In this document: in pieces, positions 1-64,000 of the stretch | How positions within the stretch are numbered: the first letter of the stretch is position 1 | Layout of the letters: every line of letters starts with the position of its first letter | Assembly (NCBI GenBank): GCA_964440935.1 | Contig: CAYTTY010000012.1 | Location: 12,873 to 76,872, forward strand | Origin: an uncultured Ignavibacteria bacterium | GTDB lineage: Bacteria > Zixibacteria > MSB-5A5 > WJJR01 | DNA: 64,000 nucleotides | Reading direction: 5' to 3' | The notes under the pieces: generated by a model | What the model was told of the DNA's origin: nothing | The model's database searches: none | What the model saw: the letters and a program-made list of their open reading frames with translations, nothing else | Translations under genes and position numbers: made by a program

Positions 1-1016
1 GATCGTCCGATCGCGTCGCCAATCGTGATTTTCCGTGAGAGATATAAGTCACACAGTGACTGATTCATGGTGCGCATGCCGAACTTCTGGCCGGCCTGAA
101 TCAAGCTGTATACCTGATGAATCTTATCGTCGCGAATGACGGCCCGGATAGCGGGCGTACAGATGAGCACTTCCAACGCCGGCGCGCGTCCGCCGCCAAT
201 CTTTGGAATCAACTGCTGGGACACGACCGCCTGCAAGACGAATGATAACGTAACCCGAACCTGCTCTTGCTGATTCACAGGGAACACGTCGACGATGCGA
301 TTGATCGACTCCGCGGCCGAGTTCGTGTGCAATGTCGCAAATGCCAGGTGACCGGTTTCGGAAATATTCAGCGCCGACTCGACCGTTTCGAGGTCGCGCA
401 TCTCACCGATCAGCACAACATCGGGATCCTCTCGTAAGGCGTATTTCAACGCTGAGGAGAACGACGGCGTGTCGGTGTAGACCTCACGCTGATTGACAAT
501 CGAACTTTCATGGCGGTGGAGATACTCGATCGGGTCTTCCACGGTGATGATGTGGCTGTACCGCTCCTTATTGATCTTATCGATCAACGCCGCCAGGGTT
601 GTCGATTTTCCCGATCCGGTTGGGCCGGTAACCAGAACAAGCCCCCGCGGCAGGTCGGCCAGTTCGGCAATGACCTTCGGGATACCGAGTTCTTCAAAGC
701 TGTTGATCTTGTACGGGATCTGCCGAATGGCGACGGCGACATTACCACGCTGGACAAACACATTACAACGGAACCGGCTCAGATTCTCAATACCGAACGA
801 GAGATCCAGCTCCCAGATTTCTTCGAATTTCTTCCGTTGCTTTTCATTCATCACGCTGTAGGCCAGCTTTTTGGTCTGATCTGGGGACAGCGGTTCCATA
901 TCGGTACGCTGCAATCGCCCATCGATGCGCAATTGCGGCGGTGAGCCGACCGTGAGATGCAAATCGGATGCACCACGTTCGTGCATCAACTCCAGTAGTT
1001 CGCGCAGTGTGACCAT
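1..1016 (-). CDS. pilT: Type IV pilus retraction ATPase PilT (twitching motility), 5' part of gene. The C-terminal end of the protein lies beyond window position 1.
   Basis: Translating the minus strand from the ATG at 1016 gives MVTLRELLELMHERGASDLHLTVGSPPQLRIDG...GLVLVTGPTGSGKSTTLAALIDKIN. The Walker A GPTGSGKST and overall PilT/PilU pattern are present. The ORF runs off the window start. Confidence 0.85.
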   Translation of the reverse strand, partial: MVTLRELLELMHERGASDLHLTVGSPPQLRIDGRLQRTDMEPLSPDQTKKLAYSVMNEKQRKKFEEIWELDLSFGIENLSRFRCNVFVQRGNVAVAIRQIPYKINSFEELGIPKVIAELADLPRGLVLVTGPTGSGKSTTLAALIDKINKERYSHIITVEDPIEYLHRHESSIVNQREVYTDTPSFSSALKYALREDPDVVLIGEMRDLETVESALNISETGHLAFATLHTNSAAESINRIVDVFPVNQQEQVRVTLSFVLQAVVSQQLIPKIGGGRAPALEVLICTPAIRAVIRDDKIHQVYSLIQAGQKFGMRTMNQSLCDLYLSRKITIGDAIGR

Positions 1017-1115
1017 AAGATGTCGTGACCGGGTGCCGTCCGCCCTCCGGGACACCCAGTATGCTCCTCTGTGAGATTATCGGTTCCGAATCCCCATGGC
1101 TTGACGGCTGGTTTT

Positions 1116-2810
1116 TTAGGACGATTCCGCCAGGACTTGCTCCAATGGGATGATCCCGTTTTTCATCTTATCGATAGCGGCCATTCGCAGGGTCATCATG
1201 CCCTCCTTGACCGCCTGTTGCCGAATTTGCTCCACCGAGGCGTCTTCCAGGATCATGCGTTCGATCGCCGTCGTCACCGGCATCACCTCGAAAATGCCGG
1301 TCCGTCCCGACATGCCGGTCTGATTGCAGTCAGAGCAACCCACCCCTTCAAAAATCTTTAAGTCGGCGATTTCCCCGGGCTCCAATGCCAGTTTCTCCAA
1401 GTGTTCATCGGTGACGCTCACTTCGTGTTTACACGACGAGCAAATCTTGCGAATCATTCGCTGGGCCATAATCAACTTCGTCGCCGATGCCACGAGATAT
1501 CCTGGAATGCCCATGTCGATGAGACGCGCGACCGTTGAGGGTGCGTCGTTCGTGTGTAATGTGGACAGCACCAAGTGGCCCGTGAGTGCCGCACGAATGG
1601 CAATCTCGGCCGTCTCGGTATCGCGGATCTCACCGACCATGATGATGTCGGGGTCCTGTCGCAAGAACGAACGCAGCGACTTGGCAAAAGTCAGACCGAT
1701 TTCGGTGCGGACGGCGACCTGATTGATTCCATCGAAGTTGAACTCGACCGGATCCTCGGCGGTCATGATGTTCACATCGCCGCTGTTCAATGTTTTCAGT
1801 GCTGAGTACAGGGTTGTCGTCTTACCCGATCCGGTTGGCCCGGTTACCAGGATCATCCCAAACGGCAGAGTGATCGCGTGCTGGAAATTCTTGAGCGCCA
1901 GGCCCGGGAAACCAAGCCGTGTCAGATCAGTCATGAGCGACTGCGGATCCAGAATTCGCATCACGACCTTCTCACCGAAGATCGTGGGCAACACCGACAC
2001 TCGCAGATCGATGGCGCGCTTGCCCATTTTGACTTTGATGCGTCCGTCCTGCGGCAGCCGGCGTTCGGAAATGTCGAGATCGGCCATGATCTTGACACGT
2101 GAGACAATGGCCGCACGGTATTTGAACGGCAGCGGCTCGGTCTCTTTCAAAACGCCGTCGACACGGTAGCGGACGCGGATGCGTTTTTCGTACGTCTCGA
2201 TATGAATGTCCGACGCGCCACTGCGAATCGCTTCCATGATGAGACCGTCCACCAGCCGCACCAGGGGTTTGTCCTGGACCTGAGATTGCAGGTCGGTTTC
2301 GTTGAAAGAGTCGTCAGTCTCGATGACTTCGAGTCCGCCCTCTTCCTCTTCCAATCCCTTGAGGAGATCGCCAATCCCACTGGCGTTTTTGTAGTACTGG
2401 TCAATGGCCTTCGTGATCGCCCGTTCAGGTGAGATAACGGGCTGAATGGTACAGCCGGTGATGAATTTCAGGGCATCGATGACATAAATATTGTGGGGAT
2501 CGCTGATCGCGACCACCAACGTCTTGTTCAGTTTGGAAATGGCGATGACGTTGAAGCGACGCGCGATGTCCTGCGGAATTAACTGAACAACTTCGGGATT
2601 GAGTTCAACGTCGGAGAGGCGCAATGCGCCGATGTTTAATTGGCGTCCGATGAAATGGGTGAGTTCATCTTCATCGCCGATGGCGCCCATCTTGAGCAGG
2701 ACATCGACGAATTTCTCGTGGGATTCCTTTTGCGTCTCAAGCGCCTGGGTGAGTTGGTCGGGCGTGATCTTGCCCGCTTTCACCAGCATATGGCCAAGTT
2801 CCTGAGACAT
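1116..2810 (-). CDS. pilB: Type IV pilus assembly ATPase PilB (GspE family)
   Basis: 564 aa. N-terminal GSPII_E_N-like region followed by a GspE ATPase core with Walker A GPTGSGKTTT and a C-terminal CxxC...CxxC zinc motif (CSSCKHE...CSDCNQTG). Confidence 0.85.
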   Translation of the reverse strand: MSQELGHMLVKAGKITPDQLTQALETQKESHEKFVDVLLKMGAIGDEDELTHFIGRQLNIGALRLSDVELNPEVVQLIPQDIARRFNVIAISKLNKTLVVAISDPHNIYVIDALKFITGCTIQPVISPERAITKAIDQYYKNASGIGDLLKGLEEEEGGLEVIETDDSFNETDLQSQVQDKPLVRLVDGLIMEAIRSGASDIHIETYEKRIRVRYRVDGVLKETEPLPFKYRAAIVSRVKIMADLDISERRLPQDGRIKVKMGKRAIDLRVSVLPTIFGEKVVMRILDPQSLMTDLTRLGFPGLALKNFQHAITLPFGMILVTGPTGSGKTTTLYSALKTLNSGDVNIMTAEDPVEFNFDGINQVAVRTEIGLTFAKSLRSFLRQDPDIIMVGEIRDTETAEIAIRAALTGHLVLSTLHTNDAPSTVARLIDMGIPGYLVASATKLIMAQRMIRKICSSCKHEVSVTDEHLEKLALEPGEIADLKIFEGVGCSDCNQTGMSGRTGIFEVMPVTTAIERMILEDASVEQIRQQAVKEGMMTLRMAAIDKMKNGIIPLEQVLAESS

Positions 2811-2878
2811 CCATCCTCACTCATTCAGCGCTACGTTGAAACACAATTCACCGTTCCCCCCGAGAAGAGAGAGCGGGA

Positions 2879-3361
2879 CTAATCTTTGAAGACGTCATCG
2901 ATCTTCGAGCCGGCCGACTCAGCAAACTGCGGATCCAACTCCGGTGCATTGTTTTCGGCCTGTGCACGCGTGAGAAGCTCTTTAAGCTTGTCGCTGGTTT
3001 CCTTGGCGTACAAACGCACCATCCCAATGGTCGTGCGATCATCGAAGACGATCGCGAGAATGCATCGTTCGCCGACCAGTGAAATGTGGATATGATCCTT
3101 GTGTCCCTGGTGAAACAGCACCGAGAATTCTGGTTCCCCGACGAGGCGGGCGATCTCCTTGGTCGACGCAAAGCTGCCCGCCAACAGGGCCGACAACGCG
3201 GTGGTATCGAGCGATTGCGTAAATCCCTGGCGTGTGATCAAGTGGCCATCCTTGTCGACCAGCAAGGCACACTTGGCTTCCGCCTTTTTGATCATCCGCA
3301 AAATGATCGCGTTGATCTGATCAATTTGTTCTTCCATCAGGACAAATGACTGAGACGACAT
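2879..3361 (-). CDS. mglB: MglB, roadblock/LC7-domain GTPase-activating partner of MglA. The ORF extends to 3391, but the ATG at 3361 (MSSQSFVLMEEQ...) avoids overlap with mglA.
   Basis: Strong similarity to Myxococcus MglB across its length (VLMEEQIDQINAI...LLVDKDGHLI...DTTALSALLAG...EFSVLFHQGHKDHIHISLVGERCILAIVFDDRTTIGMVRLYAKETSDKL). The acidic C-terminal tail is typical of MglB. Confidence 0.8.
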   Translation of the reverse strand: MSSQSFVLMEEQIDQINAIILRMIKKAEAKCALLVDKDGHLITRQGFTQSLDTTALSALLAGSFASTKEIARLVGEPEFSVLFHQGHKDHIHISLVGERCILAIVFDDRTTIGMVRLYAKETSDKLKELLTRAQAENNAPELDPQFAESAGSKIDDVFKD

Positions 3362-3372
3362 CGGCCACCTCC

Positions 3373-4365
<993 letters not shown>

Positions 4366-4398
4366 AAGTCGTCCGTTCTCCGGTTCGTCATGAACCGT

Positions 4399-4737
4399 TT
4401 AGATTCGCTGTAACTGTTCGATGGCATTGCGAATTTCGAGGCGCACCAGACCGATGTTCACGCGCGGTTCGGTGGTCACGACCAACGTTCCGATTCCCGC
4501 GTTGGACAGGAACATCTTATGATTGTCCGACTCGACCGTCACCTGAGCCAGATCGCCGCTTTTCATTCCATCGAGTGATTTGCGCACGGTGGCGGCAATC
4601 GAGGACGCCAGCGCGCCCACCGTATCGTCGTCGGTCTGACTGGTCAGATCCGCCGCAATGACGATCCCGTCATTGCCGACAACGAGGCTTCCGGTCACGC
4701 CACTCGTTTTGTTGAGCTGTGCCAATACGTCGTACAT
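4399..4737 (-). CDS. Roadblock/LC7-domain protein (second MglB/MglC-like paralog)
   Basis: 112 aa with the single-domain roadblock pattern (GSLVVGNDGIVIAADL...VGALASSIAATV...DLAQVTVESDNHKMFLSNAGIGTLVVTTEP). Its ATG overlaps the stop of the upstream gene (ATGA). Confidence 0.65.
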   Translation of the reverse strand: MYDVLAQLNKTSGVTGSLVVGNDGIVIAADLTSQTDDDTVGALASSIAATVRKSLDGMKSGDLAQVTVESDNHKMFLSNAGIGTLVVTTEPRVNIGLVRLEIRNAIEQLQRI

Positions 4738-4739
4738 CG

Positions 4740-5714
4740 TCAGACCTCCTCCAGGACCGCGTAGCTGTGGCGGCGCCGCTGGATATACTTGAGCATCATG
4801 TCGCGTGCTTGTGTCAGGCGCACACCGACCAAATCATCAACCTCGTAGTCGGTCAGCACGCCCAACCAGAAGTCATCAACCGCTTCCAGAATCACCCGTC
4901 CGGCGCTGGAGCGTATCTCGATGCGCTGCGGTTCCACTTCTCCACCGCGCGAAAGGCAGTACTGATTGAAACGGACCATCTCGATGGAGGTCGGCGCCCA
5001 ATACTCGACCGCCCCGGTGTAATCCTGGCGTTGCCAGAACGCCAATGGCAGCCCTTCGCGATCGACCATCCAGCACATCCGAATGCCGGTATATTCGCCG
5101 ACGTAGGCGACCGCCGCATCGAGATCGGGCGTATTGTCGGGGGCTGCTCCGTGTGATGCGGTTCGTCCGGCTGAATTCGCCGGTCGGGTGGCGACCAGTT
5201 TCGGCGCCGCTGTAACCGTGCCTGTGGTGCTTGATCCCGAAGGGCGGGGCGTCGAGTAGCTCGTGGACATGGCGAACCGCGGCTTTGGCGCCGGCTCGGC
5301 ATAGACGATCTTCCAAATCGCTCTGAGGACTAAGGGCGCCGAAAACACATGCAAAAGGACGGTGAACGGATACGACCACATCGCCATCGACGCCGTGTCC
5401 TGAAATCCGTAGTTGTTATTGAATGCGGCCAAACCGGCGAACAGCAGCGCGCACACCAGGCGATAAACCACCGTCATTCCTGAGGCAATGAACCGTTGCG
5501 ATCCTTTTAGCGTGGGCACCAGGAACAGAAGGGCCACGAAGTAGATCAGCCATTCGACCAAGACGATCGCCGGATGGAATTTGAAGTGGCCCAGACCAAC
5601 CGTTTTCGGATACAGCAGGAGTGGCAGGACGGCCAACACACCGGTCCACAAGATGATCTGACGGACGGCGACAGCGGTGCCGGGTCGTATGGATTGTCGT
5701 CTGGGCATAGTCAT
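4740..5714 (-). CDS. Membrane-anchored protein (about 4 predicted TM helices) with a C-terminal roadblock/LC7-like domain
   Basis: The N-terminal ~150 aa are hydrophobic (LWTGVLAVLPLLLY..., LIYFVALLFLVPTL..., LVCALLFAGLAAF..., FTVLLHVFSAPLVL). Then comes a Pro/Ser/Thr linker, followed by a roadblock-like domain of ~130 aa (GIRMCWMVDREGLPLAF...RIEIRSSAGRVILEAVDDFWLGVLTD). Confidence 0.5.
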   Translation of the reverse strand: MTMPRRQSIRPGTAVAVRQIILWTGVLAVLPLLLYPKTVGLGHFKFHPAIVLVEWLIYFVALLFLVPTLKGSQRFIASGMTVVYRLVCALLFAGLAAFNNNYGFQDTASMAMWSYPFTVLLHVFSAPLVLRAIWKIVYAEPAPKPRFAMSTSYSTPRPSGSSTTGTVTAAPKLVATRPANSAGRTASHGAAPDNTPDLDAAVAYVGEYTGIRMCWMVDREGLPLAFWQRQDYTGAVEYWAPTSIEMVRFNQYCLSRGGEVEPQRIEIRSSAGRVILEAVDDFWLGVLTDYEVDDLVGVRLTQARDMMLKYIQRRRHSYAVLEEV

Positions 5715-5728
5715 AACCTTCTATCGCA

Positions 5729-6631
5729 TCACGGTTCTGAACTCTCATCCGGGTCTGAATGGTTTGTCCTGTCGGAGCGGTCGATGCGCGCATACCAGTC
5801 GATTGCGAAGCGCCGTGCCTCGCCGTAGGACATGCCAGATTCTCCGATCAATCCGAGAATCATCGCGTCAAAACGGCCGCACCAGAGTTCACCCTGATCG
5901 GTTTCAACGCGCAGTTCACCGAGTGATCCACTGCTTATCCCTTTGAGGTGGGAGTCAATCTCACGGAACGCATCGAGAAGCGCGTTCACCGCAGGATCGC
6001 CGGTGGTTGTCGCATCGACGGGATAAATCACGTTCGCATTCTCATCCCAAGCGAACACCGATGTCACACCCCGCAACCGGCGGATCTGGTCGGCCCATTC
6101 CGCCCACGTTAGCGTTTCGTCGGGACGGGGGGTCGTGGCTGTGTCGACCATCTCGGGCTGAGTGTCGGCGGTATCGCCAATGTCGGTCGAATCGATGGTT
6201 TGCGCCGGTCGGTCACGCACTGCCTTCATTCGCGCCACGAGATCAATCACGGCCGGGTTACGCCGCTCAGCTCGCTGCAATCGTTCGATGATCGGCTGCG
6301 CCGCGGACGCGTCACCCATTTCAATGAACAGTTCCGCTTCGAGGAGATCGGTGCCCCGTGTCGAACCATCAATCTCGATCGCTTTGCGCAGCGAAGCCAT
6401 TGCATCGGGCAACATCTTTTGATGCAAAAACAATTTGGTCATTACGAGATGCGCCGGCGCATAGTCAGGATGATGTTTCAGTCCGCTTTTGCAGACGGCG
6501 AAGGCGCGTCCGAACTCACCTCGACGGCGATAGGCCTCAGCGAGGGCCGCAAAGACTTGTGAATGGGGATTGTCGGCCAGTATCGCGAGACACCGCTCGA
6601 TGCGCTCATCGAGTTCCGCTACAGTTATCAT
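5729..6631 (-). CDS. TPR-repeat protein fused to a C-terminal roadblock/LC7-like domain
   Basis: The N-terminal ~140 aa are TPR-like helical repeats (AEAYRRRGEFGRAFAVCKSGLKHHPDYAPAHLVMTKLF...). The C-terminal ~110 aa fit the roadblock fold pattern (VTSVFAWDENANVIYPVD...GELRVETDQGELWCGRFDAMILGLIGES). Confidence 0.5.
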   Translation of the reverse strand: MITVAELDERIERCLAILADNPHSQVFAALAEAYRRRGEFGRAFAVCKSGLKHHPDYAPAHLVMTKLFLHQKMLPDAMASLRKAIEIDGSTRGTDLLEAELFIEMGDASAAQPIIERLQRAERRNPAVIDLVARMKAVRDRPAQTIDSTDIGDTADTQPEMVDTATTPRPDETLTWAEWADQIRRLRGVTSVFAWDENANVIYPVDATTTGDPAVNALLDAFREIDSHLKGISSGSLGELRVETDQGELWCGRFDAMILGLIGESGMSYGEARRFAIDWYARIDRSDRTNHSDPDESSEP

Positions 6632-6822
6632 CTAGCCACCCTGGATAGACCAACCCTCTGAACAGCCCGCACCCTGCTCGCCACTTCGGGCTATCTCCTT
6701 ATGACATTTATAGGTATCGACCCTTGGGGGATTCTTCTTAACGATTGTGTGAACGGTAGAAGTGCCCTGGACAGAATCGATTGCCCGTAATTGGAAGGTG
6801 CACCACAATAGGTTAGCCGTTC

Positions 6823-7221
6823 TCACCCGGCCAGCAAGCGCCGCATCCGCGCGGCTCCCACTAAGATGATGAGCACGGCCCCCAATCGGAGGACACCAAC
6901 CCAGAAATCCGACATCGGCAGGAGCCCCGCTTCGGCTCCGAAACCGGCCATCTGTGCCAATCCGAGGACGAGAAATCCCAATGTGAACCACTGCCAGCCC
7001 TGAGCAATGCGGCCGCCGCGAACAGAATTGTACACCTTGAATGCGGTCAGCGCACAGGCCGCGGCGACCAACAACAGCGCGAGTTCAACAAGTGCGCCAC
7101 CGCTGAACATTCCGCCACCCTGCGATTCTGTTTCGGCCACGGCCATCGATGGATACAGGAGAACCACGGCTGGTCCAGCCAGTCCCAGCAGCCTATGTGT
7201 GATTCGGCTCGACATAATCAT
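6823..7221 (-). CDS. Small integral membrane protein, function unknown
   Basis: 132 aa with 3-4 hydrophobic segments. Its start overlaps the stop of the upstream PATAN gene (7218-7221), consistent with translational coupling. Confidence 0.45.
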   Translation of the reverse strand: MIMSSRITHRLLGLAGPAVVLLYPSMAVAETESQGGGMFSGGALVELALLLVAAACALTAFKVYNSVRGGRIAQGWQWFTLGFLVLGLAQMAGFGAEAGLLPMSDFWVGVLRLGAVLIILVGAARMRRLLAG

Positions 7222-8390
7222 GCTCCCATCAGCGCCCGTCGAAATTCAAGGGCGATATCGTAACGTTCGGCCAGGTCGCGCTTTTGCGCTAAGAGGAAGG
7301 TGACATCTTTTTGTATAGCAGCTCGAACCTGACCGGCGACATGAGGACTGATCAGATCGCGCAGTGCCATCACCTTGTCGGCCAGCAGGCGATTCGCCAA
7401 ATCCAACACCCGATGCAGGCGGATTGGATCGGCGATACGCTTGACGACTTCGCGGAACTCCGACTCCGAACCGCCGCTGGCGGCGGTCAGAATACCGACC
7501 AACTCGGCATGATTGTCGGTGCATTCCGGCGGTACGGTGAAGAAGATCCGGTCTCCGTGAGCACCGAGATATTCCGTAAGCACCTTGTGCACGGACCCGA
7601 GCGAGTGTGAGTACAGCCGGTACACCAAATCGTAGAGCTGGAACTCCTCCGATCGACGTGAGACACGTTCTGCAGCGTCCGGACATTCTTCCAACAAATG
7701 GTTTTGCAGCAGTTTGTGGAGCGACTTCGACGCGGCATATTCACCGTGCGAACCCGATACGAGGATGTCGTTAATACTGCGTTCCCCATTGATGGCGGAG
7801 AGCACTTCGATGTCCTCAGCGGTCAGCGTGATCTCCTCATTTTCGAGCTGAGGCGATGGTGTCAGCCGCAGCACAGTATCACCATCAGGCAATGAATGTG
7901 CGACTTCCATATACTCATCGAACCGACGCGCGCCTTCCATCATCACATTGAGTGAATTCAACTCGACCGGGATATGAGTCGCATCGGGCGCCTCACTATC
8001 GACGAACTCAAATTGGCCATCCGGGTAGCTGAAGACCGAGTAGACCATCTCCTCGACTTGCGCCCGCAGGGCGTCCACCACCTTGCTCCGGTCGCACAGT
8101 CCCAGCTCGATCAATGTGTGTCCCAGACGTTTCCCATTGGCGGATTGACGCTTCAATGCGCGGTCAAGCTCATCGGCACTCAACACACCACGGCGGATCA
8201 ACAACTGGCCGAGCCGTTCTTCTTCAATGTTCGAATCGGATGATGCGGCGACAACGTCGCCACCCTTGAAGTAGATGTACTTCGCTCCCTGAGGCCGGAA
8301 CAGACGCAAAACACCGGTCTTCTTTCCGGTAGCAATCAGTTGGAGGATATCTCCAAATGAGAGTGTGCGCAGATTCCCTGTGAATCCCAT
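7218..8390 (-). CDS. PATAN/DUF4388-domain protein, the type reported to co-occur with MglA-like GTPases and roadblock proteins
   Basis: The N-terminus LRTLSFGDILQLIATGKKTGVLRLF matches the DUF4388/PATAN signature (G.L....l.dllQ.l....ktG.L.l). The remainder is alpha-helical. No receiver domain is evident. Confidence 0.6.
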   Translation of the reverse strand: MGFTGNLRTLSFGDILQLIATGKKTGVLRLFRPQGAKYIYFKGGDVVAASSDSNIEEERLGQLLIRRGVLSADELDRALKRQSANGKRLGHTLIELGLCDRSKVVDALRAQVEEMVYSVFSYPDGQFEFVDSEAPDATHIPVELNSLNVMMEGARRFDEYMEVAHSLPDGDTVLRLTPSPQLENEEITLTAEDIEVLSAINGERSINDILVSGSHGEYAASKSLHKLLQNHLLEECPDAAERVSRRSEEFQLYDLVYRLYSHSLGSVHKVLTEYLGAHGDRIFFTVPPECTDNHAELVGILTAASGGSESEFREVVKRIADPIRLHRVLDLANRLLADKVMALRDLISPHVAGQVRAAIQKDVTFLLAQKRDLAERYDIALEFRRALMGA

Positions 8391-8466
8391 AGAGAAGTTC
8401 CCGACGCGGCCATCCTATGGGCCGCGTTTCGCCCTTTATCTTTATCGGGGGCAAGGGAATCGCGCT

Positions 8467-10782
8467 TTACTGAACGGAGGTGTCCCGCCACCGACTATTT
8501 GCGATGGTTGGCAAAATACTGATCCCGCTGGGCCGCCATTCGATGGTGATCCCACCGTGAATCGGAGTGCACCAGAAGGTGATATCGGGGAAATGCGTGC
8601 GCATGTCGTCGAACCAGTTGCGGGGATTCCGGTGAGGAATGTCGTTGCCGTAGAGCACGACATCCTGAGCCGCCGTCGGGGAGAGCAGGCGGCGCAGAAG
8701 CCGGGGCGGCGTGTTGGCCGGCAGGATGAGGACATCCGATCGTCCCGCCAGCAGGCTTCTCCAACCGACTGTCGCCGTGTCACTTGGAAGTGATCTAATG
8801 AAGGTCGCCTGATGGCCGTGCCGTGCGATCTGGTCGGCCCAGTACCGGTCACGCCGGTTAACTCCGGGAAGCTCGGAGAGATAGCGAACATGATGTGGGG
8901 TGACTCCCGGTGCCCCGTTTTCCAACGGTCTTGATGTCTCGTCAACGAGGCTGGTAAGCCACGCGTCGACATCAAGTTGGTTGGTTGACAGACCTTCATG
9001 CCGCAGGAATGGTTCTATTACCCACTCCCTCATGTTGAATGTCACCTGAGGATCATCGGTGAACAGACGGACTTCATCAGTCGGGCCGCCATTGAAGACC
9101 GCCACATGGGCACGGCCCGCATCCAGGAGTGTGAGTTTGTGGGATGGTGGTGGTGCATCGGACAGGAATGAGATTGTAACGGTGACGATAGCAGTCCCAC
9201 TGAGGTTGTAGGCGGCGGGACGAACTAAACGATACCGGTGTCGCCAGTTCAGCACAGCCATGAACACACCATACACTATCACAATTGAAACCAACGATGG
9301 ATTGGGCCAGCGGAGAACCGCTACCGGCAGCGCTGCAAATGATCCGGCGATAGTCAGAAACAGTTTCAACAGAAGCTGCAGCGGAATGCTCAGCAGCGCC
9401 GCCAACCCCGACCACACCAAGTCGCACAGAAGCAGACCAATGCTGAGGTAGACGCACACCGAGGCCAGTGGAACCAACAGGAGATTCGCTGGCAGAGTGA
9501 CGATCGGCACCTCGGCAAAGTGCCAGGCGATGATCGGGGCTGTCGAGACAGTTGCTGCCGTTGTCGACACGCACAAGATCAGCAGCCACCGTTTCCAGCG
9601 CTTTCGTGGTTGTCGCTTCCAGTAGCGCATGGAACCAACCACTGTGATAATGCTGATGACGGCCGCAAACGAGAGTTGAAACCCGGGTTGAAACAGATGC
9701 GTGGGCGAGTGGATCAGAATAATGATCGCCGCTACGCCGACGGCATTAAGCGGACGGATCGGGCGGCGCATGAGCGATCCCGTCATCAACGCTCCAACCA
9801 TCAAAGACGCCCGCACCACCGATGGTTCATTTCGTGCCAGAAAACAGAAGGCGACAACGACGGCGATTACGAGCACTGATCGCGGCGCGCGCGGCACCCC
9901 AAGCAACTTCAGCGGCAACAGCACCAACCCCACCACCAACCACACATTGGCGCCGGAGACGGCCAGCAGATGCAATGCACCGGCATCGCGGACGGTATTC
10001 AGAATCGTTGGCGGCAACTCGCCGATCTCTCCGATGAGAAACCCCAGAATCAATGTTCGCGGCATTTTGGATAGATGCTCAGCAAACACATCGCGCAGCC
10101 ACTGCCGGACCGGTTCGACCAATCGATGCATTGAGAAACCGTCGTCGGGATGGTCGAGGCGGATGATGCGTCCGGCGGGACGAATGAGCGCATCGATGCC
10201 TTTGTTAAACAGGTGATCGGCATAATCGAATCCGCCCGGATTGCGGCGCTCATGCGGAAGTACGACACGTGCGGGCAGACGCACCAAGTCGCCGTGCCGC
10301 AGGCTGTCGAGAGAGCGGCGTGAGGTAAGCAGGACGGTCGATTTTAGGGGGGCGGTCCCATGACGCGTGCGTACACTGGTAAGACCAATCGGTACGCGCG
10401 AGCCGGAGAGACGCTGCTGCGGCGATCCGGCAACCTGGCCAAACAGTTCGACCGGCCGCTTGTAATCGGCCAAATCGACCAAACCGGGATTGGGACGGTT
10501 GCTGGTAACGGATGAGTAACGGATACCGCCAAGCGTAACCGTTAGAAGAGCGACTGACAAGGTGATGAGTAGAACCGATGATCGACGAGCCAACATGATA
10601 GTCGCAACTGCGAGGACGAACGCCACGCCGCCCGCCCACAGCCCGTCGGCCGTTGTCCAGTGGCTCAACCGCGCACACAGCACACCGGCGCCAATGAGAA
10701 TGGCCAGGAGTAATGCCGGATGTCGTGTGGCCTCGACACGTGATTGCAGTGTCGCTGCGCTGGATGATAGCCGTATCGTCAA
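8467..10782 (-). CDS. comEC: DNA internalization competence channel ComEC/Rec2. The C-terminal metallo-beta-lactamase-like domain lacks the HxHxDH motif.
   Basis: 771 aa. A DUF4131-like N-terminal TM region is followed by a Competence domain with ALHLLAVSGANV (canonical HLLAISGLH-like) and 10+ TM helices. The C-terminal ~250 aa are soluble. Confidence 0.8.
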   Translation of the reverse strand: MTIRLSSSAATLQSRVEATRHPALLLAILIGAGVLCARLSHWTTADGLWAGGVAFVLAVATIMLARRSSVLLITLSVALLTVTLGGIRYSSVTSNRPNPGLVDLADYKRPVELFGQVAGSPQQRLSGSRVPIGLTSVRTRHGTAPLKSTVLLTSRRSLDSLRHGDLVRLPARVVLPHERRNPGGFDYADHLFNKGIDALIRPAGRIIRLDHPDDGFSMHRLVEPVRQWLRDVFAEHLSKMPRTLILGFLIGEIGELPPTILNTVRDAGALHLLAVSGANVWLVVGLVLLPLKLLGVPRAPRSVLVIAVVVAFCFLARNEPSVVRASLMVGALMTGSLMRRPIRPLNAVGVAAIIILIHSPTHLFQPGFQLSFAAVISIITVVGSMRYWKRQPRKRWKRWLLILCVSTTAATVSTAPIIAWHFAEVPIVTLPANLLLVPLASVCVYLSIGLLLCDLVWSGLAALLSIPLQLLLKLFLTIAGSFAALPVAVLRWPNPSLVSIVIVYGVFMAVLNWRHRYRLVRPAAYNLSGTAIVTVTISFLSDAPPPSHKLTLLDAGRAHVAVFNGGPTDEVRLFTDDPQVTFNMREWVIEPFLRHEGLSTNQLDVDAWLTSLVDETSRPLENGAPGVTPHHVRYLSELPGVNRRDRYWADQIARHGHQATFIRSLPSDTATVGWRSLLAGRSDVLILPANTPPRLLRRLLSPTAAQDVVLYGNDIPHRNPRNWFDDMRTHFPDITFWCTPIHGGITIEWRPSGISILPTIANSRWRDTSVQ

Positions 10783-10842
10783 CGCACAAATGCGCCCGAT
10801 GCCGTGGACCTCTCGCCGTTATTCAGTTGGATACTACAGGGC

Positions 10843-12171
10843 CTAAATGAGAAGATAGCGGGCAATGGCTCCGGCCGCAAGAATATACATCACCGGATGG
10901 ACATCGCGCGGCTTGCCGGCTACTAATTTGACAATCGGATACAGGATAAAGCCAAGCGACAATCCATCAGCGATCGACAGCGACAGCGGAATGCCGGTCA
11001 TGATCAAGAACGCGGGAAGCGATTCGGTGACATCATCCCAGGGGATGTCGCGCGCCATGCGCGTCATCAACGCCCCGACGATGATGAGTGCCGGTGCGGT
11101 AATGGGCTGAAGCGTGACGCCCGACGGAAGCGTAATTCCGCCGGCAATCGCTTCGACCAGTGGTGAGATGAACAACGCGAGGAGAAATCCAATGGCCACA
11201 ATAACAGCCGCAAGTCCCGTGCGGGCCCCGACAGCAATCCCGGAGGTTGATTCGACGTACGATGTCAGTGTCGAGGTGCCGAAAATCGCGCCGAGCACGG
11301 TCCCGACCGAATCGGCGGTGAAGGCGCGGCGAGCGCGGGGCAACTCCTCCCCTTTGAAGAAACAACCCTGCTTCCCTATGGCCGCAAGCGTTCCCACCGT
11401 GTCGACGACATCCATAAACAGAAACACAAAGACCGCTGCCAGGAAATCGGCGCTCAGTTCAGGGAGCCAGGTGAGCTGGCCGAACGTGGGAGCAACCGAC
11501 GGTGGCGCACCGACGATCCCGTCGATGTGGATAATCCCGGTCGCCCACGCGATGATCGCCGTGGATAACAGTCCCCAGAAGACGGCGCCGTAAATGTTGC
11601 GCACCATCAACAAGACGGTAATCAACAGTCCCGCCAACGCCAGCAATGTCGGGCCTTGTGTCAAATCCCCAATGCTGACCGGCGCACCGGTTCCTTGGAC
11701 CACGATCCCCGCATTCGTAAATCCGAGAAATGCGATCAACAGCCCGACGCCGATGCCAGTGGCGCTCTTGAGTGAGTCGGGAATCGCGCGGAGTACCGCT
11801 TCGCGCGCCCGGACCACCGACAGAATGACGAAGATGATCCCAGCGTAGAAGGCCGCACTGAGCGCGTCGGTCCAGTGCATGCCGCTGGCCAACACGACGC
11901 CGTAGACGAAGAAGAAATTCTCCCCCATGCCGGGAGCAACGGCGATCGGATAGCGCGCCAGGATGCCCATCATAAGCGTCGCAATCGCCGTCGAGATGCA
12001 GGTCGCGAACATGACGGCGCCGACGTCCATTCCCGCTTCGGCCAGGATCGCCGGTTGCAGGAAGATGATGTACGCCATCGTCAGGAAGGTCGTCGCGCCG
12101 CCGGTGATCTCCCCGCGCCAAGTGGCTCCCTGGCCGGAGAAATCAAACCATTCGGCAAGACGATTTAACAT
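10843..12171 (-). CDS. NCS2-family nucleobase permease (AzgA/PbuG-like guanine/hypoxanthine/adenine transporter)
   Basis: N-terminus MLNRLAEWFDFSGQGATWRGEITGGATTFLTMAYIIFLQPAIL is the AzgA-family hallmark. 442 aa with ~12 TM segments. Confidence 0.85.
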   Translation of the reverse strand: MLNRLAEWFDFSGQGATWRGEITGGATTFLTMAYIIFLQPAILAEAGMDVGAVMFATCISTAIATLMMGILARYPIAVAPGMGENFFFVYGVVLASGMHWTDALSAAFYAGIIFVILSVVRAREAVLRAIPDSLKSATGIGVGLLIAFLGFTNAGIVVQGTGAPVSIGDLTQGPTLLALAGLLITVLLMVRNIYGAVFWGLLSTAIIAWATGIIHIDGIVGAPPSVAPTFGQLTWLPELSADFLAAVFVFLFMDVVDTVGTLAAIGKQGCFFKGEELPRARRAFTADSVGTVLGAIFGTSTLTSYVESTSGIAVGARTGLAAVIVAIGFLLALFISPLVEAIAGGITLPSGVTLQPITAPALIIVGALMTRMARDIPWDDVTESLPAFLIMTGIPLSLSIADGLSLGFILYPIVKLVAGKPRDVHPVMYILAAGAIARYLLI

Positions 12172-12188
12172 GATGGCATAGGTGCTAT

Positions 12189-12920
12189 CTATCGAACGAT
12201 TGCGTAACGGGCTCGCACGCGTGCGCGGATCTCAATGGGCTCAGGATTGACGGTGGTGAAGTCGGACGGATCCGGGATGATGTGCTGTGGACGTTGCTGC
12301 TCAAACAGGTCATCGGAGCCTGGAATTGGATGTGTTTCTTCGGGCGTCGGCGCATTGGAGAGTTCTTCGCAACCCAATGGCGGGCCGAGTGTCACATTCA
12401 ATTCGCGTGCAACGACCTCGGCGCGGCGACGCGCGTCATCAATGGCGTCTTCGAGAGCGGATTCGTAGACCACTCTTGGTTCATCGAGTTGAAAATTCAT
12501 CGTAATCTTCGCTGCCTTGAGATTATGCGCACGATCAAGCATGTCGGTGGCGGCGGTGAAATCATCGAGACGGACACGCATCGTGATCGTCGCCCAGAAC
12601 GCGAGACGTTTCGGTTCATCGGGCAACGGTCTGCGGATCATTGCGCGGTCGAGTCGCCAGTCGCCGGGATCGAGGCCGAATTGACGGAACTCGACAACCA
12701 TTTCCTCGGCACGGGCATCGACCGCCTCGGCAGCCTCTCTCGCGGTTGGAGCAATCGACATGACGGTGATTCCGAGTTCAAGCACTGTTGGCGGTTTACT
12801 CTGCACACTCGAACCCCACACGACGATCTCGCGGTCGGATTGTTGTGCATGTGCCGCCCCGACGGTTAGACATCCGATGAGAATGACGGCAGCCGTTATG
12901 AGTAACGTTCGTTTTGTCAT
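12189..12920 (-). CDS. SIMPL/DUF541 (YggE-like) periplasmic protein with signal peptide
   Basis: The internal Met at 12920 gives MTKRTLLITAAVILIGCLTVGAAHAQ (signal peptide), then a DUF541-like body (KITMNFQLDEP...). The longer ORF upstream to 13109 has no plausible N-terminus. Confidence 0.55.
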   Translation of the reverse strand: MTKRTLLITAAVILIGCLTVGAAHAQQSDREIVVWGSSVQSKPPTVLELGITVMSIAPTAREAAEAVDARAEEMVVEFRQFGLDPGDWRLDRAMIRRPLPDEPKRLAFWATITMRVRLDDFTAATDMLDRAHNLKAAKITMNFQLDEPRVVYESALEDAIDDARRRAEVVARELNVTLGPPLGCEELSNAPTPEETHPIPGSDDLFEQQRPQHIIPDPSDFTTVNPEPIEIRARVRARYAIVR

Positions 12921-14509
12921 TGGTCCTGTCCCCCCCGTGTGGTGTTGGCTCGGCGGGCGCCACCGAGATGGCGGTACCCCAACAGCCAAGTTATCCCGAG
13001 GTAAAGGATGGCAGCAACCAAAATCCCGACGACGGCATGGAGGATTATCCCGATTCCCGATGATGAAAGCGGCATCTGGCGCATAACCCACCATCCCGCA
13101 CCGACACACATCAGCGATAAGAGAGCCAGTTTGATCAACTCCAGCACGTGACAGACAATCCCCAGTGGTCCATAGCGATGAAGCGCGAAAAACCAGAGCA
13201 AGGCTACCTGGATCACCGACGAAATCGCCACCGAAAGCGCCAATCCGGCGAACCCCATCGGACCAACCAGCAACGACATCCCGATCAGATTGGCCACCAC
13301 CGCCGCCACACCGCAGACAGCGGGCGTACGAGTATCCTGATGCGCGTAGAACAATGGCGCCGTGACACGGATCAGCGCCATGGTCGGCAGACCAAGTGAA
13401 TAATACCGGAGTGCGAGGGCCGTCGCCTCAGTGTCGGAAGGAGTGAATCGACCGCGCTGGAACAGTGCGCCGCAGATCGGTTCGGCGAGGATGATGAGGC
13501 CCACGGCAGTTGGTACGACGAGATACAGGACGGTCTGGACACTCTGGGCGTATGTGTCCCTTACGGCTGCCCCATCACCGGCCGCAACATATCCCGAAAG
13601 ACGGGGTAAACCGACCGTGGCCGCGGCGACGGCAAAGACACCGAGTGGCAAAAAGAGAATCCGAAAGGCGAAGTTGAGATACGCTACCGGGCCATCGCCG
13701 AGTGTCCACGCAAAGCGCGTGATGGCGAAGACATTGACCTGAATGGCGGCGATGCCGACAAGCGCGGGGAGCATCAGTTTGAGGATCCTGCCAACCTCGG
13801 TATCACCCCAGCCCGAGCGGATGTGGAACCGGAATCCCAATCGATGTGCCAAAGCGACTTGAATGCCCCACTGGAGAGCTCCGCCGATCAGAACACCCCA
13901 TGCCAAGGCCAGCAACGGTGGATCTGAGTATCGTGAGAGCCACGCCGCGCCCAGAATCACGCCGGCATTAAACCCGGCCGGGGCCAACGCCGGTATGCCG
14001 AAACGCCCCAGGGCATTGAGCGCACCCATGAAGGCCGCCGCCAAGGAGACCAGCAACAGGAACGGGAACATCCAGCGGGCCATGACGATGAGCAGGTCGA
14101 GCTTGCCCGGTGTCTCCTCCACTCCGCCCGAAATCAGCAGCGCCAGTTGCGGCGTGAAGATGATCCCCAAAATGCAGATCAGGCCGATAGCCGGGACGAA
14201 GACCGAGAGGACGCGGTTGAGCAGGTCGAATGCGGCTTGGCGGCCATCTTTGGTGAGGACCCGGGTGAACGATGGCACAAAGGCCGCCGAGAACGCGCCC
14301 TCGGCGAATAAGTCTCTGAGTAAGTTGGGAATACGGAAGGCGGCCACAAACACGTCGGTGAGCGCCCCTGCCCCGAACATATAGGCGATCACCTGCTCGC
14401 GAACCAAACCGAGCACCCGTGAGATCACGGTGGCCCCGGCCACCGTGCCGGTTTGACGCGCGAATCGGGAGCTGGCCTGCGTCTTCGTCGTTGTGTCGCT
14501 GGAGGTCAT
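12917..14509 (-). CDS. murJ: Lipid II flippase MurJ (MviN)
   Basis: ISRVLGLVREQVIAYMFGAGALTDVFVAAFRIPNLLRDLFAEGAFSAAFVP is the MurJ N-terminal signature, and the protein has 14 TM helices. The start is taken at the internal Met (MTSSD...) at 14509, because the ORF extension upstream to 14629 is nonsense. Confidence 0.85.
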   Translation of the reverse strand: MTSSDTTTKTQASSRFARQTGTVAGATVISRVLGLVREQVIAYMFGAGALTDVFVAAFRIPNLLRDLFAEGAFSAAFVPSFTRVLTKDGRQAAFDLLNRVLSVFVPAIGLICILGIIFTPQLALLISGGVEETPGKLDLLIVMARWMFPFLLLVSLAAAFMGALNALGRFGIPALAPAGFNAGVILGAAWLSRYSDPPLLALAWGVLIGGALQWGIQVALAHRLGFRFHIRSGWGDTEVGRILKLMLPALVGIAAIQVNVFAITRFAWTLGDGPVAYLNFAFRILFLPLGVFAVAAATVGLPRLSGYVAAGDGAAVRDTYAQSVQTVLYLVVPTAVGLIILAEPICGALFQRGRFTPSDTEATALALRYYSLGLPTMALIRVTAPLFYAHQDTRTPAVCGVAAVVANLIGMSLLVGPMGFAGLALSVAISSVIQVALLWFFALHRYGPLGIVCHVLELIKLALLSLMCVGAGWWVMRQMPLSSSGIGIILHAVVGILVAAILYLGITWLLGYRHLGGARRANTTRGGQDQ

Positions 14510-14596
14510 TTCGTATATTTCCGAATTCAACTGTAAGCCCACAGGACAGTTGGGGCCACAGTTATTTAGGATCGAAACAGAGGAGAGGATTAACCA

Positions 14597-14863
14597 GTGC
14601 CCAAGCACATATCCGTCGAAAAACGACACCGTCAGAGCCTCGTGCGGAACCGTCGCAACCGGATCGTCAAATCACGCGTCCGCACCGCGTTGAAGAATTT
14701 CGAATCGGCCAGTGAGCCGGAGGCGCGTCAGACGGCCTTGCGCCACGCAATCTCCGCGACCGACAAGGCGGTCTCCAAGCGCGTCATGCACAAGAACAAA
14801 GCCCGCCGTCTGCGCTCACAACTGATGCGCAAGGCCAACAAGGCCACGGCTGAGACGAGCTAG
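14597..14863 (+). CDS. rpsT: 30S ribosomal protein S20
   Basis: GTG start preceded by GAGGAGAGG. The 88-aa product VPKHISVEKRHRQSLVRNRRN...HKNKARRLRSQL matches the S20 pattern. Confidence 0.9.
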   Translation: MPKHISVEKRHRQSLVRNRRNRIVKSRVRTALKNFESASEPEARQTALRHAISATDKAVSKRVMHKNKARRLRSQLMRKANKATAETS

Positions 14864-14884
14864 TCGTTTTCGCAATCAGATTCG

Positions 14885-14923
14885 AGATGGCTGCCATCGA
14901 AGGATGGCGGCCATTTTGTGTTT
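14885..14923 (+). terminator. Rho-independent terminator downstream of rpsT
   Basis: Hairpin GATGGCTGCCATC-GAAG-GATGGCGGCCAT followed by TTTGTGTTT. Confidence 0.6.
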
Positions 14924-15150
14924 GGAGAATTACTAGCACCCGGCTTCAGCCGGGTGATTGCGACAACCCAACCCTCCTCCCCGAAAACCGTTGAAACGGT
15001 TCTCGGAGAAATATTCTTTCCGCCGCAACCACCGCTCTGAAGAGCGGTGTTAAAAAGCATAAAGTCTGCAATGGCGCTCACCTTGTCGGTCCTGTGGAAA
15101 ACCCTTTGACGCGCCGCCTCGCCGGGAGGCTCGCCCTTGATCGGGATCTC

Positions 15151-16353
15151 TCACCACACAATGTGCCGTGCCAATTTCAACAGCCCCGGGCTGTGGCGGA
15201 GACCTTGTTTGATGACGTGGATGGGATCGATCGCGGTGATGGTTTGGCCGTTGTAAATCGAGCCGAGGAATTCGACCACGTTGTCGAAATCTTGATTTGT
15301 CATCTTCAACATGATATTGCGTGTCCAGAGGAAGTAGCGCATTTCGCGGCCACGGGCGGCCATCCAGTTTTTCGGATACGCTTTGAGCAGGCTCAGATCG
15401 CCGTGTCCGTCTTGCATGTAATCGACCGCCGCGTTCGCCGCCAACCGTCCCGACCACAGCGCATTGGCAATCCCCGCCCCAGTGACCGAATCGAGCAGAC
15501 GCGCCGCATCGCCGGCGACCATGACATTCGATGTGAGCATAAACTTGCGCCCATGGAATTCGGGAATGCCGCCGACCGATTTCTTCAATGGTGTTGGCGT
15601 GATGTTGCCGAAACGAAAGGTGATAAACTCGCGCAGCATCTGAATCGCTTTGCGTCCCCCGGCCACCACCGGCGCGACCGCGATGCCGACATTGGCGGTG
15701 CCGTTCCCCTTAGGGAAGACCCACGCGTAACCACCGGGGGCGAGTTTGGCATCGAAGTAAAACTCCAAACAACGCGGATCGAGATCGGGGACATTGCCGA
15801 TCAGAAACTGCGCGGCCGAATCCATGTGATCAACTGAGAGCGTCGTGTCGATTCCTGACCAGCGTGCGATCATCGACTCGACACCATCGGCGGCAATGAG
15901 AATTTCACAGCCGACGGTGCGTTGGCTGCTGTTCTCTTTCAGAGTAACACTGGTGACACGTCCACCGCCATTCTTCTCGACACCAATCGCTTCGGTTTCG
16001 GTGACCACCTCCGCGCCATGTGCGGCGGCGCGGTCGGCCAAACCCTGCTCGAAACGGCGGCGTGACAAGACAAATCCGGCGTCGGGATGCAAGAAGTCGA
16101 TCATCTTGCCGCCCGCTGAGCGCAGATAGCAGCGCTCGATGTCGGCGGCAACCCAGTTGCGGTCGAGTTCAACGTTATCCGTCAGACCGCAAAACGATAT
16201 CGCTTCGGCACAACAAAGCGGTTCACCGATGGTTGGATGCTTTTCAACGAGGAGGGTGCGTAGCCCGGCTTTCGCGGCAGTGATGGCCGCCATTCCCCCG
16301 GCGGGACCGGCGCCGATGATGACGACATCGTAGTTGTGATCGGTGGCAGGCAT
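15151..16353 (-). CDS. FAD-dependent geranylgeranyl reductase family oxidoreductase (ChlP/GGR-like)
   Basis: YDVVIIGAGPAGGMAAITAAKAGLRTLLVEKHPTIGEPLCCAEAIS is the GGR N-terminal FAD motif plus the catalytic Cys region. 400 aa. Confidence 0.8.
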   Translation of the reverse strand: MPATDHNYDVVIIGAGPAGGMAAITAAKAGLRTLLVEKHPTIGEPLCCAEAISFCGLTDNVELDRNWVAADIERCYLRSAGGKMIDFLHPDAGFVLSRRRFEQGLADRAAAHGAEVVTETEAIGVEKNGGGRVTSVTLKENSSQRTVGCEILIAADGVESMIARWSGIDTTLSVDHMDSAAQFLIGNVPDLDPRCLEFYFDAKLAPGGYAWVFPKGNGTANVGIAVAPVVAGGRKAIQMLREFITFRFGNITPTPLKKSVGGIPEFHGRKFMLTSNVMVAGDAARLLDSVTGAGIANALWSGRLAANAAVDYMQDGHGDLSLLKAYPKNWMAARGREMRYFLWTRNIMLKMTNQDFDNVVEFLGSIYNGQTITAIDPIHVIKQGLRHSPGLLKLARHIVW

Positions 16354-16369
16354 GACGCATCAGGACCGG

Positions 16370-16552
16370 CTATTCAATCGCGAGCGCCTCGGTCGGGCAA
16401 GCAATCACACACAGATCACACAAAATGCACTCGTCGTGGAGAATCTCCAACACCCGCGGACGCAACACCAGCGCATCGTGCGGACAGACCGCCACGCAGA
16501 GCCCGCATTCGGAGCATTCGTCGGTGTCTAACTTCAGTTCCGCAACAGCCAT
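16370..16552 (-). CDS. 2x[4Fe-4S] dicluster ferredoxin
   Basis: 60 aa with two CxxCxxCxxxCP motifs (CSECGLCVAVCP, CILCDLCVIACP). It lies 17 nt upstream of the GGR gene on the same strand. Confidence 0.75.
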   Translation of the reverse strand: MAVAELKLDTDECSECGLCVAVCPHDALVLRPRVLEILHDECILCDLCVIACPTEALAIE

Positions 16553-16624
16553 GTCAGTTCAGCCCTCCTGGCGATTAAAACAGGATAACATGTAGTCTGT
16601 TTTAATGTCAGTGCGGAATGGGAG

Positions 16625-17782
16625 TTAGTCAATGCCCTCAATGCGAAAAGTCTGAAACCGGTCACGATTGAGGAAAAACAGCCGCTTCTCATCCTGGTCG
16701 ATCTGCACCACCGGGTAACCCGGTACCCACTTCCGGGGAGCGTTGTTTTTCGAATCGAGCAGTTCGCCGGTTCGGCTGAATATGAGACAGCGGCTACGGG
16801 TGTGCCGGTCAGACGATGACGGGCCGGGATCATAGTCCAAACCAACAGCGACCAACTCAGCTTCATCGATGAGGTCGACACTGCGGAAATTCCATTCCGG
16901 ATCGCCGGTTTCGGTTTCCCACACCACCTCGGCGCTCGCCACCTGAATGACCGCCGCGTGATCGGCCGAGATCACGGCGGCATGAAGGCCATCGGGCGAG
17001 ACCGCCATGTCGCGGATCGGCTCGACCTCGGTCCGCCAACCGAGGATTTGATTCAATTCACCGTTGTGATGAAAATAAAGACGATCACCGCGCTGGAGCA
17101 TCACCACGGATCCGTCGCGTGACGCCGCCCAATCGTCGGTTGCACCGTATTGGCGAACGACACGCCCCGTGGGCGCATGGGCGGTCAGTCCCGATTGTGA
17201 CGATTCTACGAACACCAGCGATCCATCACGGGAGAACTCGGCACCCTTGTAGCGTTTGACAACCACCGTATCGTGACGCCGTCCGCTGCGATCATAGAAA
17301 CGCAGTACACTCTGGGGCAATCCCTCCGCCCCATCGACACCGACAAACGCACTGCCGGTCGGTGCGATGATGGCCGAGGCAAATGGCGGATCATCGATGC
17401 GTTTAATCTGCTCGCCGTCTTCAGCAAAGAGATCGAATGTCACCGCGCTCAATGTCTTCGGCTGACGGTCGGCAAAGGCGATTACGCCAAGCACGCTCGA
17501 TCCCGGCTCGGCGAAGAGATATTCGTTGCCCCGCAGATTCAGACGACGCTGGCGGCTCCCCTTGGCCGAGTAGAATTCCAGCCGTCCGCCCTTGACATAG
17601 ACCCAGCCGCCATTTTGCAGAACCGTCCAGCGACGGCTCTTGGTGAGATCCGCATGGGAATCAAGTTTAAGCGATTGAGCCTTTGACAGCGCGCCAGTGG
17701 CCAGCACAACGGCGAGCGCAATGAATGTACGAAGAAGGAATGTCCGCAATGTGGTCAACATCGATTCGAAATGATGATACAC
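16625..17782 (-). CDS. Secreted hypothetical protein, probably a beta-propeller. Alternative start at 17761 (MLTTLRTFLL...).
   Basis: Signal peptide LRTFIALAVVLATGALSKAQ. Repeated beta-strand-rich segments. No recognisable catalytic motif. Confidence 0.5.
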   Translation of the reverse strand: MYHHFESMLTTLRTFLLRTFIALAVVLATGALSKAQSLKLDSHADLTKSRRWTVLQNGGWVYVKGGRLEFYSAKGSRQRRLNLRGNEYLFAEPGSSVLGVIAFADRQPKTLSAVTFDLFAEDGEQIKRIDDPPFASAIIAPTGSAFVGVDGAEGLPQSVLRFYDRSGRRHDTVVVKRYKGAEFSRDGSLVFVESSQSGLTAHAPTGRVVRQYGATDDWAASRDGSVVMLQRGDRLYFHHNGELNQILGWRTEVEPIRDMAVSPDGLHAAVISADHAAVIQVASAEVVWETETGDPEWNFRSVDLIDEAELVAVGLDYDPGPSSSDRHTRSRCLIFSRTGELLDSKNNAPRKWVPGYPVVQIDQDEKRLFFLNRDRFQTFRIEGID

Positions 17783-17787
17783 GTATT

Positions 17788-18219
17788 CTACTCTAAAGAT
17801 TCAAGCAGCCGATCGCGCGCTTGGCCGGTGGCCTCAAGATATTTCCCGGTCGCGGTGGCAAATAGCGTTCCGTCGGAACCGGTCAGTTCACCCGATGTTT
17901 CCAGCAGCCGTCCCTTTTGGCCGGTTACGCGTCCCCTCAGATGGAGTTTATCGCCCACCGTAACCGCCTTCTTGAATCGTACCGACATTTCGACCGTGAG
18001 GGCATACTTCCTTTTCGCCAGCACGGCCTTGGCCATGATTTCATCAAGCAGCGTGGACACCAATCCACCGTGGTAAATGCCGCGATATCCTTGGAATTTC
18101 GGTTCGGCTACGCATTCGGATACGGCCTCATCGCCGTCGGTCAAGAAGACCAGTTGCATCCCATCGGGGTTTTCATCACCGCATACGAAGCAGCCACTGT
18201 ATCGAACAATCTCGCTCAT
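17788..18219 (-). CDS. PaaI-family hotdog-fold thioesterase
   Basis: 143 aa. The pattern YHGGLVSTLLDEIMA...VEMSVRFKKAV is typical of PaaI/YbgC-like thioesterases. Confidence 0.75.
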   Translation of the reverse strand: MSEIVRYSGCFVCGDENPDGMQLVFLTDGDEAVSECVAEPKFQGYRGIYHGGLVSTLLDEIMAKAVLAKRKYALTVEMSVRFKKAVTVGDKLHLRGRVTGQKGRLLETSGELTGSDGTLFATATGKYLEATGQARDRLLESLE

Positions 18220-18490
18220 GATCAGTTCCCCCTTCGGCGGAGAGGCAATATAGGAACGCGCCGCTGCGGAGGAAACCCCGCAGCGGGGAAATCGGAGTGG
18301 ACAGAGTGGATGGTAGCCTCACAATAGAGCGATTATCAGATGTCCGTCCGATTGAGAAAGAGCGAGACTTGTTTCACTTGGTATTCAGAATGAAGCGAAT
18401 CTACCTCTGAATGGTTGAATGTGGGCACGAGAATCTCATCCCACCGCAAGCGGTGGGGCACCCCGCTCCGAAATGTGGCACCGGGACAGG

Positions 18491-18518
18491 AAAACGCCCG
18501 CCCCGATGGGGCGGGCGT
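18491..18518 (-). terminator. Rho-independent terminator 3' of lipoprotein gene 18542-19465
   Basis: Plus-strand AAAACGCCCGCCCC-GATG-GGGCGGGCG. On the minus strand the GC-rich stem is followed by TTTT. Confidence 0.55.
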
Positions 18519-18541
18519 GGACATATGGTGGGTGTGGGTTG

Positions 18542-19465
18542 CTAGTCGCAGATATCGCCGGTGGCGCTGTGGCTGAAATCGCCCGATTCGACGGTGATCG
18601 TACCGCGGCCGGCGCCAAGGAACTGGACATTGGCATCCCAGACGCCACTGGCCGACTCGTGGTTACTGCCCTCGTACACGTCGATGCTCACACTGAAGCT
18701 GGCCGATGCGCTGCCGCCATTCGGACAGGCTTCCAAGCCCGGATTCGGCCCCGGCACCGTCACGTTGTTGTTCTGTGCATCAAATTCGAAATCCATGAAC
18801 ACACTGGTGTCCGGGCTGACAACGTCAAAGTCGAACAGGCCGGATGATCCCCCGGCCACCGTGACCACACTGGTGTTCAAACCGGTCACGTCCAAATCCA
18901 CATCGGTATCCATGACGATGCTGAACGATCCCTCATCGTCAGAGAGGGTCCAATTCATCCCCACCGATCCGCGCTCAGTGACACGGTAGGTTGATGCATC
19001 GGGGTCCCGTTGCGGTGTGCCATCGAGAGTTTCGAAACGCACCGAATCGCTTAAATCAATCGCAATGCCGAAGAAATCATCCTGGGCGTTGTATGTAATC
19101 GACCACCACCCTGACTGATCGTCATAGGCCATTACCAATGTATCGTTCTGCAACTGTCCGATCTTTCCCAATCCCTGTACAGCAGGCGACACAAATGCAC
19201 CACCCATCACATCAGCGCTATCGACGCCGTCCCAATACGGACTCGCGGCTTGTTCGGTGACGATATCATTGATATCGAACAAAGCGTCATCGGATTCGAA
19301 ATCCATGTTGACAAACTGATCGAGTGATTCAAACTGGTCGTCCTTTGATAGAGTGCCCGAACCGGGACCGGTGGTGTCATCGTCGCTGCCGCCGCAACCG
19401 ATGATCAGCAGCACAACTGTGGTCACGACCAGAAAGGTCGCCGAAATTCCCAAGAACCGTCGCAT
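18542..19465 (-). CDS. Acidic lipoprotein, function unknown. Paralog of 19708-20637.
   Basis: Lipobox LLIIGC followed by a GGSDDD acidic linker. Shares the ...DSVRFET.GG.PQ... core and a C-terminal ...TGDICD end with the downstream paralog. Confidence 0.6.
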   Translation of the reverse strand: MRRFLGISATFLVVTTVVLLIIGCGGSDDDTTGPGSGTLSKDDQFESLDQFVNMDFESDDALFDINDIVTEQAASPYWDGVDSADVMGGAFVSPAVQGLGKIGQLQNDTLVMAYDDQSGWWSITYNAQDDFFGIAIDLSDSVRFETLDGTPQRDPDASTYRVTERGSVGMNWTLSDDEGSFSIVMDTDVDLDVTGLNTSVVTVAGGSSGLFDFDVVSPDTSVFMDFEFDAQNNNVTVPGPNPGLEACPNGGSASASFSVSIDVYEGSNHESASGVWDANVQFLGAGRGTITVESGDFSHSATGDICD

Positions 19466-19649
19466 CTCCCCTCCGAATGTCTGAAGTCCGTGCCAACGTA
19501 ATCTGATTCAGCGACATGCCAAGCCGCTTATCAGGAATATCGGCGTGAGAGTCGGCGCATTTTGTGATAGAATAGCCAGTGTGCAGAGATTGGGCAGAGT
19601 ATGGGAGAATCTCGACAGTTGATACGTGTACAGCAAGCGTGTCCACATA

Positions 19650-19682
19650 AGAATCGACGCCCACCCCGATTCGGGATGGGCG
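19650..19682 (-). terminator. Possible weak intrinsic terminator 3' of lipoprotein gene 19708-20637
   Basis: Imperfect 11-bp stem CGCCCACCCCG-ATT-CGGGATGGGCG. The T-rich tract on the minus strand is weak (TTCTTAT). Confidence 0.3.
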
Positions 19683-19707
19683 CCATAATCAAGCGCTGAT
19701 CTTATAC

Positions 19708-20637
19708 CTACTCGTCGTCTTCTTCACACAAGTCGGCTGTCTCTGTCAGGGTAACGTCACCCGATTCGTAGGTAATCGTGGCGATGCCATTCACAATCGT
19801 CACATTAACGTCCCATGTGCCCTGAGCCGATGCCGAACCGCTTGGCGTAGTGACATTGGCGTCGAGTCCCAGTCCGATCTCCATTGATCCGCTGGCTACG
19901 CAACCACCCTCTTCGAAGTTCGGCACGACACCATTGGTGGTAGAACCATCGACCGTCAGGGCAAAGGTGGCCGTGGTGTCATTGCTTTGATAGCCGCCGC
20001 TGAACGTTCCCGAGGTTCCCCCATTGATCGTCGCTGTCGCCGTTGTCAACCCGGAGATATCGACACCGGTCGCGAAGTCCATATCCAGGTTGAACGTCTG
20101 CCCTCCGAACACACCCGACATTTCCAAATCATAATTGGTGCGTTCGATAAACGTCTCGGTGTCATCGCCCGGGATCTGCTGCGGCTCACCTCCGGCCGTC
20201 TCAAAACGGACGGAGTCAATCAAACTCAGGTCGTAGATGAGACCAAATGCACTGAAGGCACTGTCGATTTGGATTTCCCACCATCCGTTGCTGTAGCCGT
20301 AGGAAACCGATGCCCTTACGAGGTTCGATGGTACGGCCTTGTTCAATCCCGGCAAGAAGAAGCCTTCAAAATCCTGCTCGTCGATTCCATCCAGAAACGC
20401 CCCACTGATTTCGCCGATTCCAAGGGTTAGAATGCTGAAGCCCAGAGCACCTTCTTCCGTGGTATCGGGGTCGAGATCAATGAACTGATCAATCAGCTCG
20501 AATTGTTCTTCCGCCGAGATCGTATTGACCGGCCCGGTTCCCCCGTTGCCATTATCATCATCACTGCACCCAACAAGCACTAGGGACAGCAGGCTGACCG
20601 CCGCGATCAGGTGTACCATCCGTGACATCTTGCTCAT
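19708..20637 (-). CDS. Acidic lipoprotein, function unknown. Paralog of 18542-19465.
   Basis: The start at 20637 (MSKMSRMVHLIAAVSLLSLVLVGCSDDD) gives a signal peptide plus lipobox. The longer ORF to 20685 overlaps argF. C-terminal ...TETADLCEEDDE. Confidence 0.6.
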   Translation of the reverse strand: MSKMSRMVHLIAAVSLLSLVLVGCSDDDNGNGGTGPVNTISAEEQFELIDQFIDLDPDTTEEGALGFSILTLGIGEISGAFLDGIDEQDFEGFFLPGLNKAVPSNLVRASVSYGYSNGWWEIQIDSAFSAFGLIYDLSLIDSVRFETAGGEPQQIPGDDTETFIERTNYDLEMSGVFGGQTFNLDMDFATGVDISGLTTATATINGGTSGTFSGGYQSNDTTATFALTVDGSTTNGVVPNFEEGGCVASGSMEIGLGLDANVTTPSGSASAQGTWDVNVTIVNGIATITYESGDVTLTETADLCEEDDE

Positions 20638-20662
20638 GACATTTCCCCCCGTGTACGTCATA

Positions 20663-21694
20663 TCACCGCGCCAGCAGCTGCGCAATGATCGCTCCCTGAA
20701 TCCAAAGACGGTTTTCCGCTTCGTCGAATACGACCGACTGGGAACCGTCCATCACATCGTCGGTAATCTCCCGTCCGCGTTCGGCGGGCAGGCAATGCAT
20801 GACAATAGCGCTCTCTTTTGCACCGCGCAAGAGATCATTATTCACTTGAAACCTCTCCAGCAATTGCGCACGCTGATCGGCCATCTCCTTTTGGCCCATC
20901 GAGGCCCAGACGTCGGTGTAGACGACATCGGCATCGGCCACCGCCTCGGCTGGATCGTGCATGATTGTGATTTTGCTCACACCCGTTTCTTGTGCGGCGC
21001 CAACCACGGTGAGATCGGGCATCGTTTGTTCCGATGTTGCCAAGCGCAGGTCCATCGGTATGCGCGATGCGAGATTGGCCCAGGAGTGAAAAACGTTGTT
21101 GCCGTCCCCCAGGAATGCCACGGTCAAATCATCGATCGTGTCAAGGTGTTCATCGGCGGTCATGATATCGCCGAGCACCTGGCAGGGATGGTACATGTCG
21201 GTGAGTGCGTTAATGACGGGGACGGTGGCGTGCTCAGCCAGTTCATCGACATGCGACTGCTCGAACGTGCGGATCACGATCAATCCCAAATACCGTGACA
21301 TGACTTTAGCCACATCATGGATCGATTCGCGCACACCCAGTTTAATCTCGGCATCGGTGATGAACATCGGGTGACCGCCCAAACGGAACACTCCGGTTTC
21401 GAAGCTCTGGCGTGTCCGTAGCGACGGTTTGTGAAAGACCAGTCCGGCAGCGTGTCCTTCGAGCGGGCGAGGGTTGACTTTGCCGGCTTTCCATTTGCGC
21501 GCCCAGGCGATGGTCGTACGGATCTCGTCGGCAGTCCAATCGCTGATGCGCAGGAAGTCCTTGGTCGATACTCCCGGCGGCATCCCCTTCTTGCCTTTGG
21601 CCTTTGTCGTCGTGGGTTTGCGCGCGGGGTTTTTAGCAGCCGATTGGGCGCTGGTGTCTTTCTTTTTCTTTTTGGGCATGGTCGTCCTCAACAA
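20663..21694 (-). CDS. argF: Ornithine carbamoyltransferase. The true start may be the internal Met at 21583 (MPPGVSTKDFL...); the longer form carries a Lys-rich N-terminal extension.
   Basis: Transcarbamylase motifs are present: SLRTRQSFE (STRTR-like), HPCQ, HCLP, DVWASMGQ. Confidence 0.85.
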   Translation of the reverse strand: MLRTTMPKKKKKDTSAQSAAKNPARKPTTTKAKGKKGMPPGVSTKDFLRISDWTADEIRTTIAWARKWKAGKVNPRPLEGHAAGLVFHKPSLRTRQSFETGVFRLGGHPMFITDAEIKLGVRESIHDVAKVMSRYLGLIVIRTFEQSHVDELAEHATVPVINALTDMYHPCQVLGDIMTADEHLDTIDDLTVAFLGDGNNVFHSWANLASRIPMDLRLATSEQTMPDLTVVGAAQETGVSKITIMHDPAEAVADADVVYTDVWASMGQKEMADQRAQLLERFQVNNDLLRGAKESAIVMHCLPAERGREITDDVMDGSQSVVFDEAENRLWIQGAIIAQLLAR

Positions 21695-21724
21695 GGCGTG
21701 GGCCTTTCTGCGGTTGGTAGGGAA

Positions 21725-23149
21725 TTAGAGGATATAACGGCTGAGGTCTTCGTCCTCGACAATGTCTTTAAGCGTTTTGCGCACATCGCGACGATCAAAC
21801 ACGACTTTCTTCGTGCGCACGTTTGGCGCGCGGAACATCAGATCTTCCAGCAGTGTCGTCATGATGGTGTGCAAACGACGCGCCCCAATGTTCTCGGTGC
21901 GTTCGTTCACTTTGCTGGCGGTTTGCGCAATTTCGTCGATCGCGTCTTCGGTGAATTCGATTTCGATCCCGTCGGTCGCAAGCAACGCATGATACTGCCG
22001 CATCAACGCGTTTTGCGGTTCGGTGAGAATGCGGACGAAATCCTCGGCGGTAAGGCTGTCGAGTTCAACACGAATCGGGAATCGCCCCTGCAGCTCGGGA
22101 ATCAAATCCGACGGTTTGCTGATGTGAAAGGCGCCGGCGGCGATGAACAGCACGTGGTCGGTACGCACCATACCGTACTTGGTCATAACCGTGGTGCCTT
22201 CGACAATCGGGAGAATGTCGCGCTGTACGCCTTCGCGGGACACGTCGGGATTACCCGACTTTGACCGTTCTCCGGCGACTTTGTCCAGTTCATCAATGAA
22301 GATGATCCCGGCATTCTCCACCCGCTCAATGGCGAGGCCGTAGACGTCTTCCATATCAATCAGTTTGTTGGTTTCTTCGGCGGCGAGGATACGTCGCGCC
22401 TCCGAGACCGGAACTTTGCGCATTTTGGTGCGTTTGGGCATCATACCCGAGAACATGTCCTGGAAATTCACACCCAGCTCTTCCATTCCCTGCGGTGAAA
22501 AGACTTCGATCATCGGCATGCGGGAGTCGGGCGTTTGGATTTCGACTTCCTTGTTGTCGAGTAATCCGGCCTTGAGCTGGCCTTTGAGTTTCTCACGTGT
22601 CCGTTCCCACTTCGTCATCGTCTCCGGCTCGGATACTGGCTCGTCGGATTGACGCTGACGGTGGGGTGGCGGAGGCAGCAGAATATCAAGCAAACGCTCG
22701 TCGGCTTGTTCGGCGGCCAGTTCAGCCAACTGGCCCGACTTCTCGCGTTTGACCATCGCGACGGCCAGATCGGTGAGATCGCGAACCATTGATTCGACAT
22801 CGCGGCCCACGTAGCCGACTTCGGTGTATTTCGACGCCTCGACTTTCAAAAAGGGTGCGCCGGCCAGAGCGGCCAGTCGTCGGGCGATTTCCGTTTTGCC
22901 GACACCGGTCGGGCCGATCATGATAATGTTGTTGGGCGCAATCTCCTCCCGGAGAGCATCGTCCACATGCTGGCGCCGCCAGCGATTACGCAATGCGATT
23001 GCCACCGACTTCTTGGCCCGATCCTGGCCAATGATGTAGCGATCCAGTTCGGCCACGATGTCCTTCGGCGTCAGCTCCTGCCGCGGCGCACTGCCGCCCT
23101 GCGGTGTCGTGCTGGTTGATGAAACGGTAACAAGGGATGTATCAGCCAT
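21725..23149 (-). CDS. hslU: ATP-dependent protease ATPase subunit HslU
   Basis: [29 protein letters not shown], Walker [16 protein letters not shown], an I-domain insertion, and C-terminal ...EDLSRYIL. Confidence 0.9.
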
Positions 23150-23160
23150 GTGTCACTATC

Positions 23161-23706
23161 CTACAGAATCTCGACGGTAATGTCTTTGTTGGTGTAAATG
23201 CAAATGTCGGCCGCGATTTCCAGTGATGCCTGGACAATCTTCTCCGCGCTCAACTTGGTATGCCCCATCAGTGCGCGCGCCGCGGCCAGGGCGTACGGGG
23301 AACCGGAACCGATCGCGACGATCCCGTCATCGGGTTCAATGACGTCGCCGTTGCCGGAAATCACCAATGCATGTTTGTGATCGACAACCGCGAGTAATGC
23401 TTCGAGCCGGCGCAGATACTTATCCATGCGCCAGTCTTTGGCCAATTCAACGGCGGCTCGGTACAGGTTGCCGTTGTAATCTTCGAGTTTCATCTCAAAG
23501 CGTTCAAACAGGGTGAAGGCATCGGCCGATGCCCCGGCGAATCCCGCCAACACATCACCGCCGGTCAGTCGCCTGACCTTCTGCGCCGTGTGCTTCATGA
23601 CCGTATCGTCGAAGGTCACCTGGCCGTCGCCGCCCATCGCCGTGCGTCCACGGGAACTGAGGCCGAGGATTGTCGTGCTGTGATACCTATGAACTATTTG
23701 CGTCAT
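23161..23706 (-). CDS. hslV: ATP-dependent protease subunit HslV (ClpQ), with a ~10-aa N-terminal extension before the catalytic Thr-Thr
   Basis: [32 protein letters not shown]...[14 protein letters not shown] is the HslV pattern. Confidence 0.9.
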
Positions 23707-23734
23707 GTGTTCTCACTGGTAACGGTACGCGTGT

Positions 23735-24625
23735 TTATCCGGGAAATGAATTGTGATATACGTCGGCCAATCGACCGGGTGTGACATGCGTGTAAATTTG
23801 CGTCGTCGCAACGTTCTCGTGTCCGAGGAGTTCTTTTAATGCCATCAGATCAGCGCCGTGTTCGAGCATGTGTGTGGCGAATGAGTGCCGCAACCGATGC
23901 GGTGTCACATGCCCGCCCCCTGACTGCGCAAACGTCCGTGACAGGATGCGGCCCACCGAACGCGCGGTCAAGCGTGTGCCCTTGCGATTGACGAAAATCG
24001 GCTTGTCGGCGCCAATAGCGGTAATCGGCGACTGTGCTCGCAAGGCATTGAGCGACTCAACCAGAAACCGTCCGGCCGGTGCCATCCGTTCACGCTGACG
24101 TTTGCCAAACAACCGAATGGTCGCGGAACTCATATCGACATCACCCCAATTCAATCCGACGATTTCGGCCAACCGGGCACCGGTCGCATACGGAAGGACA
24201 ACCAAACACCGGTTGCGCAACTCCCACCGATCGCCGCCGGGCAGCGATTCGAGCCACCGCTGCATCTGCCGCTCGCTGAGAAACTGGGGCAGCGTCGGCG
24301 AAAACTTGATCGATGGCACCCGTTCAGACAACTCATTTTTCAGTGCACCCCGGCGATGAAGAAATTGAAGAAAGGAACGAATCGAGGCGGCGCTACGGGC
24401 AATGGACCGGTTGCTCAACCCCTGAGCGGCCTGTCCCGCGAGATGATGCTGGAAACAGCGGGCGGTCAGCAGGCGCTCAGATGGGGTCTTGCTGCCCAAT
24501 CGTTGGGAGTCGATAAAAGACTGTAAATCATATCGATACGCCATCACCGTATGGGATGAATAGCGACGCGTCTCAGTGAGATCATCCAAAAATCGCGCCA
24601 CCCACGAGGACATTGTTCGATCCAT
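23735..24625 (-). CDS. xerC: Tyrosine recombinase XerC (CodV-like, in a xerC-hslV-hslU arrangement)
   Basis: Start at the internal Met ([34 protein letters not shown]...). C-terminal catalytic [15 protein letters not shown]...[14 protein letters not shown] (R-H-R-Y tyrosine recombinase motifs). Confidence 0.8.
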
Positions 24626-24754
24626 TCCGTCCCCCCGACTACTGCCGAACGGACAGCCCACACGGCCGTCACTTGAATTCCGGCAAACTGTTAAACTACA
24701 AAAAGACCCCCATTGGCACAATGGGGGTCTTTCAAGTTCAAACAGCAGAGCAAC

Positions 24755-27052
24755 TTAGGAATTGCTCGCCTCCGTCTCTGCTTCGATTTCGGCGATGTTA
24801 CCGCAAGCGGGACACTTGAGATGGTCGCCCCTGGCCTTGGTTGACTTTTGCAGCATGAACTCCGAGCCGCAATGCGGACAGGGGGTCGGGACCGGACGGT
24901 TCCAGACCGCGTACTTGCACTCCGGATAACGCGAGCAGGAATAGAATGTCCGGCCGGTGCGTGTGCGACGCGGCACCAATTCGCCGGTGCACCGTTCTTC
25001 CGGACACTTAACGCCCGTTGGAATCGGCTTGGTGTTTTTACATTTCGGATAAGCGGAGCAAGCAAGGAACTGACCAAACCGTCCGCTCTTGATCACCATT
25101 GGCGATCCGCACTTCTCGCAGACCTGGTCGGTTTCCTGATTGGTTTGCGTACCGTTGTCGCCCCCGACATCGGAGGTGTACCGGCATTCGGGATATCCGG
25201 TGCAGGCGATGAATTTGCCCGACCGCGACCACTTAATGATCAGATCCGAGCCACACTCCGGGCATTTCTCATCAAGCACTTCGCGGTGCGACTCTTTGAT
25301 TACCTTAGTGCGCGATGATGCCTCGTCGAGCGATTCGGCGAAGGAGCCGTAGAATGACTTCATGACATCGGTCCACGGATCGATGCCCTCTTCGACGCGG
25401 TCCAGCTCGTTTTCCATTTCCGCCGTGAACTCAACGTTGAACAGCTCGGGGAAGGCTTCGACGAGAATCGAGTTGACCACTTCACCCAATTCGGTCGGCA
25501 TCAACCGGCGTTCGTCAAGCCGAACATAATTACGACTGAGAATGGTCGAAATGATTTGTGCATAGGTCGACGGACGGCCAATACCATTCGCTTCGAGTTC
25601 TTTTACCAGCGACGCTTCGCTGAAGCGCGCCGGCGGTTTGGTGAAATGCTGCTGTGAATCGATATCGTCGAGTCCCAATGCATCGCCCTGTTCCAGTGGC
25701 GGCAGCGGATTCTCTTTCTTGCCGTTTCCGTTTTCCTCGGGCGTGTCTTCGTAGATCTTCAGGAATCCCGGGAAGGTGACTTTTTCGGCGCCGGTCTTCA
25801 GTGTGTACTCTCGCGTTCCTTTGCCTTTGCCCTTCTTGGTTTCCGCCTCGGCCCGGATGTCCACTGATGTTCTTTCAATGACCGCCGGGCTCATCTGGGA
25901 CGCCAGGAAACGATTCCAGATCAGCGTGTACAGCCTCAACTGATCGCGCGAGAGGTATTTCTTGATCTTGTCGGGCGACAAATCAAAATATGTCGGACGG
26001 ATCGCTTCGTGCGCGTCCTGGGTCCGTCCCTTCGACTTGTGCGTCGGCGCCTTATCGGGATGGTATTCCTTGCCGTATTCCTGTGCGATCACTTCGCGTG
26101 CATGGGCAATCGCTTCATTGGCAACACGCGTGGAGTCGGTACGCATGTAGGTGATCAGTCCGGTTGAACCCTGCTTGCCGATTTCCACACCTTCGTACAG
26201 ATGCTGCGCCACGGTCATCGTCTTCTTCGGTGAGAAGTACAACCGGCGGGCGGCGTCCTGCTGGAGCGTGGACGTAATGTAGGGCTGCGGCGGATTGCGT
26301 CGTTTGTTTTGCACCTTCACCGCGGCGACGGCGATGTCGGCTTTGTTCAGATCGGCTTCAATGGTGCGGGCCGCTTCTTCATTCTGTATTTCGATCTTGT
26401 CGCCATCAACCTCGGCGACCATCGCCGTGAACTTCGGCGCTTTTTTCTTGCCCTCTTTATGGAGGGTCACTTCAACGGTCCAGTATTCCTGCGGTGTAAA
26501 CGCACGGATCGATTCCTCGCGCTCACAGATCAAACGCAACGCCACAGATTGGACACGTCCGGCAGAAAGGCCGCGGCAAACGGTCTTCCAGAGAAATGGG
26601 CTGACTTTGTAGCCGACAATACGATCGAGGACACGCCGGGCCTGCTGGGCATCGACCTTGCGCATGTCGATTTTGCCGGCGTTCTCGAGCGCTTCCAGCA
26701 CCGCGCTCTTGGTGATCTCGTTGAATGATGCGCGCCGCACTTCGGCTTTGGTCCGATTGAGAATGTGGGCCACATGCCAGGCAATCGCCTCCCCTTCACG
26801 ATCCGGGTCGGGAGCGAGGTAGATAACGTCGGCCTGCTTCGCCGCTTTCTTCAACTCCTTGACAACGTTGTCTTTGGAATCGATCGGGACATACTCGGGT
26901 TCGAAGTTGTTCTCAATGTCCACACCGAGAGACTTGGTCGGCAGATCGCGGACATGCCCGCGCGTGGCCATAATGTCAAACCCATTGCCCAGAAACTTCT
27001 GCAACGTCTTGGTCTTGGTCGGTGACTCAACGATGACTAATTGATGTGGCAT
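24755..27052 (-). CDS. topA: DNA topoisomerase I
   Basis: MPHQLVIVESPTKTKTLQKFLG (TOPRIM) followed by the Topo IA core. The C-terminus has multiple C4 zinc-ribbon repeats (CPECGS...C, CEKCGSPM..., CPHCGSEF...). Confidence 0.9.
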   Translation of the reverse strand: MPHQLVIVESPTKTKTLQKFLGNGFDIMATRGHVRDLPTKSLGVDIENNFEPEYVPIDSKDNVVKELKKAAKQADVIYLAPDPDREGEAIAWHVAHILNRTKAEVRRASFNEITKSAVLEALENAGKIDMRKVDAQQARRVLDRIVGYKVSPFLWKTVCRGLSAGRVQSVALRLICEREESIRAFTPQEYWTVEVTLHKEGKKKAPKFTAMVAEVDGDKIEIQNEEAARTIEADLNKADIAVAAVKVQNKRRNPPQPYITSTLQQDAARRLYFSPKKTMTVAQHLYEGVEIGKQGSTGLITYMRTDSTRVANEAIAHAREVIAQEYGKEYHPDKAPTHKSKGRTQDAHEAIRPTYFDLSPDKIKKYLSRDQLRLYTLIWNRFLASQMSPAVIERTSVDIRAEAETKKGKGKGTREYTLKTGAEKVTFPGFLKIYEDTPEENGNGKKENPLPPLEQGDALGLDDIDSQQHFTKPPARFSEASLVKELEANGIGRPSTYAQIISTILSRNYVRLDERRLMPTELGEVVNSILVEAFPELFNVEFTAEMENELDRVEEGIDPWTDVMKSFYGSFAESLDEASSRTKVIKESHREVLDEKCPECGSDLIIKWSRSGKFIACTGYPECRYTSDVGGDNGTQTNQETDQVCEKCGSPMVIKSGRFGQFLACSAYPKCKNTKPIPTGVKCPEERCTGELVPRRTRTGRTFYSCSRYPECKYAVWNRPVPTPCPHCGSEFMLQKSTKARGDHLKCPACGNIAEIEAETEASNS

Positions 27053-27257
27053 GCAATCAGGACCTCTGTGTTGTCGTCGTTTCGAAGTACATGGCGATCG
27101 GTTCTACTCGCCACCCCTTGGCTCCATGCCATCGGTCACAACAAATCCCTGTTCCCATGAGCGCTGAGCGATCATCGACTTGGTATGATCTATCGGGTCG
27201 GTGGCCGGTCCATTTAGCCGTCCGGAGCCGGTAACGGCCCGCAGACGCTACAACCGT

Positions 27258-27617
27258 TTACGATTCAAGGCCTTCCTCTAGACGCGTTACCTCGATCTTC
27301 CCGTCAAGCAGCTCATCCAATGCAAACGAGGTCATTTTCAGACGCTTCAGTTCCGCCGCGTCGTCCTCCAAGCCCCGCTCTTCCAATGCGATCTTTTTGG
27401 CATTGAGTTGCCGCGCGCGGGCGGCGGAGATCAGCACGGCTTCATACCGGTTTTTCGCGTACTGTTCGAGCCCCTCCAGCGAACGTAAGGCGCGGCGCCG
27501 CAGCCGCATCGGTACCTCCGACGGCTCGGGGAGCTTCGGCATGAAGGTCTGACCGCTCAGCCCCTCATCATCACCGTCACCAAATGACTGGGCGAAGTTC
27601 TTGGCATCCATTTGCAT
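27258..27617 (-). CDS. rpoZ: DNA-directed RNA polymerase subunit omega. The start is uncertain; the Met at 27509 (MRLRRRALRSLEGLEQYAKNRYEAV...) gives a canonical length.
   Basis: NRYEAVLISAARARQL matches the RpoZ core motif NRF.LVL.AA.RARQ. It lies immediately downstream of gmk, as in the conserved gmk-rpoZ pair. Confidence 0.6.
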   Translation of the reverse strand: MQMDAKNFAQSFGDGDDEGLSGQTFMPKLPEPSEVPMRLRRRALRSLEGLEQYAKNRYEAVLISAARARQLNAKKIALEERGLEDDAAELKRLKMTSFALDELLDGKIEVTRLEEGLES

Positions 27618-27658
27618 CGTTGATCCTCTCTATGATCGTCTGCCCTTTCGGGCTGTCT

Positions 27659-28315
27659 CTAATTGTCGGTCAACAGGCGTTTGTCTATACGCCCGAAGTC
27701 ACGCTGTCGTTCCCGTTTCAGAAGTTCAGCGCGTATCACCGTCTCGCAGTCCGTAACGCAAGCCGACAACTGATCGTTTGTGATCCAATAGTCGTACTCT
27801 GATACCCGGGTGAGTTCCCGGTGGGCGGTTTCGAGTCTTTTCTTCAGTCTGGCTTTGGTTTCTGACCCCCGCATCTCGAGCCGCCTTTTGAGCTCGGCCC
27901 ATGATGGTGGCAGCAAAAAGATCGACACGGCTGATGGTTCACTGCGTTTCAGGCTCGCTGCCCCTTGCACATCGATGTCAAAGAGCAGTATGCGCTTGCG
28001 GCGATGCGCATCGGCGACATTGGCGCGGGGTGTACCGTACCGTTCGCCGTGGACTTCCGCCCATTCGAGCAGTTCATCACGATCGATCAGTTCTTGAAAT
28101 TCGTCGGATGCGACAAAGTGATAGTGAATACCATCACGTTCGCCTTTGCGCCGTTCACGCGTTGTCACCGAGAGTGAGTACAGGAACTCGGGATGCCTGC
28201 GGCACAATCGTCGAATGACGGTCGACTTCCCACCACCAGACGGCGAGGAGATAATGACATTCAACGGGATGCCAACCCACTCGCGTGTCGTTTTCTTGGT
28301 CGCTTGGGGCGTCAC
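27659..28315 (-). CDS. gmk: Guanylate kinase
   Basis: SSPSGGGKSTV P-loop plus the guanylate kinase pattern ...SVTTRERRKGERDGIHYHFV... Confidence 0.9.
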   Translation of the reverse strand: MTPQATKKTTREWVGIPLNVIISSPSGGGKSTVIRRLCRRHPEFLYSLSVTTRERRKGERDGIHYHFVASDEFQELIDRDELLEWAEVHGERYGTPRANVADAHRRKRILLFDIDVQGAASLKRSEPSAVSIFLLPPSWAELKRRLEMRGSETKARLKKRLETAHRELTRVSEYDYWITNDQLSACVTDCETVIRAELLKRERQRDFGRIDKRLLTDN

Positions 28316-29193
28316 TCGATGTTTTGCACCTGTTCGCGGATCTTCTCGAGTTCGTCTTTGAGACCGACCACAATACGTGAGATGTCAATGTCGACCGACT
28401 TCGAACCGATCGTGTTAATTTCGCGGTTCAGCTCCTGTACAAGAAAGTTCATGCGCCGGCCAACCGGATCCGCACTGTCGATGGTTTCCAGGAAGTGCTT
28501 ACAGTGGATATCTAATCGCACACACTCTTCGGTGATGTCGGAGCGTTCGGCCATGAACGCGACTTCCTGTGTCAGCCGTTGCTCGTCATAATTGGCCTGG
28601 CCGAGAATCTCATCCAACCGTTGTGTCAGCCGCTCGCGGTATTGTTCGACCTGGCGTCCGGCGAGTGATCTGATTTCCTCGTTGCCGCTTTGTATTCGTC
28701 CGACTTGTTCGCGGAACGACTCGGAGAGCTTGGCCCCCTCGGCCGCCCGCGTCTCTTCCAATTGATCGAGGGCGGCGTTGATCGCTTCCTTCACGATCGA
28801 ATCGATCACCTCGTCTTTGTGCGGATCACGTGTCGTGACCCAGACATCGGGAAGTGACAGAACGTCGCCAATCGTCAGCGAATCGGACAGATGGCTCTTG
28901 CTGGCCACGCGCCGGATGTTTTCCACATACCAGTCGACCAGTTCTTCATTAATAGAGACCGATGATTCGACGGCCGTGCGCTCCCAGTTGAGTTGTGCCA
29001 CAACTTTGCCACGACTGAACCGCGAAGAAATGATCGCGCGCAACTCCGACTCAATGCTCATCATCCATCGCGGTGTGCGAATGGATATGTCCAAGTACCG
29101 ACTGTTGAGAGACGACACCTCAAATGAGGCACGATACCCGTCCCGCTCCACTTCTCCCCGGCCGAAGCCAGTCATGCTTGATATCATCGTCAC
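28312..29193 (-). CDS. yicC: YicC-family stress-induced protein (DUF1732)
   Basis: MISSMTGFGRGE...SLNSRYLDISIRTP... and C-terminal ...LVQELNREINTIGSK are the YicC N- and C-terminal signatures. Sits upstream of gmk-rpoZ, as in many bacteria. Confidence 0.8.
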   Translation of the reverse strand: MTMISSMTGFGRGEVERDGYRASFEVSSLNSRYLDISIRTPRWMMSIESELRAIISSRFSRGKVVAQLNWERTAVESSVSINEELVDWYVENIRRVASKSHLSDSLTIGDVLSLPDVWVTTRDPHKDEVIDSIVKEAINAALDQLEETRAAEGAKLSESFREQVGRIQSGNEEIRSLAGRQVEQYRERLTQRLDEILGQANYDEQRLTQEVAFMAERSDITEECVRLDIHCKHFLETIDSADPVGRRMNFLVQELNREINTIGSKSVDIDISRIVVGLKDELEKIREQVQNIE

Positions 29194-29358
29194 CTGCCGT
29201 GAAATGCCAAAAAGGCGAACATAATATTCGTCGGGATGTCAGGTGTCAAACGCAATGTGATGAGTGCGCCTTCATCGTGTCGGCACTAAAACCTGGCCAA
29301 ACAACAACTTAATGATATTTTGCGAATAAATGCGCATCCGACGTATACTTGCCACGAT
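29194..29358 (+). promoter_or_regulatory. Divergent intergenic region, relatively AT-rich, presumably holding promoters for yicC and rqcH
   Basis: It is the only AT-richer stretch between two divergently oriented genes. No confident -35/-10 hexamers are assignable. Confidence 0.3.
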
Positions 29359-31047
29359 ATGATTGGCTGGCAACTTGTTCGATTGACAAACGAAGCAGCC
29401 ACCCATCTGAGAGGCGGAATCGTCGAATCGTTGCGTTTCGACCAATCGAGTGGGCGGCTATTGCTGCAGCTCGGTTCGCGTCATGGCAAGCGTTTCGTGG
29501 TGGTCGGAGTCCGTCCACCGAAGCCCACATTATATTGGGTAACCCGTCGGACCGATCTGCCTTCGGCATCCGCCTATGACCCCACCGAACGATTTAATCG
29601 ATTGAGGGATAGCAGGTTAACGGATATTGCCCTGCCTCGGGCGGACCGCCTGCTACGGCTGGATTTCGATAAACAGAAGGATGACACAACCCAGGCGTTC
29701 AGTCTGTGGCTGGGTTGGATGGGGGGATCGGGGAACATTTGGCTGACCGACCGCCGGGAAAACACAGTCCTCGAAATGCTGTGGAAGACATCGGCGCAGT
29801 CAATCGGCCAACCGTTCGAGTTACCGAAGCCTCCGCCACTGGTGAATTGGCAGAAAATGACCTTTCCCGACTACTCAAAGGAGCGAGAGGAAAACAGCGA
29901 TCTACCGTTGGGGCGGTTCCTCAGGAAACGTCTCTGGGGAATCGATGACGAGTTGTCTGAATACATCGAATCCGAATCAGTGAGCGATGACTTGTGGGAG
30001 GAATTCTCCGGTGTCATCAGTCGACTCCGTGAGATAGTCGATCCGCAAACGCCGCTACGGATCAAGCGAGACGAACGAAAAGCGCCGAAGATCGTCCCAA
30101 ATCCGGATGCTGCGTCGAGCACTGATTCCACCACCTCCCTCGCGCATATTCTCTCAAAGCTGGATCGCGAAGAGGTTCAAGTGGCGCGACACGAAGAGCG
30201 CATTCACAAGGCGCGATCTCAAGTCCAGAGCCGTGTGAAGCAATTGCGACGACGGCTTCGGTCATTGGACCAAGCGATTTCAGAGGGAGAGCGGGCTGAA
30301 CCCACCAAAAGACTAGGTGATTTGCTCAACGCCAATCGGCATCTCATCAAACGTGGACAAGCCTCGGTTGAGGTAACCGATTGGGAGCAGGGGGGAACAC
30401 AGGTCGTCTCCCTCGATCCGAAGTTGAGTCCGCAGGAGAATATCGAATCCTACTACAAGCGCGCCCGCAAACTGGCGCGTGGTGCCGAGCAGGCCACAAA
30501 CGCCAAGCCTCAGATTGAGCATGATTTGTACGAGGCCGAAGAGCAATTGGACCGACTCGATGACGAGGATTTAGGTCCGGACGAACTTGAGTCGCTAACG
30601 GCGGCTTCGAACCAGCGTTCCGAACGCACCGGTCGTTCGTCGCAAGCACAGGCTCCACGCGTACCCTACCGCGAATTCGCCGTTGGCAAGTTCACCATCC
30701 TGGTTGGCAAGTCACGACGTGACAACGATGAGCTGACTCTCCATGTCGCGCGGCCCCATGATCTCTTCTTGCATGCGGACAAGGTGGGCGGATCGCATGT
30801 GATTATCCGGGTGCCGGAGAAGGGACGGGGCGTCCCCCGCGACGTGCTGACGGTGGCCGCCCAGGCGGCCGCCTATTTCTCGAAGGCCAAGCATTCAAGC
30901 GTCGTCCCGGTGATCTACACCGAGGTGCGTCATGTGAGCAAATCCCGCAAGGCCCCGCCGGGGCTGGTGCGGGTGTCGCGCGAGCAGTCGGTCATGGTGG
31001 AACCGGCGCCGCCACCCGGGTATCACGATGACGATCGGGACTCGTGA
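29359..31047 (+). CDS. rqcH: NFACT-family RqcH/FbpA homologue (ribosome quality control, Rqc2/NEMF-like)
   Basis: Start at the Met at 29359 (MIGWQLVRLTN...). N-terminal NFACT-N-like region, central coiled coil, and a C-terminal NFACT-R/DUF814 block ...LHADKVGGSHVIIRVPEKG.... Confidence 0.7.
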   Translation: MIGWQLVRLTNEAATHLRGGIVESLRFDQSSGRLLLQLGSRHGKRFVVVGVRPPKPTLYWVTRRTDLPSASAYDPTERFNRLRDSRLTDIALPRADRLLRLDFDKQKDDTTQAFSLWLGWMGGSGNIWLTDRRENTVLEMLWKTSAQSIGQPFELPKPPPLVNWQKMTFPDYSKEREENSDLPLGRFLRKRLWGIDDELSEYIESESVSDDLWEEFSGVISRLREIVDPQTPLRIKRDERKAPKIVPNPDAASSTDSTTSLAHILSKLDREEVQVARHEERIHKARSQVQSRVKQLRRRLRSLDQAISEGERAEPTKRLGDLLNANRHLIKRGQASVEVTDWEQGGTQVVSLDPKLSPQENIESYYKRARKLARGAEQATNAKPQIEHDLYEAEEQLDRLDDEDLGPDELESLTAASNQRSERTGRSSQAQAPRVPYREFAVGKFTILVGKSRRDNDELTLHVARPHDLFLHADKVGGSHVIIRVPEKGRGVPRDVLTVAAQAAAYFSKAKHSSVVPVIYTEVRHVSKSRKAPPGLVRVSREQSVMVEPAPPPGYHDDDRDS

Positions 31048-31476
31048 ATGGTCTTGGTAAAGCGGCATTTGGCCACTATATTCAGGAAATCTGAGGATGA
31101 GCCAATGGGTGCGAAAATTGTCATAATTGTGGTCTTAGTCGGCGTGTTTGTCGCCGGCTATTTCCTCTTTTTCCAGGACAGTTCGGGCGGTCCGCAAATG
31201 TTGGAACAGGACAAGTTTGTGGACGCCTATGTCGAACTGGCGGCGTTGGCGGAACGGATGCCGATCGGGACCCCAGAATATGATCGCGAGAAGAGGCGGG
31301 TCTTAGAATCGATGGGGCTGACACCCGAACAGGTCGAAAAGGCACTGGCGGCATACAATGAACATCCCGAACAGTGGCAGCCGGTTTGGGAACGGATTCA
31401 AGCGGAATTGGAGGAACGGCAACAGGAATTGGAACCGGCGTCGGCCCCCCCCCCCACTCCAGCGGATACAACCTGA
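31048..31476 (+). CDS. Small membrane-anchored hypothetical protein. Alternative start at 31105 (MGAKIVIIVVLVGVFVAGYF...) is preceded by GAGGATGAG.
   Basis: The ATG overlaps the rqcH stop (TGAATG). The single TM helix is followed by an acidic Glu/Gln-rich C-terminal region. Confidence 0.4.
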   Translation: MVLVKRHLATIFRKSEDEPMGAKIVIIVVLVGVFVAGYFLFFQDSSGGPQMLEQDKFVDAYVELAALAERMPIGTPEYDREKRRVLESMGLTPEQVEKALAAYNEHPEQWQPVWERIQAELEERQQELEPASAPPPTPADTT

Positions 31477-31571
31477 CACATTCCATATCGCATCTCGTCT
31501 TACAGCCGCGCAGGGTTGGTCACGATCAGCAGAAGCGCGGCAATTCTTTTTGAAGCACGTCGATATTCGTC

Positions 31572-32723
31572 ATGAGCACGACACCACCGAACCGTCCCCA
31601 TTGTCCCCATTTCTCATCGGGTCCGTGCGCCAAGCGCCCGGAGTGGACGCCACTGTCTCTGGCGACGGCTCTGGTTGGACGGTCGCACCGCTCGGATGCC
31701 GGCAAGAAGCGAATTGCCGATGCAATCAACCGCACCAGAAAGCTTCTCGAAATACCCGATTCCTTCCGGCTTGGTGTCGTTCCCGGCTCTGATACGGGCG
31801 CATTTGAACTAGCGATGTGGACACTTCTGGGTGCACGGGCGGTTGATGTACTCGTGTGGGAGAGTTTCTCCGCCGGATGGGCAACTGATGTTACCAAGCA
31901 GTTGCCGCTCGACGATGTACGGGTGCTGAAGGCCGACTACGGGACATTGCCGGATCTCGGTTCTGTCTCATTTGATCGAGACGTTGTCTTCGTCTGGAAT
32001 GGCACGACCAGCGGTGTGAAGCTGCCCGACGGTTCATGGATTGATGAGAACCGCGAGGGACTGACTCTCTGTGATGCCACATCGGCGGCGTTTGCCATGG
32101 AATTGCCGTGGGACCATTTGGACGTGGTGACATTTTCGTGGCAGAAGTGTCTGGGCGGTGAGGCCGGGCACGGGATGATTGCGCTCGGTCCGCGTGCGGT
32201 TGAACGGCTCGAAAACTACACACCACCGTGGCCGCTACCGAAAGTCTTCCGACTGACAAAGAATGGGAAATTGATTGAGGGGATTTTCAAGGGCGTAACG
32301 ATTAACACGCCGTCGATGTTGTGCGTCGAGGACTGGCTTGATGCACTCTTGTGGGGTGAGTCGCAAGGTGGACTGAGAGGTCTCATCAAGAAGTCGGAAG
32401 GCAACCTGGCGCTGATTGCGGAGTGGGTTGAGAACTCCGATGACTTCGCATTTCTCGCATCCGACCCACGTACGCGGTCGAATACATCGGTCTGTCTTAA
32501 GATCATTGCGCCGTGGTTTGGGGCGCTGCCAGATGACGAGCAGAAGAAACGTGTCAACAAGATCGCATCACTGTTGGCCCATGACGGTGTCGCATTCGAC
32601 ATCGCCGGCTACCGTGATGCGCCCCCGGGAATTCGCATCTGGGCGGGGCCGACTGTTGAACGAGACGATATCGCCGCGGTGTTGCCCTGGCTTGATTGGG
32701 CGCTGGCCGAAGTGGCGAAGTGA
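31572..32723 (+). CDS. serC: Phosphoserine aminotransferase (archaeal/actinobacterial-type SerC)
   Basis: N-terminal HFSSGPCAKRPEWT and a PLP-fold body (WQKCLGGEAGHGMIALGP..., TINTPSMLCVED). It is directly followed by serA and serB. Confidence 0.8.
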   Translation: MSTTPPNRPHCPHFSSGPCAKRPEWTPLSLATALVGRSHRSDAGKKRIADAINRTRKLLEIPDSFRLGVVPGSDTGAFELAMWTLLGARAVDVLVWESFSAGWATDVTKQLPLDDVRVLKADYGTLPDLGSVSFDRDVVFVWNGTTSGVKLPDGSWIDENREGLTLCDATSAAFAMELPWDHLDVVTFSWQKCLGGEAGHGMIALGPRAVERLENYTPPWPLPKVFRLTKNGKLIEGIFKGVTINTPSMLCVEDWLDALLWGESQGGLRGLIKKSEGNLALIAEWVENSDDFAFLASDPRTRSNTSVCLKIIAPWFGALPDDEQKKRVNKIASLLAHDGVAFDIAGYRDAPPGIRIWAGPTVERDDIAAVLPWLDWALAEVAK

Positions 32724-32747
32724 TCGATAACAAGAAGGACATAGTGC

Positions 32748-34334
32748 ATGCCAAGACAGATTTTGATTGCTGATAAGATTGCCGACGATGGGATCAATTT
32801 CCTGAGATCGAAACCCGAGTATGATGTCACGGTGACAACCGGACTCGCCGAAGATGAACTGTGCCGGGTCATCGAGCCGTGTCATGCCGTGGTTGTGCGC
32901 AGTGCCACGAGCATCAGTGAACGTGTCATATCATCAGCACCCCAACTGGCCGTGATCGGACGCGCGGGCATTGGTATCGATAACATTGACATTGAAGCGG
33001 CAACGGCGCGCGGCGTCGTGGTGCTGAATACACCCGATGCCAACGCGACGACAACAGCAGAGCTGACGATCGCGCATTTGCTGTCGTTGAGTCGCAACCT
33101 GCCCACCGCCGATCAGTCGGTACGCAACGGCCAGTGGGAACGCAGTGCCCTCACCGGGATTGAAGTGGCTGGGAAGATTCTGGGCATCGTGGGGTATGGT
33201 ACGATCGGCCGGTTGGTTGCCAAGCGTGCTAAGGCGCTGGAGATGTCATTGCTGGTGCATGATCCCTACGTCACCGATGACGTCATTGCGGAGACCGGCG
33301 GTACCGCCGTGGATTTAAACACTCTTTTGTCGCAGTCGGACTATGTCACATTACATGCCCCCGTGACGGCGCAAACGCGTTCGATGATCGGCGCAAAGCA
33401 GTTATCCCTGATGAAGCCGAGCGCACGGCTGATTAACTGCGCGCGCGGGGCCTTGGTCGACGAAGAAGCGCTAATCCAGGCGTTGGAAGCCGGGACAATT
33501 GCCGGCGCCGCGCTCGACGTGTACGCCAATGAACCGCCTGAGGGTTCGCGTCTGTTGACATTTCCCAATGTTGTCTTCACACCGCATTTGGGCGCATCGA
33601 CGCGTGAAGCACAGGTCGCTGCCGGAATGCAAATTGCAACACAGATCGATACGTTTCTGCGTTCGGGTGAAGCGATTAATGCCGTTAATCTCTCCCCCGT
33701 CTCGCGTGAGCAACTGGCCAAACTCAAACCGTTTCAGAATCTGGCGCGCGCGCTGGGACGGTTGCTGTCGACACTGGCGCCTGAAGCGCTCAAGCGTGTT
33801 GAGATTACACTGGCAGGCGGACCATCCGGTGTCAATGTCAGTCATGTCGCCACCGAGACGCTGATTGGAATTCTCGCCGATCATCATCGCGGGCCGGTCA
33901 ACCAGGTCAACGCGGCGCATCTCGCTAGGCGCCAGGGATTGAGTGTTGTCGAATCACGCGCGGCGGAATCCTCTGAGTATCACACGCTCCTCCAAGTCGT
34001 CGGCAAGACCACCAACCATGAGCTGTCGGTTGCCGGAACGTTGTTTGATGAACGGCATCCGCGACTGGTGCGCATTGATGATTTGAAGATCGAAGCGATT
34101 CTCGAAGGGCAACTACTGATTACACGCCATAGCGATCGCCCCGGTGTCGTGGCCGCCATCAGCGGTGCGATTGCCGAGGCCGGTGTGAACATCACGCGTA
34201 TGCACCTGGGGCCTGTTGGTGATCAGGGATTGGCAGTGGCCGTCATTGGTCTCGACCAGCCGTTACCGACCAGCGCGCGCGATGCGATCCTCTCCATCGA
34301 TACCATTCTGAACATTCACGAGCTGGCGCTGTGA
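32748..34334 (+). CDS. serA: D-3-phosphoglycerate dehydrogenase with ASB and ACT regulatory domains
   Basis: 528 aa. 2-hydroxyacid dehydrogenase NAD motif GIVGYGTIGRLVAKRA, catalytic ...CARGALVDEEAL...DVYANEP..., and a C-terminal ACT domain (LLITRHSDRPGVVAAISGAIAEAGVNI). Confidence 0.9.
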   Translation: MPRQILIADKIADDGINFLRSKPEYDVTVTTGLAEDELCRVIEPCHAVVVRSATSISERVISSAPQLAVIGRAGIGIDNIDIEAATARGVVVLNTPDANATTTAELTIAHLLSLSRNLPTADQSVRNGQWERSALTGIEVAGKILGIVGYGTIGRLVAKRAKALEMSLLVHDPYVTDDVIAETGGTAVDLNTLLSQSDYVTLHAPVTAQTRSMIGAKQLSLMKPSARLINCARGALVDEEALIQALEAGTIAGAALDVYANEPPEGSRLLTFPNVVFTPHLGASTREAQVAAGMQIATQIDTFLRSGEAINAVNLSPVSREQLAKLKPFQNLARALGRLLSTLAPEALKRVEITLAGGPSGVNVSHVATETLIGILADHHRGPVNQVNAAHLARRQGLSVVESRAAESSEYHTLLQVVGKTTNHELSVAGTLFDERHPRLVRIDDLKIEAILEGQLLITRHSDRPGVVAAISGAIAEAGVNITRMHLGPVGDQGLAVAVIGLDQPLPTSARDAILSIDTILNIHELAL

Positions 34335-35014
34335 CATCCGATAGTCCACAAACACAGCGCATCGACACCGTCATCTTCGACTGCGACAGCACGTTGTCGT
34401 CGATTGAAGGCATCGACGAATTGGCCGAACGTGCGGGCGTTGGCGAGCAGATTCGTGAACTGACCAAGGCGGCGATGGCAGGTGACATTAAACTCGAAGA
34501 CGTGTATGGTAAGCGTCTCGATTTGATTCGTCCCAATGCAGATGATCTGGCGTGGCTGGGCCGGCGATACTGCGAGATGATCGTTGATGGTGCACACCAC
34601 GTGATTGCCACACTTCAAGTGACGGGACGGGCAGTGCATATTGTCAGCGGTGGGGTATTACAGGCGCTTCACGTGCTCGCGGAGGAATTGAAGATAACTC
34701 GATCACATGTCGTGGGTGTCCCGGTGACTCTGTCTGACGACGGCACATATATCGGCTATGACGCGACGGCTCCCACGTCACGCTCAGGCGGCAAGACCGA
34801 AGTCATTCGCGGCATTACTGCGAATGGACGACGCGCGGTAATGATCGGTGATGGAGTCACTGATTTGGAGGCGCAGAGTCTGGGGATACCGGTGATCGGG
34901 TTTGGTGGTGTTGTGATACGTGAGGCCGTCAAGGCACAGGCCGATGCGTGGGTCAATGGGCCATCGTTGTTGGGTGTGTTAGCGACAATTGAGAGGTTGG
35001 AGATGGAGTTCTAG
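34331..35014 (+). CDS. serB: Phosphoserine phosphatase (HAD superfamily)
   Basis: HAD motif I VIFDCDSTL and a C-terminal GDGVTD motif. Translationally coupled to serA (start overlaps the serA stop). Confidence 0.75.
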   Translation: MTSDSPQTQRIDTVIFDCDSTLSSIEGIDELAERAGVGEQIRELTKAAMAGDIKLEDVYGKRLDLIRPNADDLAWLGRRYCEMIVDGAHHVIATLQVTGRAVHIVSGGVLQALHVLAEELKITRSHVVGVPVTLSDDGTYIGYDATAPTSRSGGKTEVIRGITANGRRAVMIGDGVTDLEAQSLGIPVIGFGGVVIREAVKAQADAWVNGPSLLGVLATIERLEMEF

Positions 35015-35025
35015 TGTACCTTGTG

Positions 35026-35054
35026 GCCCTGATGGCGCTTTTTGCCATCAGGGC
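35026..35054. repeat. 29-bp hairpin GCCCTGATGGC-GCTTTTT-GCCATCAGGGC. It is an inverted partner of 35466-35494.
   Basis: Perfect 11-bp stem. The same stem with a reverse-complemented loop recurs at 35466-35494, and the flanking 5 bp on each side are also similar. Not followed by a U-tract. Confidence 0.6.
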
Positions 35055-35086
35055 TTGCGTAACTCACATTGGCTGTCACTGCGATT

Positions 35087-35397
35087 TAGAGTGAATGTCA
35101 GAAGTATTTTCCGTTTGGGATTGCGATCCGTACTGTCACCAGGGTTCCCCGCTGTCATCCCCTCGAAAGAGGGGATCCATTTTGCTTTTGGCCACCACTC
35201 ACCGTCTGAACTTGGATTCACGCTTTCGCCCTTCGGCTCGCTCAGGACAAGCGGGAATGACAACGAGTTATAGCAATTATCAAAATTCCGTTCCGGTGTT
35301 CGGGGCCGTCGCATGGCCGTCCAGGCCAGAGGGTACGGGCGAGGCGCCCGTACTGCATCGCCTTCTCAATCGGAAGATAGTTCTGAGAATCGCTCTA
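35087..35397. mobile_element. Degenerate tandem MITE-like remnants carrying IS630-type terminal repeats (about 35089-35267 and 35271-35395)
   Basis: TA+GAGTGAATGTCAGAAGTATTTTCCGTTTGGG at 35087-35119 resembles the IS left end GAGCGATTGTCA... and the RC of the MITE end at 43642-43653. TA+TAGCAATTATCAAAATTCCGTTCCGG at 35269-35300 resembles the MITE left end at 43398. TGAGAATCGCTC+TA at 35384-35397 resembles the right end TGACAATCGCTC+TA. Confidence 0.45.
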
Positions 35398-35465
35398 CAA
35401 AGCCGTTCTAGCGGTTTCTTGTGTTTTTGATATGTCTCAGTAAAGACGAAGCGTGAGTCAAGCGA

Positions 35466-35494
35466 GCCCTGATGGCAAAGAACGCCATCAGGGC
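35466..35494. repeat. 29-bp hairpin GCCCTGATGGC-AAAGAAC-GCCATCAGGGC. Inverted partner of 35026-35054.
   Basis: See 35026-35054. Together they form ~39-bp imperfect inverted repeats flanking a ~411-bp non-coding segment. Confidence 0.6.
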
Positions 35495-35520
35495 CATAAA
35501 TCTGCTCGGTGTTCCGTTTA

Positions 35521-36633
35521 GAGCGATTGTCAGATTAAATTTCCGATTGCGGCGGTTTGGCTGGTGCGTTGTGGGTTGTCGATCACATCGAGAATGGCGT
35601 GATCCAAGCGTTCGAGTAATTGGTCGAGATGGCGACAGATATAGTTGTTGAACCAGGTGGCCTTCATCACCAGCCAGATGCGTTCAATCGGGTTGAGATC
35701 GGGGGAGTAGGGCGGCAGATACATCACCTCCCACCCGTGCCAATTCAACGATTTGCGTTTGTGCCAGGAGGCATTGTCGACAATGAGGATGTTGCGTCGT
35801 CGCTGGACGGTCACCGATCGGTCTGCTTCATTGAGGAACGCTTGGAAGGTGTCCGAGTCCGAATGAGACGCTTCGATGGCAAAGAACTCGCCGGTGCGGG
35901 GACAGACCATCCCCATGACATTCATCCGCAGGTGATCGCCGTTTTTGGTGCTGCGGGTCTTGTGACCCTTTTTGTCCCAGCGCCGTCGGGGTCGCGGATC
36001 CCCCTCGAATCCCGACTCGTCGGCAAACCATAACTCGACGTCGGGATCCTGGCTAAGTTCCTGTAGCTGTTGCCGAAACGCCTCCCGCAGAACCTCATCC
36101 TGACGATCCGGCCACGGTTGTGGCACCTTGAGGGCAAAGCCCTGCCGATGGAAGAATCGCACCACCGTTTCATAGCTGCACTCCACCTGATAGGTCTCAG
36201 AGAGGTAGCCGTGGAACGCCTTGGCGGTCCAAAACGTGCGGTCCGCCTGTTCGGGGTCGCTGATCAGACGGGCGAACTGCGTGGCTTGTTCGCCTCGAAG
36301 AATCGCTGTCCGACCGGGACGTTTCTGCACAATCAACCCATCCACACCGCGGTCGTTGAATGCTTTAACCCAACTGCGCAGCGACCGCTCCGTCACCACC
36401 AACGCCGCGCACACGGTGTCACGCGGTGTGCCGGCCAGCAGAAACTGAATCGCGGTACAGCGGACCGACGTTTCGGGTGAACCCACACGCCCCGCCCCCT
36501 TCAACTCCTGGATACTCGCGTTCTCCGGATTCGGCTCGAGTGCGCGGCGTGCCATGAACACACCATGCCGTAATCACTTACAAAAGTCTAGAATTTTCTG
36601 GCCCCAAACGGAAAATATTTATGACAATCGCTC
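35521..36633 (-). mobile_element. IS630-family (Tc1/mariner-like) insertion sequence, 1113 bp, with terminal inverted repeats GAGCGATTGTCA...TGACAATCGCTC and a TA target-site duplication (35519-35520, 36634-36635)
   Basis: The left end TA|GAGCGATTGTCAGATTAAATTTCCG and right end CGGAAAATATTTATGACAATCGCTC|TA are inverted repeats. A TA duplication is the IS630 hallmark. The element contains a single DDE transposase ORF. Confidence 0.8.
35530..36561 (-). CDS. IS630-family DDE transposase
   Basis: 343 aa. N-terminal HTH region, then D..D..E: ...LWFADESGF..., ...NILIVDNASWHK..., ...YLPPYSPDLNPIERIW.... The stop codon lies inside the left TIR. Confidence 0.85.
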   Translation of the reverse strand: MFMARRALEPNPENASIQELKGAGRVGSPETSVRCTAIQFLLAGTPRDTVCAALVVTERSLRSWVKAFNDRGVDGLIVQKRPGRTAILRGEQATQFARLISDPEQADRTFWTAKAFHGYLSETYQVECSYETVVRFFHRQGFALKVPQPWPDRQDEVLREAFRQQLQELSQDPDVELWFADESGFEGDPRPRRRWDKKGHKTRSTKNGDHLRMNVMGMVCPRTGEFFAIEASHSDSDTFQAFLNEADRSVTVQRRRNILIVDNASWHKRKSLNWHGWEVMYLPPYSPDLNPIERIWLVMKATWFNNYICRHLDQLLERLDHAILDVIDNPQRTSQTAAIGNLI

Positions 36634-37037
36634 TATTCCTCGTCAAGGACGTCATCAGCGGTGAATGCGCCGCGTACGTGCGTGATGGCACGATGACCCG
36701 AGGAGTCCTGTGGGGCAACGGTGACGACATCGAAGCGGTAGCCGCCGGGCATGTCGGGGGCGTTTTCGATATAGGCGCCGGCGGCGCGGATGATGGCCGA
36801 TTGCTTTTGGGGTGTGATCCATTCCAGTGGATCACCAAAAGAGACCGTGCGCGCGGATTTGACTTCGACAAACACAATCGTTTCACCATCGCGAACGATC
36901 AGATCGATTTCGTTACGGGTATACGGTGAACGCCAGTTACGGGACAGAATCAGACAGCCATTCGATTCGAGATAGCGCGCGGCTTGCTCCTCTCCATCGC
37001 GTCCGGTGTGCTGGTGATGGTCGGGAGACGGGGTCAT
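36633..37037 (-). CDS. yraN: YraN-family (UPF0102) endonuclease
   Basis: GEEQAARYLESNGCLILSRNWRS...EIDLIVRDGETIVFVEVKSR matches the YraN signature. It lies downstream of rnhB, as in the conserved rplS-rnhB-yraN arrangement. The stop codon (RC of 36633-36635) is built from the IS end base plus the TA duplication. Confidence 0.75.
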   Translation of the reverse strand: MTPSPDHHQHTGRDGEEQAARYLESNGCLILSRNWRSPYTRNEIDLIVRDGETIVFVEVKSARTVSFGDPLEWITPQKQSAIIRAAGAYIENAPDMPGGYRFDVVTVAPQDSSGHRAITHVRGAFTADDVLDEE

Positions 37038-37048
37038 TGTTGTGGCTC

Positions 37049-37705
37049 TTAGATTTCCAGACGATTCTGTTGCCAGTCGCGCACAGGTGTGAATGACTTA
37101 CGGTGTATCGGAGACGGACCCAATCGCGATAACGCGGTGAGGTGTTCCGGCGTCGCGTACCCTTTATGACGCACAAACCCGTATCCGGGAAACTGCCGCT
37201 CGTAATCTTCCATGATGCGGTCGCGGATTTCTTTGGCAATGATCGATGCAGCGCCAATGGAGATGCACAACTTGTCACCGTCGACAATGGCGCGTTGGGG
37301 TATGTCCAGATTGGGAATGCGGAACTTACCGTCAACCAAAACCGCTTCGGCTTTCACCGGCAGCTCATCGAGTGCGAGACGCATTGCCGTGTAGCTGGCC
37401 TGCAGGATGTTCTGGGAATCGATCCCGGCCGGATCGACCAGACCGACTCCCCATGAGAGCGCTTTCTCACAGATATTAGGATACAGAGCAATGCGTTGGG
37501 CTGCACTGAGGAGCTTGGAATCGGTGATGCCGGTCCCGTCGAAATCCTGCGGCAAGATCACGGCGACTGCAACAACCGGACCGGCTAACGGACCGCGTCC
37601 GACTTCATCGACGCCGGCCACACAGCGCCAGCCGCGATCCCAGAATTGGCGTTCGTACTCCCAGCGATCGGATTGGACATTCTGCCTGGGGACCCTCTGC
37701 GCCAT
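37049..37705 (-). CDS. rnhB: Ribonuclease HII
   Basis: VAGVDEVGRGPLAGPVVAVAVIL...DSKLLSAAQR... shows the RNase HII catalytic motifs. Confidence 0.85.
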   Translation of the reverse strand: MAQRVPRQNVQSDRWEYERQFWDRGWRCVAGVDEVGRGPLAGPVVAVAVILPQDFDGTGITDSKLLSAAQRIALYPNICEKALSWGVGLVDPAGIDSQNILQASYTAMRLALDELPVKAEAVLVDGKFRIPNLDIPQRAIVDGDKLCISIGAASIIAKEIRDRIMEDYERQFPGYGFVRHKGYATPEHLTALSRLGPSPIHRKSFTPVRDWQQNRLEI

Positions 37706-37727
37706 GCCAATGTCCAGCGTCCCGTGA

Positions 37728-38084
37728 TCAGGCTCCGGTGTCGGCTTTCTTTTCTTTCACCCGCGCGGCCCGTCCACGCCGCTGACGCAGATAGTAGAGT
37801 TTGGAGCGACGGACCTTGCCTCTGCGCATGGTTTCCACCTTGGCAACATTTGGCGAGTGAAATGGAAAGACACGTTCCACGCCGATGCCCTGGGAGACTT
37901 TGCGCACGGTAAACGTGGCGCCCGCGCCGGTGCCGCGCTTTTGGATGACGGTCCCCTGGAACACCTGGATACGTTCCTTGTCGCCCTCTTTGATGCGGAC
38001 GTGGACCTTGACCATATCCCCCGGGGCGAAATCCATTGTCCGGTCGGCCGGTGTGTTCAGTCCGACAGTTGTCAGATCAACCAT
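37728..38084 (-). CDS. rplS: 50S ribosomal protein L19. The start is taken at MVDLTTV (38084), overlapping the trmD stop; the longer ORF to 38183 is unlikely.
   Basis: ...[84 protein letters not shown] matches L19 throughout. Confidence 0.85.
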
Positions 38085-38871
38085 GGTCATTCTCCTTACG
38101 TGTGTCTTGATCATGCGACCGACCGGTCGCGGGTGAATCGGACATCGCGGCGGGAGCCGACTGGCTCCCGCCGCTCTTATCATCGGCCTCTGAACTCAGC
38201 AGTTCAGGCCGGAATCGTTCGGTCGTCAGACGTGCCTGCTGCCGTCGCCACGCGCGCACATTGGCGTGATGCCCCGAGACCAGAACCGACGGTACTTCTA
38301 ACCCCCGCCAACTCTGCGGACGCGTGTAATGCGGTGCACCGAGACCGTTGATGACAAACGAGTCTTCGCGTCCGGAATCATCGTTGCCTAAGAATCCGGG
38401 CAGGCGACGCGCGACGGCATCGACGATCACCATCGCCGGCAATTCGCCTCCGGTGAGCACATAGTCGCCAATACAGAGACGCAGGGGCTTGAAGTACTCA
38501 AAGATGCGTTCATCAATTGCTGTGTAATGCCCGCACACAAAGATCAAACGGTTGCTCGTGGTTAACGAGTTGGCCTTGTCTTGATCGAACAGCTCACCGC
38601 GCGCGGCGGGGATGATGATCGTCGCATCGTCATCGCCGCGGATCGCCTCAATGGCACGCGCAATCGGCTCGGCCATCAGGATCATCCCGCCACCGCCGCC
38701 AAAGGGTGTGTCGTCGACCGAACGATGCGGATCATCGGTGAAATCGCGCAAGTCGTGCACATTGACCGACAACACACCACGCTCCAATGCGCGCGCCATC
38801 ATCGACTCGCGCAAAAAGCCGGTAAACATACCGGGAAATGTGGTGATGACGTCAATCTGCATCGTGCTCAA
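38077..38871 (-). CDS. trmD: tRNA (guanine37-N1)-methyltransferase TrmD, with a ~40-aa low-complexity C-terminal tail
   Basis: [13 protein letters not shown]...[17 protein letters not shown]...[14 protein letters not shown] is the SPOUT/TrmD pattern. Confidence 0.9.
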
Positions 38872-38880
38872 CCTGCTGCC

Positions 38881-39393
38881 TTACTCTTCCTCGATCATTC
38901 CCGGAATCGGAGCTATCGTCATGATGCCGGATTCGAGGTCGATGTTGGTGATGAATTCCGTGACCGCCGGAATCATGAACTCCCGATCGTTGTGTTGACA
39001 GACATAGACGTCGTTGGCCGCATTTTCAATAATCTCGATAATCTCGCCGACGTCTTCACCTTCGGTCGTCTGCACCCGCAAGCCGATGATCTGATCGTGA
39101 AAGAACTGCCCTTCCGGCAGTGTGACCCGCTCGGATTCGTCGATAACCAGTTCGCCATTGATCCACGGACGGATATCTTCGGGTGATTCGAACTCCTCGG
39201 TTTCAATCAGCACAAAGCCCTTGCCGGATCGCACGCCGGTGATGTGCACGGTCATCGACTTGTTGCGCGCCGTGAGAGTCACCTCGTCGAGTTCTTCGAA
39301 GCGCTCCCAGTTGTCCGCGTATGGCCAGAGGCGAAACACCCCTTCGACCCCGTGGGCCTTGCCGATGCGTCCCAACGCGACGGGGTCATTCAT
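38881..39393 (-). CDS. rimM: 16S rRNA processing protein RimM
   Basis: LGRIGKAHGVEGVFRL (RimM N-terminal) plus a PRC-barrel C-terminus. Lies between rpsP and trmD. Confidence 0.8.
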   Translation of the reverse strand: MNDPVALGRIGKAHGVEGVFRLWPYADNWERFEELDEVTLTARNKSMTVHITGVRSGKGFVLIETEEFESPEDIRPWINGELVIDESERVTLPEGQFFHDQIIGLRVQTTEGEDVGEIIEIIENAANDVYVCQHNDREFMIPAVTEFITNIDLESGIMTIAPIPGMIEEE

Positions 39394-39423
39394 GATCGTG
39401 CGGTCCCGGGTGTGGGTCCGACC

Positions 39424-39942
39424 TTACGACTCAGATTTCTCCTCGGTGGGCGCCTCGGTGGGCGCCTCCGTGGCTTCCTCACCGCCCTCGGCCGGCTTTT
39501 CTGCCTCAGCGGCCTTGGCTTTCTCAGCGGCTTTGGCTTCTTCAGCCTTCTTGGTTTCGTCAGCCGCTTTCTTGTCGGCCTCTTCCTGGGCGACCATCTT
39601 GGCCCGCTCTTTCTTCTTGGCTTTGTGCGGGCGCTCGGTAATGGCGTCTTTGACGTCCATCCCCGTGATGTCCTCGCCGTTCTGCGCCTTTTCCCAAATC
39701 TGCGTCATGCCGCACTGGCGAAAGAGCGTGTTGACCGTATTCGACGGGGTCGCGCCTTTGCGCAACCAGTCGAGTGTACGCTCGACATTGACCTTCAATT
39801 TTGCCGGACGTTCGAGCGGACGGTACCAGCCGAGCACTTCGAGAAACCGGCCGTCTCGCGGCATGCGCGAGTCGGTCGCCACAAAGCGGTACATCGGCTG
39901 TTTCTTCTTGCCCATGCGGCGCAGACGAATCTTAACGGACAA
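39424..39942 (-). CDS. rpsP: 30S ribosomal protein S16 with a ~85-aa Lys/Ala/Glu-rich C-terminal extension
   Basis: MSVKIRLRRMGKKKQPMYRFVATDSRMPRDGRFLEVLGWYRP is the S16 core. The tail ...KKAADETKKAEEAKAAEKAKAAEAEKPAEGGEEATEAPTEAPTEEKSES is in the same ORF. Confidence 0.85.
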   Translation of the reverse strand: MSVKIRLRRMGKKKQPMYRFVATDSRMPRDGRFLEVLGWYRPLERPAKLKVNVERTLDWLRKGATPSNTVNTLFRQCGMTQIWEKAQNGEDITGMDVKDAITERPHKAKKKERAKMVAQEEADKKAADETKKAEEAKAAEKAKAAEAEKPAEGGEEATEAPTEAPTEEKSES

Positions 39943-40066
39943 TGTGTTACCTCCCTACTAATGACCTATGATGTCTACAAACTGAATTCGCGTTTGCTCA
40001 CCGTTCTTTGTAGCGCGGCCGCCTCGGCCGCTCTGAGCAGGCGAGGCGCCTGCACTACAATAATCG

Positions 40067-41389
40067 CTATAACGGAAACGGCATCTTCGGCATGCCCTTC
40101 ATACCGCCCTTGCTCATCTGTTTGATCATCTTCTTCATCATCTGGAACTGCTTGAGCAGCCGGTTGACGTCCTGAATCGTGTTGCCGCTGCCCTTGGCGA
40201 TGCGCATGCGGCGCGAACCGTTGAGCACCTCCGGATGACGGCGCTCGTACGGTGTCATCGAGAGGATCATCGCTTCCATGCGGGCCTGCGCGCGTTCGTC
40301 GACCTGCATCCCCTTCAACTGCTTGCCGACACCGGGGATCATGCCGAGGACCGATTCGAGCGGACCCATCTTCTTCAACTGCTGCAACTGCTCATAGAAG
40401 TCTTCGAAATCAAACTGGGCTTTGCGCAGTTTGTCTTCGAGCGCGGCGGCATTGTCCTCATCAAAGTTCTCTTGTGCCTTTTCGACGAGCGAGACAACGT
40501 CGCCCATGCCCAGGATGCGCGAGACCATACGGTCGGGATGGAACGGTTCGAGCCCGTCGAGCTTCTCCCCCGTCCCGACAAACAGGATCGGCACGCCGGT
40601 CGCTTTGACAACGGATAGCGCCGCGCCCCCACGGGCGTCGCCATCGATCTTGGTGAAAATGACACCGTCAATGCCGATGCGTTCGGCGAATGATGACGCC
40701 GATGTAACCGCGTCCTGACCGGTGAGTGCATCAGCGACGAAGAACGTTTCGGTCGGCTCGACCTTCTCTTTAATCAACGAGACTTCACCCATCAATTGGT
40801 CGTCGATATGCAACCGTCCGGCGGTGTCGAGGATAATCAAGTCGGCGCCGGCGTCGGTTGCGGTCTGTACACCCTTGACAGCCACGTCGACCGGGTTGCC
40901 ACTGCCGGTGTGCACGTCGACACCGACCTGCTTACCGAGTGTTTTGAGCTGTTCGATGGCGGCGGGACGTTGCAGGTCGGCGGCAATCATGTGCGGTTTG
41001 CGTCCGGCTTTCTTGAAATGCATCGCGAGTTTGCCGCACGTGGTCGTTTTACCCGATCCCTGCAAACCGACAAGCATCCAGATCGTTGGCTGCGGTGACT
41101 TGGCGAAGTGCACCGGACGGTGCTGGCCGCCGAGCAGATCGACCATCTTGTCGTAGATGATCTTGATCATCTGCTGGCCAGGGGTGACCGACTGCAGGAC
41201 CTTGTCGCCCATGCTCTCGGTCTGCACGTCGTCGAGGAACGACTTGACGACCTTATAGTTGACGTCCGCCTCGAGCAGGGCGCGACGCACCTGCTTGAGC
41301 GCATCTTTGACGTTGGCCTCGGTGATCTTACCGTGGCCCCGGAGCGTCTTAAAGACACTGTCGAGTCGGTCGCTCAGATTCGAAAACAT
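40067..41389 (-). CDS. ffh: Signal recognition particle protein Ffh
   Basis: NG domain with GLQGSGKTTT, DTAGR and the SRP54 pattern. The C-terminal M domain is Met-rich (...KKMIKQMSKGGMKGMPKMPFPL). Confidence 0.9.
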   Translation of the reverse strand: MFSNLSDRLDSVFKTLRGHGKITEANVKDALKQVRRALLEADVNYKVVKSFLDDVQTESMGDKVLQSVTPGQQMIKIIYDKMVDLLGGQHRPVHFAKSPQPTIWMLVGLQGSGKTTTCGKLAMHFKKAGRKPHMIAADLQRPAAIEQLKTLGKQVGVDVHTGSGNPVDVAVKGVQTATDAGADLIILDTAGRLHIDDQLMGEVSLIKEKVEPTETFFVADALTGQDAVTSASSFAERIGIDGVIFTKIDGDARGGAALSVVKATGVPILFVGTGEKLDGLEPFHPDRMVSRILGMGDVVSLVEKAQENFDEDNAAALEDKLRKAQFDFEDFYEQLQQLKKMGPLESVLGMIPGVGKQLKGMQVDERAQARMEAMILSMTPYERRHPEVLNGSRRMRIAKGSGNTIQDVNRLLKQFQMMKKMIKQMSKGGMKGMPKMPFPL

Positions 41390-41773
41390 GCTACTTCACC
41401 CTCAAGGACATCCGTACGGGGACGCCTTCGACTACAAACGTTAAAACAGCGCCGACCGATGGACCTGGATCGGCGCAAATGGCTAAGGTACAAAAGATTT
41501 GGAGGAAATCAATTGGGATTGTGGGGGGTGAAGAAGGGCCAAGTGTCAGCCACCCAAACGGCTCCGACAGCAATCCATTGTATCACAACATCTTAGATGC
41601 CATCGATACTGTCATCCCCGCGAGTATCTCGTCCAGCGAAGTGGACGAGATGCGAAAGCGGGGATCCAGTGGCATTGGGGGAGAGGCGACCCCTCATCTC
41701 CCGGGTTTCACCCTGCAACGATTCGGCCGCTTCCGCTGTAGAATATTGCCCTGCGGGATATTGAAACTGGAAG

Positions 41774-41780
41774 AGGAGGA
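41774..41780 (+). promoter_or_regulatory. Shine-Dalgarno AGGAGGA, 8 nt upstream of the degP ATG
   Basis: AAGAGGAGGATTTCAGGATG. Confidence 0.5.
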
Positions 41781-41787
41781 TTTCAGG

Positions 41788-43263
41788 ATGATACAGACTC
41801 GTGACCGATTCGGTGGACGGTTGGCGGCGGTGCCGGCTCTGTTGGTGGTGGTGGTAGTTATCTCGTTGATGGCGTTACCGTCGCCGGCGCAGGACACCGA
41901 CCGGCCGACACCATTGGTCGGCGAATACGAAATTCGCACGCTGCGCGACCTGAGCGATGCGTTTATTCACATTTCCGAGACGGTGCGGCCGACAGTGGTG
42001 ACCGTGTCGACCGAACGCATTGTTACGCGCCAAATGGTCAACCCGTTCGGCAACCATCCGTTTTTCGAACGCTTCTTCGGGCCGCAACCCGATCAGCCGG
42101 AACAGCGCGAGTTTCGTCAGCGCGGATTGGGCTCCGGTGTGATTGTCAGTCAAGACGGTCTCGTGCTGACCAACAACCACGTGGTCGCGAATACCGACAG
42201 CATCTTCATCCGCACCTACAATGAACGCCGCTTCACCGCAACGATTGTTGGCCGCGACGAAAAGACCGACATCGCGGTCCTGCGCATCGATGCCGATGAT
42301 CTGACACCGATTGCCATCGGCGACAGCGAAACATTGAAAGTCGGCGAAATCGTGATGGCGATCGGCAGCCCGATGAGCGAGAATTTGGCGTACACGGTGA
42401 CACAGGGCATTGTCAGCGCCACCGGGCGGTCGAATGTCGGGCTGGCTGATTACGAGGACTTTATCCAAACCGACGCGGCAATCAACCCCGGCAACTCGGG
42501 CGGACCGTTGGTGAATCTCGACGGTGAGCTGGTCGGCATCAATACCGCCATCGCTTCGCGCACCGGCGGTTTCATGGGCATCGGCTTCGCCGTCCCGGTG
42601 AATATGGCGATGAACATTATGACATCGCTGGTTGAAGAAGGACGCGTCGTGCGCGGCTGGCTGGGCGTCGTGATTCAGGACGTCAACGAACAGCTCGCGT
42701 CGGCGATGGGACTCGATGAAATCACCGGTGTGCTGGTCGGCGACGTGACACCCGACAGCCCGTCGGACAAAGCGGGAGTCGAAGCGGGCGATGTCATCAC
42801 CGAACTGAACGGACGCGAGGTCGAATCGGTGCAGGACCTGCGCAATTCGATTGCGGCGACACGTCCCGGAACCGACGTCACACTCACGGTCATTCGCGAT
42901 GACCAAACGCAAAACATCACGGTGACACTCGGCGAGCTGCCGGGCGACGGTGCAATCGCCGCGGCCACTGGTTCGCTCGAAGAACTGCTGGGGTTTTCGT
43001 ACAACACGCTCACCAATGCGCTGGCTGAACGGTACGGGATTGATGAGACGTATCGCGGTGTCGTGGTCACGTCGATCGATCCGGTGAGTGCGGCGTATCG
43101 CGCGGGCGTGCGCGAAGGCGACTTGATTCATGCGGCCGAACGTATTCGTGTCGAAACCGAAGAGGAATTCAACAACGCGCTCAGCGGCAAAGACAAAGGT
43201 GACAATGTGCTGTTGCACATCAATCGCGGCGGGCAGAGTTTCTTTGTGGCGTTTGCGCTGTAG
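41788..43263 (+). CDS. degP: Periplasmic serine endoprotease DegP/HtrA with two PDZ domains
   Basis: The start at 41788 gives a signal peptide (LAAVPALLVVVVVISLMALPSPAQ). Trypsin-like catalytic triad context (...TNNHVVAN..., ...DIAVLRID..., GNSGGPLVN), then 2 PDZ domains. The upstream ORF extension from 41479 is not protein-like. Confidence 0.85.
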   Translation: MIQTRDRFGGRLAAVPALLVVVVVISLMALPSPAQDTDRPTPLVGEYEIRTLRDLSDAFIHISETVRPTVVTVSTERIVTRQMVNPFGNHPFFERFFGPQPDQPEQREFRQRGLGSGVIVSQDGLVLTNNHVVANTDSIFIRTYNERRFTATIVGRDEKTDIAVLRIDADDLTPIAIGDSETLKVGEIVMAIGSPMSENLAYTVTQGIVSATGRSNVGLADYEDFIQTDAAINPGNSGGPLVNLDGELVGINTAIASRTGGFMGIGFAVPVNMAMNIMTSLVEEGRVVRGWLGVVIQDVNEQLASAMGLDEITGVLVGDVTPDSPSDKAGVEAGDVITELNGREVESVQDLRNSIAATRPGTDVTLTVIRDDQTQNITVTLGELPGDGAIAAATGSLEELLGFSYNTLTNALAERYGIDETYRGVVVTSIDPVSAAYRAGVREGDLIHAAERIRVETEEEFNNALSGKDKGDNVLLHINRGGQSFFVAFAL

Positions 43264-43397
43264 TTGTTCACCGGCATTGTCATTCTGAACGGAGTGAGGA
43301 AACTGCTGCTTGCGCGTGGCGGGGGTATCAAGAGCAGATCCCTCGCTTCGCTCGGGATGACACATTGATCTTGGTACACCGGGCATCGGTTGTTGTA

Positions 43398-43653
43398 TAG
43401 CAATTGTCATAAATCCTTTCCGTTTGGATCAGGGTGCCACGGGCCTTTAGGGGTGTGTCGCACCCCCCCCGAGAATCAGAGCCTTCGGGAGGGCGAGCCT
43501 CCCGGCGAGCCGCAACGGCATGTTCCACACGGCGGCTCGGCGGGAGCCTCGCCCTCCCCAGTCTGAGGTGATGATAGACAGCAGGTTTTTCAACACGCCC
43601 CTTTAGGCCCGTGGTATTCAAATACAAACGGACAATACTTCTGACAATAGCTC
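43398..43653. mobile_element. Non-autonomous MITE (256 bp) with IS630-type ends TAGCAATTGTCA...TGACAATAGCTC, flanked by a TA duplication (43396-43397, 43654-43655)
   Basis: The left end TATAGCAATTGTCATAAATCCTTTCCGTTTGG closely matches the RC of the IS630 right end (36604-36635). The right end CAAACGGACAATACTTCTGACAATAGCTCTA matches the IS right end. The interior has no ORF and forms long hairpins, for example GGGAGGGCGAGCCTCCCGGCGAGCCGC...GCGGCTCGGCGGGAGCCTCGCCCTCCC. Confidence 0.6.
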
Positions 43654-43829
43654 TAGTGTCGTGTCCCGGAAATAGCTTAAAGAAGTCGCTTCCACGCCGC
43701 GTGCCGTCATGCGCCCTCGCATGACGGCTATCTTCTTTCCGGACAAGGCGTCACCCGAGGGCGGGTGACGCCACGGGGTACAATTTCGTATAGAAACTGA
43801 TGAACCGTATTTCTGGGACACGACACTAG
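43652..43829. repeat. 15-bp inverted repeat CTAGTGTCGTGTCCC...GGGACACGACACTAG enclosing two perfect 11-bp-stem hairpins (43703-43728 and 43747-43772)
   Basis: GCCGTCATGCG-CCCT-CGCATGACGGC and GGCGTCACCCG-AGGG-CGGGTGACGCC lie between the 15-bp inverted repeats, immediately abutting the MITE's right end. Confidence 0.5.
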
Positions 43830-43835
43830 AACGGT

Positions 43836-43864
43836 CGCCTCGGCCGTTTGGTCCGGCCGAGGCG
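43836..43864. repeat. Perfect 11-bp-stem hairpin CGCCTCGGCCG-TTTGGTC-CGGCCGAGGCG, containing the CGGCCGAGGCGGCCGC motif also found at 40015-40031
   Basis: Lies 3' of the PASTA gene (minus strand) but has no T-tract. It shares a 16-nt GC-rich core with a hairpin between rpsP and ffh. Confidence 0.45.
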
Positions 43865-43927
43865 GCCGCTCTACATGTTGTCGAGATCTGCGTGCGGACA
43901 GGAATGACCGCACCGCTTACGATCGAG

Positions 43928-44704
43928 CTACTGATCCCGCGAAATGACCAGATCGATTTCGATACCGGAATCGAGTTCTTCGCCGGGGGCGTGCGACTGG
44001 GCAATGATGGTGCCAGGAAGGAGAGTGGTATCATAGCGGCGGTCGACGGAGCCGATGAGCAGTGCACGGTCGCGGAGGATCTGGCGGGCTTCTTCGATAT
44101 TGAGACCGACGAGATTGGGACACCAGGTGCTGCGCCGATCGGTCTGTTCATTGACGAGGAGATTGACCACCCCGCCGCGCGGCAGACTGCTGCCGGCGCC
44201 GGGGATGGTGCGTACCACGGTGCCGACCGGAACCGGATTCGACGTCGTATCGCGTTCACCAGCGCGTCCGCCGACGTGCAAACCCGCCTGCGTCAGAATC
44301 AGCTCGGCCTGGCGTGGTGTGTAGCCGCGCACATGCGGAACGTCAATTAATTCCGATCCACGTGAGACGACCAAACTGAACACACGTCCGTCTTTGATCG
44401 GTGCACCGGCCGGTGGACGTTGTTCGAGAATGGTGCCGTCGGGACTGTCGGGTGAGAACCGTCGCTCGGCAATCTTCATCGACGATCCAATGGCTTCGAG
44501 CCGCTCTTGTGCGGCGTGTATCGACTGATTGACCAGGTCGGGCGCGGGAAATTCATCGCCGTGACGGGTGTACCACGGCATGACAATTTCATCGACAATC
44601 AACAGCAACGCGAACGCGGCGATGATCGGTACAACGATCCACGTGACGGGAATGCGAACCCACCGCGGCTGCCGTGTCCAGATGTCGCGGAGTGTGCCCA
44701 TCAT
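43928..44704 (-). CDS. Membrane-anchored PASTA-domain protein (3 PASTA repeats, no kinase or transpeptidase domain)
   Basis: N-terminal TM (WIVVPIIAAFALLLIV), then three ~65-aa repeats with the PASTA pattern (PDLVNQSIHAAQERLEAIG..., IDVPHVRGYTPRQAELILTQAGLHVG..., PNLVGLNIEEARQILRDRALLIG...). Confidence 0.65.
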   Translation of the reverse strand: MMGTLRDIWTRQPRWVRIPVTWIVVPIIAAFALLLIVDEIVMPWYTRHGDEFPAPDLVNQSIHAAQERLEAIGSSMKIAERRFSPDSPDGTILEQRPPAGAPIKDGRVFSLVVSRGSELIDVPHVRGYTPRQAELILTQAGLHVGGRAGERDTTSNPVPVGTVVRTIPGAGSSLPRGGVVNLLVNEQTDRRSTWCPNLVGLNIEEARQILRDRALLIGSVDRRYDTTLLPGTIIAQSHAPGEELDSGIEIDLVISRDQ

Positions 44705-46098
44705 CAGTCGGCGGACTTCCGTCGCAGCCGGGCGGCAAAGACACCGTCGAGACCATCGAATGGCGGCCGTGACGCCACGTACCCTTCCTTGGTTACAAAC
44801 TGCCCGGGGACATACGGCGCCGCCGATTCCAATTCGAACTCGTCGTTGGCTTCGAGGAAGGAACGAACGGTGAATTCGTTCTCTTCGGATGTGATTGTGC
44901 AGGTGGCGTACACAAGGACACCGCCGGGCGTGACGTGATTACTGGCCACACTCAGCCAGATGCGTTGCGAACGGGCGAGACGCTCAATATCCGACTGTGT
45001 CTTCACCCAGCGGACTTCGGGATTCTTCGGCAATGTGCCCAGCGCCGAGCAGGGCACATCGGCGAGCACCCGTGGCGCGGTGCGATCCCCGAGTGAGGAG
45101 ACATCGGCCTGAATCGGCAGCATGTTATCGGCGCCAAACCGCTGTTTATTCTCTTCGAGCCGTTTCAACCGTTCGGCACTGCGGTCAACGGCGAACACTT
45201 GGCCCTCGGGTCCGATCATCTCAGAAATCAACAACGACTTGCCGCCGGGCGCAGCAAACAAATCGATCACTTGATCGCCTGGTTGAGGGTCGAGTAATCG
45301 GACGACCAATCCTGACGCCGGATTCTGCACCCAGCCGATCGGTTCAGAATAGAGTGGAGAGTCCGACGTCAGCGCCGCCGTCTCCACTTCCACGTATTCA
45401 TCGAACACCGGATGGGATTTGCCGGAGAGCAGATTCGCGCCGGCCAACAGTTCATTCAGACGCGCGAGACCGGGACCGTCCCTGGCAAGCCGGACATAGT
45501 GATGCGGCGGCGCGTTCGCCCAGCGGGCAATACGATCGATGTGCTCTTCACCGTACTTGGAGATCAGCATTTTGATCAGCCAGTCGGGCATGGAGAGCTT
45601 CTCGGCCGGCGGTGCGCTATCGAGTTGCTCGTGCAGTTGATCGCGTTCACGTGCCGCGCGGCGCAACACCGCGTTGACCAATCCGGCAATCCCCTGGTGC
45701 GAGACGGCCTTGGCCGCTTCGACGGCGGTCGACACAGCCGCATGGGGCGGTATACGATCGCAATCGACCACCTGGAATAGTCCCATCCGCAGAACCCACT
45801 GCACCGGTTCTTTCAACCCTTCGAATTTACCGTCAGTGAGATAATTGGCGCGGTGATCGAGCACGCGCAAACGGCGCAGCACCCCGGCGGCCAAATGAAC
45901 GGCCAGCGCGCGATCGCGTGCGGAGAGCCCGGCCAGCCCGGCGCTATGATCCCACATTTGTTCCAGACGTTCGCCCCCCTTCATGGCGTTGACTGTCAGA
46001 TCATACGCCACCGCACGCGCATTGTTCGCACCGAAGGGGTTAATATTCTTCGTTTCGGGGCGTCGGTTTCGGCGTCCCTGCCGCGAGTTCCTTACCAT
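44704..46098 (-). CDS. rsmB: 16S rRNA (cytosine967-C5)-methyltransferase RsmB (Sun), with an N-terminal NusB-like domain
   Basis: The NusB-like N-terminus is followed by a SAM methyltransferase core with FAAPGGKS and DVPCSALGT (RsmB/Nop2 motifs). Confidence 0.8.
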   Translation of the reverse strand: MVRNSRQGRRNRRPETKNINPFGANNARAVAYDLTVNAMKGGERLEQMWDHSAGLAGLSARDRALAVHLAAGVLRRLRVLDHRANYLTDGKFEGLKEPVQWVLRMGLFQVVDCDRIPPHAAVSTAVEAAKAVSHQGIAGLVNAVLRRAARERDQLHEQLDSAPPAEKLSMPDWLIKMLISKYGEEHIDRIARWANAPPHHYVRLARDGPGLARLNELLAGANLLSGKSHPVFDEYVEVETAALTSDSPLYSEPIGWVQNPASGLVVRLLDPQPGDQVIDLFAAPGGKSLLISEMIGPEGQVFAVDRSAERLKRLEENKQRFGADNMLPIQADVSSLGDRTAPRVLADVPCSALGTLPKNPEVRWVKTQSDIERLARSQRIWLSVASNHVTPGGVLVYATCTITSEENEFTVRSFLEANDEFELESAAPYVPGQFVTKEGYVASRPPFDGLDGVFAARLRRKSAD

Positions 46099-46185
46099 GA
46101 GTCACCTTCCAGTTGCGAGCACCGGAAACCCCAATAGATGTGCGTCTGTCGCCGGTCCCAAGCGAGCACGCACTGTATCTAGTTG

Positions 46186-47907
46186 TTACGGCAGGCCGGG
46201 GAGGTTCATCCCCCGGTCTTTGGCAAATCCGACTGCTTCATCGTACCCGGCGTCGACGTGGCGCATCACCCCGGTCCCGGGATCGTTGACCAAAACGCGC
46301 GACAGGCGGCCGTCGGCGTCCTCCGATCCATCGGCGACGATCACCATGCCGGCGTGGATCGACTGGCCCATGCCGACCCCTCCCCCATGGTGAATCGATA
46401 CCCATCCGGCGCCGGAAACGGCATTGAGCAACCCATTGAGTAGAGGCCAGTCGGCCACAGCGTCGGACGTATCTTTCATGCCCTCCGTCTCGCGATTCGG
46501 TGAAGCGACCGAACCGCAGTCGAGATGATCCCGACCGATGACAATCGGCGCCGAGATCTTTCCGTCGCGCACCAGCTTATTGATGATCAAACCGAACTTG
46601 TCGCGTTCGCCATACCCGAGCCAGCAGATGCGTGCCGGCAATCCCTGGAACTTGACTTTCTCGGAGGCGAGACGAATCCAGCGACACAAGGGTTCATTAT
46701 AGGAGAATTCACGAAGGATTACGTCATCGGTGACGGCAATATCCTTGGGGTCGCCGGAGAGCGCCACCCAGCGGAACGGTCCTTTGCCATAGCAGAATAA
46801 CGGACGGATATATGCCGGCACAAATCCGGGATACTCGAACGCGTTTTCGTAGCCTGCTTTCTGTGCCTGTCCGCGCAGATTATTGCCGTAGTCGAATGCA
46901 ATGGCGCCGGCTTTCTGCATCGCCACAATCGCCTGGCAATGCCACGCCATCGAATCGAACGAACGACGGATGTACTCGTCGGGATCCTCGACGCGCATTT
47001 GTGCGGCCTCGGAGACAGACAGTCCCGACGGCACATAACCGTAGAGTTCGTCATGCGCCGACGTCTGATCGGTGACGACATCCGGAATGACATTGCGCTT
47101 GACCATTTCAGGAAGAACGTCAGCGCAGTTGCCGACCAACCCGATCGACAACGGTTGCTTCTTTGCAACGGCGTCGTTCACCCAGTTTAGTGCTTCATCG
47201 AGAGATGATGTCTTGCGATCACAATACGCGGTCTTGATGCGGCGGTCGATACGCGCTTCATCGACCTCGACAACCAACGCGATGCCGCCGTTGAGAGTCA
47301 CCGCCAACGGTTGCGCACCACCCATGCCGCCCATCCCGCCGGTGAGCACCCATCGACCGGCAAGGCTGCCGTCGAAGTGACGGGTGGCCAGCGATGCGAG
47401 TGTCTCGTAGGTGCCCTGCAGGATGCCCTGTGTGCCGATGTAAATCCAGGATCCGGCGGTCATCTGGCCGAACATCATCAGTCCAAGAGCATCGAGCCGG
47501 CGGAACTCCTCCCAGTTGGCCCAATTGCCAACGAGGTTGGAGTTGGCAATCAGAACACGCGGCGCCGACGGCTGTGTCTTGAATATGCCGACCGGCTTGC
47601 CCGATTGGACCAGCAGTGTTTCGTCGTTTTCCAAATCCTTCAGCGACGCGATAATCGTGTGAAAACAGTCCCAGTTGCGTGCGGCCTTGCCGGAGCCGCC
47701 GTAGACAATCAACTCGTCGGGCTTCTCGGCCACATCCGGGTCGAGATTGTTCTGGATCATGCGGAACGCGGCTTCCTGAATCCATCCCTTGCACGTACGT
47801 TCACTGCCCCGTGGCGCGCGGACGGCAGTGGCCGGCGCGCCGGCTGCCGTTGTCATTGCATCTGGTGTTGTGGCCATGGCTGTACTCCTCAATTGCAGAA
47901 CCGTCAT
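46186..47907 (-). CDS. hutU: Urocanate hydratase
   Basis: 573 aa. Matches urocanase along its full length (...[22 protein letters not shown]...[13 protein letters not shown]...[13 protein letters not shown]...). Confidence 0.9.
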
Positions 47908-50198
47908 GCGACTCGCGACGCGGTCACACGTTCATCCATGAGCGTGGGAATACAATCGCGATGCAGAGCGCGCAGTTCTTCGATCGATTCGTCGATGAAC
48001 GGTTTGATGACGAATCGTCCGCCCTCGGCGACCCGGCCAATAATGGTGAGCGGGATGTACGCGTCCTGTGTGGCTTGTTCGATCACATGACGATTGGCAT
48101 CGTCAAACGATATAACGACACGTGACTGAGATTCACCGAAGAGGTAGGCGTCGGGACGAATATCACCTACATCCACCTCGCAGTCAAGACCCCAGAGATG
48201 ATCGTCGCGGCCGATGCACGATTCAAACAATGCGACCGCCAGACCACCGTCAGAACAGTCGTGCGCCGAGGCGATCCACTGATTCTGAATCGCGCGCAAG
48301 AGGAACTGTTGGACGGCCTTTTCCCGCGCGAGATCGAGGGCGGGGACCTTACCGGTCGTCAATCCGTAGATCGTCTTCAGGTATTCCGAAGCGCCAAGTT
48401 CATTCCGCGTTTCCCCGATGACCGCGATGTAGTCGGTCGATGATTTGAAGTCGTTGGTGGTGATATGGCGAACATCGGTGATCTTGCCAATCATGCCGAT
48501 GGTCGGCGTCGGGTAGACGGCGCGCGGCCCCTCTTCGTTGTAGAAACTGACATTGCCGCCGGTGACGGGTGTCCCAAAAAAGCGGCAGGCCTCGCCCATA
48601 CCACGCACACATTCAGCGAACTGGTAGTAGACGTCGGGCTTGTACGGATTGCCAAAGTTGAGGCAATTGGTAATGGCCAACGGTTGCGCCCCGACACACA
48701 CAAGATTGCGTGCGGCTTCGGCGACGGCGATTTGCGCACCGCGTCGGGGATTGAGATAGCAATAACGGCCATTGCCGTCGGTTGCAGCGGCCAGGGCGGT
48801 GTTGGTCTTGCGGATTCTCAAGACGGCGGCATCCATACCTGGGCCGATGGCGGTATTGGTTCGAACGCTGGTATCGTATTGGTGATACACCCAGCTCTTG
48901 TCGGCCAGATTGGGTGACCCCACCAGACGTTTCAGTATGTCCCCGTAATTGTCCGGTTGTGATATGCTATCCTGATCCCAGGACTGTGCGGTGTCGATGT
49001 AATCCGGTTTCTTTTCGGCACGTTTGTATTGTGGAGTCCGACCACCAAGTGCCAGCGCATCGGCGGGAACGTCGACTTTGCGTTCACCGTTATGATCGAC
49101 GATGAAGCGGCCGCCTTCAATCACCTGCCCGATTCGCTCCGCCTCCAATTGCCACTTTTTGAAAATGGCGATGACATCATCCTCCCGTCCCGGGCGAACG
49201 ATTACGAGCATGCGCTCTTGCGATTCGGACAGAAGAATCTCGTATGGCGTCATCCCCTCTTCGCGCACCGGGACCCGTCCCGTGTCGATATGCATCCCCT
49301 GTCCGCCACGGAAAGCGGTTTCGGAACACGAGCAGGTAATGCCGGCCGCGCCCATATCCTGGATGCCGACGAGCAAGTCGGCGTCGATCATTTCGAGCGT
49401 CGCTTCGAGTAGGAGCTTTTCGGTGAAGGGATCGCCGATTTGCACCGACGGGCGGCGCGATTCAGATTCCTCGGAGAGTTCCTCCGATGCGAAGGTGGCG
49501 CCATGGATGCCGTCGCGTCCGGTCTTCGAACCAACGATGTAGACCGGCGCGCCCACTTCGGATGCCGACCCGCGGGCGATCTTGTCGGTCTTGACCATAC
49601 CGATCGCCATCGCGTTAACGAGCGGGTTGCCGGTGTACGAATCCTCAAAGATCATCTCACCGCCGATGGTGGGGACACCAAAGCAATTCCCGTAACCGCC
49701 GATACCTCGCACCACGCCATCAACCAAAAACCGCACACGCGGGTTGTCGAGACTGCCGAAACGCAAAGAATCGAGGCTCGCAATAGGACGCGCACCCATC
49801 GTGAATATGTCACGCAAAATGCCGCCGACACCGGTCGCGGCGCCCTGATACGGCTCGACCGCCGAGGGATGATTGTGCGATTCGATCTTGAAGACGACCG
49901 CGAGACCGTCATCCCAATCGACCACACCAGCATTCTCCTCCCCGGCCTTGGCCAGCATCATTGGTCCTTCTTTGGGAAGCGTCTTGAGGAGAACAATCGA
50001 ATTTTTGTAGGAACAGTGTTCCGACCACATGACCGAAAAGACGCCGAGTTCGGTGTAATTCGGTTCTCGCCCAAGGATCGACTTGATCATCTCGTATTCG
50101 TCGGGTGTGATCCCGTGCTGGGCGACAAGCTCTGGTGTGACAGTGGGTTCGTGCATCGGCTCTTCCTGAGAGTCAAACTCTAAATCTATGCACCCCAC
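47904..50198 (-). CDS. purL: Phosphoribosylformylglycinamidine synthase subunit PurL (FGAM synthase II)
   Basis: 764 aa. Duplicated AIRS/AIRS_C (PurM-like) domain architecture and length typical of small PurL. Its start overlaps the hutU stop. Confidence 0.9.
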
Positions 50199-50306
50199 CG
50201 GGAATAGACAATCCCGTTATGGGCATTCTGACAGGAAATAGAAGCCGGGCTGTGAGTGCCCCCCACTCCCGGCTTCTCAGACAATAAATGTATCGATTTC
50301 AGGATA

Positions 50307-53300
50307 TCAGAAATCGGCGCCCAGTGAGAAGTAGTACTTCGGATGGGCAGCCACCACGTCGAGATCCGTCCGCCACGCCTGATCGAACCGTAACAGTACA
50401 AACCCCAGGTTGGCCCGCAATCCGTAGCCGAAGGCCATCTTGATGTCTTCGAGGTGGAATCCGTTGGCGCTGCTGGTTCCGCGGAACTTATCGTTGTCGC
50501 TCCACGCCGAGCCAACATCGGTAAAAAGCACACCGCCGATCTGGCTGAGCACTAACGGTAGTGGAAAGCGCATGGCGAAGTAGTCGACGAATGGAAAGCG
50601 GAATTCGGCATTGAGCAAGCCGAATCGCGATCCGTCGATTTCGTAGTAGTCATACCCTCGGAACGGGGTAATCAACTGGCTGAAATACAATCCCTCCACG
50701 TCGTACACACTCGACCGGCTAATCGTTGATCCGATCCAGTTGCTCATGCCGCCCAGATAGAATCGTTTCGGATTGCTGCCTCCGGACACACCGCCGGCCA
50801 GACGCAGGGCCACGCTGTAGCGGCCACCGAGACGGGCGTACTGACGGAAGTCGAAGGTCATCGCCCGGTAGCTGATCCCGTCGGAGAACCCGTCGGGAGC
50901 GGCCTCCAGCGACACGCGATAACGCCGGCCGCTTTTCGGGGCGGTCATCCCCCAGGTCGAATTGTCGTGAACCATTGACAATACGCCGACGGCAACGCGA
51001 TCCGACCGGTCGCGTTCGGGCGGTTCCGGCCGATCCACGAACCGCCGGTCGATAAACACCATCATACCGTCGAGTTGCAGCCGTGTGAACTTGGAGAACG
51101 GTCGGGCAACATTCGCCTGGAAACCGTACGTGCGGTCACTGAACAGCTTATTGTTGAAATTCAAATAGAAGTACTTTGAGTGGAACAAACCGATGCCGTA
51201 GTCGATCCGCTTCGGCGTGTACCGGTAATACACTTGAATGTTCGACTGATCGATTGTGTTGATGAGATCAGTGGCAACGAAGACCTGGTGATCGCCCAGG
51301 TAGTCGGAGATGACAAAGAACGACTGTCCACGCAACCCGAAGAAGGTGTCATAGCCAAGGCCACCGGTTACCAGATCGGGCGTGAATTTCGGTGAGTAGT
51401 CGTGGACCTCGTATTCGGTCAGCACGGTGTCGGCTTGGGCAACCATTGTGGCCGATGTGGTGTCGTCCTCCGCCACTGCCATCTCATCAAGGTCTTCCGG
51501 CGTCGGCGGACCGAGCGGCTGGCGGGCCGCGGTCGTGTCCCCTGACGTTGCCGAGGTGTCGTCCTTGATCGGCCGGTGCTCGTACGGAGTACTCGCCGGC
51601 TGGACGAACGACGTGAACTCCAAGTCTTCCGAGAGCAGCTTGGGCGCGCGTTCTTCCAATTCGACCTCACGACGAATGACGAACGCACTGGAATCCTCAC
51701 CGGATAGCCGTCGTACAAATGCCGTGGGCGCGAGATTCTTGCCCGGCTCCGCCTTGGGTCGAATGTCTGTCATCAAAAACACATCGAAACCACCGCGGTA
51801 GAATGCGGAGAATGCGATCTGCTGTCCATCGGGAGACCAGGACGGGCTGAAGCAACCGGAAATGGCATCGGTGACCGGAAACGGCTCCGCACCGAGCGAG
51901 TCGATGATGTACAGATTATAGATACCGTTCTTGTTGGAGACGAAGCAGATTCGGTTCCCGTCGGGCGCATACACCGGTGTTTTGTCTTCGGCATCGTCGT
52001 TTGTCAACGGATGCACCGTCCGCGTTACCAAATTCGCTTCGAAGACGTTGTAGCGGCCGAATGCGAACGTGGCCGGATTCTGATCGTCAGGCAGCATCAA
52101 TGGCGTGGTGGCGTCGGACGGCCGGTCGGCGGCGAAGATGATGCGATCACCGTCGGGATGGAAATGAGCATCCTGCTCATCGTAACGGTCGTTTGTGAGC
52201 CGAGTCACCGATTCGGTCGCGAGATCGACGAGATAGAGATCGTTTTGATCGTGGCGGTTCGCGGTTACGACAATCGACTTGCCGTCGGGAGAAAACGACG
52301 GCGACCGCATTGATTGAAAGCCGAAGCGCAACGTTTGATCGTCACCGCTGCCATCGACATCGAGCAACATCAAGGCGTCGTGGCCGCCCGACTTGGCAAT
52401 CAGGGCGAGCGTGGAACCGTCGGGAGAGAAGTCCATACCTGACACAAAAGAATGCAGTGATTCAAAGCGATCGGTCCGTCCGCCTTTGATCACTGTGCCC
52501 AAGTGTTCGCCGTCAACGGTCGAGATGATTTGCACTTCCGTATTGTCGGCTTTCTCAGTAAGAATGGCGATGCGATTACCGCGGGGCGAGAACACCGGTT
52601 TCTCATTGAAATACGAACCGTCTTCTTCGTGGTCGGTAAGCTGGCGCGCGAACAACTCCGGTTCTTCGCGAATCGAGATTTCGGGCCAGTACTCCTTGCG
52701 CAGGCGCTTTTGCCACTCCTCATTGAACTCTTCGATACCCTTCCCGATCGTCTTTTTCAAGGAGTTGTCCATAGTGAGTTCAAACCGCCCCTTGGACAAC
52801 ACCTCTGCGATTTTCTCTTCACCGTAACGTTCGGCGAGATACAGGACCGCGGACTGCCCTTGCTTGTAGGCGAGGTAGCCGCCGACGTAATTCAGCGGGA
52901 TGAGATAGTTGTGCACGGTGGCGTCGCGGATGACCATATCGGCGAACGTGTCCCATCCGTGGCGAGAGGAATACTCCGCAAATCCCTCGGCAAACCAGAG
53001 CGGAACATTGAAAAGCGCCTGCCGTGAGAAGATCGAGCCGACGCCGCTGAACAGCATGTCGAAGGTCACGGCATGCGTGAGTTCATGGTGCAACACATGG
53101 CGGAAGTCCTCGTACGATCCGGTGAACGGCATCACCATGCGGTTCTTAAACGATTCGGTGAACCCCCCGACCCCCTCTTCCAGCAGGCTGCTGGTGACGT
53201 TGGTCTGTTGGAATTCGTTGTGCGATTGGTAGATGATCGCCGGGACGCGATTTTGCAGCGAGTAGTTCAATTCCTCGGAGACTTGCACGTACGCCGATTC

Positions 53301-53510
53301 GAGCACGGTTGCCGTAAACACGGCGAGGCCGTAGCCACCGTCATAGAAGTAGACGTCAAAGTGCTCGGAGGATATGTACTGCCAGTCGAAATCGCGATAC
53401 TGGACTTTGTTCTTGCCGAACTGGGCGACGGCCTCGGATCCGTCGAGGGCTCCGGAAAGGAGAATGCCCAACGCAATGAGAGCCAGCGTAAGGAACCGTA
53501 ACGTCATCAA
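50307..53510 (-). CDS. Large secreted outer-membrane protein: signal peptide, then a HExxH zincin-like domain, a TolB/PD40-type beta-propeller, and a C-terminal Omp85 (BamA/surface antigen D15)-type beta-barrel
   Basis: Signal peptide MMTLRFLTLALIALGILLSGA. VLHHELTHAV is a HExxH motif. PD40-like repeats are present (PSFSPDGKSIV, PVYAPDGNRICFVSNKNG). The C-terminus ...KMAFGYGLRANLGFVLLRFDQAWRTDL...KYYFSLGADF matches the Omp85 barrel terminal signature ending in Phe. Confidence 0.5.
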   Translation of the reverse strand: MMTLRFLTLALIALGILLSGALDGSEAVAQFGKNKVQYRDFDWQYISSEHFDVYFYDGGYGLAVFTATVLESAYVQVSEELNYSLQNRVPAIIYQSHNEFQQTNVTSSLLEEGVGGFTESFKNRMVMPFTGSYEDFRHVLHHELTHAVTFDMLFSGVGSIFSRQALFNVPLWFAEGFAEYSSRHGWDTFADMVIRDATVHNYLIPLNYVGGYLAYKQGQSAVLYLAERYGEEKIAEVLSKGRFELTMDNSLKKTIGKGIEEFNEEWQKRLRKEYWPEISIREEPELFARQLTDHEEDGSYFNEKPVFSPRGNRIAILTEKADNTEVQIISTVDGEHLGTVIKGGRTDRFESLHSFVSGMDFSPDGSTLALIAKSGGHDALMLLDVDGSGDDQTLRFGFQSMRSPSFSPDGKSIVVTANRHDQNDLYLVDLATESVTRLTNDRYDEQDAHFHPDGDRIIFAADRPSDATTPLMLPDDQNPATFAFGRYNVFEANLVTRTVHPLTNDDAEDKTPVYAPDGNRICFVSNKNGIYNLYIIDSLGAEPFPVTDAISGCFSPSWSPDGQQIAFSAFYRGGFDVFLMTDIRPKAEPGKNLAPTAFVRRLSGEDSSAFVIRREVELEERAPKLLSEDLEFTSFVQPASTPYEHRPIKDDTSATSGDTTAARQPLGPPTPEDLDEMAVAEDDTTSATMVAQADTVLTEYEVHDYSPKFTPDLVTGGLGYDTFFGLRGQSFFVISDYLGDHQVFVATDLINTIDQSNIQVYYRYTPKRIDYGIGLFHSKYFYLNFNNKLFSDRTYGFQANVARPFSKFTRLQLDGMMVFIDRRFVDRPEPPERDRSDRVAVGVLSMVHDNSTWGMTAPKSGRRYRVSLEAAPDGFSDGISYRAMTFDFRQYARLGGRYSVALRLAGGVSGGSNPKRFYLGGMSNWIGSTISRSSVYDVEGLYFSQLITPFRGYDYYEIDGSRFGLLNAEFRFPFVDYFAMRFPLPLVLSQIGGVLFTDVGSAWSDNDKFRGTSSANGFHLEDIKMAFGYGLRANLGFVLLRFDQAWRTDLDVVAAHPKYYFSLGADF

Positions 53511-53644
53511 TCACTCCTCATGTGGTCAGGTACGAACGCCCGGCGAGGAAGGTCGATCCGCAACCCCGAATCTGCCATATTGAACCAGCCAAGTGGTGGA
53601 TTGTTCCGCCTCCATTGATCCATAGGGACTACACCTGAGGCGGA

Positions 53645-54910
53645 TTAATCATCCTCTACACGAGAGATATCGGCTCCCAATTGGGCCAGCTTCGTCTCTA
53701 GATTCTGATAGCCGCGATCAATGTGATACACACGGCGGATCGTCGACTCGCCTTCGGCCGCCAATGCCGCCAGGACAAGTCCTGCGCCGGCACGGATATC
53801 GGAGGCCATGACGGCGGCTCCACGTAGGGCGGGGACGCCGGCGATGCGCACTTCATTGCCGGTGACGTTGATGTCGGCACCCATGCGGACCAACTCCATC
53901 GAGTGGGAGTATCGGTTAGGAAACACGGTATCAACGACTTGCGACGGTCCATCGGCAATCGTAAGGGCCGACAGGATCGCCGGCTGCAAATCAGTGGGAA
54001 AGCCGGGATACGGAAAGGTGGCGACTTGGGCCGGATAGAGCCGGGCCGGGCCCTTGATTGTCATGCGCTTCTTCGTCGTAGTGATCTTGGCGCCCATTTC
54101 GACCAGCTTGGCGGTGACGGCTTCGAGATGTCCCGATTCGACACTACGCGTTTCGACGGTGCCTTTGGTCATGGCTCCGGCGAGCAAGAATGTACCCGCC
54201 TCGAGTCGGTCAGGAATGGCGCGGTGCTCCACACCTTTGAGCTTCTTGACGCCGGTGATACGGATGGTGGCGGTCCCTGCTCCCTGAATCTTGGCTCCCA
54301 TCTTGGTGAGCATGTCGGCCAGGTCGGCAATCTCCGGGTCACAACCGGCGTTCACCAGGACAGTCTCCCCCGGGGTGGTGGCGGCCGCGAGCATGAGATT
54401 CTCGGTACCGGTATGAGTCGGCCGGTCGAAGACAAATGTCGTAGACTTCATTCGGGAGCCATCGCACTTGATGTACCCGTGATCATCGGTACACTTCGCC
54501 CCCATTGTGGTGAAGCCTTTGATATGCAAATCGACCGGACGCGGCCCGAAAGCGCATCCGCCAGGCAGGGACACACGTGCTTTCCGCATCCGTCCCAGCA
54601 AGGCTCCCAAGACGAGAAACGACGCACGCATGCGGCGCATCAAGTCGTACGGGACTTCGTGGGTCGTCAAGTGCGTGGCATCAATGATCAATGTCCGCTG
54701 GCCGGCATCGTAGCTGGTATGGGCTCCGAGGTGAGTGACCACATCGATCGACGTGCGGACATCGGCCAGGTCGGGGACATCAAGGAGTGTGGTGCGGCCG
54801 TTTTCGGCCAGCAGTGCGGCGCAAATTTGTGGCAGAATCGCATTCTTGGCCGGAGCGACCGTCACCGAGCCGGAGAGGCGACGGCCACCGTTTATGATGA
54901 ATTTATCCAA
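53645..54910 (-). CDS. murA: UDP-N-acetylglucosamine 1-carboxyvinyltransferase
   Basis: MDKFIINGGRRLSGSVTVAPAKNAILPQICAALLA... and a catalytic Cys context ...PGGCAFGPRPVDLH...; length 421 aa. Confidence 0.9.
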   Translation of the reverse strand: MDKFIINGGRRLSGSVTVAPAKNAILPQICAALLAENGRTTLLDVPDLADVRTSIDVVTHLGAHTSYDAGQRTLIIDATHLTTHEVPYDLMRRMRASFLVLGALLGRMRKARVSLPGGCAFGPRPVDLHIKGFTTMGAKCTDDHGYIKCDGSRMKSTTFVFDRPTHTGTENLMLAAATTPGETVLVNAGCDPEIADLADMLTKMGAKIQGAGTATIRITGVKKLKGVEHRAIPDRLEAGTFLLAGAMTKGTVETRSVESGHLEAVTAKLVEMGAKITTTKKRMTIKGPARLYPAQVATFPYPGFPTDLQPAILSALTIADGPSQVVDTVFPNRYSHSMELVRMGADINVTGNEVRIAGVPALRGAAVMASDIRAGAGLVLAALAAEGESTIRRVYHIDRGYQNLETKLAQLGADISRVEDD

Positions 54911-55072
54911 ATATCCCTACCCCCGGAATCGAAGATCGTCTGTTCGCGCGAGCGGCTCCTGTTGCATTTTACACAGCGACACCGAACCCGCTCCCATATA
55001 TGCACGATGCTGGAATTGATCGGAACTAATTTCTGACTCACGCGGAGCGATCATTCTCACCTATATTACTCG

Positions 55073-55822
55073 TTGAATTGGCTCATGAACAATCCCACGC
55101 CTGTCATCTTCTTTTCTGACGCCCATTTCGGCGCTCACGACCCTAAGCAAGAGTCGGTGAAGGTCGAACGATTCGTCTCGCTGTTGGATCATGCCGGAAT
55201 GATGAGTGCGGAGGTGTTCTTCCTCGGCGATCTCTTCGATTTCTGGTTTGAATACAAGCACTGGATTCCCAAGGTGCCATTGGAGGTATTGACTGCCATT
55301 CAGCGGTTTAGCCGCGCGGGCAATGCGTTCCACCTCGTGCTGGGGAATCATGACACCTGGGCGACTGATTACTTTGCCGAAGACTTAGGAGTTGTTGTGC
55401 ATCGTGGCGATGTCGAGGAGACGCGCCATGGCTTGCGTCTGCTGATCTCACACGGTGACGGGAAGGCGCGGTCTGATCGTGGGTATCGTGTTCTGAGACG
55501 GATCCTGCGATTTCGTCCGAATATCGCCCTGTACCGCCTCCTGCCTGCCGACCTGGCTTTTGGGCTCGCCAATTTCTTTTCGGGCCAATCGCGCGAATTG
55601 ACATCGGGACGGCCGCCGAAATTCCTGCAGGAGTACGATGCCATCGCCGAGCAGTTGCTCGCAGACAGCTACGATGCGGTGTTGATGGGGCACCTGCACC
55701 AGGGGTGGGTGCGGAAAGTCGAGAACGGGTGGTGGATCAATACCGGTGAGTTCTTCGAAGCGTTTCATTATGTGGTTTTGGAGAATGGGTCGTTTGAGTT
55801 GCGGACGTGGGACCAAGGGTAA
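55073..55822 (+). CDS. Metallophosphoesterase of the LpxH (UDP-2,3-diacylglucosamine hydrolase) family
   Basis: Calcineurin-like motifs in LpxH-type spacing: FFSDAHFGAHD, FLGDLFDFW, VLGNHDTW, SHGDG, GHLH. Divergent from murA. Confidence 0.6.
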   Translation: MNWLMNNPTPVIFFSDAHFGAHDPKQESVKVERFVSLLDHAGMMSAEVFFLGDLFDFWFEYKHWIPKVPLEVLTAIQRFSRAGNAFHLVLGNHDTWATDYFAEDLGVVVHRGDVEETRHGLRLLISHGDGKARSDRGYRVLRRILRFRPNIALYRLLPADLAFGLANFFSGQSRELTSGRPPKFLQEYDAIAEQLLADSYDAVLMGHLHQGWVRKVENGWWINTGEFFEAFHYVVLENGSFELRTWDQG

Positions 55823-56068
55823 AACAGATCAGGACCACGGCGTATCTCGAGCATTGGCGTTCCCCCAAGCGGTTGTGCGCCGGGGTCCTGATAAACCCGC
55901 TATGCATGTCCAAACGCAGGTCAGGTGTCCCGTGCGCTGATATGACGTTCAATTGTGGAGGCTGTGGCCGCGCCGTGCATCTGACCTGCGGGCTCAAGGG
56001 CCCGCGGCGTCCCAATGTTCATAGCATGGCTGTCCCGGCGAGGCGCCCGAGCTACGGGAAGAATGCCG

Positions 56069-57613
56069 CTACACAAAACGCAGCAAATCACCCGCTGTCC
56101 GAGCACTGGTGGTACTGATCGCAACGCCATCGAGAGAACAACAGACGGGACGTGTGCAACAGACCTGACCGGATGATCCGGCTGTAAGGTTTAACACACC
56201 ATTCAACCCCAATCGGCGCGAGAGCCCGACATCAAGGAGCGAGCCACCGGCAGACGCAATGACCTCCATCCACCCTCGCTTTTGCGCCTGGCGCAGCACG
56301 CCGGGCGTTGCGGGGCACACCAGCAGCGCCTGATCACCGGCAACACGACGCCCACGAACGGTTGCAGCAATCTGCTCGATTTCATAGGGCAAAGCCGCAG
56401 GGCCGATGATAATTCCTCCGGAGTAAGACGATTCCGGCTGAGCCACTTTGGTGCCCGAGTTCGCGACGAACGGGGCCAGTCCGCTTCCCTCGATGAAGTG
56501 TTCACCATCGTAGACGGCCGTCCGGTCGGGATGGCTCTGCGGGAACCGGCCCCGCAATTGACGGCCGAAGTGGCGGCGGATGACATCATCGAATGGTGTC
56601 AGTGCGGCGGCGGCGCCGTAATGAACAATCAATGAGGCCAGCTTTGCCTTGCGGTCGATGGAGAGACGTTCGACCGCAGCGCCGAGGAGCTCGACAATGG
56701 CCCCGTTCCAATCCTCCTGCACACCGCGTGCAAGAAGTGCCAACGCCAGATCCTCCACTTCGATTTTGGATCCCAGTTTGCGTGTCACTTCAATCTTGAG
56801 AACGCGAGTGTTCTGATTGCGGGCGTGTTCGTCAGACAGCACCAGTATCCCTGCCCCACCGAGTCCAGTGATGCGGGAGTCGTTATCAATCACCAGTTGC
56901 CCCGGCAGGATGGCCCCCGCTTCGATGAGCTGCCATTCGATTTGTCCGAATTCCTCGGATAGCCAGACCGGCTCCTCGAGTTCGCCGGATGGGATCGCAT
57001 CGGGCACAAAGCGGCTGCGTGGCGCAATCGGCTGCGGACCGGGACTGAGGACCGTGTGCCGCGCACCGTCATCGCCGACATCATGGAGTCGCCAGTCGGC
57101 CGCAAGCTGAGAGTCGGGCCACTCGGCATGACAACGCTCGCGAATCTTGTGTGAACCGGTTTTGGGCGTCGTGACGGTGGGAGTGGCGGATGTCGCTGCG
57201 GTGGCACCCAAGCGTAGTTCCAATTGCTCGAGTTTCAACACTGCCGGGCGCTCGAGGATGTTGTACTTCCGGCGCCAACTGTAGAATGCGGCTTTCGAGA
57301 TATTCAGTTCACGGCCACAGCGGAAATCGTCGCCGTACCGCGACCAGAGTTCATCGATTTGCTCGTAGCTGAATTTCGGCGCACTGTACCGCGGCAGACC
57401 TTTCTTCCGTCGCCAGTACGCCACGAGGTATTCCTCGACGGCCAACACCTCGGCGATGCGGGCATCGGTCTTGTATAGCGATTGGAGTCGTAGCAGCTCG
57501 CTTTTCTTTGGACACTTCATCGCTAAATCAATTCCCTGTGCTGCCGGTCCGGCAGCGCTCAACGCTACTGAAGCCAAGAGGACGAAGATAGACGAGTCCA
57601 AGGCCAAATTCAA
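56069..57613 (-). CDS. Hypothetical protein: an N-terminal transposase-type helix-turn-helix pair fused to a ~380-aa domain of unknown function with a C-terminal Cys cluster
   Basis: Residues ~30-130 (KKSELLRLQSLYKTDARIAEVLAVEEYLVAYWRRKKG...NISKAAFYSWRRKYNIL) resemble IS3/IS630 OrfA HTH. The C-terminus has GSSGQVCCTRPVCCSLDG. No confident family assignment is possible from sequence alone. Confidence 0.35.
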   Translation of the reverse strand: MNLALDSSIFVLLASVALSAAGPAAQGIDLAMKCPKKSELLRLQSLYKTDARIAEVLAVEEYLVAYWRRKKGLPRYSAPKFSYEQIDELWSRYGDDFRCGRELNISKAAFYSWRRKYNILERPAVLKLEQLELRLGATAATSATPTVTTPKTGSHKIRERCHAEWPDSQLAADWRLHDVGDDGARHTVLSPGPQPIAPRSRFVPDAIPSGELEEPVWLSEEFGQIEWQLIEAGAILPGQLVIDNDSRITGLGGAGILVLSDEHARNQNTRVLKIEVTRKLGSKIEVEDLALALLARGVQEDWNGAIVELLGAAVERLSIDRKAKLASLIVHYGAAAALTPFDDVIRRHFGRQLRGRFPQSHPDRTAVYDGEHFIEGSGLAPFVANSGTKVAQPESSYSGGIIIGPAALPYEIEQIAATVRGRRVAGDQALLVCPATPGVLRQAQKRGWMEVIASAGGSLLDVGLSRRLGLNGVLNLTAGSSGQVCCTRPVCCSLDGVAISTTSARTAGDLLRFV

Positions 57614-57743
57614 GCGCGGCCATCAGATGTCAAATCCGTAACCGAATTTAACGTTAGTCATGAAAAAGGCTTACACGTCCGATGGAGGGTGATTTCGCGG
57701 TCGCTACAAGCCGATGGCGGAGAGTTTGTTACTGATTGCTTTC

Positions 57744-58241
57744 TTATCGTTGCGGACAGGCGCGTGCGAATGCCGGCCTCAGTTTTGCCAGAATTGTCTC
57801 AAAACCAACCGAGGTGACACGCGTCCCGGAGAGGACCGGCATGAAGTTATTGTCACCAACCCAGCGCGGGACGAGATGCACATGCAGATGCCCCTCAATG
57901 CCGGCGCCCCCGGCGCGTCCCAGATTCATCCCGACATTCAAACCCGCCGGATTTATTTCTTCGTTCATGATCCGTGACGTCAAACTCACCATTTCAATCA
58001 AGTCGGCGCGTTCTTCACGGTCGAGTTCTTCGAGCAACGCCACGTGACGGTATGGGATAACCATGAGGTGCCCGGAGTTGTAGGGATAGCGATTGAGGAC
58101 GACAAACAGACGACTGTCCTCGTGTACGATCAACTCACTGACCTCGGGACGATCCTGCGGTTCGCAGAAGATGCAGCCTTCCGGTTTCGGTCCCAGAATG
58201 AACTCCTCCCTCCAGGGTGCATACAGCAGATCACGTTTCAT
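57744..58241 (-). CDS. HIT-family (histidine triad) nucleotide hydrolase
   Basis: GHLHVHLVPR histidine triad, plus CIFC near the N-terminus. Confidence 0.75.
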   Translation of the reverse strand: MKRDLLYAPWREEFILGPKPEGCIFCEPQDRPEVSELIVHEDSRLFVVLNRYPYNSGHLMVIPYRHVALLEELDREERADLIEMVSLTSRIMNEEINPAGLNVGMNLGRAGGAGIEGHLHVHLVPRWVGDNNFMPVLSGTRVTSVGFETILAKLRPAFARACPQR

Positions 58242-59670
58242 CGCGGCTCTCGGTTCGGATCAGGTACGCGACCGCCTCGATATGCGGCGTGTGGGGAAAC
58301 ATATCGACCGCGGCCAGACGATTCAAGCCGTACACACCCTTCATCAAGTCGAGATCGCGCGCAAGATTGCCCGGATTGCATGAGACATAGGTGATCGTCG
58401 GCGGCCCGCAGCGGCACAGTGTTTTGACCGCTTTCGGGTGGAGGCCGGCGCGCGGCGGATCGACCACGACATTGGGCAATGTCCTGTCGTCGGCGGCCCG
58501 CTCACGCAGGTAATCGAGCGCATCGGCGGCGATGAATTCGCAGTTGGTGACATTGTTGCGCTCCGCGTTGCGTTTGGCGGCCGCCACCGACTCCTCGTGG
58601 AGTTCGACGCCGACGACGTGACGGGCGCGTTGCGACAAAAACAACGATATTGAACCGACACCGCAATACAGGTCGAGTATTTCCTCATCTCCCGCCGGCG
58701 CGGCCCATTGAACCGCCTTCTCAAACAGGTGTTCGGCTTGCCGTGTGTTGGTCTGGAAAAAGCCGGTCGGTGCGATCTCAAACTCGTATGGACCGAGACG
58801 GTCGTGAAATACGCCAGGTCCAAACCAAATCGTGCGCTGTTCGCCGGTGGCGATATTCGCACGGCTGTCGTTCACCGTCCACAGTGCCGTTGTCACGAAC
58901 GGACAAGCGAACTTCAGCGCCGTACCGAATTCGTCGGCACGGAGCCACGGACGATCCGACGTCACGAGATTGACCAACACGTCACCAGTGTGCACACCCA
59001 CCCGTACCACCACAAACCGCAGGAAGCCGGTGTGTTCGACCGGGTCATACGGTTCCTCAGCACCTGCAGCGAAAAACGACTGTACTGCCTGTACCACTTG
59101 TGCCGCGCGTTCATCGGCAATCCAGCACTCTTCGAGGGCAAACGCATCCCGATAGTTGTTGCGCGGGTGCAATCCTAAAACCAAGCCGGAGCCGGCTTCG
59201 CCGCCAAAAGAGAATTCCATTTTGTTGCGGTACCGGTATGGTGGTTCGTAGGGGATCACGTCGATGTCGGGTATGGCATCGATTTTGCCGATACGACGAA
59301 TCTGCTGGCGGATATGTTCGACCTTCGTTTCGACCTGTTTGCTGTAGTCCAAATCCTGCAACCGGCAACCACCGCAAAGACCGAAGTGCCGGCAGCGTGC
59401 CTCCACGCGATCAGGCGACGGTCGGAGGATTTCTTCGATCTCTGCAACCAGGTGCCGGCGCCGACGGTCGACGATACGCGCGCGGACCGTATCACCCGGC
59501 AGACCGCGATCAGTGAGCACCACCATGCGCCCGTAGCGGGCAATGCCTTTGCCCTTGTCGCCCCAATCGTCGATGTGCAATTCGACGATGTCGCCGCGGC
59601 GGGGTGGGCGCTTGCGTTCGCTGCCGGTGAGCTTGGCCTGGCTCGTGTGGTTGGCTGAATCCGTCATCAA
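58231..59670 (-). CDS. rlmD: 23S rRNA (uracil-C5)-methyltransferase RlmD/RumA family (TRAM domain, 4Cys cluster, SAM methyltransferase)
   Basis: N-terminal TRAM (ELHIDDWGDKGKGIARYGRMVVLTDRGLPGDTV). Cys cluster CRHFGLCGGCRLQD. C-terminal methyltransferase with ...DLYCGVGSISL... and catalytic ...YVSCNP.... Confidence 0.8.
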   Translation of the reverse strand: MMTDSANHTSQAKLTGSERKRPPRRGDIVELHIDDWGDKGKGIARYGRMVVLTDRGLPGDTVRARIVDRRRRHLVAEIEEILRPSPDRVEARCRHFGLCGGCRLQDLDYSKQVETKVEHIRQQIRRIGKIDAIPDIDVIPYEPPYRYRNKMEFSFGGEAGSGLVLGLHPRNNYRDAFALEECWIADERAAQVVQAVQSFFAAGAEEPYDPVEHTGFLRFVVVRVGVHTGDVLVNLVTSDRPWLRADEFGTALKFACPFVTTALWTVNDSRANIATGEQRTIWFGPGVFHDRLGPYEFEIAPTGFFQTNTRQAEHLFEKAVQWAAPAGDEEILDLYCGVGSISLFLSQRARHVVGVELHEESVAAAKRNAERNNVTNCEFIAADALDYLRERAADDRTLPNVVVDPPRAGLHPKAVKTLCRCGPPTITYVSCNPGNLARDLDLMKGVYGLNRLAAVDMFPHTPHIEAVAYLIRTESRDET

Positions 59671-60033
59671 AGATATTATACGGAGAAAACGTGTGGTGGT
59701 AAACCGTGCTGAGCGGAGATGATGTAAGAGAATGAGGGACTCACAACCTCGTGTAGGTGCGGCGAAGAGCCGGACCTACGCGATGCACCTATGGGTTTTT
59801 CAACACGCCGCAAGGGGTGCGTTGAAAAAGGTGCTTGATTGCTGAGAACATGCATTTGTAGGGGCGTATTGAATACGCTCCCTTCACGTAACGGTAACAG
59901 TGACAGGGCGCACTCTCAGTACGTCCCTACGAATGATCGTCCCGTCAACATGCGTTAGGATTGCGCCTCAGGCCTTTTCAACACGCCCCAAGGTCAGTGG
60001 TACCCCGCAAAAGAAAATCACATCGATTTGAAC
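59671..60033. repeat. Hairpin-rich intergenic region containing two copies of the dispersed motif TTTTCAACACGCC (59797-59809, 59975-59987). A third copy lies at 43587-43599.
   Basis: Hairpins include GGTTTTTCAACACGCC-GCAAGG-GGTGCGTTGAAAAAGG (59796-59829) and GGGGCGTATTGAATACGCTCCC (59861-59882). No ORF is present. Confidence 0.5.
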
Positions 60034-60438
60034 TTACGCTTCCGGAACCCGCTTGGCGATGGTTTCGATCAGGTTCTCCACCTGATCAACCATCTCACCC
60101 ATATCATTGCGCCCAGTGGCGGCAAATTGCGTTCGCGGCGACAGGAATGACACGGTGGCCGTTTTGTCATCGTTTTCGTAGACAATCACATTGCAGGGCA
60201 TCAGCAGACCGATTTCGGTCTCGGCCTGCAACGCCTGCGCGGCAAAATGCGGATTGCAGGCACCGAGGATTTTGTAGCGGCGAAAGTCGAGGTTGATCTT
60301 TTCTTTCAGTGTCTTGGACACATCGATCTCGGTCAACACGCCGAACCCATCCTTCTTGAGTTCATCGGTCGCGACCTTGATGGCATCGTCGTACGAGAGA
60401 TTGGTCTTCACTGAGTAGCCATAATTCGATTTTTGCAT
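60034..60438 (-). CDS. DUF302-domain protein
   Basis: GFGVLTEIDVSKTLKEKINLDFRRYKILGACNPHFAAQAL is the DUF302 signature. 134 aa. Confidence 0.7.
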   Translation of the reverse strand: MQKSNYGYSVKTNLSYDDAIKVATDELKKDGFGVLTEIDVSKTLKEKINLDFRRYKILGACNPHFAAQALQAETEIGLLMPCNVIVYENDDKTATVSFLSPRTQFAATGRNDMGEMVDQVENLIETIAKRVPEA

Positions 60439-60573
60439 CGGTTCCTCCGTTGGTTGATCAGAGTCATACGAACGGACACGTCATTCCGCTGCCGGTGAAA
60501 GCGCCATTGTGACACTTTGAGGACTATCGCTCGCCGGGAGGACCACGGCGGGGACGGCCACGCCACCCAAGGG

Positions 60574-61716
60574 CTAGTACGACGCCAGTGCCTGATCCAA
60601 GTCGGCAATCAGATCGTCGGCGTGTTCGATGCCGACCGAGAGGCGGATCAGACTGTCGCCCAGGCCGCGGCTTTCGCGAATCTCGCGGGGGATCGACGCA
60701 TGTGTCATCAACGCCGGATGCTCGATGAGAGACTCGACCCCGCCGAGCGATTCGGCCAGACGAAACACCTTGGTCGATTTGCAGATCGACCGCGCCTCGG
60801 CTTCCCCCCCGTCGATGTAGAACGAAATCAACGATCCAAAACCCGACATCTGTTTCTTGGCAACGTCGTGATTGGGAAACTCCGGGAGACCGGGATATAA
60901 AACGGTTTTGACGCGCCCATGTGAATTCAGATAATCGACCACGGCTTTGGCATTGGCTTCATGCTGGCGCATGCGGATGCCGAGTGTTTTCATACCCCGT
61001 AGAATCAGCCATGAATCAAACGGCCCCGGGATTGTCCCCATCGCATTCTGAGAGAATGCCAGTCGTTCGTGTAACTGATCATCGGACGTCACCAGCGCCC
61101 CACCGACCACGTCGGCGTGGCCATTGAGAAACTTGCTGGTTGAATGCAGCACGATGTCAGCACCGTGCTCAAGGGGACGCTGGAAATATGGCGATGCAAA
61201 GGTATTGTCGACAACACTGATGAGGTTGTGCTTCTTGGCCAGATCGGCAGCGCCTTTCAGATCGGTGATCTTCAGCAGTGGATTGGTCGGCGTTTCGATC
61301 CACAGCATCTTTGTCGTCGGCTTGATCGCCGCTTCGATTTGCGACAAATCCGATGTGTTGACAAACGTGTAATCGAAACCCCATTCACGGAAAACCGTTT
61401 CGAAGACGCGGAAGATGCCACCGTACACGTCATCGGAACTGATAATGTGATCGCCTTGCTTCAGCAGCGTCATCGTCGTGCTGGCGGCCGCCATGCCGGA
61501 GGCAAAGGCGAGACCGTACTTGCCGCCTTCGAGTGCGGCAAGGCATTGCTGCATGGCGGTGCGGGTCGGATTGTGCGTGCGCGAGTATTCATAACCCTTG
61601 TGTTCACCAATCGCGGGTTGGGCGTACGTCGCGGTTTGGAAAATCGGAACGACAATCGCCCCGGTGACTTCCTCGGGCTCCTGTCCAACATGAATGGCGG
61701 CGGTTTCGAACTTCAT
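60574..61716 (-). CDS. PLP-dependent trans-sulfuration enzyme (cystathionine gamma-lyase / gamma-synthase family)
   Basis: MKFETAAIHVGQEPEEVTGAIVVPIFQTATYA..., then a PLP-lysine region ...HSTSKFLNGHADVVGG.... 380 aa. Confidence 0.8.
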   Translation of the reverse strand: MKFETAAIHVGQEPEEVTGAIVVPIFQTATYAQPAIGEHKGYEYSRTHNPTRTAMQQCLAALEGGKYGLAFASGMAAASTTMTLLKQGDHIISSDDVYGGIFRVFETVFREWGFDYTFVNTSDLSQIEAAIKPTTKMLWIETPTNPLLKITDLKGAADLAKKHNLISVVDNTFASPYFQRPLEHGADIVLHSTSKFLNGHADVVGGALVTSDDQLHERLAFSQNAMGTIPGPFDSWLILRGMKTLGIRMRQHEANAKAVVDYLNSHGRVKTVLYPGLPEFPNHDVAKKQMSGFGSLISFYIDGGEAEARSICKSTKVFRLAESLGGVESLIEHPALMTHASIPREIRESRGLGDSLIRLSVGIEHADDLIADLDQALASY

Positions 61717-61802
61717 GATGGTGGTGTCTCCTTATACTGAGCGGGGCGCTAACCGTGCGCCCCGCGCGAATCATTGTGTATTCAGAATGGAAATCGTTGG
61801 GC

Positions 61803-63197
61803 CTACTCTTTGAATGTCTTCGCCAGGTAATCGATTAAGTCGATACGGGTGACGATGCCGGCGATCTGGTCGTTGTCCACCACCAACGCCATGTTACGTC
61901 CATTGGCAAATGCTTCTGACACGTCGGCCAATGTTGTCGAACGCGACACTTTGTGCACGTCGCGGATGACCACCTGGCGGATGGGATCGACCAGACGGTG
62001 ACTGCCGGTCACCATGTAGTTCAGCAGATCGGATTCGTTAATCACTCCGATGACGTTACCGTTGTCAATTACGGGCAACTGCGAAATGTCTTTGGTCTTC
62101 ATCAATTCGATGACTTTAAACACCTTGTCATCGGCATCGGCCGTGATCACGTCGGGGTGACGGTCGGTCAATATATCGTCGACCGTGCCAAGTGACGGCT
62201 GTTCATCCAGAAATCCACAATCGCGCATCCACTCATCGGAAAAAATCTTTGACAGGTAACGCGTGCCCGAATCAGGCAGGACGGTCACGACACACTTGAA
62301 ATGGTCATTACGCGACAGGTATTTGACCAAACCGGCCACAGCGCCACCTGATGAGCCACCGCCGAAGAGACCTTCCTCTGTCGTCAGACGGCGCGCCATA
62401 TTGAAGCATTCCTTATCGTCGACCTGCACCATGTCATCGACGACCGAGAAATCCATCGCCTCGACGACCATATCCTCGCCGATACCTTCGACTTTGTACG
62501 CGCGCGGTTCGAGCTGGTCCTTGGTCTTGCCCCGGTACCAATCGTAGAAGACCGAACCTTCGGGATCGACGGCGATCACCTTGATCTGCGGATTCTTTTC
62601 TTTTAGGTACCGTCCGGCACCACTGAGAGTGCCGCCGGTGCCGATCCCGGCGATGAAGCAGTCGACCTGTCCTTTGGTTTGCTCCCAGATTTCGGGACCG
62701 GTCGTCACGTAGTGCGCTTCGATGTTGTCGGGATTGTGATACTGATTGAGGTAGAATGACCCGGGTGTTTCGCGGTGAATCCGCTTCGCGGTTTCGTAAT
62801 ACGACTCCGGCGAATCGGCCGGGACATTCGTCGGTGTGATGACGACCTTGGCGCCATACGCCTTGAGCAGATTGATCTTCTCGGTCGACATCTTGTCGGG
62901 CATCGTAAAGATCGCACGGTACCCGCGGACGGCGGCGACCATCGCGACGCCGACCCCGGTATTGCCCGAGGTGTTTTCGACGATCGTTCCGCCGGGTTTC
63001 AGCTTTCCGTCTTTTTCCGCTTTGTCGATGATATGAATCGCCATGCGGTCTTTGATCGACCCACCGGGATTGAGAAATTCCACCTTAGCCCAGACGGGCG
63101 ATTTAATCGACCCGATCACGCGATGGAGCGACACCAGCGGTGTCTGCCCGATCGCCTGCAATACATTGTCAACTCGTCCTTTAATCACAATTCCCAC
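61803..63197 (-). CDS. Cystathionine beta-synthase (CysK-like PLP domain plus C-terminal tandem CBS domains)
   Basis: PLP domain ...LNPGGSIKDRMAIHIIDKAEKDGKLKPGGTIVENTSGNTGVGVA... followed by two CBS domains (...VDDILTDRHPDVITADADDKVFKVIELMK..., ...RDVHKVSRSTTLADVSEAFANGRNMALVVDNDQIAGIVTRIDLIDYL). Confidence 0.8.
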   Translation of the reverse strand: MGIVIKGRVDNVLQAIGQTPLVSLHRVIGSIKSPVWAKVEFLNPGGSIKDRMAIHIIDKAEKDGKLKPGGTIVENTSGNTGVGVAMVAAVRGYRAIFTMPDKMSTEKINLLKAYGAKVVITPTNVPADSPESYYETAKRIHRETPGSFYLNQYHNPDNIEAHYVTTGPEIWEQTKGQVDCFIAGIGTGGTLSGAGRYLKEKNPQIKVIAVDPEGSVFYDWYRGKTKDQLEPRAYKVEGIGEDMVVEAMDFSVVDDMVQVDDKECFNMARRLTTEEGLFGGGSSGGAVAGLVKYLSRNDHFKCVVTVLPDSGTRYLSKIFSDEWMRDCGFLDEQPSLGTVDDILTDRHPDVITADADDKVFKVIELMKTKDISQLPVIDNGNVIGVINESDLLNYMVTGSHRLVDPIRQVVIRDVHKVSRSTTLADVSEAFANGRNMALVVDNDQIAGIVTRIDLIDYLAKTFKE

Positions 63198-63345
63198 CTA
63201 CATCTAAAGTCTCAGTCATTTCGGACAGATTCCCAATCTACTTCCATCTGCACCCCTATGTCAAATGCGCTGATTGGATGGTCCCGATCCGTCTTGACCG
63301 GTCGGGTCGTCGTCCTTAGGGTATGCGTGTGGCGAAGGAGGATGG

Positions 63346-63627
63346 ATGGCCACCTGCTGGAGTTGCCAAAAGCGATACGACGTGCCGGATTTGGTCACCC
63401 GAGAGAGCGAATGCCCGCACTGTGCGGCCTATTTGCGTTGCTGCCGGGGGTGCCAGTTTTACGATCCCAACGCGCACAATCAGTGCCGGGAACCGCAGGC
63501 GGAGTTGGTGTCCGACAAAGAGGTGGCCAACACCTGCGACTATTTTCGGCTGGCGGAGGAGCCGAGCGCAGCCGGCGGCACACCGCAGAAGACCAAAAAG
63601 GATCTCGATGATCTGTTCAAAGATTGA
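63346..63627 (+). CDS. Small Cys-rich zinc-ribbon protein, function unknown
   Basis: 93 aa with 8 Cys in CxxC-type pairs (CWSCQK..., CPHCAAY..., CCRGCQF..., CREP...C). Preceded by GAAGGAGGATGG. Confidence 0.5.
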   Translation: MATCWSCQKRYDVPDLVTRESECPHCAAYLRCCRGCQFYDPNAHNQCREPQAELVSDKEVANTCDYFRLAEEPSAAGGTPQKTKKDLDDLFKD

Positions 63628-63973
63628 ACATGAACGAATGGCACAATTCTTCGTATGACTCACTGTGAACGCTCGGTAGGTCTCAATTCTGACGAAACCG
63701 GTGACGACGAACTAGAGTGGAATGAGTGAGTGATTGCAGGAACAGAGTTTGGTTGTATATTGCGAGAGCATGATTTTGGCTGGAGGAGGAGAGTCGATTT
63801 GAAAGACCTTTAACACGTAGCCAATGAAGGCCGCTCCGAGTGGCTTGCGTTTTTCGCCGTGACCGCCGGTGAACCCGGCGCAGCGAGGACAAAATGGCCG
63901 CAGTAGCTGTAAAACGCCTTTACCGTATACGACGAAAAGTGTTGTTCTTTCAAATCACTCTCGACAGCCACAA

Positions 63974-64000
63974 CCGCCCCGTGCAAGCGGGGCGGTTTTC
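63974..64000 (+). terminator. Rho-independent terminator at the window edge (plus strand)
   Basis: CCGCCCCG-TGCAA-GCGGGGCGG followed by TTTTC. No annotated ORF ends immediately upstream. Confidence 0.5.

Follow-up and report, generated by a model that had tools for sequence, protein, structure and literature searches.

Among the closest known relatives of the system considered here is the polarity module of Myxococcus xanthus (MglA, MglB, MglC, RomR/RomX/RomY and SgmX), with which it shares the GTPase domain and a full-length MglB, as well as the participation of an extra roadblock paralogue and of a TPR protein. In Myxococcus, MglA and the TPR protein SgmX recruit PilB (PMC7519303, PMC7668184), the output of the module being polar PilB recruitment (PMC7519303, PMC7668184, PMC4719450). 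According to a review, mglAB mutants of Thermus have mislocalised pili, and a Thermus study cited there asks how MglA and MglB affect natural competence and the functions of pili (PMC12024867). PATAN proteins are occasional neighbours of mglA and mglB in a survey of prokaryotic small GTPases (PMC4316618), and the PATAN domain of the Synechocystis regulators, on its own, binds the N-terminal domains of PilB1 and PilC and localises to the membrane (bioRxiv 10.1101/2021.06.11.447907). Our literature search found no work joining Zixibacteria with MglA.

We have analysed a stretch of 64,000 nucleotides (the window) from a Zixibacteria MAG. An earlier note had placed ten genes on one strand within positions 1-10782, running from comEC to pilT, and all ten are found there in that order:

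3-1016, minus strand: pilT, T4aP retraction ATPase, its C-terminal ~25-30 aa lying beyond the window start
1116-2810, minus strand: pilB, T4aP extension ATPase
2879-3361, minus strand: mglB, 160 aa, roadblock-fold GAP including the C-terminal helix region
3373-4365, minus strand: mglA, a long form of 330 aa, GTPase domain at residues 1-195 (nt 3781-4365)
4399-4737, minus strand: free roadblock/LC7 protein of 112 aa, directly upstream of mglA
4740-5714, minus strand: integral-membrane roadblock protein, in which a disordered linker joins ~4 TM helices at the N-terminus to a roadblock domain at the C-terminus
5729-6631, minus strand: TPR-roadblock fusion, ~4 TPR repeats (residues 1-140) being connected through a linker to a roadblock domain (residues ~175-280)
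6715-6741, minus strand: bipartite, promoter-like motif TTAAGAAG-n12-GTCGATAC, within the 191 nt between the small membrane gene and the TPR-roadblock gene
6823-7221, minus strand: small membrane protein of 130-132 aa, for which the hydropathy scan indicates 2-3 TM helices and an N-terminus like a signal peptide
7218-8390, minus strand: PATAN (DUF4388) protein, 390 aa (PF14332, 3.9e-31)
8467-10782, minus strand: comEC, DNA-uptake channel (the gene call from 10683 gives 738 aa)

Read from comEC to pilT, the junctions measure 76, -4, 191, 14, 2, 33, 11, 68 and 99 nt. Several had been described as overlapping, which is true of the relatives, whereas in the window a single ATGA overlap joins the PATAN stop to the start of the small membrane gene. 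We favour, with a probability of roughly 0.6, the reading that this phylum-wide Zixibacteria array links the type IVa pilus motor with an MglA-type GTPase switch tethered to the membrane. Judged from sequence, it is most likely an expanded form of the MglA/MglB polarity module, undescribed until now, that would act in the control of type IV pili. The earlier proposal of an expanded, possibly undescribed variant of the switch thus gains support, the roadblock and PATAN domains having been found and the synteny being kept; its dedication to type IV pili and DNA uptake we infer from gene order only, the link to comEC being the weaker one.

The motor and switch components are readily assigned. PilT matches T2SSE (6e-46) and TIGR01420 pilT_fam (485.7 bits, cut-off 319.1), and PilB matches the equivalog TIGR02538 (709.9 bits, cut-off 675.65) and carries an N-terminal MshEN-type c-di-GMP motif at residues 5-55 (nt 2646-2798; NF053729 47.2 bits, cut-off 38; Pfam MshEN 7e-20). 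In four relatives (L002-L005) pilC and pilS follow downstream of pilT. MglA aligns with its M. xanthus counterpart over residues 3-193 (E=2.4e-78), and the alignment to the MglA structures 5ymx and 6izw places GPGLSGKTT, DRTLYFDF, YTVPGQ and NKRD at matching positions. As the intrinsic arginine finger R53, the catalytic Gln82 in TVPGQ and NKRD are all kept, the window protein is a predicted Group-1-type GTPase that itself supplies the arginine finger and the catalytic glutamine. MglB is likewise assigned as a canonical roadblock GAP: it matches Robl_LC7 (7e-12; PF03259 45.3 bits, cut-off 23) and aligns with M. xanthus MglB over residues 5-159 (phmmer, E=3.7e-36), and on the Thermus-type equivalog NF052242 it reaches 90 bits, under the cut-off of 200.

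Besides MglB, the earlier note had counted three further roadblock-domain partners, and the fold is detected in all of them: free, membrane-anchored and TPR-fused. The free protein is recognised by profile (Robl_LC7 3e-16, PF03259 59.4 bits), its nearest solved relatives being archaeal roadblocks (7yh1, E=4e-7), and for the other two the evidence comes from structure prediction and Foldseek. In the membrane protein, for which a hydropathy scan was also made, the C-terminal domain, predicted to be cytoplasmic, is modelled by AF2 in the order α-β-β-(loop)-β-β-β-α. The top 50 Foldseek matches listed from the PDB are almost all of roadblock fold (LAMTOR2/MP1, MglB and Asgard roadblocks), with E ~1e-4 and TM-scores on the target of 0.6-0.72; the isolated domain scores 18.1 bits against Robl_LC7 (E=0.0022), under the cut-off of 23. 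We found only 23 homologues of this protein, the named ones being from Zixibacteria. The TPR-roadblock protein matches Pfam TPR_19 (1.9e-12), and its AF2 model has a mean pLDDT of 83, rising above 90 in a C-terminal α-β-β-α-β-β-β-α domain. Foldseek matches it to both roadblock and TPR proteins, three homologues (P0159, P0171, P0215) have precomputed PF03259 matches, and hhalign relates it to the free roadblock protein over 95 columns (E=3.8e-4). The models thus confirm the two predicted roadblock domains missed by Pfam, that of the membrane protein and that of the TPR fusion, as real.

Where M. xanthus has one extra roadblock protein, the array has three, one of them integral to the membrane and one TPR-fused; its MglA is extended by a linker of 135 aa and a tail resembling membrane-targeting sequences, and RomR, RomX, RomY and Frz genes are absent from the array. 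In M. xanthus the mgl genes are not known to be contiguous with pilBTC, unlike in Zixibacteria. Several roadblock-fold proteins associated with a membrane and with an MglA-like or Rag GTPase are also found in the Streptomyces conservons (CvnA-D) and in Ragulator-Rag. However, the array has neither the sensor kinase nor the DUF742 protein of the conservons and, although LAMTOR2 and MP1 are among the best structural matches of the membrane roadblock, anchoring falls to a polytopic TM domain within the roadblock protein itself and not to a lipidated wrapper like LAMTOR1. The array resembles Ragulator only in its architecture.

Gene order was compared in the best 80 of 377 matching stretches in GTDB species representatives, essentially all of them from Zixibacteria. 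The complete order from comEC to pilT is present in 53 of these 80 loci; 25 of the remaining 27 are cut by contig ends and two have a divergent membrane-roadblock gene, which was confirmed to be present in L052, the one of the two inspected. Order and strand are identical in all 80 loci as far as each reaches, and since none deviates, the adjacency to pilBT and comEC is neither unique to one genome nor accidental, being unrearranged across Zixibacteria loci. Between PATAN and pilT no inserted gene occurs in any locus compared, the median junction gaps ranging from -19 to 110 nt; mglA and mglB are separated by 11 nt in the window and by a median of 15 nt in 67 loci.

Order kept within one phylum may nevertheless be inherited rather than selected, because murJ, whose function is unrelated to the comEC/mgl/pil array, is just as strictly syntenic upstream of comEC. 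It could thus be argued that comEC, the PATAN and small membrane genes, the roadblock-mglAB genes and pilBTC are separate units, adjacent by descent since the Zixibacteria ancestor, and that MglA controls a process other than piliation, such as cell polarity in general, the choice of division site, processes of the envelope or a different surface machine. In agreement with this, related modules elsewhere adjoin PmbA/TldD, EF-G or peptidase genes and not pil genes, and the promoter-like motif divides the array. This motif is conserved: an alignment of 14 species has T.AAG...G.CGATA invariant, and a search of 1.36 Mb of loci with its regular expression gives 32 matches, 20 of which are placed 80-160 nt ahead of the TPR-roadblock gene. 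The motif is similar to a σ28/FliA promoter, the σ28 consensus being TAAAGTTT-n11-GCCGATAA (PMC2859248), and given its place within the 191-nt gap the array probably comprises at least two transcription units. However, the murJ-comEC junction tolerates insertions, exceeding 300 nt in 15 of 64 loci, whereas the stretch from PATAN to pilT takes none; mglB and pilB lie close together (median gap 69 nt), and direct links to PilB have been published for MglA, for TPR proteins and for PATAN proteins. We regard mere adjacency by descent as unlikely, though it is the alternative that fares best.

The PATAN protein brings a further component to the array. Its match to PF14332, as had been expected for 7218-8390, is clear (108 bits, cut-off 25) and falls in two stretches around an α-helical insertion (residues 59-111, nt 8058-8216), which is itself a complete 53-residue MshEN c-di-GMP motif, scoring 58.6 bits on NF053729 (cut-off 38) over model positions 1-53 of 53. 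[quoted passage not shown] The insertion, RLGQLLIRRGVLSADELDRALKRQ-SANGK-RLGHTLIELGLCDRSKVVDALRAQ, fits this arrangement, being exact at motif 1 and differing at two positions in motif 2, and its sequence matches in the PDB are the N-termini of PilF, MshE and PilB. The protein is a likely c-di-GMP sensor, the strict RLG...Q motif being limited to the subclade of the window; in other Zixibacteria position 1 is Y/F/L and position 24 is H, and the motif is degenerate in most. With the MshEN receptors, namely V. cholerae MshE and the PilB/PilF N-termini, it shares the tandem motifs and their spacer, but the predicted MshEN lies inside a PATAN domain and not at the head of an ATPase. An α-helical insertion within PATAN is also seen in the cyanobacterial PATAN-REC proteins PixG, PixE and TaxP. 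In contrast to these, the insertion of the Zixibacteria protein scores as a full MshEN motif, its gene is linked to mglAB and not to a chemotaxis operon, and it lacks the receiver domain of a PatA-type protein: residues 170-390 contain neither Response_reg (REC) nor any other Pfam domain, and this C-terminal half, uncharacterised and helical, has no Pfam family match.

A distinct feature of the array is the MglA protein itself, whose tail, like the MshEN motifs and the promoter-like motif, had escaped the earlier note. It is not the plain, single-domain form of ~195 aa: at 330 aa, the protein continues beyond the GTPase domain into a conserved low-complexity extension of ~135 aa, formed by a linker (66% P/S/T/A/G/Q), a basic stretch and a C-terminal tail, RSLFSRLFGWLFGR (nt 3376-3417), which resembles the MinD membrane-targeting sequence. 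Linker and tail are present in all 64 distinct Zixibacteria MglAs, the extension being conserved in kind, and the tail motif occurs in 60 of the 64, as compared with 3 of 6400 shuffles (0.05%) and 0 of 1566 internal windows. The commonest tail, KKRGFFKRLFGLK, may be compared with the targeting sequence of E. coli MinD, KGFLKRLFGG (PMC5471200). A flexible linker, basic residues and, at the very C-terminus, a short amphipathic and hydrophobic tail are features of the MinD/FtsA targeting sequences and of the hypervariable region with lipid anchor of eukaryotic Ras/Rho; here, however, the tail sits on an MglA GTPase, lipid modification as in Ras/Rho is lacking, and the linker is far longer (104-316 aa). 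Our literature search found no published MinD-like membrane-targeting tail on an MglA GTPase.

Instead of a membrane anchor, the extension could be only a disordered spacer whose terminal peptide binds a protein, for example by docking on PilB or a roadblock dimer. In the hydropathy/moment analysis, which is not decisive, the tail has an unexceptional hydrophobic moment; moreover, many long MglAs elsewhere end in different conserved tails with the look of peptide motifs, such as the '...RRAA' and 'DSPFIDLQPFRGVD' classes. Against this, the Zixibacteria tail is close to a MinD sequence in experimental use and is preceded by a polybasic run, and a parallel class of long MglAs (16 of 150 representatives) ends in a true hydrophobic TM helix, which argues that membrane attachment is a selected property. 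We consider a docking peptide improbable, somewhat more so than adjacency by descent.

If the array does couple a membrane-tethered switch to the pilus motor, MglA would work at the inner membrane, held by its C-terminal tail, and would be switched off by MglB. The extra roadblock proteins would form dimers and anchor, scaffold or tune MglA/MglB at the membrane, roles that MglC and RomY have in Myxococcus and Ragulator has for the Rag GTPases. The TPR domain may recruit a partner, as SgmX does for MglA-GTP and PilB, and the PATAN protein would sense c-di-GMP and bind PilB/PilC, by analogy with the Synechocystis PATAN regulators. The output would be the place and time at which PilB or PilT comes to act on the pilus machine, setting extension and retraction and so twitching, adhesion and, possibly, DNA uptake via ComEC.

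This last connection is weakly supported by order within one phylum, because murJ is equally syntenic upstream. ComEC matches Pfam Competence (1.1e-53) and DUF4131 (3.8e-22). That the module is a competence regulator, which positions or gates pilus-dependent DNA uptake with the ComEC channel and does not set motility polarity, is the least probable account and in our view improbable indeed: comEC lies immediately upstream in all loci (median gap to PATAN 118 nt) and the Thermus proteins have been studied for competence, but this gap exceeds 300 nt in three loci, no comEA, comF or dprA occurs within the array, the protein scores 117 bits on the ComEC/Rec2 equivalog TIGR00361, under its cut-off of 190, and its C-terminal 251 aa give no Pfam match of any kind even at E≤5, the metallo-β-lactamase nuclease domain (Lactamase_B) included.

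Related modules combining PATAN, TPR and MglB proteins with a membrane-anchored long MglA, and usually with extra roadblock proteins, are present in other uncultured lineages without pilBT; three of these (L087, L089, L090) have no adjoining pil genes, and the free roadblock-mglA-mglB triad recurs in L089 and L090. We tentatively suggest, as a broader reading to which we give less than even odds, that many uncultured bacteria run a membrane-resident MglA switch with a roadblock stack and a PATAN protein, having in Zixibacteria c-di-GMP as input and the type IVa pilus as output. The tether would be a long disordered linker ending in a MinD-like tail or in a true TM helix, and the stack would comprise MglB, the free roadblock and the TPR-roadblock proteins, joined in Zixibacteria by the polytopic membrane roadblock. 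If true, bacteria would possess a counterpart both of the anchor formed by the hypervariable region of Ras and of the membrane anchoring by roadblock dimers in Ragulator-Rag. Finally, the small membrane protein, for which Pfam and NCBIfam give no family match, is matched by tblastn at the corresponding place of most loci.

The minus strand holds every long ORF in the 1-14.6 kb region of the window, and family searches resolve the array, from comEC to pilT, as follows.

8467-10782, minus: comEC (Pfam Competence 1e-53, DUF4131 4e-22)
7218-8390, minus: PATAN protein (PF14332 4e-31)
6823-7221, minus: small membrane protein, 132 aa, without family match
5729-6631, minus: TPR protein, 300 aa (TPR_19)
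4740-5714, minus: protein with hydrophobic N-terminus, 324 aa, without family match in Pfam/NCBIfam
4399-4737, minus: roadblock protein, 112 aa (Robl_LC7 3e-16)
3373-4365, minus: Ras-like GTPase, 330 aa (Arf/Ras matches)
2879-3361, minus: roadblock protein, 160 aa (Robl_LC7 7e-12)
1116-2810, minus: pilB (TIGR02538 equivalog, 709.9 bits, above cut-off)
3-1016, minus: pilT (TIGR01420, above cut-off), truncated by the window edge

Comparison with solved structures matches the 330-aa GTPase to M. xanthus MglA over residues 3-193 (E=2.4e-78), the P-loop, Arg53, the TVPGQ glutamine and NKRD all being retained in the alignment, and the 160-aa roadblock protein to M. xanthus MglB over its full length (E=4e-36). 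The earlier note had counted four roadblock-domain proteins, including the TPR protein and the 324-aa membrane protein, and we built family alignments of the membrane and TPR proteins (23 and 45 sequences) and predicted both structures. In the membrane-protein model, N-terminal helices that fit about four transmembrane segments are followed by a disordered linker and a C-terminal domain with the roadblock order of elements; nearly all of its best 50 Foldseek matches in the PDB have a roadblock fold (LAMTOR2/MP1, MglB, Asgard and Streptomyces roadblocks), and the isolated domain yields a sub-threshold match to Robl_LC7 (E=0.0022, 80/91 model positions). The TPR-protein model consists of eight TPR-type helices followed by an α-β-β-α-β-β-β-α domain, with pLDDT >90, and in the fold search it matches both roadblock and TPR structures; three of its homologues carry a precomputed PF03259 match. 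As hhalign against the single free-roadblock sequence gave weak results (E=0.29 for the membrane roadblock family and 3.8e-4 for the TPR-roadblock family), the assignment of both proteins rests on the structural evidence, with which the count of four proves correct.

Exact look-up of the MglA sequence hits an identical protein in an NCBI/Logan assembly, and its closest named relatives are Zixibacteria MAGs; the same look-up of the PATAN protein returned no identical record. One genome per GTDB species was scanned with an alignment of the PATAN protein, resulting in 377 confirmed stretches, of which the best 80 are essentially all from Zixibacteria. Many of the public MAG records with the array (e.g. 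L015, L017, L019, L014 and L064) go under the names 'uncultured Ignavibacteria/Ignavibacteriales', 'Acidobacteriota' or 'Candidatus Deferrimicrobium', and these labels are probably automated or mis-binned. Using tblastn with the window proteins, the co-directional order murJ-comEC-PATAN-small membrane-TPR-roadblock-membrane roadblock-roadblock-mglA-mglB-pilB-pilT was recovered in every one of the 80 loci, and no deviation from it was found among them. The comEC-to-pilT set is complete in 53; the remaining 27 are cut by contig ends, bar two whose membrane roadblock gene is too divergent for tblastn, and inspection of one of these (L052) evidenced a 316-aa ORF with transmembrane and roadblock regions at the expected position. 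In relatives pilC and pilS lie downstream of pilT. The earlier note had allowed for an accidental juxtaposition, but with the order kept in all 80 loci the adjacency is no accident of one genome: it is ancestral to the phylum Zixibacteria.

Such an order could also be inherited synteny without functional coupling. From PATAN to pilT the median gaps range from -19 to 110 nt across loci, and no inserted gene occurs in any of them. At the other end murJ directly abuts comEC in most Zixibacteria, with extra genes (SIMPL, permease) opening the junction beyond 300 nt in 15/64 loci, the window included (xanthine/uracil-type permease and SIMPL-domain genes, 10843-13109). Since murJ is equally syntenic, conserved order alone is weak functional evidence for the outermost gene, comEC. 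The state of ComEC counts against a further alternative, namely a role of the module specific to competence: a metallo-β-lactamase (nuclease) domain was not detected in the C-terminal 251 aa (8467-9222), even at E≤5, the protein scores below the ComEC/Rec2 equivalog cut-off and its homologues are 636 to 770 aa long, this domain being one that may be degenerate or absent.

From comEC to pilT the gaps in the array measure 76, -4, 191, 14, 2, 33, 11, 68 and 99 nt. Several ATGA overlaps had been claimed; in the window this overlap is found solely at the PATAN/small-membrane junction. A scan of 1-15000 for σ70 promoters and terminators gave counts no higher than shuffle expectation, with no convincing terminator within the array. 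Ahead of the TPR-roadblock gene, the 191-nt gap harbours TTAAGAAG-n12-GTCGATAC on the minus strand at 6715-6741, in which T.AAG...G.CGATA is invariant across 14 aligned species. In 18/59 loci the bipartite motif T(T/A)AAG-n15-G(T)CGATA precedes the TPR-roadblock start by 80-160 nt, besides the window L002 and L007-L020 carry it upstream of this gene, and 20 of the 32 regex matches in 1.36 Mb of loci fall at that same distance; it is missing from lineages in which the junction is reduced to ~20 nt. It resembles the σ28/FliA promoter consensus, TAAAGTTT-n11-GCCGATAA (PMC2859248), and is a putative promoter, the conservation of which makes it likely that the array comprises at least two transcription units. 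A second GTCGATAYC site (20056-20064) lies inside an ORF without an upstream half-site and at chance expectation, and was rejected.

The MglA of the window extends 135 residues past the GTPase domain, 66% of them P/S/T/A/G/Q, and its C-terminus reads ...RVRTRKNRSLFSRLFGWLFGR. A linker of 104-316 aa, followed by a K/R run and a short aromatic/hydrophobic tail, is shared by all 64 distinct Zixibacteria MglAs, KKRGFFKRLFGLK being the commonest form; as 64 genomes keep one continuous ORF with a like tail, a frameshift or fusion artefact was rejected. The tail motif is present in 60/64 MglAs, against 3/6400 shuffled extensions and 0/1566 internal linker windows, and its likeness is to the membrane-targeting sequence of E. 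coli MinD, used experimentally as KGFLKRLFGG (PMC5471200). The hydrophobic moment (Eisenberg scale) is not distinctive, its value being reached by 227/2000 shuffles, and it is thus the conservation of the motif and its likeness to MinD that speak for a membrane-targeting sequence. From these we infer an inner-membrane location for MglA, with the tail as its putative anchor; the alternative is a tail that binds a protein rather than the membrane.

When the GTPase domain was compared by phmmer with 1.84 billion representatives, the best 150 matches (P0228-P0377) were all long, at 255-800 aa. Among these, 38 tails are MinD-like and amphipathic and 16 are terminal hydrophobic transmembrane helices, further classes being '...RRAA' and 'DSPFIDLQPFRGVD'; one member of a cluster with transmembrane tails comes from Candidatus Schekmanbacteria. 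A literature search found no paper linking MglA to a membrane-targeting sequence, and tailed long forms go unmentioned in the 2014 survey of prokaryotic small GTPases. Because the best 150 matches are all long, surveys limited to single-domain small GTPases may have overlooked a large class. Four loci with long MglAs outside Zixibacteria have the following gene orders (lengths in aa).

L087: TPR(691)-PATAN-MglA(amphipathic tail)-MglB
L089: PATAN-TPR-roadblock(296)-roadblock(142, MP1-like)-roadblock(110)-MglA(amphipathic tail)-MglB
L090: TPR-roadblock(352)-roadblock(115)-MglA(transmembrane tail)-MglB-PATAN-TPR-β-propeller(1065)
L091: MglA(amphipathic tail)-MglB, the contig starting at mglA

L089 too has four roadblock proteins, the TPR and roadblock character of its 296-aa protein being judged by eye. 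By phmmer the roadblock, MglB and PATAN proteins are confirmed as homologous, as is the L090 TPR-roadblock protein, and no pil genes were found near any of the four. The core module therefore extends beyond Zixibacteria; in this small sample, a polytopic membrane roadblock, a small membrane protein and fusion of the module with comEC and pilBTCS were seen in that phylum only.

A possible input to the module is suggested by the PATAN protein itself. Its residues 59-111 (8058-8216) match NF053729, an MshE-related c-di-GMP motif, over 53/53 positions at 58.6 bits, and PilB residues 5-55 match it at 47.2 bits (cut-off 38 for both). The sequence, RLGQLLIRRGVLSADELDRALKRQ-SANGK-RLGHTLIELGLCDRSKVVDALRAQ, follows the published MshEN design of two 24-residue motifs with a five-residue spacer (PMC5013675), exactly in motif 1 and, in motif 2, with two deviations that are conservative. 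Across the PATAN proteins of L002-L086, it is mainly the window's subclade that retains the canonical Arg (position 1) and Gln (position 24) of motif 1, many other Zixibacteria having Y/F/L/M for Arg and H for Gln; these degeneracy figures are partial, as strict and relaxed MshEN patterns located the motif in part of 79 PATAN proteins. The replacements suggest that c-di-GMP binding by PATAN was lost or altered within Zixibacteria, so that a c-di-GMP input, if there is one, may be specific to certain lineages. Where present, an MshEN motif within a PATAN domain suggests a possible route of c-di-GMP to the pilus motor via PATAN proteins.

No bacterial Ras-like polarity switch is better understood than MglA/MglB, which is known nearly entirely from Myxococcus, where a soluble MglA arrives at the pole via RomR/RomX; Zixibacteria MglA, in contrast, would have its own putative membrane anchor and four roadblock partners, one predicted to be membrane-integral. 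Beyond sequence and fold assignment we infer the steps of a mechanism, of which the best-supported reading follows. At the membrane, MglA would alternate between its GTP and GDP states with MglB as its GAP, and the extra roadblock proteins, roadblock domains generally forming dimers, could dimerise and anchor or modulate the MglA/MglB pair. The TPR and PATAN proteins would link the switch to PilB/PilC, with c-di-GMP acting on the PATAN protein and PilB. Precedents exist for several of these steps. PilB is reported to be brought to the pole by MglA-GTP and the TPR protein SgmX (PMC7519303, PMC7668184), MglC, a roadblock paralogue, belongs to the Myxococcus module (PMC4719450), and Thermus mglAB mutants have mislocalised pili (PMC12024867). 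PATAN domains are enough to reverse phototaxis, and they bind PilB1 and PilC (bioRxiv 10.1101/2021.06.11.447907), and SgmX and PATAN proteins co-occur in Myxococcus.

The component families are each already known, and a PATAN-mglAB neighbourhood was noted earlier (PMC4316618). So far as the literature searched shows, what is new is an architecture of eleven genes fixed across one phylum, a set of four roadblock proteins with a membrane-integral one among them, an MglA tail resembling a membrane-targeting sequence and the MshEN motif within a PATAN protein. For specialists the surprise would be a tethered MglA with a stack of roadblock proteins, which raises the questions of whether membrane tethering replaces polar landmark proteins and whether roadblock dimers serve bacterial GTPases as membrane scaffolds, as in eukaryotes. 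The host organisms are uncultured; the predictions are testable in vitro, and the array is a marker for annotating type IV pilus regulation across a whole candidate phylum.

In the rest of the window, an Rfam scan of its whole length gave no matches at gathering thresholds. Three minus-strand ORFs of 307-385 aa with no Pfam match at E≤1e-6 (16625-17782, 18542-19465 and 19708-20685) lie amid housekeeping genes. The ten ORFs at 16.6-28.3 kb, among which Pfam finds no pilus or c-di-GMP genes and leaves four without a match, include ornithine carbamoyltransferase, HslUV-like proteins, a XerC-like integrase, topoisomerase I and guanylate kinase.

Follow-up and report, generated by a model that had tools for sequence, protein, structure and literature searches.

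A mini-ferredoxin and geranylgeranyl reductase gene pair in Zixibacteria and its probable role in prenyl reduction

In Methanosarcina acetivorans, the activity of the geranylgeranyl reductase (GGR) MA1484 was found experimentally to be ferredoxin-dependent, the ferredoxin being MA1485 (Isobe et al. 2014, as cited in PMC10821996 and PMC7852524). Bacterial relatives are known as well. The Cloacimonetes have GGRs related to the euryarchaeal ones, and a role in saturating archaeal-type lipids of bacteria has been proposed for these enzymes (Villanueva et al. 2021, PMC7852524). GGGPS and DGGGPS orthologues occur in all 12 surveyed FCB phyla, including Zixibacteria, and G1PDH is absent from the FCB phyla except Fibrobacteres and Cloacimonetes (Coleman et al. 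2019, PMC6431249). This phylum-level table statement is the only one on the lipid, quinone or isoprenoid biology of Zixibacteria that our literature search returned.

The locus described here lies in a 64-kb stretch of DNA (64,000 nucleotides), which was analysed as a whole and is referred to below as the window. A sequence-only reading had placed in it, on a bacterial chromosome, a 400-aa GGR with a 60-aa 2x[4Fe-4S] ferredoxin upstream on the same strand. The open reading frames, family scores and motifs bear out this description of the pair, and a bacterial host is indicated by the housekeeping genes of the window (murJ, rpsT, hslUV, xerC, topA, comEC, ffh and others) and by its best named matches, which belong to Candidatus Zixiibacteriota. 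We consider that the pair is best explained as a ferredoxin-driven prenyl reductase module, vertically inherited in Zixibacteria, and we assign this reading a probability of roughly 0.7.

The two genes and their products

The ferredoxin gene (16370..16552, minus strand) starts with ATG and encodes a clostridial-type 2x[4Fe-4S] protein of 60 aa, which we propose to be the GGR's cognate electron donor. Its two CxxCxxCxxxCP motifs comprise C13/16/19/23 and C42/45/48/52, and it matches the Pfam families Fer4 (E = 4e-16) and Fer4_7 (E = 9e-14). The same length and cysteine spacing are found in the ferredoxins upstream of at least 55 related GGR genes from Archaea and Bacteria, and the counterpart in the closest Zixibacteria relative (locus L081) is 93% identical. 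The ferredoxin stop codon, TAG, occupies 16370-16372, and the ATG of the GGR gene lies at 16351-16353. The ferredoxin immediately precedes the GGR, as had been claimed, although the spacer between them (16354..16369, minus strand) measures 16 nt rather than 17. In related loci the distance between the two genes ranges from an overlap of about 50 nt to a gap of about 30 nt. We read the two genes as one bicistronic unit, which is presumably co-transcribed.

Upstream of the ferredoxin gene, an intergenic stretch of 72 nt (16553..16624, minus strand) contains one weak sigma-70-like site at 16611..16582 (CTGACA-18-TATCCT with a TG extension, 9 of 12 matches), which is a candidate promoter only. Three such sites were counted in the region, against 1.7 expected from shuffled sequences, a number not above expectation; the counts of the promoter and terminator scan as a whole were likewise no higher than those from shuffles. 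An Rfam scan of the whole window detected no RNA family, and the sequence upstream of the pair yielded no regulatory element. The GGR and rpsT genes converge, and the GC-rich 8-bp palindrome that lies between them (15030..15049, not assigned to a strand) folds as the hairpin CACCGCUC-UUCA-GAGCGGUG, and the 71-nt region that holds it has a minimum free energy of -22 kcal/mol (z = -2.8 against shuffles). The hairpin lacks a canonical U tract and went unflagged in the terminator scan; it is possible that it acts as a shared terminator of GGR and rpsT.

The GGR gene (15151..16353, minus strand, ATG start) encodes a FAD-dependent geranylgeranyl (polyprenyl) reductase of 400 aa. The protein passes the cut-off of the geranylgeranyl reductase superfamily model TIGR02032 (IPR011777; 202.8 bits, cut-off 158.8) and contains the catalytic domain GGR_cat (PF22578; 66.5 bits, cut-off 27; E = 2e-18) together with a FAD_binding_3 match (E = 2e-17). 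Following the motif definitions given in PMC10821996 and PMC6309074, the FAD-binding motif G14xGxxG19 reads G14AGPAG19 and the cavity motif Y209xWxFP214 reads Y209AWVFP214, both motifs being invariant within the clade. Further FAD motifs are present at G281-D282 and R285xxD288, and GD/RxxD is also invariant within the clade. C48 aligns with the catalytic cysteine of the Thermoplasma enzyme TaGGR (3OZ2) and of the Sulfolobus enzyme SaGGR (4OPL; Cys47 equivalent), and is invariant in 15 aligned homologues. In the YxWxFPx8GxG motif, the terminal glycine is replaced by alanine in the clade of the window GGR (GxA), and GGG is replaced by GAG.

The description of the protein as an archaeal-style GGR is supported, its best sequence match among solved structures being the Thermoplasma DGGGPL reductase 3OZ2 (E = 1e-53, residues 7-386). 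The AF2 model (pLDDT 86.1, pTM 0.87) also has 3OZ2 as its best PDB match, with a TM score of 0.88 and an rmsd of 2.8 A; the SaGGR entries give TM scores of 0.80-0.83. The three-domain GGR fold is thus present in the predicted structure. Family score, motifs and predicted fold agree that the protein is a member of the GGR superfamily. Its scores remain below the cut-offs of the archaeal DGGGPL reductase equivalogs NF041160, NF041080 and NF041385 (193.8/780, 118.9/580 and 72.4/700 bits, the first being the score against the Thermoplasmatales equivalog), as well as those of MenJ (NF045655; 83.8 bits, cut-off 700), BchP-ChlP (TIGR02023; 127.3/343.3 bits), ChlP (TIGR02028; 71.9/505.3 bits) and the FixC-type model PRK10015 (34.4 bits, cut-off 466).

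We propose that the two genes encode a redox module in which central anaerobic metabolism would supply low-potential electrons to the 60-aa 2x[4Fe-4S] ferredoxin, and the ferredoxin would in turn reduce the FAD of the GGR. With the conserved C48 and the YxWxFP cavity, this reduced FAD would then hydrogenate C=C bonds in a polyprenyl chain of geranylgeranyl length or longer, the chemistry being that of Methanosarcina MA1484/MA1485 and of the Thermoplasma lipid reductases. Both the reduction of the FAD by the ferredoxin and the prenyl reductase activity appear likely.

Conservation and ancestry of the pair

The same mini-ferredoxin is encoded directly upstream of the GGR in 58 of the 77 related loci that have enough upstream sequence to be informative (29 of 39 archaeal and 29 of 38 bacterial loci), including the Methanosarcinales orthologues of MA1484. 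This arrangement is the normal state in Zixibacteria, Ignavibacteria, Cloacimonadota, Bacteroidota and KSB1, and also in Calditrichota, Gemmatimonadota, Fibrobacterota, Poribacteria and Chloroflexi. Within the clade of the window GGR, every Zixibacteria relative with enough upstream sequence has the ferredoxin; a locus on a neighbouring branch (L007) is without it. Judging from gene order, the pairing is far beyond chance and is standard for the family in archaea and many bacteria; it is real, not exceptional. The rarity implied by the sequence-only reading is therefore not supported: besides being normal across many bacterial phyla, the pair here belongs to a Zixibacteria clade of its own, sits in a housekeeping synteny block and has the GC content of the window. 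The proposal of a specific donor/reductase couple fares better. Because the adjacency has been kept in both domains and two Anaerolineae loci (L040 and L061) carry in-frame ferredoxin-GGR fusions, the ferredoxin is very likely the dedicated donor of the GGR.

The gene order ferredoxin-GGR-rpsT-murJ-comEC is kept in Zixibacteria down to 43% GGR identity, and the GC content of the pair (58.6%) is close to that of the window (57.4%). A thioredoxin-like gene lies between GGR and rpsT in L081; a remnant of it was looked for in the window, and none was found. In a neighbour-joining tree built without the MenJ and ChlP clades, the Zixibacteria GGRs form their own clade (bootstrap 92/100), and those of Cloacimonadota, Ignavibacteria, Bacteroidota and KSB1 fall into a different one (97/100). 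The window GGR is 31-34% identical to the Methanosarcinales, Thermoplasmata and other bacterial clades, and 25.6% identical to SaGGR. These clades all lie on one side of the long SaGGR branch, and the order of bacterial and archaeal clades, like the deep nodes in general, is without support (bootstrap 1-24/100). From synteny and phylogeny, we regard the pair as an old, vertically inherited chromosomal pair of Zixibacteria. A recent horizontal transfer from Archaea was considered as well and is rejected by the phylum-wide synteny, the clade support and the GC content. Seen from the window alone, the pair is ordinary, two housekeeping genes that are well conserved in the phylum. The sequence-only reading had named a housekeeping bacterial clade with routine ferredoxin adjacency, such as the menaquinone saturases, as the placement that would speak against it. 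What we find comes close to this, except that the clade is not that of the MenJ menaquinone saturases (83.8 vs 700 bits).

Candidate substrates and alternative functions

Annotation of essentially all large open reading frames of the 64-kb window with Pfam and NCBIfam revealed no isoprenoid, UbiA, G1PDH, GGGPS, DGGGPS, polyprenyl synthase, men, mqn, bch or chl gene. A Logan contig covering 45-56 kb contained no isoprenoid gene, and the syntenic Zixibacteria loci had no GGGPS, UbiA, polyprenyl synthase, G1PDH, DGGGPS or other isoprenoid gene. Elsewhere, a UbiA prenyltransferase is encoded directly upstream of ferredoxin-GGR in KSB1, Cytophagia, Calditrichota, Chitinispirillaceae and Poribacteria; the best match of the Poribacteria protein is the DGGGP-synthase model NF009521, at 240.7 bits, with the cut-off of 296 not reached. 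A related GGR of Saprospiraceae is found with two methyltransferases and a homogentisate phytyltransferase (358.8 bits, cut-off 226), and the gene after the Cloacimonadota pair encodes an ArnC-like polyprenyl-phosphate glycosyltransferase (201.8 bits, cut-off 529 not reached). As far as gene neighbourhoods can tell, the GGR family evidently serves several prenyl substrates, with neighbours that vary by bacterial clade. A profile search with the sister-clade UbiA proteins returned mostly homogentisate phytyltransferases of Saprospiraceae, and none of the 120 matches listed came from Zixibacteria. The named matches of the Poribacteria DGGGPS-like UbiA were all from Poribacteria, and this search is uninformative for Zixibacteria.

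Our first, tentative guess at the substrate is ether lipids of the GGGP/DGGGP type, whose isoprenoid chains the pair would saturate and which would be made by the GGGPS and DGGGPS homologues of the FCB group. A broader proposal is more speculative. In Zixibacteria, the wider FCB group, Poribacteria and Chloroflexi, the module may belong to an archaeal-type pathway for isoprenoid ether lipids as an ancestral component passed on vertically, giving saturated phytanyl-type lipids or mixed membranes; the module would then pre-date or span the 'lipid divide' with no recent transfer.

The quinone side chain is the next guess after the ether-lipid chains. The pair could reduce at least one isoprene unit of a menaquinone tail, in the manner of MenJ or of the MK-specific prenyl reductases of archaea, but driven by ferredoxin. 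Quinone prenyl reductases exist within the GGR family (PMC10821996; PMC6309074), and quinone-dependent respiratory complexes have been described for Zixibacteria (PMC3903129). Some of the sister-clade UbiA neighbours have weak MenA-like scores, and a PaaI/4HBT hotdog thioesterase gene conserved in Zixibacteria (17788..18219) lies a few genes upstream of the pair. The DHNA-CoA thioesterases of the menaquinone pathway have the hotdog thioesterase fold. However, the thioesterase of the window does not reach the hotdog-thioesterase cut-off, no menaquinone-pathway model matches it, and the genes between it and the pair are variable and unrelated. The low MenJ score and the lack of men, mqn and UbiA genes in the window and the syntenic loci also argue against a quinone saturase, which we regard as unlikely.

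A role in supplying phytyl-PP is less likely still. Here the pair would reduce free GGPP for a small prenylated product, such as a phytylated aromatic, as ChlP does, but without photosynthesis. MaGGR and TaGGR reduce GGPP in vitro (PMC6309074), the BchP-ChlP subfamily is the second-best model match of the window GGR (127 bits), and the phytyltransferase beside the Saprospiraceae GGR would fit such a product. Yet the Saprospiraceae GGRs form a separate deep branch (bootstrap 100/100), and their 'downstream ferredoxin' open reading frames, which overlap the GGR gene by 57-130 nt, are doubtful. There is no phytyltransferase or bch gene near the Zixibacteria pair, and the BchP/ChlP cut-offs are not reached (127/343 and 72/505 bits). 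Judged by these model scores, BchP/ChlP is the weakest of the substrate candidates that had been listed from the sequence.

It is improbable that the pair saturates a polyprenyl-phosphate, giving a dolichol-like, partly saturated glycan carrier for envelope biosynthesis. The glycosyltransferase downstream of the Cloacimonadota pair would suit this function, but the link occurs in one clade only. Dolichol saturation has been proposed for archaeal GGR paralogues (PMC10821996). The adjacency of GGR, rpsT and murJ is kept throughout the Zixibacteria clade; however, murJ lies beyond the convergent rpsT, in a block that keeps its gene order throughout. With synteny extending over the entire block, the adjacency to murJ carries little functional weight, and we have discounted it as evidence of function. 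The pairing of rpsT and murJ is also common in bacteria without a GGR, and we know of no established saturated undecaprenol carrier in bacteria.

Finally, a chance neighbourhood of a generic ferredoxin and a flavoprotein of the FixC/ETF-QO, monooxygenase or halogenase type, suggested by the shared two-dinucleotide-binding fold and by weak matches to FixC (7koe_C; E = 6e-10, TM 0.75), halogenases and UbiH-type hydroxylases, is very improbable, as the FixC and halogenase matches (E = 1e-10 or worse, TM 0.6-0.75) fall well behind 3OZ2 (1e-53 and 0.88), the GGR-specific catalytic domain and YxWxFP are present, no EtfAB or FixX gene is adjacent to the pair in the annotated neighbourhood, and the ferredoxin is of the specific ~60-aa type that accompanies GGRs in both domains.

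Returning to the ferredoxin-driven prenyl reductase module, the mini-ferredoxin-GGR unit is conserved in both domains and fused in some Anaerolineae, whatever its substrate, and these genomic data independently support the view that GGRs of this branch are physiologically reduced by ferredoxin. Should the pair act on isoprenoid ether lipids, archaeal-type membrane lipids would be within the reach of Zixibacteria as well as of Cloacimonetes, with a bearing on the 'lipid divide' debate and on the source assignment of sedimentary isoprenoid biomarkers. The engineering of reduced isoprenoids could also draw on the module, whose pairs or fusions of ferredoxin and GGR are compact and probably mesophilic.

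Comparison with described systems

MenJ and BchP/ChlP belong to the same superfamily as the window GGR and carry out the same chemistry, the saturation of isoprene units, but the window protein misses their cut-offs. To our knowledge, neither MenJ nor BchP/ChlP is encoded with a dedicated mini-ferredoxin.

The Cloacimonetes resemble the host of the window in being bacteria of the FCB superphylum with a euryarchaeal-type GGR, and for both the enzyme is read as possibly saturating isoprenoid ether lipids. The upstream ferredoxin is present in the Cloacimonadota loci (L005 and L006), as in the window. Conversely, the Zixibacteria GGR clade (92/100) is distinct from the one that contains Cloacimonadota (97/100). 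The main text of Villanueva et al. 2021 (PMC7852524) does not name Zixibacteria and has ferredoxin only in a reference title, with no ferredoxin coupling.

The digeranylgeranylglycerophospholipid reductase Ta0516 of Thermoplasma acidophilum (3OZ2) shares with the window GGR the GxGxxG motif, the catalytic cysteine, YxWxFP, LxGD and RxxD, and its locus also has a 4Fe-4S gene (PMC10821996). The two proteins are about 32% identical and differ at the catalytic cysteine (CAE in the window for CGE) and in having GAG for GGG and GxA for GxG. TaGGR has been reported to use NADPH in vitro.

With respect to Methanosarcina acetivorans MA1484/MA1485, the Zixibacteria proteins fall into a separate clade, the deep branching being without support, and the host, a bacterium, carries bacterial envelope genes. 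Identity to the Methanosarcinales proteins is about 31-34% for the GGR and about 30% for the ferredoxin. The arrangement is nevertheless the same, with a small 2x[4Fe-4S] ferredoxin gene upstream of the GGR gene on one strand, and family and motifs agree; the ferredoxins of three Methanosarcinales loci (L016, L017 and L023), at 57-60 aa, have the same cysteine spacing as the ferredoxin of the window.

The ferredoxin and reductase genes

The geranylgeranyl reductase (GGR) gene (15151..16353, minus strand, 400 aa) and the ferredoxin gene (16370..16552, minus strand, 60 aa) both start with ATG. The sequence-only reading had described both ORFs correctly but gave the gap as 17 nt; the ferredoxin TAG stop occupies 16370-16372 and GGR starts with the codon at 16351-16353, so the spacer is 16 nt. 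The ferredoxin is of the minimal clostridial type, with two CxxCxxCxxxCP motifs (Fer4, E = 4e-16). Together, the two genes probably make up a bicistronic unit of their own. The gene 5' of the ferredoxin varies among relatives, the 72-nt intergenic region 5' of the ferredoxin contains one weak promoter-like site, and a GC-rich hairpin (15030-15049) is located between GGR and the convergent rpsT; as signals of a bicistronic unit, the site and the hairpin are weak.

A 385-aa ORF directly upstream of the ferredoxin (16625..17782, minus strand) carries a signal-like segment at its N-terminus and matches no Pfam or NCBIfam family. It is probably not part of the module, because different genes fill its place in relatives: a 371-aa ORF of unknown family in locus L081, and an acetyltransferase plus a 156-aa ORF in L082. 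In L081, the closest relative, a thioredoxin-like gene (168 aa, L081:11186-11692) separates GGR from rpsT. At this place the window has a 287-nt gap (14864..15150) containing the hairpin, in which tblastn found no remnant of that gene.

To place the pair in a wider context, 80 related loci from species-representative genomes were fetched and scanned for two-cluster ferredoxin ORFs. Counts are based on the 77 loci whose upstream sequence reached 250 nt or more; a Poribacteria locus (L009) entered from the first ferredoxin scan. A 2x[4Fe-4S] ferredoxin of ~55-60 aa, either fused to GGR or encoded directly 5' of it on the same strand, was found in 58/77 loci (29/39 archaeal, 29/38 bacterial), a lower bound because the motif search was strict. 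The archaeal loci include those of Methanosarcinales (MA1484 orthologues), Thermoplasmata, Methanobacteriales, Methanomassiliicoccales and Methanocellales, and the bacterial ones those of Zixibacteria, Ignavibacteria, Cloacimonadota, Bacteroidota, KSB1, Calditrichota, Gemmatimonadota, Chitinispirillaceae, Poribacteria and several Chloroflexi. These ferredoxins agree in length and cysteine spacing, with 28-47% identity to that of the window. The pairing is thus real and probably functional, yet it is what this GGR branch normally shows in both domains and no special feature of this genome.

In two Anaerolineae loci (L040:7716-9086 and L061:7776-9074), ferredoxin and GGR occupy a single continuous reading frame of 457 and 433 aa, respectively, from stop to stop. 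These frames are natural "Rosetta-stone" fusions, a strong argument for a direct redox partnership between the ferredoxin and GGR. Experimental precedent comes from Methanosarcina acetivorans, where the reductase MA1484 depends on the neighboring ferredoxin MA1485, as described in PMC10821996 and in reference 83 of PMC7852524. Thus, the earlier view of the ferredoxin as a dedicated electron donor is strengthened by adjacency and fusion, but the implied rarity of the pair is not borne out, since the pairing is common to both domains.

Family, fold and inheritance of the reductase

With 202.8 bits, the 400-aa protein exceeds the curated cut-off of 158.8 for the GGR superfamily model TIGR02032; an FAD-binding domain and the GGR catalytic domain PF22578 (66.5 bits; cut-off 27) are also recognised in it. 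Assignment as a digeranylgeranylglycerophospholipid (DGGGPL) reductase equivalog, MenJ, BchP-ChlP or ChlP was rejected, as all the curated equivalog and subfamily cut-offs were failed: Thermoplasmatales DGGGPL reductase (193.8 bits; cut-off 780), general DGGGPL reductase (118.9; 580), haloarchaeal DGGGPL reductase (72.4; 700), MenJ (83.8; 700), BchP-ChlP (127.3; 343.3) and ChlP (71.9; 505.3). The enzyme therefore represents an uncharacterised subfamily within the GGR superfamily.

Among solved structures, the Thermoplasma acidophilum DGGGPL reductase (TaGGR; PDB ID: 3OZ2) is by far the best sequence match (E = 1e-53, residues 7-386), followed by the Sulfolobus enzyme SaGGR (E = 1e-16); FixC, halogenases and hydroxylases follow at 1e-10 or worse. 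An AlphaFold2 model built with 15 homologues as input (pLDDT 86, pTM 0.87) gave TM 0.88 and rmsd 2.8 Å against 3OZ2, and TM 0.80-0.83 against SaGGR. Invariant in the clade alignment are G14xGxxG19, C48, Y209xWxFP214, G281-D282 (LxGD type) and R285xxD288, corresponding to the described functional motifs GxGxxG, Cys, YxWxFP, LxGD and RxxD (PMC10821996, PMC6309074); C48 aligns with the essential Cys of SaGGR and TaGGR. Small clade-specific deviations occur, namely C-A-E for C-G-E, G-A-G for G-G-G, and GxA for GxG following YxWxFP. On sequence grounds, the euryarchaeal lipid reductases appear to be the nearest characterised relatives.

We propose that anaerobic central metabolism reduces the ferredoxin, which would pass single electrons in turn to the FAD of GGR. 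C48 would sit behind the isoalloxazine ring of the reduced flavin while the YxWxFP cavity positions the prenyl chain, and together they would hydrogenate its isoprene C=C bonds. What the analysis shows directly is the family with its motifs and fold, the conserved gene adjacency and the natural fusions; electron transfer to FAD and prenyl-reductase activity are inferred, with a probability of about 0.8.

In a neighbor-joining tree of 101 sequences (SaGGR root, 100 bootstraps), the window GGR falls within a Zixibacteria-wide clade (92/100), its close relatives grouping at 100/100. This clade is separate from the Cloacimonadota/Ignavibacteria/Bacteroidota/KSB1/Calditrichota clade (97/100), as well as from groups of Chloroflexi and the euryarchaeal groups to which 3OZ2 belongs. 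Deep nodes are without support (bacterial monophyly 1/100, main euryarchaeal group 3/100), and identity to the other clades is alike, at 28-34% (25.6% to SaGGR). The closest homologues, from 87% to ~61% identity, belong to Candidatus Zixiibacteriota MAGs. From 87% down to 43% GGR identity, the Zixibacteria retain the order 4HBT thioesterase, variable genes, ferredoxin-GGR, convergent rpsT, murJ, comEC, PatA_N; in L087 the ferredoxin is present and was merely missed by the gene finder. This phylum-wide order and the native GC content (58.6% for the pair, 57.4% for the window) show long vertical inheritance within the phylum, not recent acquisition from Archaea. In Zixibacteria, ferredoxin and GGR form a housekeeping module that is conserved and passed on vertically.

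Several taxon labels are doubtful. The GGR of L063 ("Bacteroides salyersiae") nests within gut Methanomassiliicoccales, L003 ("Ignavibacteria") is almost identical to Zixibacteria L002, and L085 (P0063/P0066/P0067, "Limisphaerales/Verrucomicrobiae") carries the full Zixibacteria synteny ferredoxin-GGR-rpsT-murJ-comEC-PatA_N. Mis-binning or mislabelling of the MAG contigs probably explains this.

The window itself is an ordinary stretch of bacterial chromosome, with murJ, rpsT, hslVU, xerC, topA, gmk, yicC, comEC, ffh, trmD, rimM, rplS, rnhB, serA, argF-like, purL-like and murA-like genes and a type II/IV secretion ATPase. An MglA/MglB-like module for polarity or motility (2879..8390, minus strand) comprises Roadblock/LC7 (2879..3391), Ras/Arf-like small GTPase (3373..4365), TPR (5729..6631) and PatA_N/DUF4388 (7218..8390) proteins, all on the minus strand, and adjoins comEC, syntenic, in all Zixibacteria loci examined. 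Two tandem paralogous ORFs (18542..19465 and 19708..20685, minus strand; 307/325 aa, 33% identical, E = 7e-34) have lipoprotein-like N-termini, acidic linkers and no Pfam family; relatives have two or three such ORFs in this position. A 1067-aa protein (50307..53510, minus strand) combining Peptidase_MA_2, Tricorn/PD40 beta-propeller and Omp85 domains is an unusual protease/outer-membrane-barrel fusion, with a similar protein in Zixibacteria locus L086. The only obvious mobile element is an IS630-like transposase (35530..36561, minus strand; DDE_3 and HTH domains), ~19 kb from the pair.

Prenyl-lipid neighbors and the candidate substrate

When the neighbor genes of all 80 loci were clustered, no partner apart from the ferredoxin turned out to be universal. 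In KSB1, Cytophagia, Calditrichota, an unclassified bacterium and Chitinispirillaceae, the gene immediately 5' of ferredoxin-GGR encodes a UbiA prenyltransferase; UbiA-ferredoxin-GGR operons occur in L009:6888-9182 (Poribacteria), L050, L051, L029, L020 and L036, and one euryarchaeal locus (L055) has the same order. A PgsA-like CDP-alcohol phosphatidyltransferase follows downstream in three UbiA loci (KSB1, Cytophagia and L020), and the Chitinispirillaceae locus has two UbiA genes in tandem. The Poribacteria UbiA gives its top, full-length match to the DGGGP synthase model NF009521, below the cut-off (240.7 bits; cut-off 296), and its database relatives bear the NCBI name DGGGP synthase. In Saprospiraceae/Phaeodactylibacter (L075, L076:6436-10499, L078:4530-8599), a GGR homologue accompanies two SAM methyltransferases and a homogentisate phytyltransferase (358.8 bits; curated cut-off 226), suggestive of a pathway of the tocopherol or plastoquinol kind in Bacteroidota. 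In Cloacimonadota (L005:678-3481, L006:1898-4812), two genes come after ferredoxin-GGR, one of ~200 aa and unknown family, the other encoding an ArnC-like polyprenyl-phosphate glycosyltransferase (201.8 bits, short of the cut-off of 529); this hints at a carrier-lipid connection there. These differing clade-specific neighbors thus suggest a portable "prenyl-chain saturation unit" whose lipid varies by lineage.

The Zixibacteria loci have no prenyl-lipid neighbor of the pair, and context therefore does not reveal the substrate; the whole 64-kb window contains no isoprenoid, UbiA, GGGPS, men or bch genes. The potential interest of the pair lies in this lipid, above all in whether an archaeal-type ether-lipid pathway is fed. 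GGGP and DGGGP synthase (GGGPS and DGGGPS) orthologues occur in all 12 FCB phyla surveyed, Zixibacteria listed, with G1PDH only in Fibrobacteres and Cloacimonetes (PMC6431249), and Cloacimonetes GGRs, kin of the euryarchaeal ones, have been proposed to saturate bacterial archaeal-type lipids (PMC7852524). We tentatively favor ether-lipid chains as a possible substrate. A quinone tail is somewhat less probable, GGPP or phytyl supply is improbable, and a carrier polyprenol, the connection hinted at in Cloacimonadota, is the least probable of all.

Comparison with known systems

Bacterial GGRs of the euryarchaeal type have already been reported for Cloacimonetes (PMC7852524). We did not find stated in the cited literature the breadth of mini-ferredoxin coupling across many bacterial phyla, the Anaerolineae fusions, or the range of prenyl pathways with which the module is associated. 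By curated thresholds, the window GGR belongs to none of the characterised GGR equivalogs. It resembles Ta0516 of T. acidophilum, and by analogy the pair would work like the MA1484/MA1485 couple.

Follow-up and report, generated by a model that had tools for sequence, protein, structure and literature searches.

A mosaic of REP units, a MITE and an IS630-family element in the spacer between two convergent Zixibacteria operons

The ~470-bp stretch at positions 35026-35494 of the window (the whole 64-kb stretch of DNA that was analysed) is best read, with a probability that we put at about 0.8, as part of the gene-free spacer between two convergent operons, occupied by a REP unit, a MITE and a second REP unit, with an IS630-family insertion sequence adjoining. 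What had appeared to be a single unit bounded by hairpins consists of three mobile-DNA insertions that are independent of one another, and is not one element; the kinds of repeat involved are all already known, and those described here are new members of them. The original prediction, made from the letters of the sequence, regarded the segment as non-coding mobile-DNA debris beside an IS630 element, and in this it was right. Neither the 111-aa ORF (35095-35430) nor an 88-aa ORF in the MITE region has a Pfam match, and a search of 5.8 billion proteins found no homologue of the 111-aa product and no copies of the MITE called as genes.

The spacer and its orthologue in a related genome

The spacer is bounded on the left by an HAD-IB/phosphoserine-phosphatase-like gene (34331-35014, plus strand; Pfam Hydrolase/HAD), which is the final gene of the serA operon and whose homologues are named HAD-IB phosphatase or phosphoserine phosphatase, the best of them from Zixibacteria. 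On the right is yraN (UPF0102; 36633-37037, minus strand), which is the final gene of the ffh-rpsP-rimM-trmD-rplS-rnhB operon.

The contig of an 80%-identical HAD homologue in a related Zixibacteria MAG (L013) contains the orthologous spacer, which is 228 bp long and has the right REP only, with no MITE and no IS. The window and L013 are collinear on both sides at 82-87% identity (81.6% between L013 1822-1922 and window positions 35394-35496), and the homology breaks exactly at two TA junctions, 35394-97 and 36634. At the MITE site L013 has a single TA, and homology picks up right there, entering a short segment of original spacer DNA (35398-35431, orthologous to L013 1826-1860) and then the single L013 REP, which is the orthologue of the right REP in the window. 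The left REP is missing at the orthologous position, where there is instead an unrelated hairpin. Since the MITE is flanked on the left by REP sequence which L013 lacks, the empty site is clean at the right junction only. Exact-protein look-ups with the flanking genes led to no contigs except short-read ones from the same organism, and these end inside the repeats and include no polymorphic empty site; one such assembly (L001) breaks just past the left terminal inverted repeat (TIR) of the MITE, as a repeat would predict.

The adjoining IS is a full-length IS630-family element (35519-36635, minus strand) with 35-nt TIRs (35519-35553 and 36601-36635; 80% identity) that include the TA dinucleotides at 35519-20 and 36634-35. 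Its transposase ORF (35530-36561) matches Pfam DDE_3 (8.6e-37) together with HTH_33, HTH_32, HTH_29, HTH_23 and HTH_28. The IS is missing from L013, where homology resumes at 36634, and it occupies the TA within the stop codon of yraN, so that the present stop, TAG, consists of the target TA and the terminal G of the IS; prior to insertion the stop would have read TAA, as it does in L013. The autonomous IS630 element has in this way inserted into the stop codon and rebuilt a stop.

A spacer between convergent operons such as these (serA-HAD and ffh...rnhB-yraN) would tolerate insertions, and this one appears to have gathered three unrelated mobile DNAs. The right REP is the oldest, because it is common to L013, and would have come first; the left REP, the MITE and the IS would have arrived later, after the split from the relative.

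REP-A units and a RAYT transposase in relatives

The paired 29-nt hairpins that drew attention to this segment are indeed present, with the form GCCCTGATGGC-N7-GCCATCAGGGC at 35026-35054 and 35466-35494 and 411 bp between them. Both have a perfect 11-bp stem and a 7-nt loop, with fold energies of -24.5 and -25.6 kcal/mol (z = -4.7 and -4.9). The stem 11-mer has four exact occurrences, all within these two hairpins, and with one mismatch allowed there are six matches against 1.5 expected, a number that none of 100 shuffles reaches. The loops (GCTTTTT and AAAGAAC) had been described as reverse-complemented, but the reverse complement of the second (GTTCTTT) agrees with the first at five of seven positions and not completely; similarly, the proposed inverted repeat of ~39 bp exists but measures 47 nt at 87% identity (35021-35067 and 35453-35499), or ~66 nt at 76% when gaps are allowed.

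Each of these hairpins forms the core of a longer repeat unit (at least 47 nt), here termed REP-A, with the organization GTG-GCCCTGATGGC-loop-GCCATCAGGGC-TYGCRTAACTCAC, in which part of the 13-nt tail TYGCRTAACTCAC can pair with the GTG head. The left unit (35021-35088, plus strand) has a GTGG head, the hairpin at 35026-35054 and the conserved tail TTGCGTAACTCAC, after which a ~20-nt subfamily extension ends at the TA holding the MITE. The right unit (35432-35499, minus strand) has the head ATGG and the hairpin at 35466-35494, and lies downstream of yraN in the yraN orientation. The two are placed head-outward, 8-24 nt past the stop of the preceding gene (the HAD stop codon is 8 nt upstream of the left unit) and co-oriented with that gene, and a profile search finds only these two copies in the 64-kb window.

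Further copies were found in a pattern scan of species-representative genomes, a set that does not include the source genome, so that the copy numbers are those of a relative. There are 11 REP-A copies with perfect stems (a property imposed by the search pattern) and the same flanks on nine contigs of one MAG, the relative that also contains L013 (WJJR01, 'Ca. Zixiibacteriota Bin_224'), and a profile search of the MAG loci adds four more diverged copies, bringing the total in this fragmented genome to about 15 (at least 14), all between ORFs and mostly solo. In each of the nine clear contexts not involving a RAYT gene the repeat is downstream of a gene and in the orientation of that gene, as judged from crude longest-ORF gene calls. 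The terminal tetranucleotide is GTGG in 18 of 21 distinct units and GTGC in two, with the ATGG of the right copy in the window making up the remainder.

The REP-A units are REP elements, and in relatives they are linked to a RAYT. An ORF at 403-1026 of one locus of this MAG (L019) matches the NCBIfam RAYT equivalog NF047646 (87.6 bits against a cut-off of 80) as well as Pfam Y1_Tnp, and aligns with E. coli TnpA-REP (PDB 4ER8) across the HUH and Tyr motifs; REP-A copies in inverted orientation lie on either side of it, at 359-408 (plus) and 1016-1067 (minus). Homologues of this RAYT at three further loci (L025-L027; 56-61% identity) have flanking REPs that share the GTGG head, the stem base and the tail but differ at the apex, and among the REP variants two stem pairs are changed on both sides, compensatory changes that preserve the consensus fold. 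The closest homologue beyond the MAG's own is 61% identical among the matches listed, and the three closest listed after the MAG's own are from other samples or assemblies. Because tblastn finds no RAYT in the 64-kb window and these homologues come from elsewhere, the REP-RAYT link rests on the relative and not on the source genome. If it behaves like the E. coli REPs and their TnpA-REP, REP-A would be recognized as a single-stranded hairpin and spread by a single-copy HUH/Y1 enzyme, the RAYT, and once inserted it may also serve as a 3′-end stem-loop of the upstream mRNA.

Three other identities were considered for REP-A and rejected: an integron attC site (GTTRRRY is not matched by the tail, GTTACGC), a CRISPR repeat (the copies are dispersed, with no array) and IS200/IS605-type ends or PATEs (most copies are solo, and those around the gene are inverted).

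Hairpins in these positions might instead be terminators or 3′ stabilisers of the convergent operons, non-mobile and alike through a local inverted duplication. Their locations 8 and 24 nt past the stops, their co-orientation with the upstream gene, as in all nine of the other contexts, and their very stable stems are what such elements would have. However, neither hairpin is followed by a U-tract (TTGCGTAAC and TCGCTTGAC are the sequences that follow them) or called by a terminator scan, identical units with the conserved 13-nt non-stem tail occur at unrelated loci and around RAYT, and the left hairpin is present in one relative and absent from the other, all of which make this explanation improbable. 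It fails only in its claim that the hairpins are not mobile, and an RNA-level role is compatible with their being REP elements.

There is also the question of whether the two REP elements arrived together. Without the MITE they form an arrangement of ~170 bp in which arms of 66 nt, 76% identical in inverted orientation, are ~34 nt apart, and it is conceivable, though unlikely, that this was a REPIN-like head-outward doublet, able to form a long hairpin, which the MITE split later and of which L013 lost the left arm. Head-outward doublets with 60-125 nt between the hairpins flank RAYT genes at L026 and L019, and a spacing of 20-100 bp is typical of REP-family dimers (PMC3733652). The REPINs of Pseudomonas fluorescens SBW25 (PMC3116915, PMC3337134) likewise consist of two inverted REPs and a short spacer. 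In contrast, most REP-A copies are single, the copies in the MAG being mostly solo, and L013 has one arm at the site, namely the right arm with its spacer, and an unrelated hairpin where the left arm would be; moreover, the left arm is nearer to the L013 unit (84% over 66 nt) than to its own partner (76%). Two REP elements that inserted at different times, the right before the left, remain the preferred reading.

An intact IS630-type MITE with hairpin cargo

Between the REP elements is MITE1, a 311-bp non-autonomous IS630-type element (35087-35397) delimited by a TIR profile, by the empty site in L013 and by a copy in another genome (L012). The element proper extends from 35089 to 35395 and is flanked by a TA target duplication at 35087-88 and 35396-97, in agreement with the original observation that TA dinucleotides adjoin the IS630-type repeats. 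With the TA included, the left TIR (35087-35119, plus strand) is 88% identical to the right end of the IS, and the right TIR (35365-35397, minus strand) is 81% identical to the left end and 84% to the right end. A profile built solely from the two termini of the adjoining IS, and hence non-circular for MITE1, matches these TIRs with E values of 1.1e-4 and 3.9e-5 respectively.

Three IS630-type repeats had been reported in this segment and taken as a graveyard of fragments. Two of the three are significant against the IS ends, but they are the left and right ends of one intact MITE; the second of them, given as 35384-35397, is a real match but merely the tip of the right TIR. The third (TATAGCAATTATCAAAATTCCGTTCCGG, 35269-35296, plus strand) has an E value of 1.4 against the IS-only profile and a weak 0.008 against a profile that also includes MITE2, a second element in the window (43396-43655) to whose left end it is closest, and we regard it as an internal TIR-like relic.

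The remainder of the interior is made up of small non-coding hairpin modules which are also found elsewhere in this genome. The first, a family-B hairpin (GGATCCCC..GGGGATGACA, 35153-35178, minus strand), includes the internal hairpin ATCCCCTC-GAAA-GAGGGGAT at 35157-35176 (fold z = -3.4). The next module is another family-B hairpin, oppositely oriented (GGATTCACGCTT...AAGCGGGAATGACA, 35214-35262, plus strand); it has a 23-nt insert in its loop relative to L012, and its fold alone is no better than those of shuffles (z = 0.25). The third is a degenerate family-D double hairpin of the GTAG..CTAC type (35309-35357, plus strand; 65% identical to 40011-40059), within which lies the hairpin GTACGGGCG-AGG-CGCCCGTAC at 35333-35353 (z = -2.6). 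Both of the internal hairpins noted at the outset are therefore present.

A second full copy of MITE1 is at an unrelated locus in the related MAG (L012 5012-5326) and carries the relic TIR and every internal module. The family-B hairpin at 35153-35178 is kept there with a compensatory change (ATCCCCGC/GCGGGGAT), and the family-D module retains its GTAG...CTACA ends. By this comparison, the third TIR-like site and the internal hairpins are cargo inherited within a MITE family and not local insertions. The original prediction anticipated further copies and significant alignment to the IS ends, and both have been found, with one MITE1 copy in the 64-kb window and one in another genome; a JGI metagenome scan with a 20-mer from the right TIR gave two matches only, both of them chance occurrences in AT-rich coding sequence.

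The suggested comparison of the segment with the IS and with MITE2 bears out the match between terminal repeats, but nothing beyond the TIRs aligns to either, and MITE1 and MITE2 have their terminal repeats alone in common. Because nothing beyond the TIRs aligns with the IS, MITE1 is not a simple internal-deletion derivative of it, and that origin was rejected. A transposase such as that encoded 130 bp away would bind the ~33-nt terminal repeats and mobilise MITE1 in trans, and the element would have entered, by cut-and-paste, a TA located where the left REP unit ends; the trans-mobilisation is suggested by the similarity of the ends.

The anatomy of MITE1 bears directly on the proposal that 35021-35499 is a single composite or nested MITE with the hairpin arms as its TIRs, or else a collection of degenerate IS630 ends. 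A 47-nt inverted repeat does bound the block, and IS630-type TIR matches do lie inside it. The arms, however, belong to a separate family unrelated to IS630, whose dispersed copies are found solo and beside RAYT, and the relative has the right one only; a second copy of the block is absent from all of the sequences searched; and the strong TIR pair belongs to an intact element with TA ends whose internal pieces are conserved cargo. We consider this proposal very improbable, and the outer hairpins do not mark the two ends of a single element.

The abundance of hairpins could also be explained if the segment encoded a structured non-coding RNA with the hairpins as its domains. Several of them are stable, and one compensatory change distinguishes the two MITE copies, but the hairpins come from separate dispersed repeat families, the segment is missing from the orthologous locus, and the one promoter-like site equals the chance expectation. 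Rfam yields no match in the whole window at gathering thresholds and none even at E <= 1 in 34950-35560, and a tRNA/tmRNA scan finds none. Such an RNA seems to us extremely improbable.

Relationship to known mobile elements

REP-A resembles the E. coli REP/BIME sequences with their TnpA-REP (PDB 4ER8) and the GTAG-tagged REPs (PMC3733652, PMC3479197, PMC5581495) in being a short, GC-rich palindrome with a conserved 5′ tetranucleotide, and the variant GTGG has been reported before, in one GTAG family (PMC3733652). As with known REPs, the copies are intergenic and in most cases follow a gene, lying between ORFs that are convergent or unidirectional; they are dispersed, solo or as inverted dimers, and occur as inverted flanks of a single Y1/HUH transposase gene. 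The differences are a long and perfect stem (11 bp) followed by a 13-nt conserved tail (TYGCRTAACTCAC), and the fact that, in the small number of contexts observed, REP-A is always oriented like the upstream gene. The phyla named for REPs in one passage of PMC3733652 are Proteobacteria, Cyanobacteria, Chloroflexi and PVC, and the parts of the REP/RAYT literature that were consulted contain no REP family from Zixibacteria.

The IS630 and MITE elements are similar to known IS630/Tc1-mariner elements and their MITEs (ISY100 of Synechocystis, PMC2170065; bacterial MITEs, PMC2229807) in their DDE_3 and N-terminal HTH domains, ~33-nt TIRs and TA duplication, and in having non-coding derivatives that share only their ends. 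MITE1 departs from the usual IS630 MITEs in that its interior consists of small hairpin repeat modules and a relic third TIR.

The proximity of these insertions to REP-like hairpins raises the possibility that the segment is a landing pad, with IS630-type elements preferring TA sites beside such hairpins. MITE1 is 20 nt from REP-A in the window, its L012 copy is 90 nt from REP-A and directly abuts another hairpin, the IS630 element is 24 nt from the right REP-A, and MITE2 is 33 nt from a family-B hairpin. IS1397 and ISKpn1 are examples of IS elements located within or next to REPs. A further REP-targeting element, ISPpu9 of P. putida, provides another case in which transposable elements lie within tens of bases of REP hairpins (PMC8450116). 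But these three belong to other IS families with demonstrated REP specificity, whereas what is seen here is proximity; the insertions number only four, they share no target motif beyond the TA, and all fit the simpler explanation of survival in gene-free spacers at operon ends. A preference of this kind is therefore doubtful. We are equally doubtful of a more elaborate, layered form of transposition in which the MITE cargo is composed entirely of REP-like modules (from at least two other families), IS630 elements home to sites beside REPs, and REP-A, spread by the RAYT and always oriented like its upstream gene, doubles as an RNA element at operon 3′ ends; were it true, REPs would hitch-hike on a DDE transposon.

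The mosaic that we favor matters mainly for annotation: the locus is properly marked as REP, MITE, REP and IS630, and neither as a gene or an RNA nor as a new composite element. Such repeats also account for the breaks that short-read assemblies of this organism show at exactly this place. A REP/RAYT system whose REP variants co-vary is recorded here for Zixibacteria, a phylum known only from MAGs, and the locus provides a series of insertions, dated against an empty orthologous site, from which the build-up of REPs, MITEs and IS elements at the ends of operons could be studied.

Mobile DNA in a spacer between convergent genes

Two convergent gene sets flank the segment, with serA (32748-34334, + strand) and a gene for a HAD-type phosphatase (HAD; 34331-35014, + strand) to its left and the ffh-rpsP-rimM-trmD-rplS-rnhB-yraN operon (- strand), in which yraN/UPF0102 is the final gene, ending at 36633, to its right; MAGs labelled as Zixibacteria provide both the top protein matches and the nearest relative at the DNA level. 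The original prediction described a graveyard, landing pad or composite MITE, and while every item that it listed is present in the sequence, its interpretation is right only in part. Rather than a single unit, the segment is made up of several pieces of mobile DNA, all of known kinds (a REP, an IS630-type MITE, a second REP and then an IS630 element) in a permissive spacer, and it requires no new mechanism.

The two outer hairpins, of the form GCCCTGATGGC-N7-GCCATCAGGGC, are found at 35026-35054 and 35466-35494 as described, with fold energies of -24.5 and -25.6 kcal/mol (z near -4.8), and belong to a hairpin repeat family, REP-A, with units at 35021-35088 and 35432-35499. The outer inverted repeat is likewise present (35021-35067 and 35453-35499, 47 nt at 87%, or ∼66 nt at 76% with gaps). 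An 11-mer of the stem has four exact matches in the window, always within the segment, and six times against 1.5 expected if one mismatch is allowed. The left unit lies 8 nt past the HAD stop codon in the orientation of HAD, and the right unit 24 nt past the yraN stop codon, with the IS subtracted, in the orientation of yraN. A terminator check of these window hairpins found no U-tract after the stems.

Between them is one intact 311 bp element, MITE1 (35087-35397). Using a TIR profile built only from the two ends of the neighboring IS, with the segment's own sequences excluded, the sites at 35087-35119 (+; E = 1.1e-4) and 35365-35397 (-; E = 3.9e-5) are the top non-self matches in the window, ranking above the ends of MITE2; they face one another with a TA at each end (35087-88 and 35396-97). 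Two of the three proposed terminal repeat fragments are thus the ends of a single MITE; the third, at 35269-35296, has no significant match to the IS ends (E = 1.4) and a weak one to the IS and MITE2 ends together (E = 0.008). Comparison with the IS and with MITE2 bears out the similarity of the terminal repeats, but nothing between them matches either element. The internal hairpins were located at 35157-35176 and 35333-35353, and the 111-aa ORF, regarded as spurious, has no family match and no homologue.

The IS630 element (35519-36635) has 35-nt terminal repeats at 80% with TA at both ends, and its 343-aa transposase combines DDE_3 and HTH domains. The element inserted within the yraN stop codon, at its TA (36633-36635, 35518-35520); this codon was ancestrally TAA, as it is in L013, a contig of the related Zixibacteria MAG WJJR01, and is TAG in the window; because the target TA and the terminal G of the IS restore a stop, the yraN reading frame is untouched. 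The IS630-type MITE2 (43396-43655, 260 bp) has inverted ends of 63 nt at 75% and an internal hairpin (43487-43558, 27 nt, 93%), and shares only its terminal repeats with MITE1. A solo IS630-type terminal repeat, TAGAGCGATTATCAGATGTCCGTCCGATTGA (18325-18355; E = 0.001-0.06), has no partner within 600 bp and may be a truncated MITE or IS end.

The REP family and a linked transposase

Scanning one genome per species with the perfect-stem pattern, the source genome not being among the representatives, gave 17 loci, of which eight are unrelated single matches in other phyla and nine are contigs of MAG WJJR01. These contigs together hold 11 REP-A copies with flanks that are also conserved, the stem being preceded by GTG and followed by TYGCRTAACTCAC. 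A profile search added four diverged copies at the scan loci and none in the window beyond the two known. The MAG contig L019 has a group of units around an ORF (403-1026) matching the NCBIfam equivalog 'REP-associated tyrosine transposase' (RAYT; 87.6 bits, cut-off 80) and Pfam Y1_Tnp. Its HUH and tyrosine motifs align with those of E. coli TnpA-REP (4ER8) as PEHVHLL/PEHMHCI and SYIEWNPV/DYIYINPV, and the ORF is enclosed by inverted REP-A copies, one at 359-408 (+) and the other at 1016-1067 (-). Five units in all surround the gene (77-121, 246-292, 359-408, 1016-1067 and 1345-1396), which is annotated in the MAG as a hypothetical protein.

The published surveys of REPs (PMC3733652, PMC5581495), in the passages describing them, report a terminal GTAG, or GTGG in some families, location 3′ of genes where the neighboring ORFs converge or point the same way, dimers in inverted orientation spaced 20-100 bp apart, and a single-copy RAYT. 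Because their family has copies with conserved flanks on nine contigs of the MAG, brackets a RAYT there and shares the traits of these surveys, we identify the outer hairpins as REPs. The window itself contains no RAYT.

Three homologues of the L019 RAYT (56-61% identity), from other samples or assemblies, are also bracketed by units, GTGGCCCTGACC(N3-6)GGTCAGGGC-TYGCRTAACTCA, at L025 219-263 and 889-924, L026 127-237 and 834-941, and L027 696-863 and 1530-1635; these form head-outward doublets in L026 and arrays of three and two in L027. Among the matches listed, none of these three closest homologues beyond the MAG's own is from the same sample. Their head, seven basal stem pairs and tail are identical to those of REP-A, whereas the apex differs, with two pairs altered on both sides. 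This apparent co-variation of REP and RAYT is the pattern to be expected were each RAYT to recognize its own hairpin.

At the MAG loci REP-A follows a gene in that gene's orientation in all seven clear non-RAYT contexts, or nine of nine with the window included, by crude ORF calls. REPs in general have been proposed as 3′ stem-loops of mRNAs, and the REP-A units may be tolerated, and possibly useful, in this role.

History of the spacer

L013 (3,746 bp), which had also come up in the perfect-hairpin scan, carries a HAD homologue (80% identical), and three of its blocks are collinear with the window: 6-1765 with 33250-35010 (82%), 1822-1922 with 35394-35496 (82%), and 1997-3745 with 36634-38382 (87%). 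Between HAD and yraN it has a spacer of 228 bp, without IS or MITE. Homology restarts at the right-end TA of the MITE (..CTC-TA-CAAAGCCGTT in the window, ..ATC-TA-CAAAACCGTT in L013) and again at the TA ending the IS. In L020, a more distant genome whose HAD is 68% identical, the gene order is unchanged and none of the repeats is present.

The right REP-A unit is common to the window and L013 and is therefore older than their split. L013 lacks the left unit, at whose terminal TA MITE1 is located, and has instead a hairpin, CACCCGGCT-GAAG-CCGGGTG, following HAD. The left unit is 84% identical to the L013 unit over 66 nt versus 76% to its own partner, indicating that the mobile unit of this subfamily is ∼66 nt long and that the left copy did not arise by recent local duplication of the right one. 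The pair may, less probably, be one REPIN-like doublet of which L013 lost half; since the L013 orthologue has one arm, we favor two insertions.

A second MITE1 and its cargo

A homologue of the whole of MITE1 is present at an unrelated locus of MAG WJJR01 (L012, 5012-5326), where matches to the window are confined to the MITE and one REP. Scanning metagenomes for MITE1 gave chance matches only. The L012 copy keeps the terminal repeat at either end and the ATCCCC.C....G.GGGGAT hairpin, which differs on both sides of the stem (TC/GA to GC/GC); also kept are the second hairpin with its end GGAATGACA, the TTATAGCAAT..AATTCCGTTCCGG relic, and the CGAGGCGCCCGTAC hairpin. Their presence there means that the MITE family already had the 'third TIR' and its strong internal hairpins before the lineages split, and these are its cargo rather than local insertions.

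The cargo modules have further copies in the window that lie outside any MITE. Family B (GGATCCCC..GGGGATGACA), found within MITE1 at 35153-35178 (-) and 35214-35262 (+), recurs at 41610-41680 (-) and at 43336-43362 (+; near 43354), the latter 33 nt left of MITE2; in connection with this family, the motif GGRATGACA occurs six times against 1.6 expected. Family D, a GTAG...CTAC double hairpin (GTAGCGCGGCCGCCTCGGCCGC-TCTGA-GCAGGCGAGGCGCCTGCACTAC), is found at 40010-40058 and 43827-43875 and, in degenerate form, at 35309-35357 in MITE1; compact and REP-like, it resembles a REP doublet reduced to a minimum, and one of its copies lies between rpsP and ffh. Other small repeats include the hairpin CAYCCGGCT-GAAG-CCGGRTG (L013 1786-1805, L012 ∼4990-5010, window 14940-14953), which directly adjoins the MITE1 copy in L012, occupies in L013 the place of the window's left REP, and shows a compensatory C-G/T-A difference between the L013 and L012 copies, and the hairpin motif TTTTTCAACACGCC/GGTGCGTTGAAAAA, repeated intergenically at ∼59.8-60.0 kb (59796-59829 and 59972-59989) and present subterminally in MITE2 (43585-43600).

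Two short-read contigs of the source organism (Logan, SRR7048227) end at window 35122, just past the left repeat of MITE1, and at ∼36160, in mid-IS, which is consistent with repetition but implies no count; the MITE and IS repeats fragment short-read assemblies of this organism. What is mildly new is a MITE with cargo composed of other small hairpin repeats, and a Zixibacteria REP/RAYT system with a long conserved tail.

Follow-up and report, generated by a model that had tools for sequence, protein, structure and literature searches.

Between two convergent gene blocks of the stretch of DNA analysed here (64 kb, hereafter the window) lies an IS630-family insertion sequence (IS) of 1113 bp, at positions 35521–36633 as established by a base-by-base sequence check. 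The IS is flanked by a serC-serA-serB-like block on one side and by the rpsP-rimM-trmD-rplS-rnhB-yraN block on the other. The last gene of the latter, yraN (36633–37037, minus strand; 134 aa), belongs to the UPF0102/YraN family according to its match to NF009154 (110.5 bits, cutoff 109) and to its relatives. The serB-like gene and yraN both converge on the IS, and both blocks are complete, in agreement with an earlier reading of the letters (the first-pass annotation), which had placed the element between the ser operon and the rplS-rnhB-yraN block without disruption of either. The "serCAB" label used in that annotation is provisional for its third gene. The product of the gene at 34331–35014 (plus strand) is a HAD-IB phosphatase; it matches SerB best, but the score of 105.9 bits does not reach the curated cutoff of 144. 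The assignments of serC and serA have good support.

The two ends of the IS are formed by terminal inverted repeats of about 33 nt, one at the 3′ end of the transposase gene (35521–35553, plus strand) and one at its 5′ end (36601–36633, minus strand), both defined by the repeat search and by an ungapped alignment of 16 ends. The left repeat consists of a perfect 12-nt tip, GAGCGATTGTCA, at 35521–35532 and an inner conserved block, TTCCGATTG, and the same 12-nt tip closes the element on the right (TGACAATCGCTC, 36622–36633). The stop codon TGA of the transposase gene (35530–35532) falls within the 12-mer of the left repeat. The two repeats are imperfect, with about 7 mismatches over 33 positions; together with the flanking TA dinucleotides they span 35 nt (35519–35553 and 36601–36635) and are 80% complementary, so that the realignment proposed by the first-pass annotation recovered matching inverted repeats. 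Its description of a 1113-bp element with such repeats and a TA at both ends is likewise exact in coordinates and letters. The left TA copy occupies 35519–35520, and the right copy (36634–36635) provides the first two bases of the yraN stop codon on the minus strand. Allowing at most one mismatch, the 12-mer tip occurs five times in the window, compared with 0.59 occurrences expected, and none of 100 shuffled sequences reached five.

The element is taken up by a single long minus-strand ORF (35530–36561), which encodes 343 aa from a GTG codon at 36561. An in-frame ATG lies two codons further on, at 36555, and would yield a protein of 341 aa. This shorter protein is identical to the database protein P0001, and 341 aa is also the most frequent length among the 2,235 transposase homologues detected at E<1e-20; on both grounds the ATG is likely to be the start, rather than the GTG, and we place the gene at 35530–36555. 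The single intact DDE transposase ORF reported by the first-pass annotation thus stands, and only its length of 343 aa is amended. The protein matches the NCBIfam profile NF033545 (transpos_IS630) with 234.3 bits against a cutoff of 100, covering profile positions 4–295 of 299, and the Pfam domain DDE_3 with 126.7 bits (E=8.6e-37). Its N-terminal part matches the HTH domains HTH_23/28/29 (residues ~31–91), HTH_32 (61–135) and HTH_33 (108–165), most of them above the Pfam cutoffs. The catalytic triad comprises D179, D260 and E291 in the 341-aa numbering (D181, D262 and E293 in the 343-aa numbering), with the spacing D-80-D-30-E. In an alignment with 19 relatives of 70–94% identity, all three residues are invariant, and the full-length ORF retains every other invariant family residue as well. 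Furthermore, the mariner-derived catalytic domain of SETMAR aligns with the protein at the second D and the E. The IS therefore combines the marks of the IS630 family, namely the family profile, the HTH region, the DDE triad, inverted repeats around a single gene in about 1.1 kb, and insertion into and duplication of TA, and the family assignment of the first-pass annotation is confirmed by the above-cutoff profile match together with the DDE_3 and HTH domains.

The junction with yraN records how the IS is situated. The yraN stop codon TAG (36633–36635; cta on the plus strand) is composed of the right TA and, as its third base, the terminal base of the IS at 36633, exactly as had been read before. 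Removal of the IS and one TA from the window restores the frame ...GAC GAG GAA TAA ACG..., and the reconstructed empty allele, in which 35520 is joined directly to 36636, reads GAATAAACGG. An orthologous empty site of the kind that the first-pass annotation had proposed to look for is present in the related assembly L014, where the uninterrupted yraN/serB junction contains a single TA and reads ...GAC GAA GAA TAA ACG.... BLAST homology between the window and L014 (86.9% nucleotide identity) ends exactly at 36634. We infer from these sequences that the ancestral stop codon of yraN was TAA. The YraN relatives bear Zixibacteria names. In the surroundings of the closest pair, at 86% and 78% protein identity, trmD-rplS-rnhB-yraN likewise runs towards a convergent serB-like gene and serA. 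The yraN–serB spacer measures 228 bp in L014 and 211 bp in L015/L016, none of which carries the IS, as compared with 1,618 bp in the window.

A repeated IS can also bring together sequences that do not belong together, and we considered whether an assembly or binning error had joined two unrelated contigs across this element. ISs often cause mis-joins in metagenome-assembled genomes (MAGs), the Logan contig L001 stops within the IS, 475 bp in, and most transposase homologues lie on contigs of about the size of an IS, many of 1.1–1.5 kb, as is expected of a repeated mobile element. By comparison, three related assemblies (L014, L015 and L016) have the two flanks side by side and likewise convergent, and the L014 junction is recreated to the base once the IS and one TA are taken out. 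Moreover, L001, which comes from an independent Logan assembly but probably represents the same population and hence is not an independent biological confirmation, is 100% identical to the window over 36160–41037, including the right junction between yraN and the IS. The agreement with L001 and the synteny in the relatives exclude a chimeric join, and we give an artefact next to no credence.

We consider it very likely that an intact and otherwise ordinary member of the IS630 family (Tc1/mariner superfamily) has inserted into the stop codon of yraN, at its TA, in a Zixibacteria chromosome, where it is accompanied by MITE-like derivatives. By analogy with characterised family members, the IS would have entered by cut-and-paste insertion into the TA dinucleotide with which the TAA stop of yraN began, and staggered joining followed by repair would have duplicated this TA. 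Because the element starts with G, the insertion turned the stop codon from TAA into TAG and left YraN unchanged. As the IS sits in the 3′ spacer where two convergent transcription units meet, every coding sequence is unbroken.

The neat repair of the stop codon raises the question of whether such sites serve the element as a safe harbour, that is, whether TAA and TAG stops are favoured targets at which the terminal G rebuilds a TAG. The insertion studied here behaves exactly in this way, and most ends of the clade to which it belongs start with G, with which TA forms TAG. However, about half of the ends of the relatives start with T, which makes no stop codon after TA. When more than 20 IS and MITE ends were searched for long open frames ending at TA plus the first base of the element, a real gene ended there only at the present IS. 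The three other long frames (at 18325 in the window, at 4325 in L005 and at 2913 in L006) are junk ORFs or run antisense to real genes, and general targeting of stop codons was rejected. In this regard, the reconstructed ancestral spacer of 205 bp contains nine TA sites, so that this particular TA would be struck by chance about one time in nine, and a hit on the stop codon is unsurprising. We therefore regard targeted insertion as very improbable and return to an ordinary insertion into one of several available TA sites.

The position of the IS also bears on how the locus may be transcribed. The transposase gene runs in the same direction as yraN, and its start lies 77 nt past the yraN stop codon. 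Consensus scans of the transposase strand found no terminator-like site between the two genes and no promoter-like site in the 78-nt transposase leader. Because the gene shares the orientation of yraN, begins near its stop codon without an intervening terminator-like site and lies ahead of the hairpin described below, read-through from the yraN operon is a plausible source of transposase mRNA and could add to transposase transcription. The leader folds no more stably than shuffled sequences (z = +1.2), and a protective leader RNA structure against read-through is accordingly unsupported; a search of 34000–38000 for known RNA families returned none at E≤1. On the far side of the IS, a GC-rich hairpin with a 13-bp stem (35464–35496, minus strand; about –25.6 kcal/mol), detected in the repeat search and conserved in L014, followed the yraN stop codon at a distance of about 25 nt before the insertion and now lies 1115 bp further away, beyond the IS. 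This separation of yraN from its downstream hairpin, the sense orientation of the transposase gene relative to the upstream operon and the MITE-like elements nearby are observations that go beyond the first-pass annotation. That annotation had also suggested that the IS may supply outward promoter activity, a suggestion that does not hold. An outward xTGACA hexamer can be picked out by eye 7 nt from each IS tip, with no –10-like hexamer 17 nt further on, and the scan of the IS ends was empty of promoter-like sites. Moreover, both the serB-like gene and yraN point at the IS, which makes the idea moot, as any outward transcript would be antisense to them. We thus reject a functional outward promoter.

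Sequences with ends of the same type occur elsewhere in the window. A search with a profile of the ends (nhmmer) recovered eight IS-type ends at E≤8e-6, the next match having an E-value of 0.92. One pair is that of the IS itself, and two further pairs delimit MITE-like elements. The first, MITE-1 (35087–35397), was found by repeat and profile searches and has a TA-flanked body of 307 bp (35089–35395) that lies 121 bp from the IS and contains no ORF; its outer ends are 88% and 81% like the IS repeats, and L014 and L015 lack it in their orthologous spacers. The second, MITE-2 (43396–43655), is likewise TA-flanked and free of ORFs, with a body of 256 bp (43398–43653) and ends 87–88% like the IS repeats. 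Overall, the MITE ends match the IS repeats at 81–88% over 31–33 nt, with nhmmer E-values of 4e-8 to 2e-7. By comparison, their interiors are unrelated to each other and to the IS within these 64 kb of the genome. In addition, tip and profile searches revealed a solo IS-like end, TA GAGCGATTATCA...CCGATTG, at 18325–18356 (plus strand), whose partner is unrecognisable. Inside MITE-1, a third IS-like end is present at 35269–35301 in the orientation of the outer left end, which suggests either a tandem pair of elements, one end of which has been lost, or a composite element.

These short TA-flanked elements with shared bipartite ends are best read, from their sequences, as MITEs, that is, non-autonomous IS derivatives that would be mobilised in trans by the present transposase or by that of a sister element. 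The IS is the sole autonomous copy visible in the window, and no second full copy was found within these 64 kb. The link to the MITEs, however, consists of 75–88% similarity at the ends, with interiors not shared with the IS, and a sister element may be their true driver. A stronger proposal, in which the transposase is made by growth-rate-tracking read-through from the upstream operon of ribosomal-protein and tRNA-modification genes and the IS is the live driver of several intergenic TA-flanked miniature families, appears to us unlikely.

The window contains further small repeats. A head-to-tail series of three small elements with shared TA boundaries occupies 43396–43877, namely MITE-2 (43398–43653), a 171-bp element (43656–43826) with different inverted repeats, GTGTCGTGTCCCGGAAATA, and a palindromic element of ~47 bp (43829–43875) with the tip GAGCGG, similar to that of the IS, and with a relative at 40009–40057. 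The IS relative on contig L017, from another sample, adjoins an end of the GTGTCGTGTCCC type. The motif GGTTTTTCAACACGCC occurs inside MITE-2 (43585–43600) and again at 59784–59815 and 59962–59993, and may be part of another small repeat family. MITE-1 is bracketed by a 47-nt inverted duplication (35021–35067 and 35453–35499; 87% complementary), and each arm on its own folds into a strong hairpin, GGCCCTGATGGC...GCCATCAGGGC. L014 has one copy, which is the orthologue of the arm on the yraN side. The arm on the serB side is missing from L014, but further 3′ it is the better match to the L014 copy. It could have arisen as a duplicated terminator module, as a small mobile hairpin or through a MITE-linked rearrangement. 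The hairpin GGCCCTGATGGC... was also considered as a genome-wide repeat and set aside, as the window holds just the two local copies. Within MITE-1, a hairpin with a T-rich tail (ATCCCCTCGAAAGAGGGGAT CCATTTTGCT) at 35157–35185 on the plus strand, the strand of serB, resembles a terminator and could terminate the serC-serA-serB-like operon.

The IS and its relatives form a clade. The nearest, protein P0002 on contig L017, shows 94% protein and 90.5% nucleotide identity and comes from a different sample. The element on L008, an Ignavibacteria MAG, measures 1114 bp and encodes a transposase with 83% amino acid identity, and that on L003 measures 1115 bp. L003, L008, L017 and L018 share the architecture, the bipartite repeat and the TA flanks, whereas their insertion sites are unrelated. 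The 16 ends of the window and its relatives align without gaps over ~31 nt and disclose a common bipartite end, in which TA is followed by (G/T)AG(C/T)GNTTGTCA and, ~9 nt later, by TTCCG(A/T)TTG. Members reside in MAGs of Zixibacteria, Ignavibacteria, Desulfobacterales, Omnitrophota and Herpetosiphon and on two Logan contigs. The clade was found solely in uncultured lineages, and the end TA-GAGCGATTGTCA...TTCCGATTG is its own; the closest relatives on plasmids of cultured bacteria are at most 30% identical and are annotated as IS630 family transposases. Its wide occurrence in anaerobic-sediment MAGs of several phyla at 70–94% protein identity hints at horizontal spread.

How recently the IS arrived, and whether it can still move, may be judged from the same data. 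The first-pass annotation had called it a recent, possibly active copy on account of its intact ORF and perfect target duplication. The intact ORF and the tips are consistent with this description; the duplication does not bear on it, as a 2-bp TA repeat carries no information on age. Against mobility stands the possibility that the IS is a fixed relic, a lone dead-end copy that merely looks intact. The exact transposase is recorded on a single contig, the nearest relative at 94% protein and 90.5% nucleotide identity belongs to another sample, the GC content of the IS (57.5%) equals that of the window (57.4%), as would fit long residence, and its two repeats are mismatched in part. Look-ups of the exact protein in the contig index (343 aa, 341 aa and P0001) returned no record, and searches of JGI metagenomes returned no hits for a same-species empty allele and none for close IS copies identified by their end sequence. 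However, the ORF is of full length and retains the DDE triad with all invariant family residues, the 12-nt tips are perfect, and imperfect inner repeats are normal for the family, as seen in the relatives and in ISY100 (PMC2170065). Furthermore, the IS has no counterpart in the closest relatives of the host locus (L014 and L015/L016). Taken together, a relic is a reading that we take seriously but doubt, and a recent, possibly active IS is plausible from the state of its gene and ends.

The element is thus an ordinary member of the IS630 family, correctly described by the first-pass annotation, with MITE-like elements nearby. The value of the analysis lies chiefly in annotation, as a mobile element and the MITE-like repeats probably derived from it are now labelled in a genome of an uncultured phylum, and the serC-serA-serB-like and rpsP...yraN blocks beside it are shown to be undisturbed. 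The clean boundaries of the IS can be used for repeat masking and for strain-level searches for insertion polymorphism. What is known of the IS630/Tc1/mariner mechanism is unchanged by the finding.

The IS resembles several known systems. ISY100 (ISTcSa) of Synechocystis PCC6803 inserts almost exclusively into TA, which it duplicates, and has imperfect inverted repeats; its transposase alone excises and integrates the element, excision proceeds by double-strand breaks, joining of the 3′ ends to a TA is staggered by 2 bp, and the TA duplication arises on repair (PMC2170065). By analogy with ISY100, the N-terminal HTH region of the present transposase would bind the bipartite repeats and the DDE domain would cut and paste, and the transposase alone probably suffices for this catalysis. 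Both ISY100 and IS630 of Shigella sonnei, members of the Tc1/mariner superfamily, resemble the IS in carrying one transposase gene between imperfect terminal inverted repeats within ~1.1 kb, and in combining an N-terminal HTH region with a C-terminal DDE domain and a 2-bp TA duplication (PMC2170065). The present IS differs from both in that it is distant in sequence, has its own end sequence and is known here from sequence alone. The metagenomic clade members P0002/L017 and L008 are far closer to it, sharing its length (1113–1115 bp), the 341-aa transposase, the ends and the TA flanks, while their hosts and insertion sites differ and their nucleotide identity is 80–90%. For the MITE-like elements, the corresponding system is RUP of Streptococcus pneumoniae, whose inverted repeats resemble those of the resident IS630-family element IS630-Spn1, a resemblance taken as evidence of trans mobilisation (PMC2229807). 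Like MITE-1 and MITE-2, RUP is short, TA-flanked and without ORFs, and has IS-like inverted repeats (PMC2229807). By comparison, MITE-1 and MITE-2 are longer (256–307 bp versus 107 bp), have unrelated interiors and occur in few copies in 64 kb.
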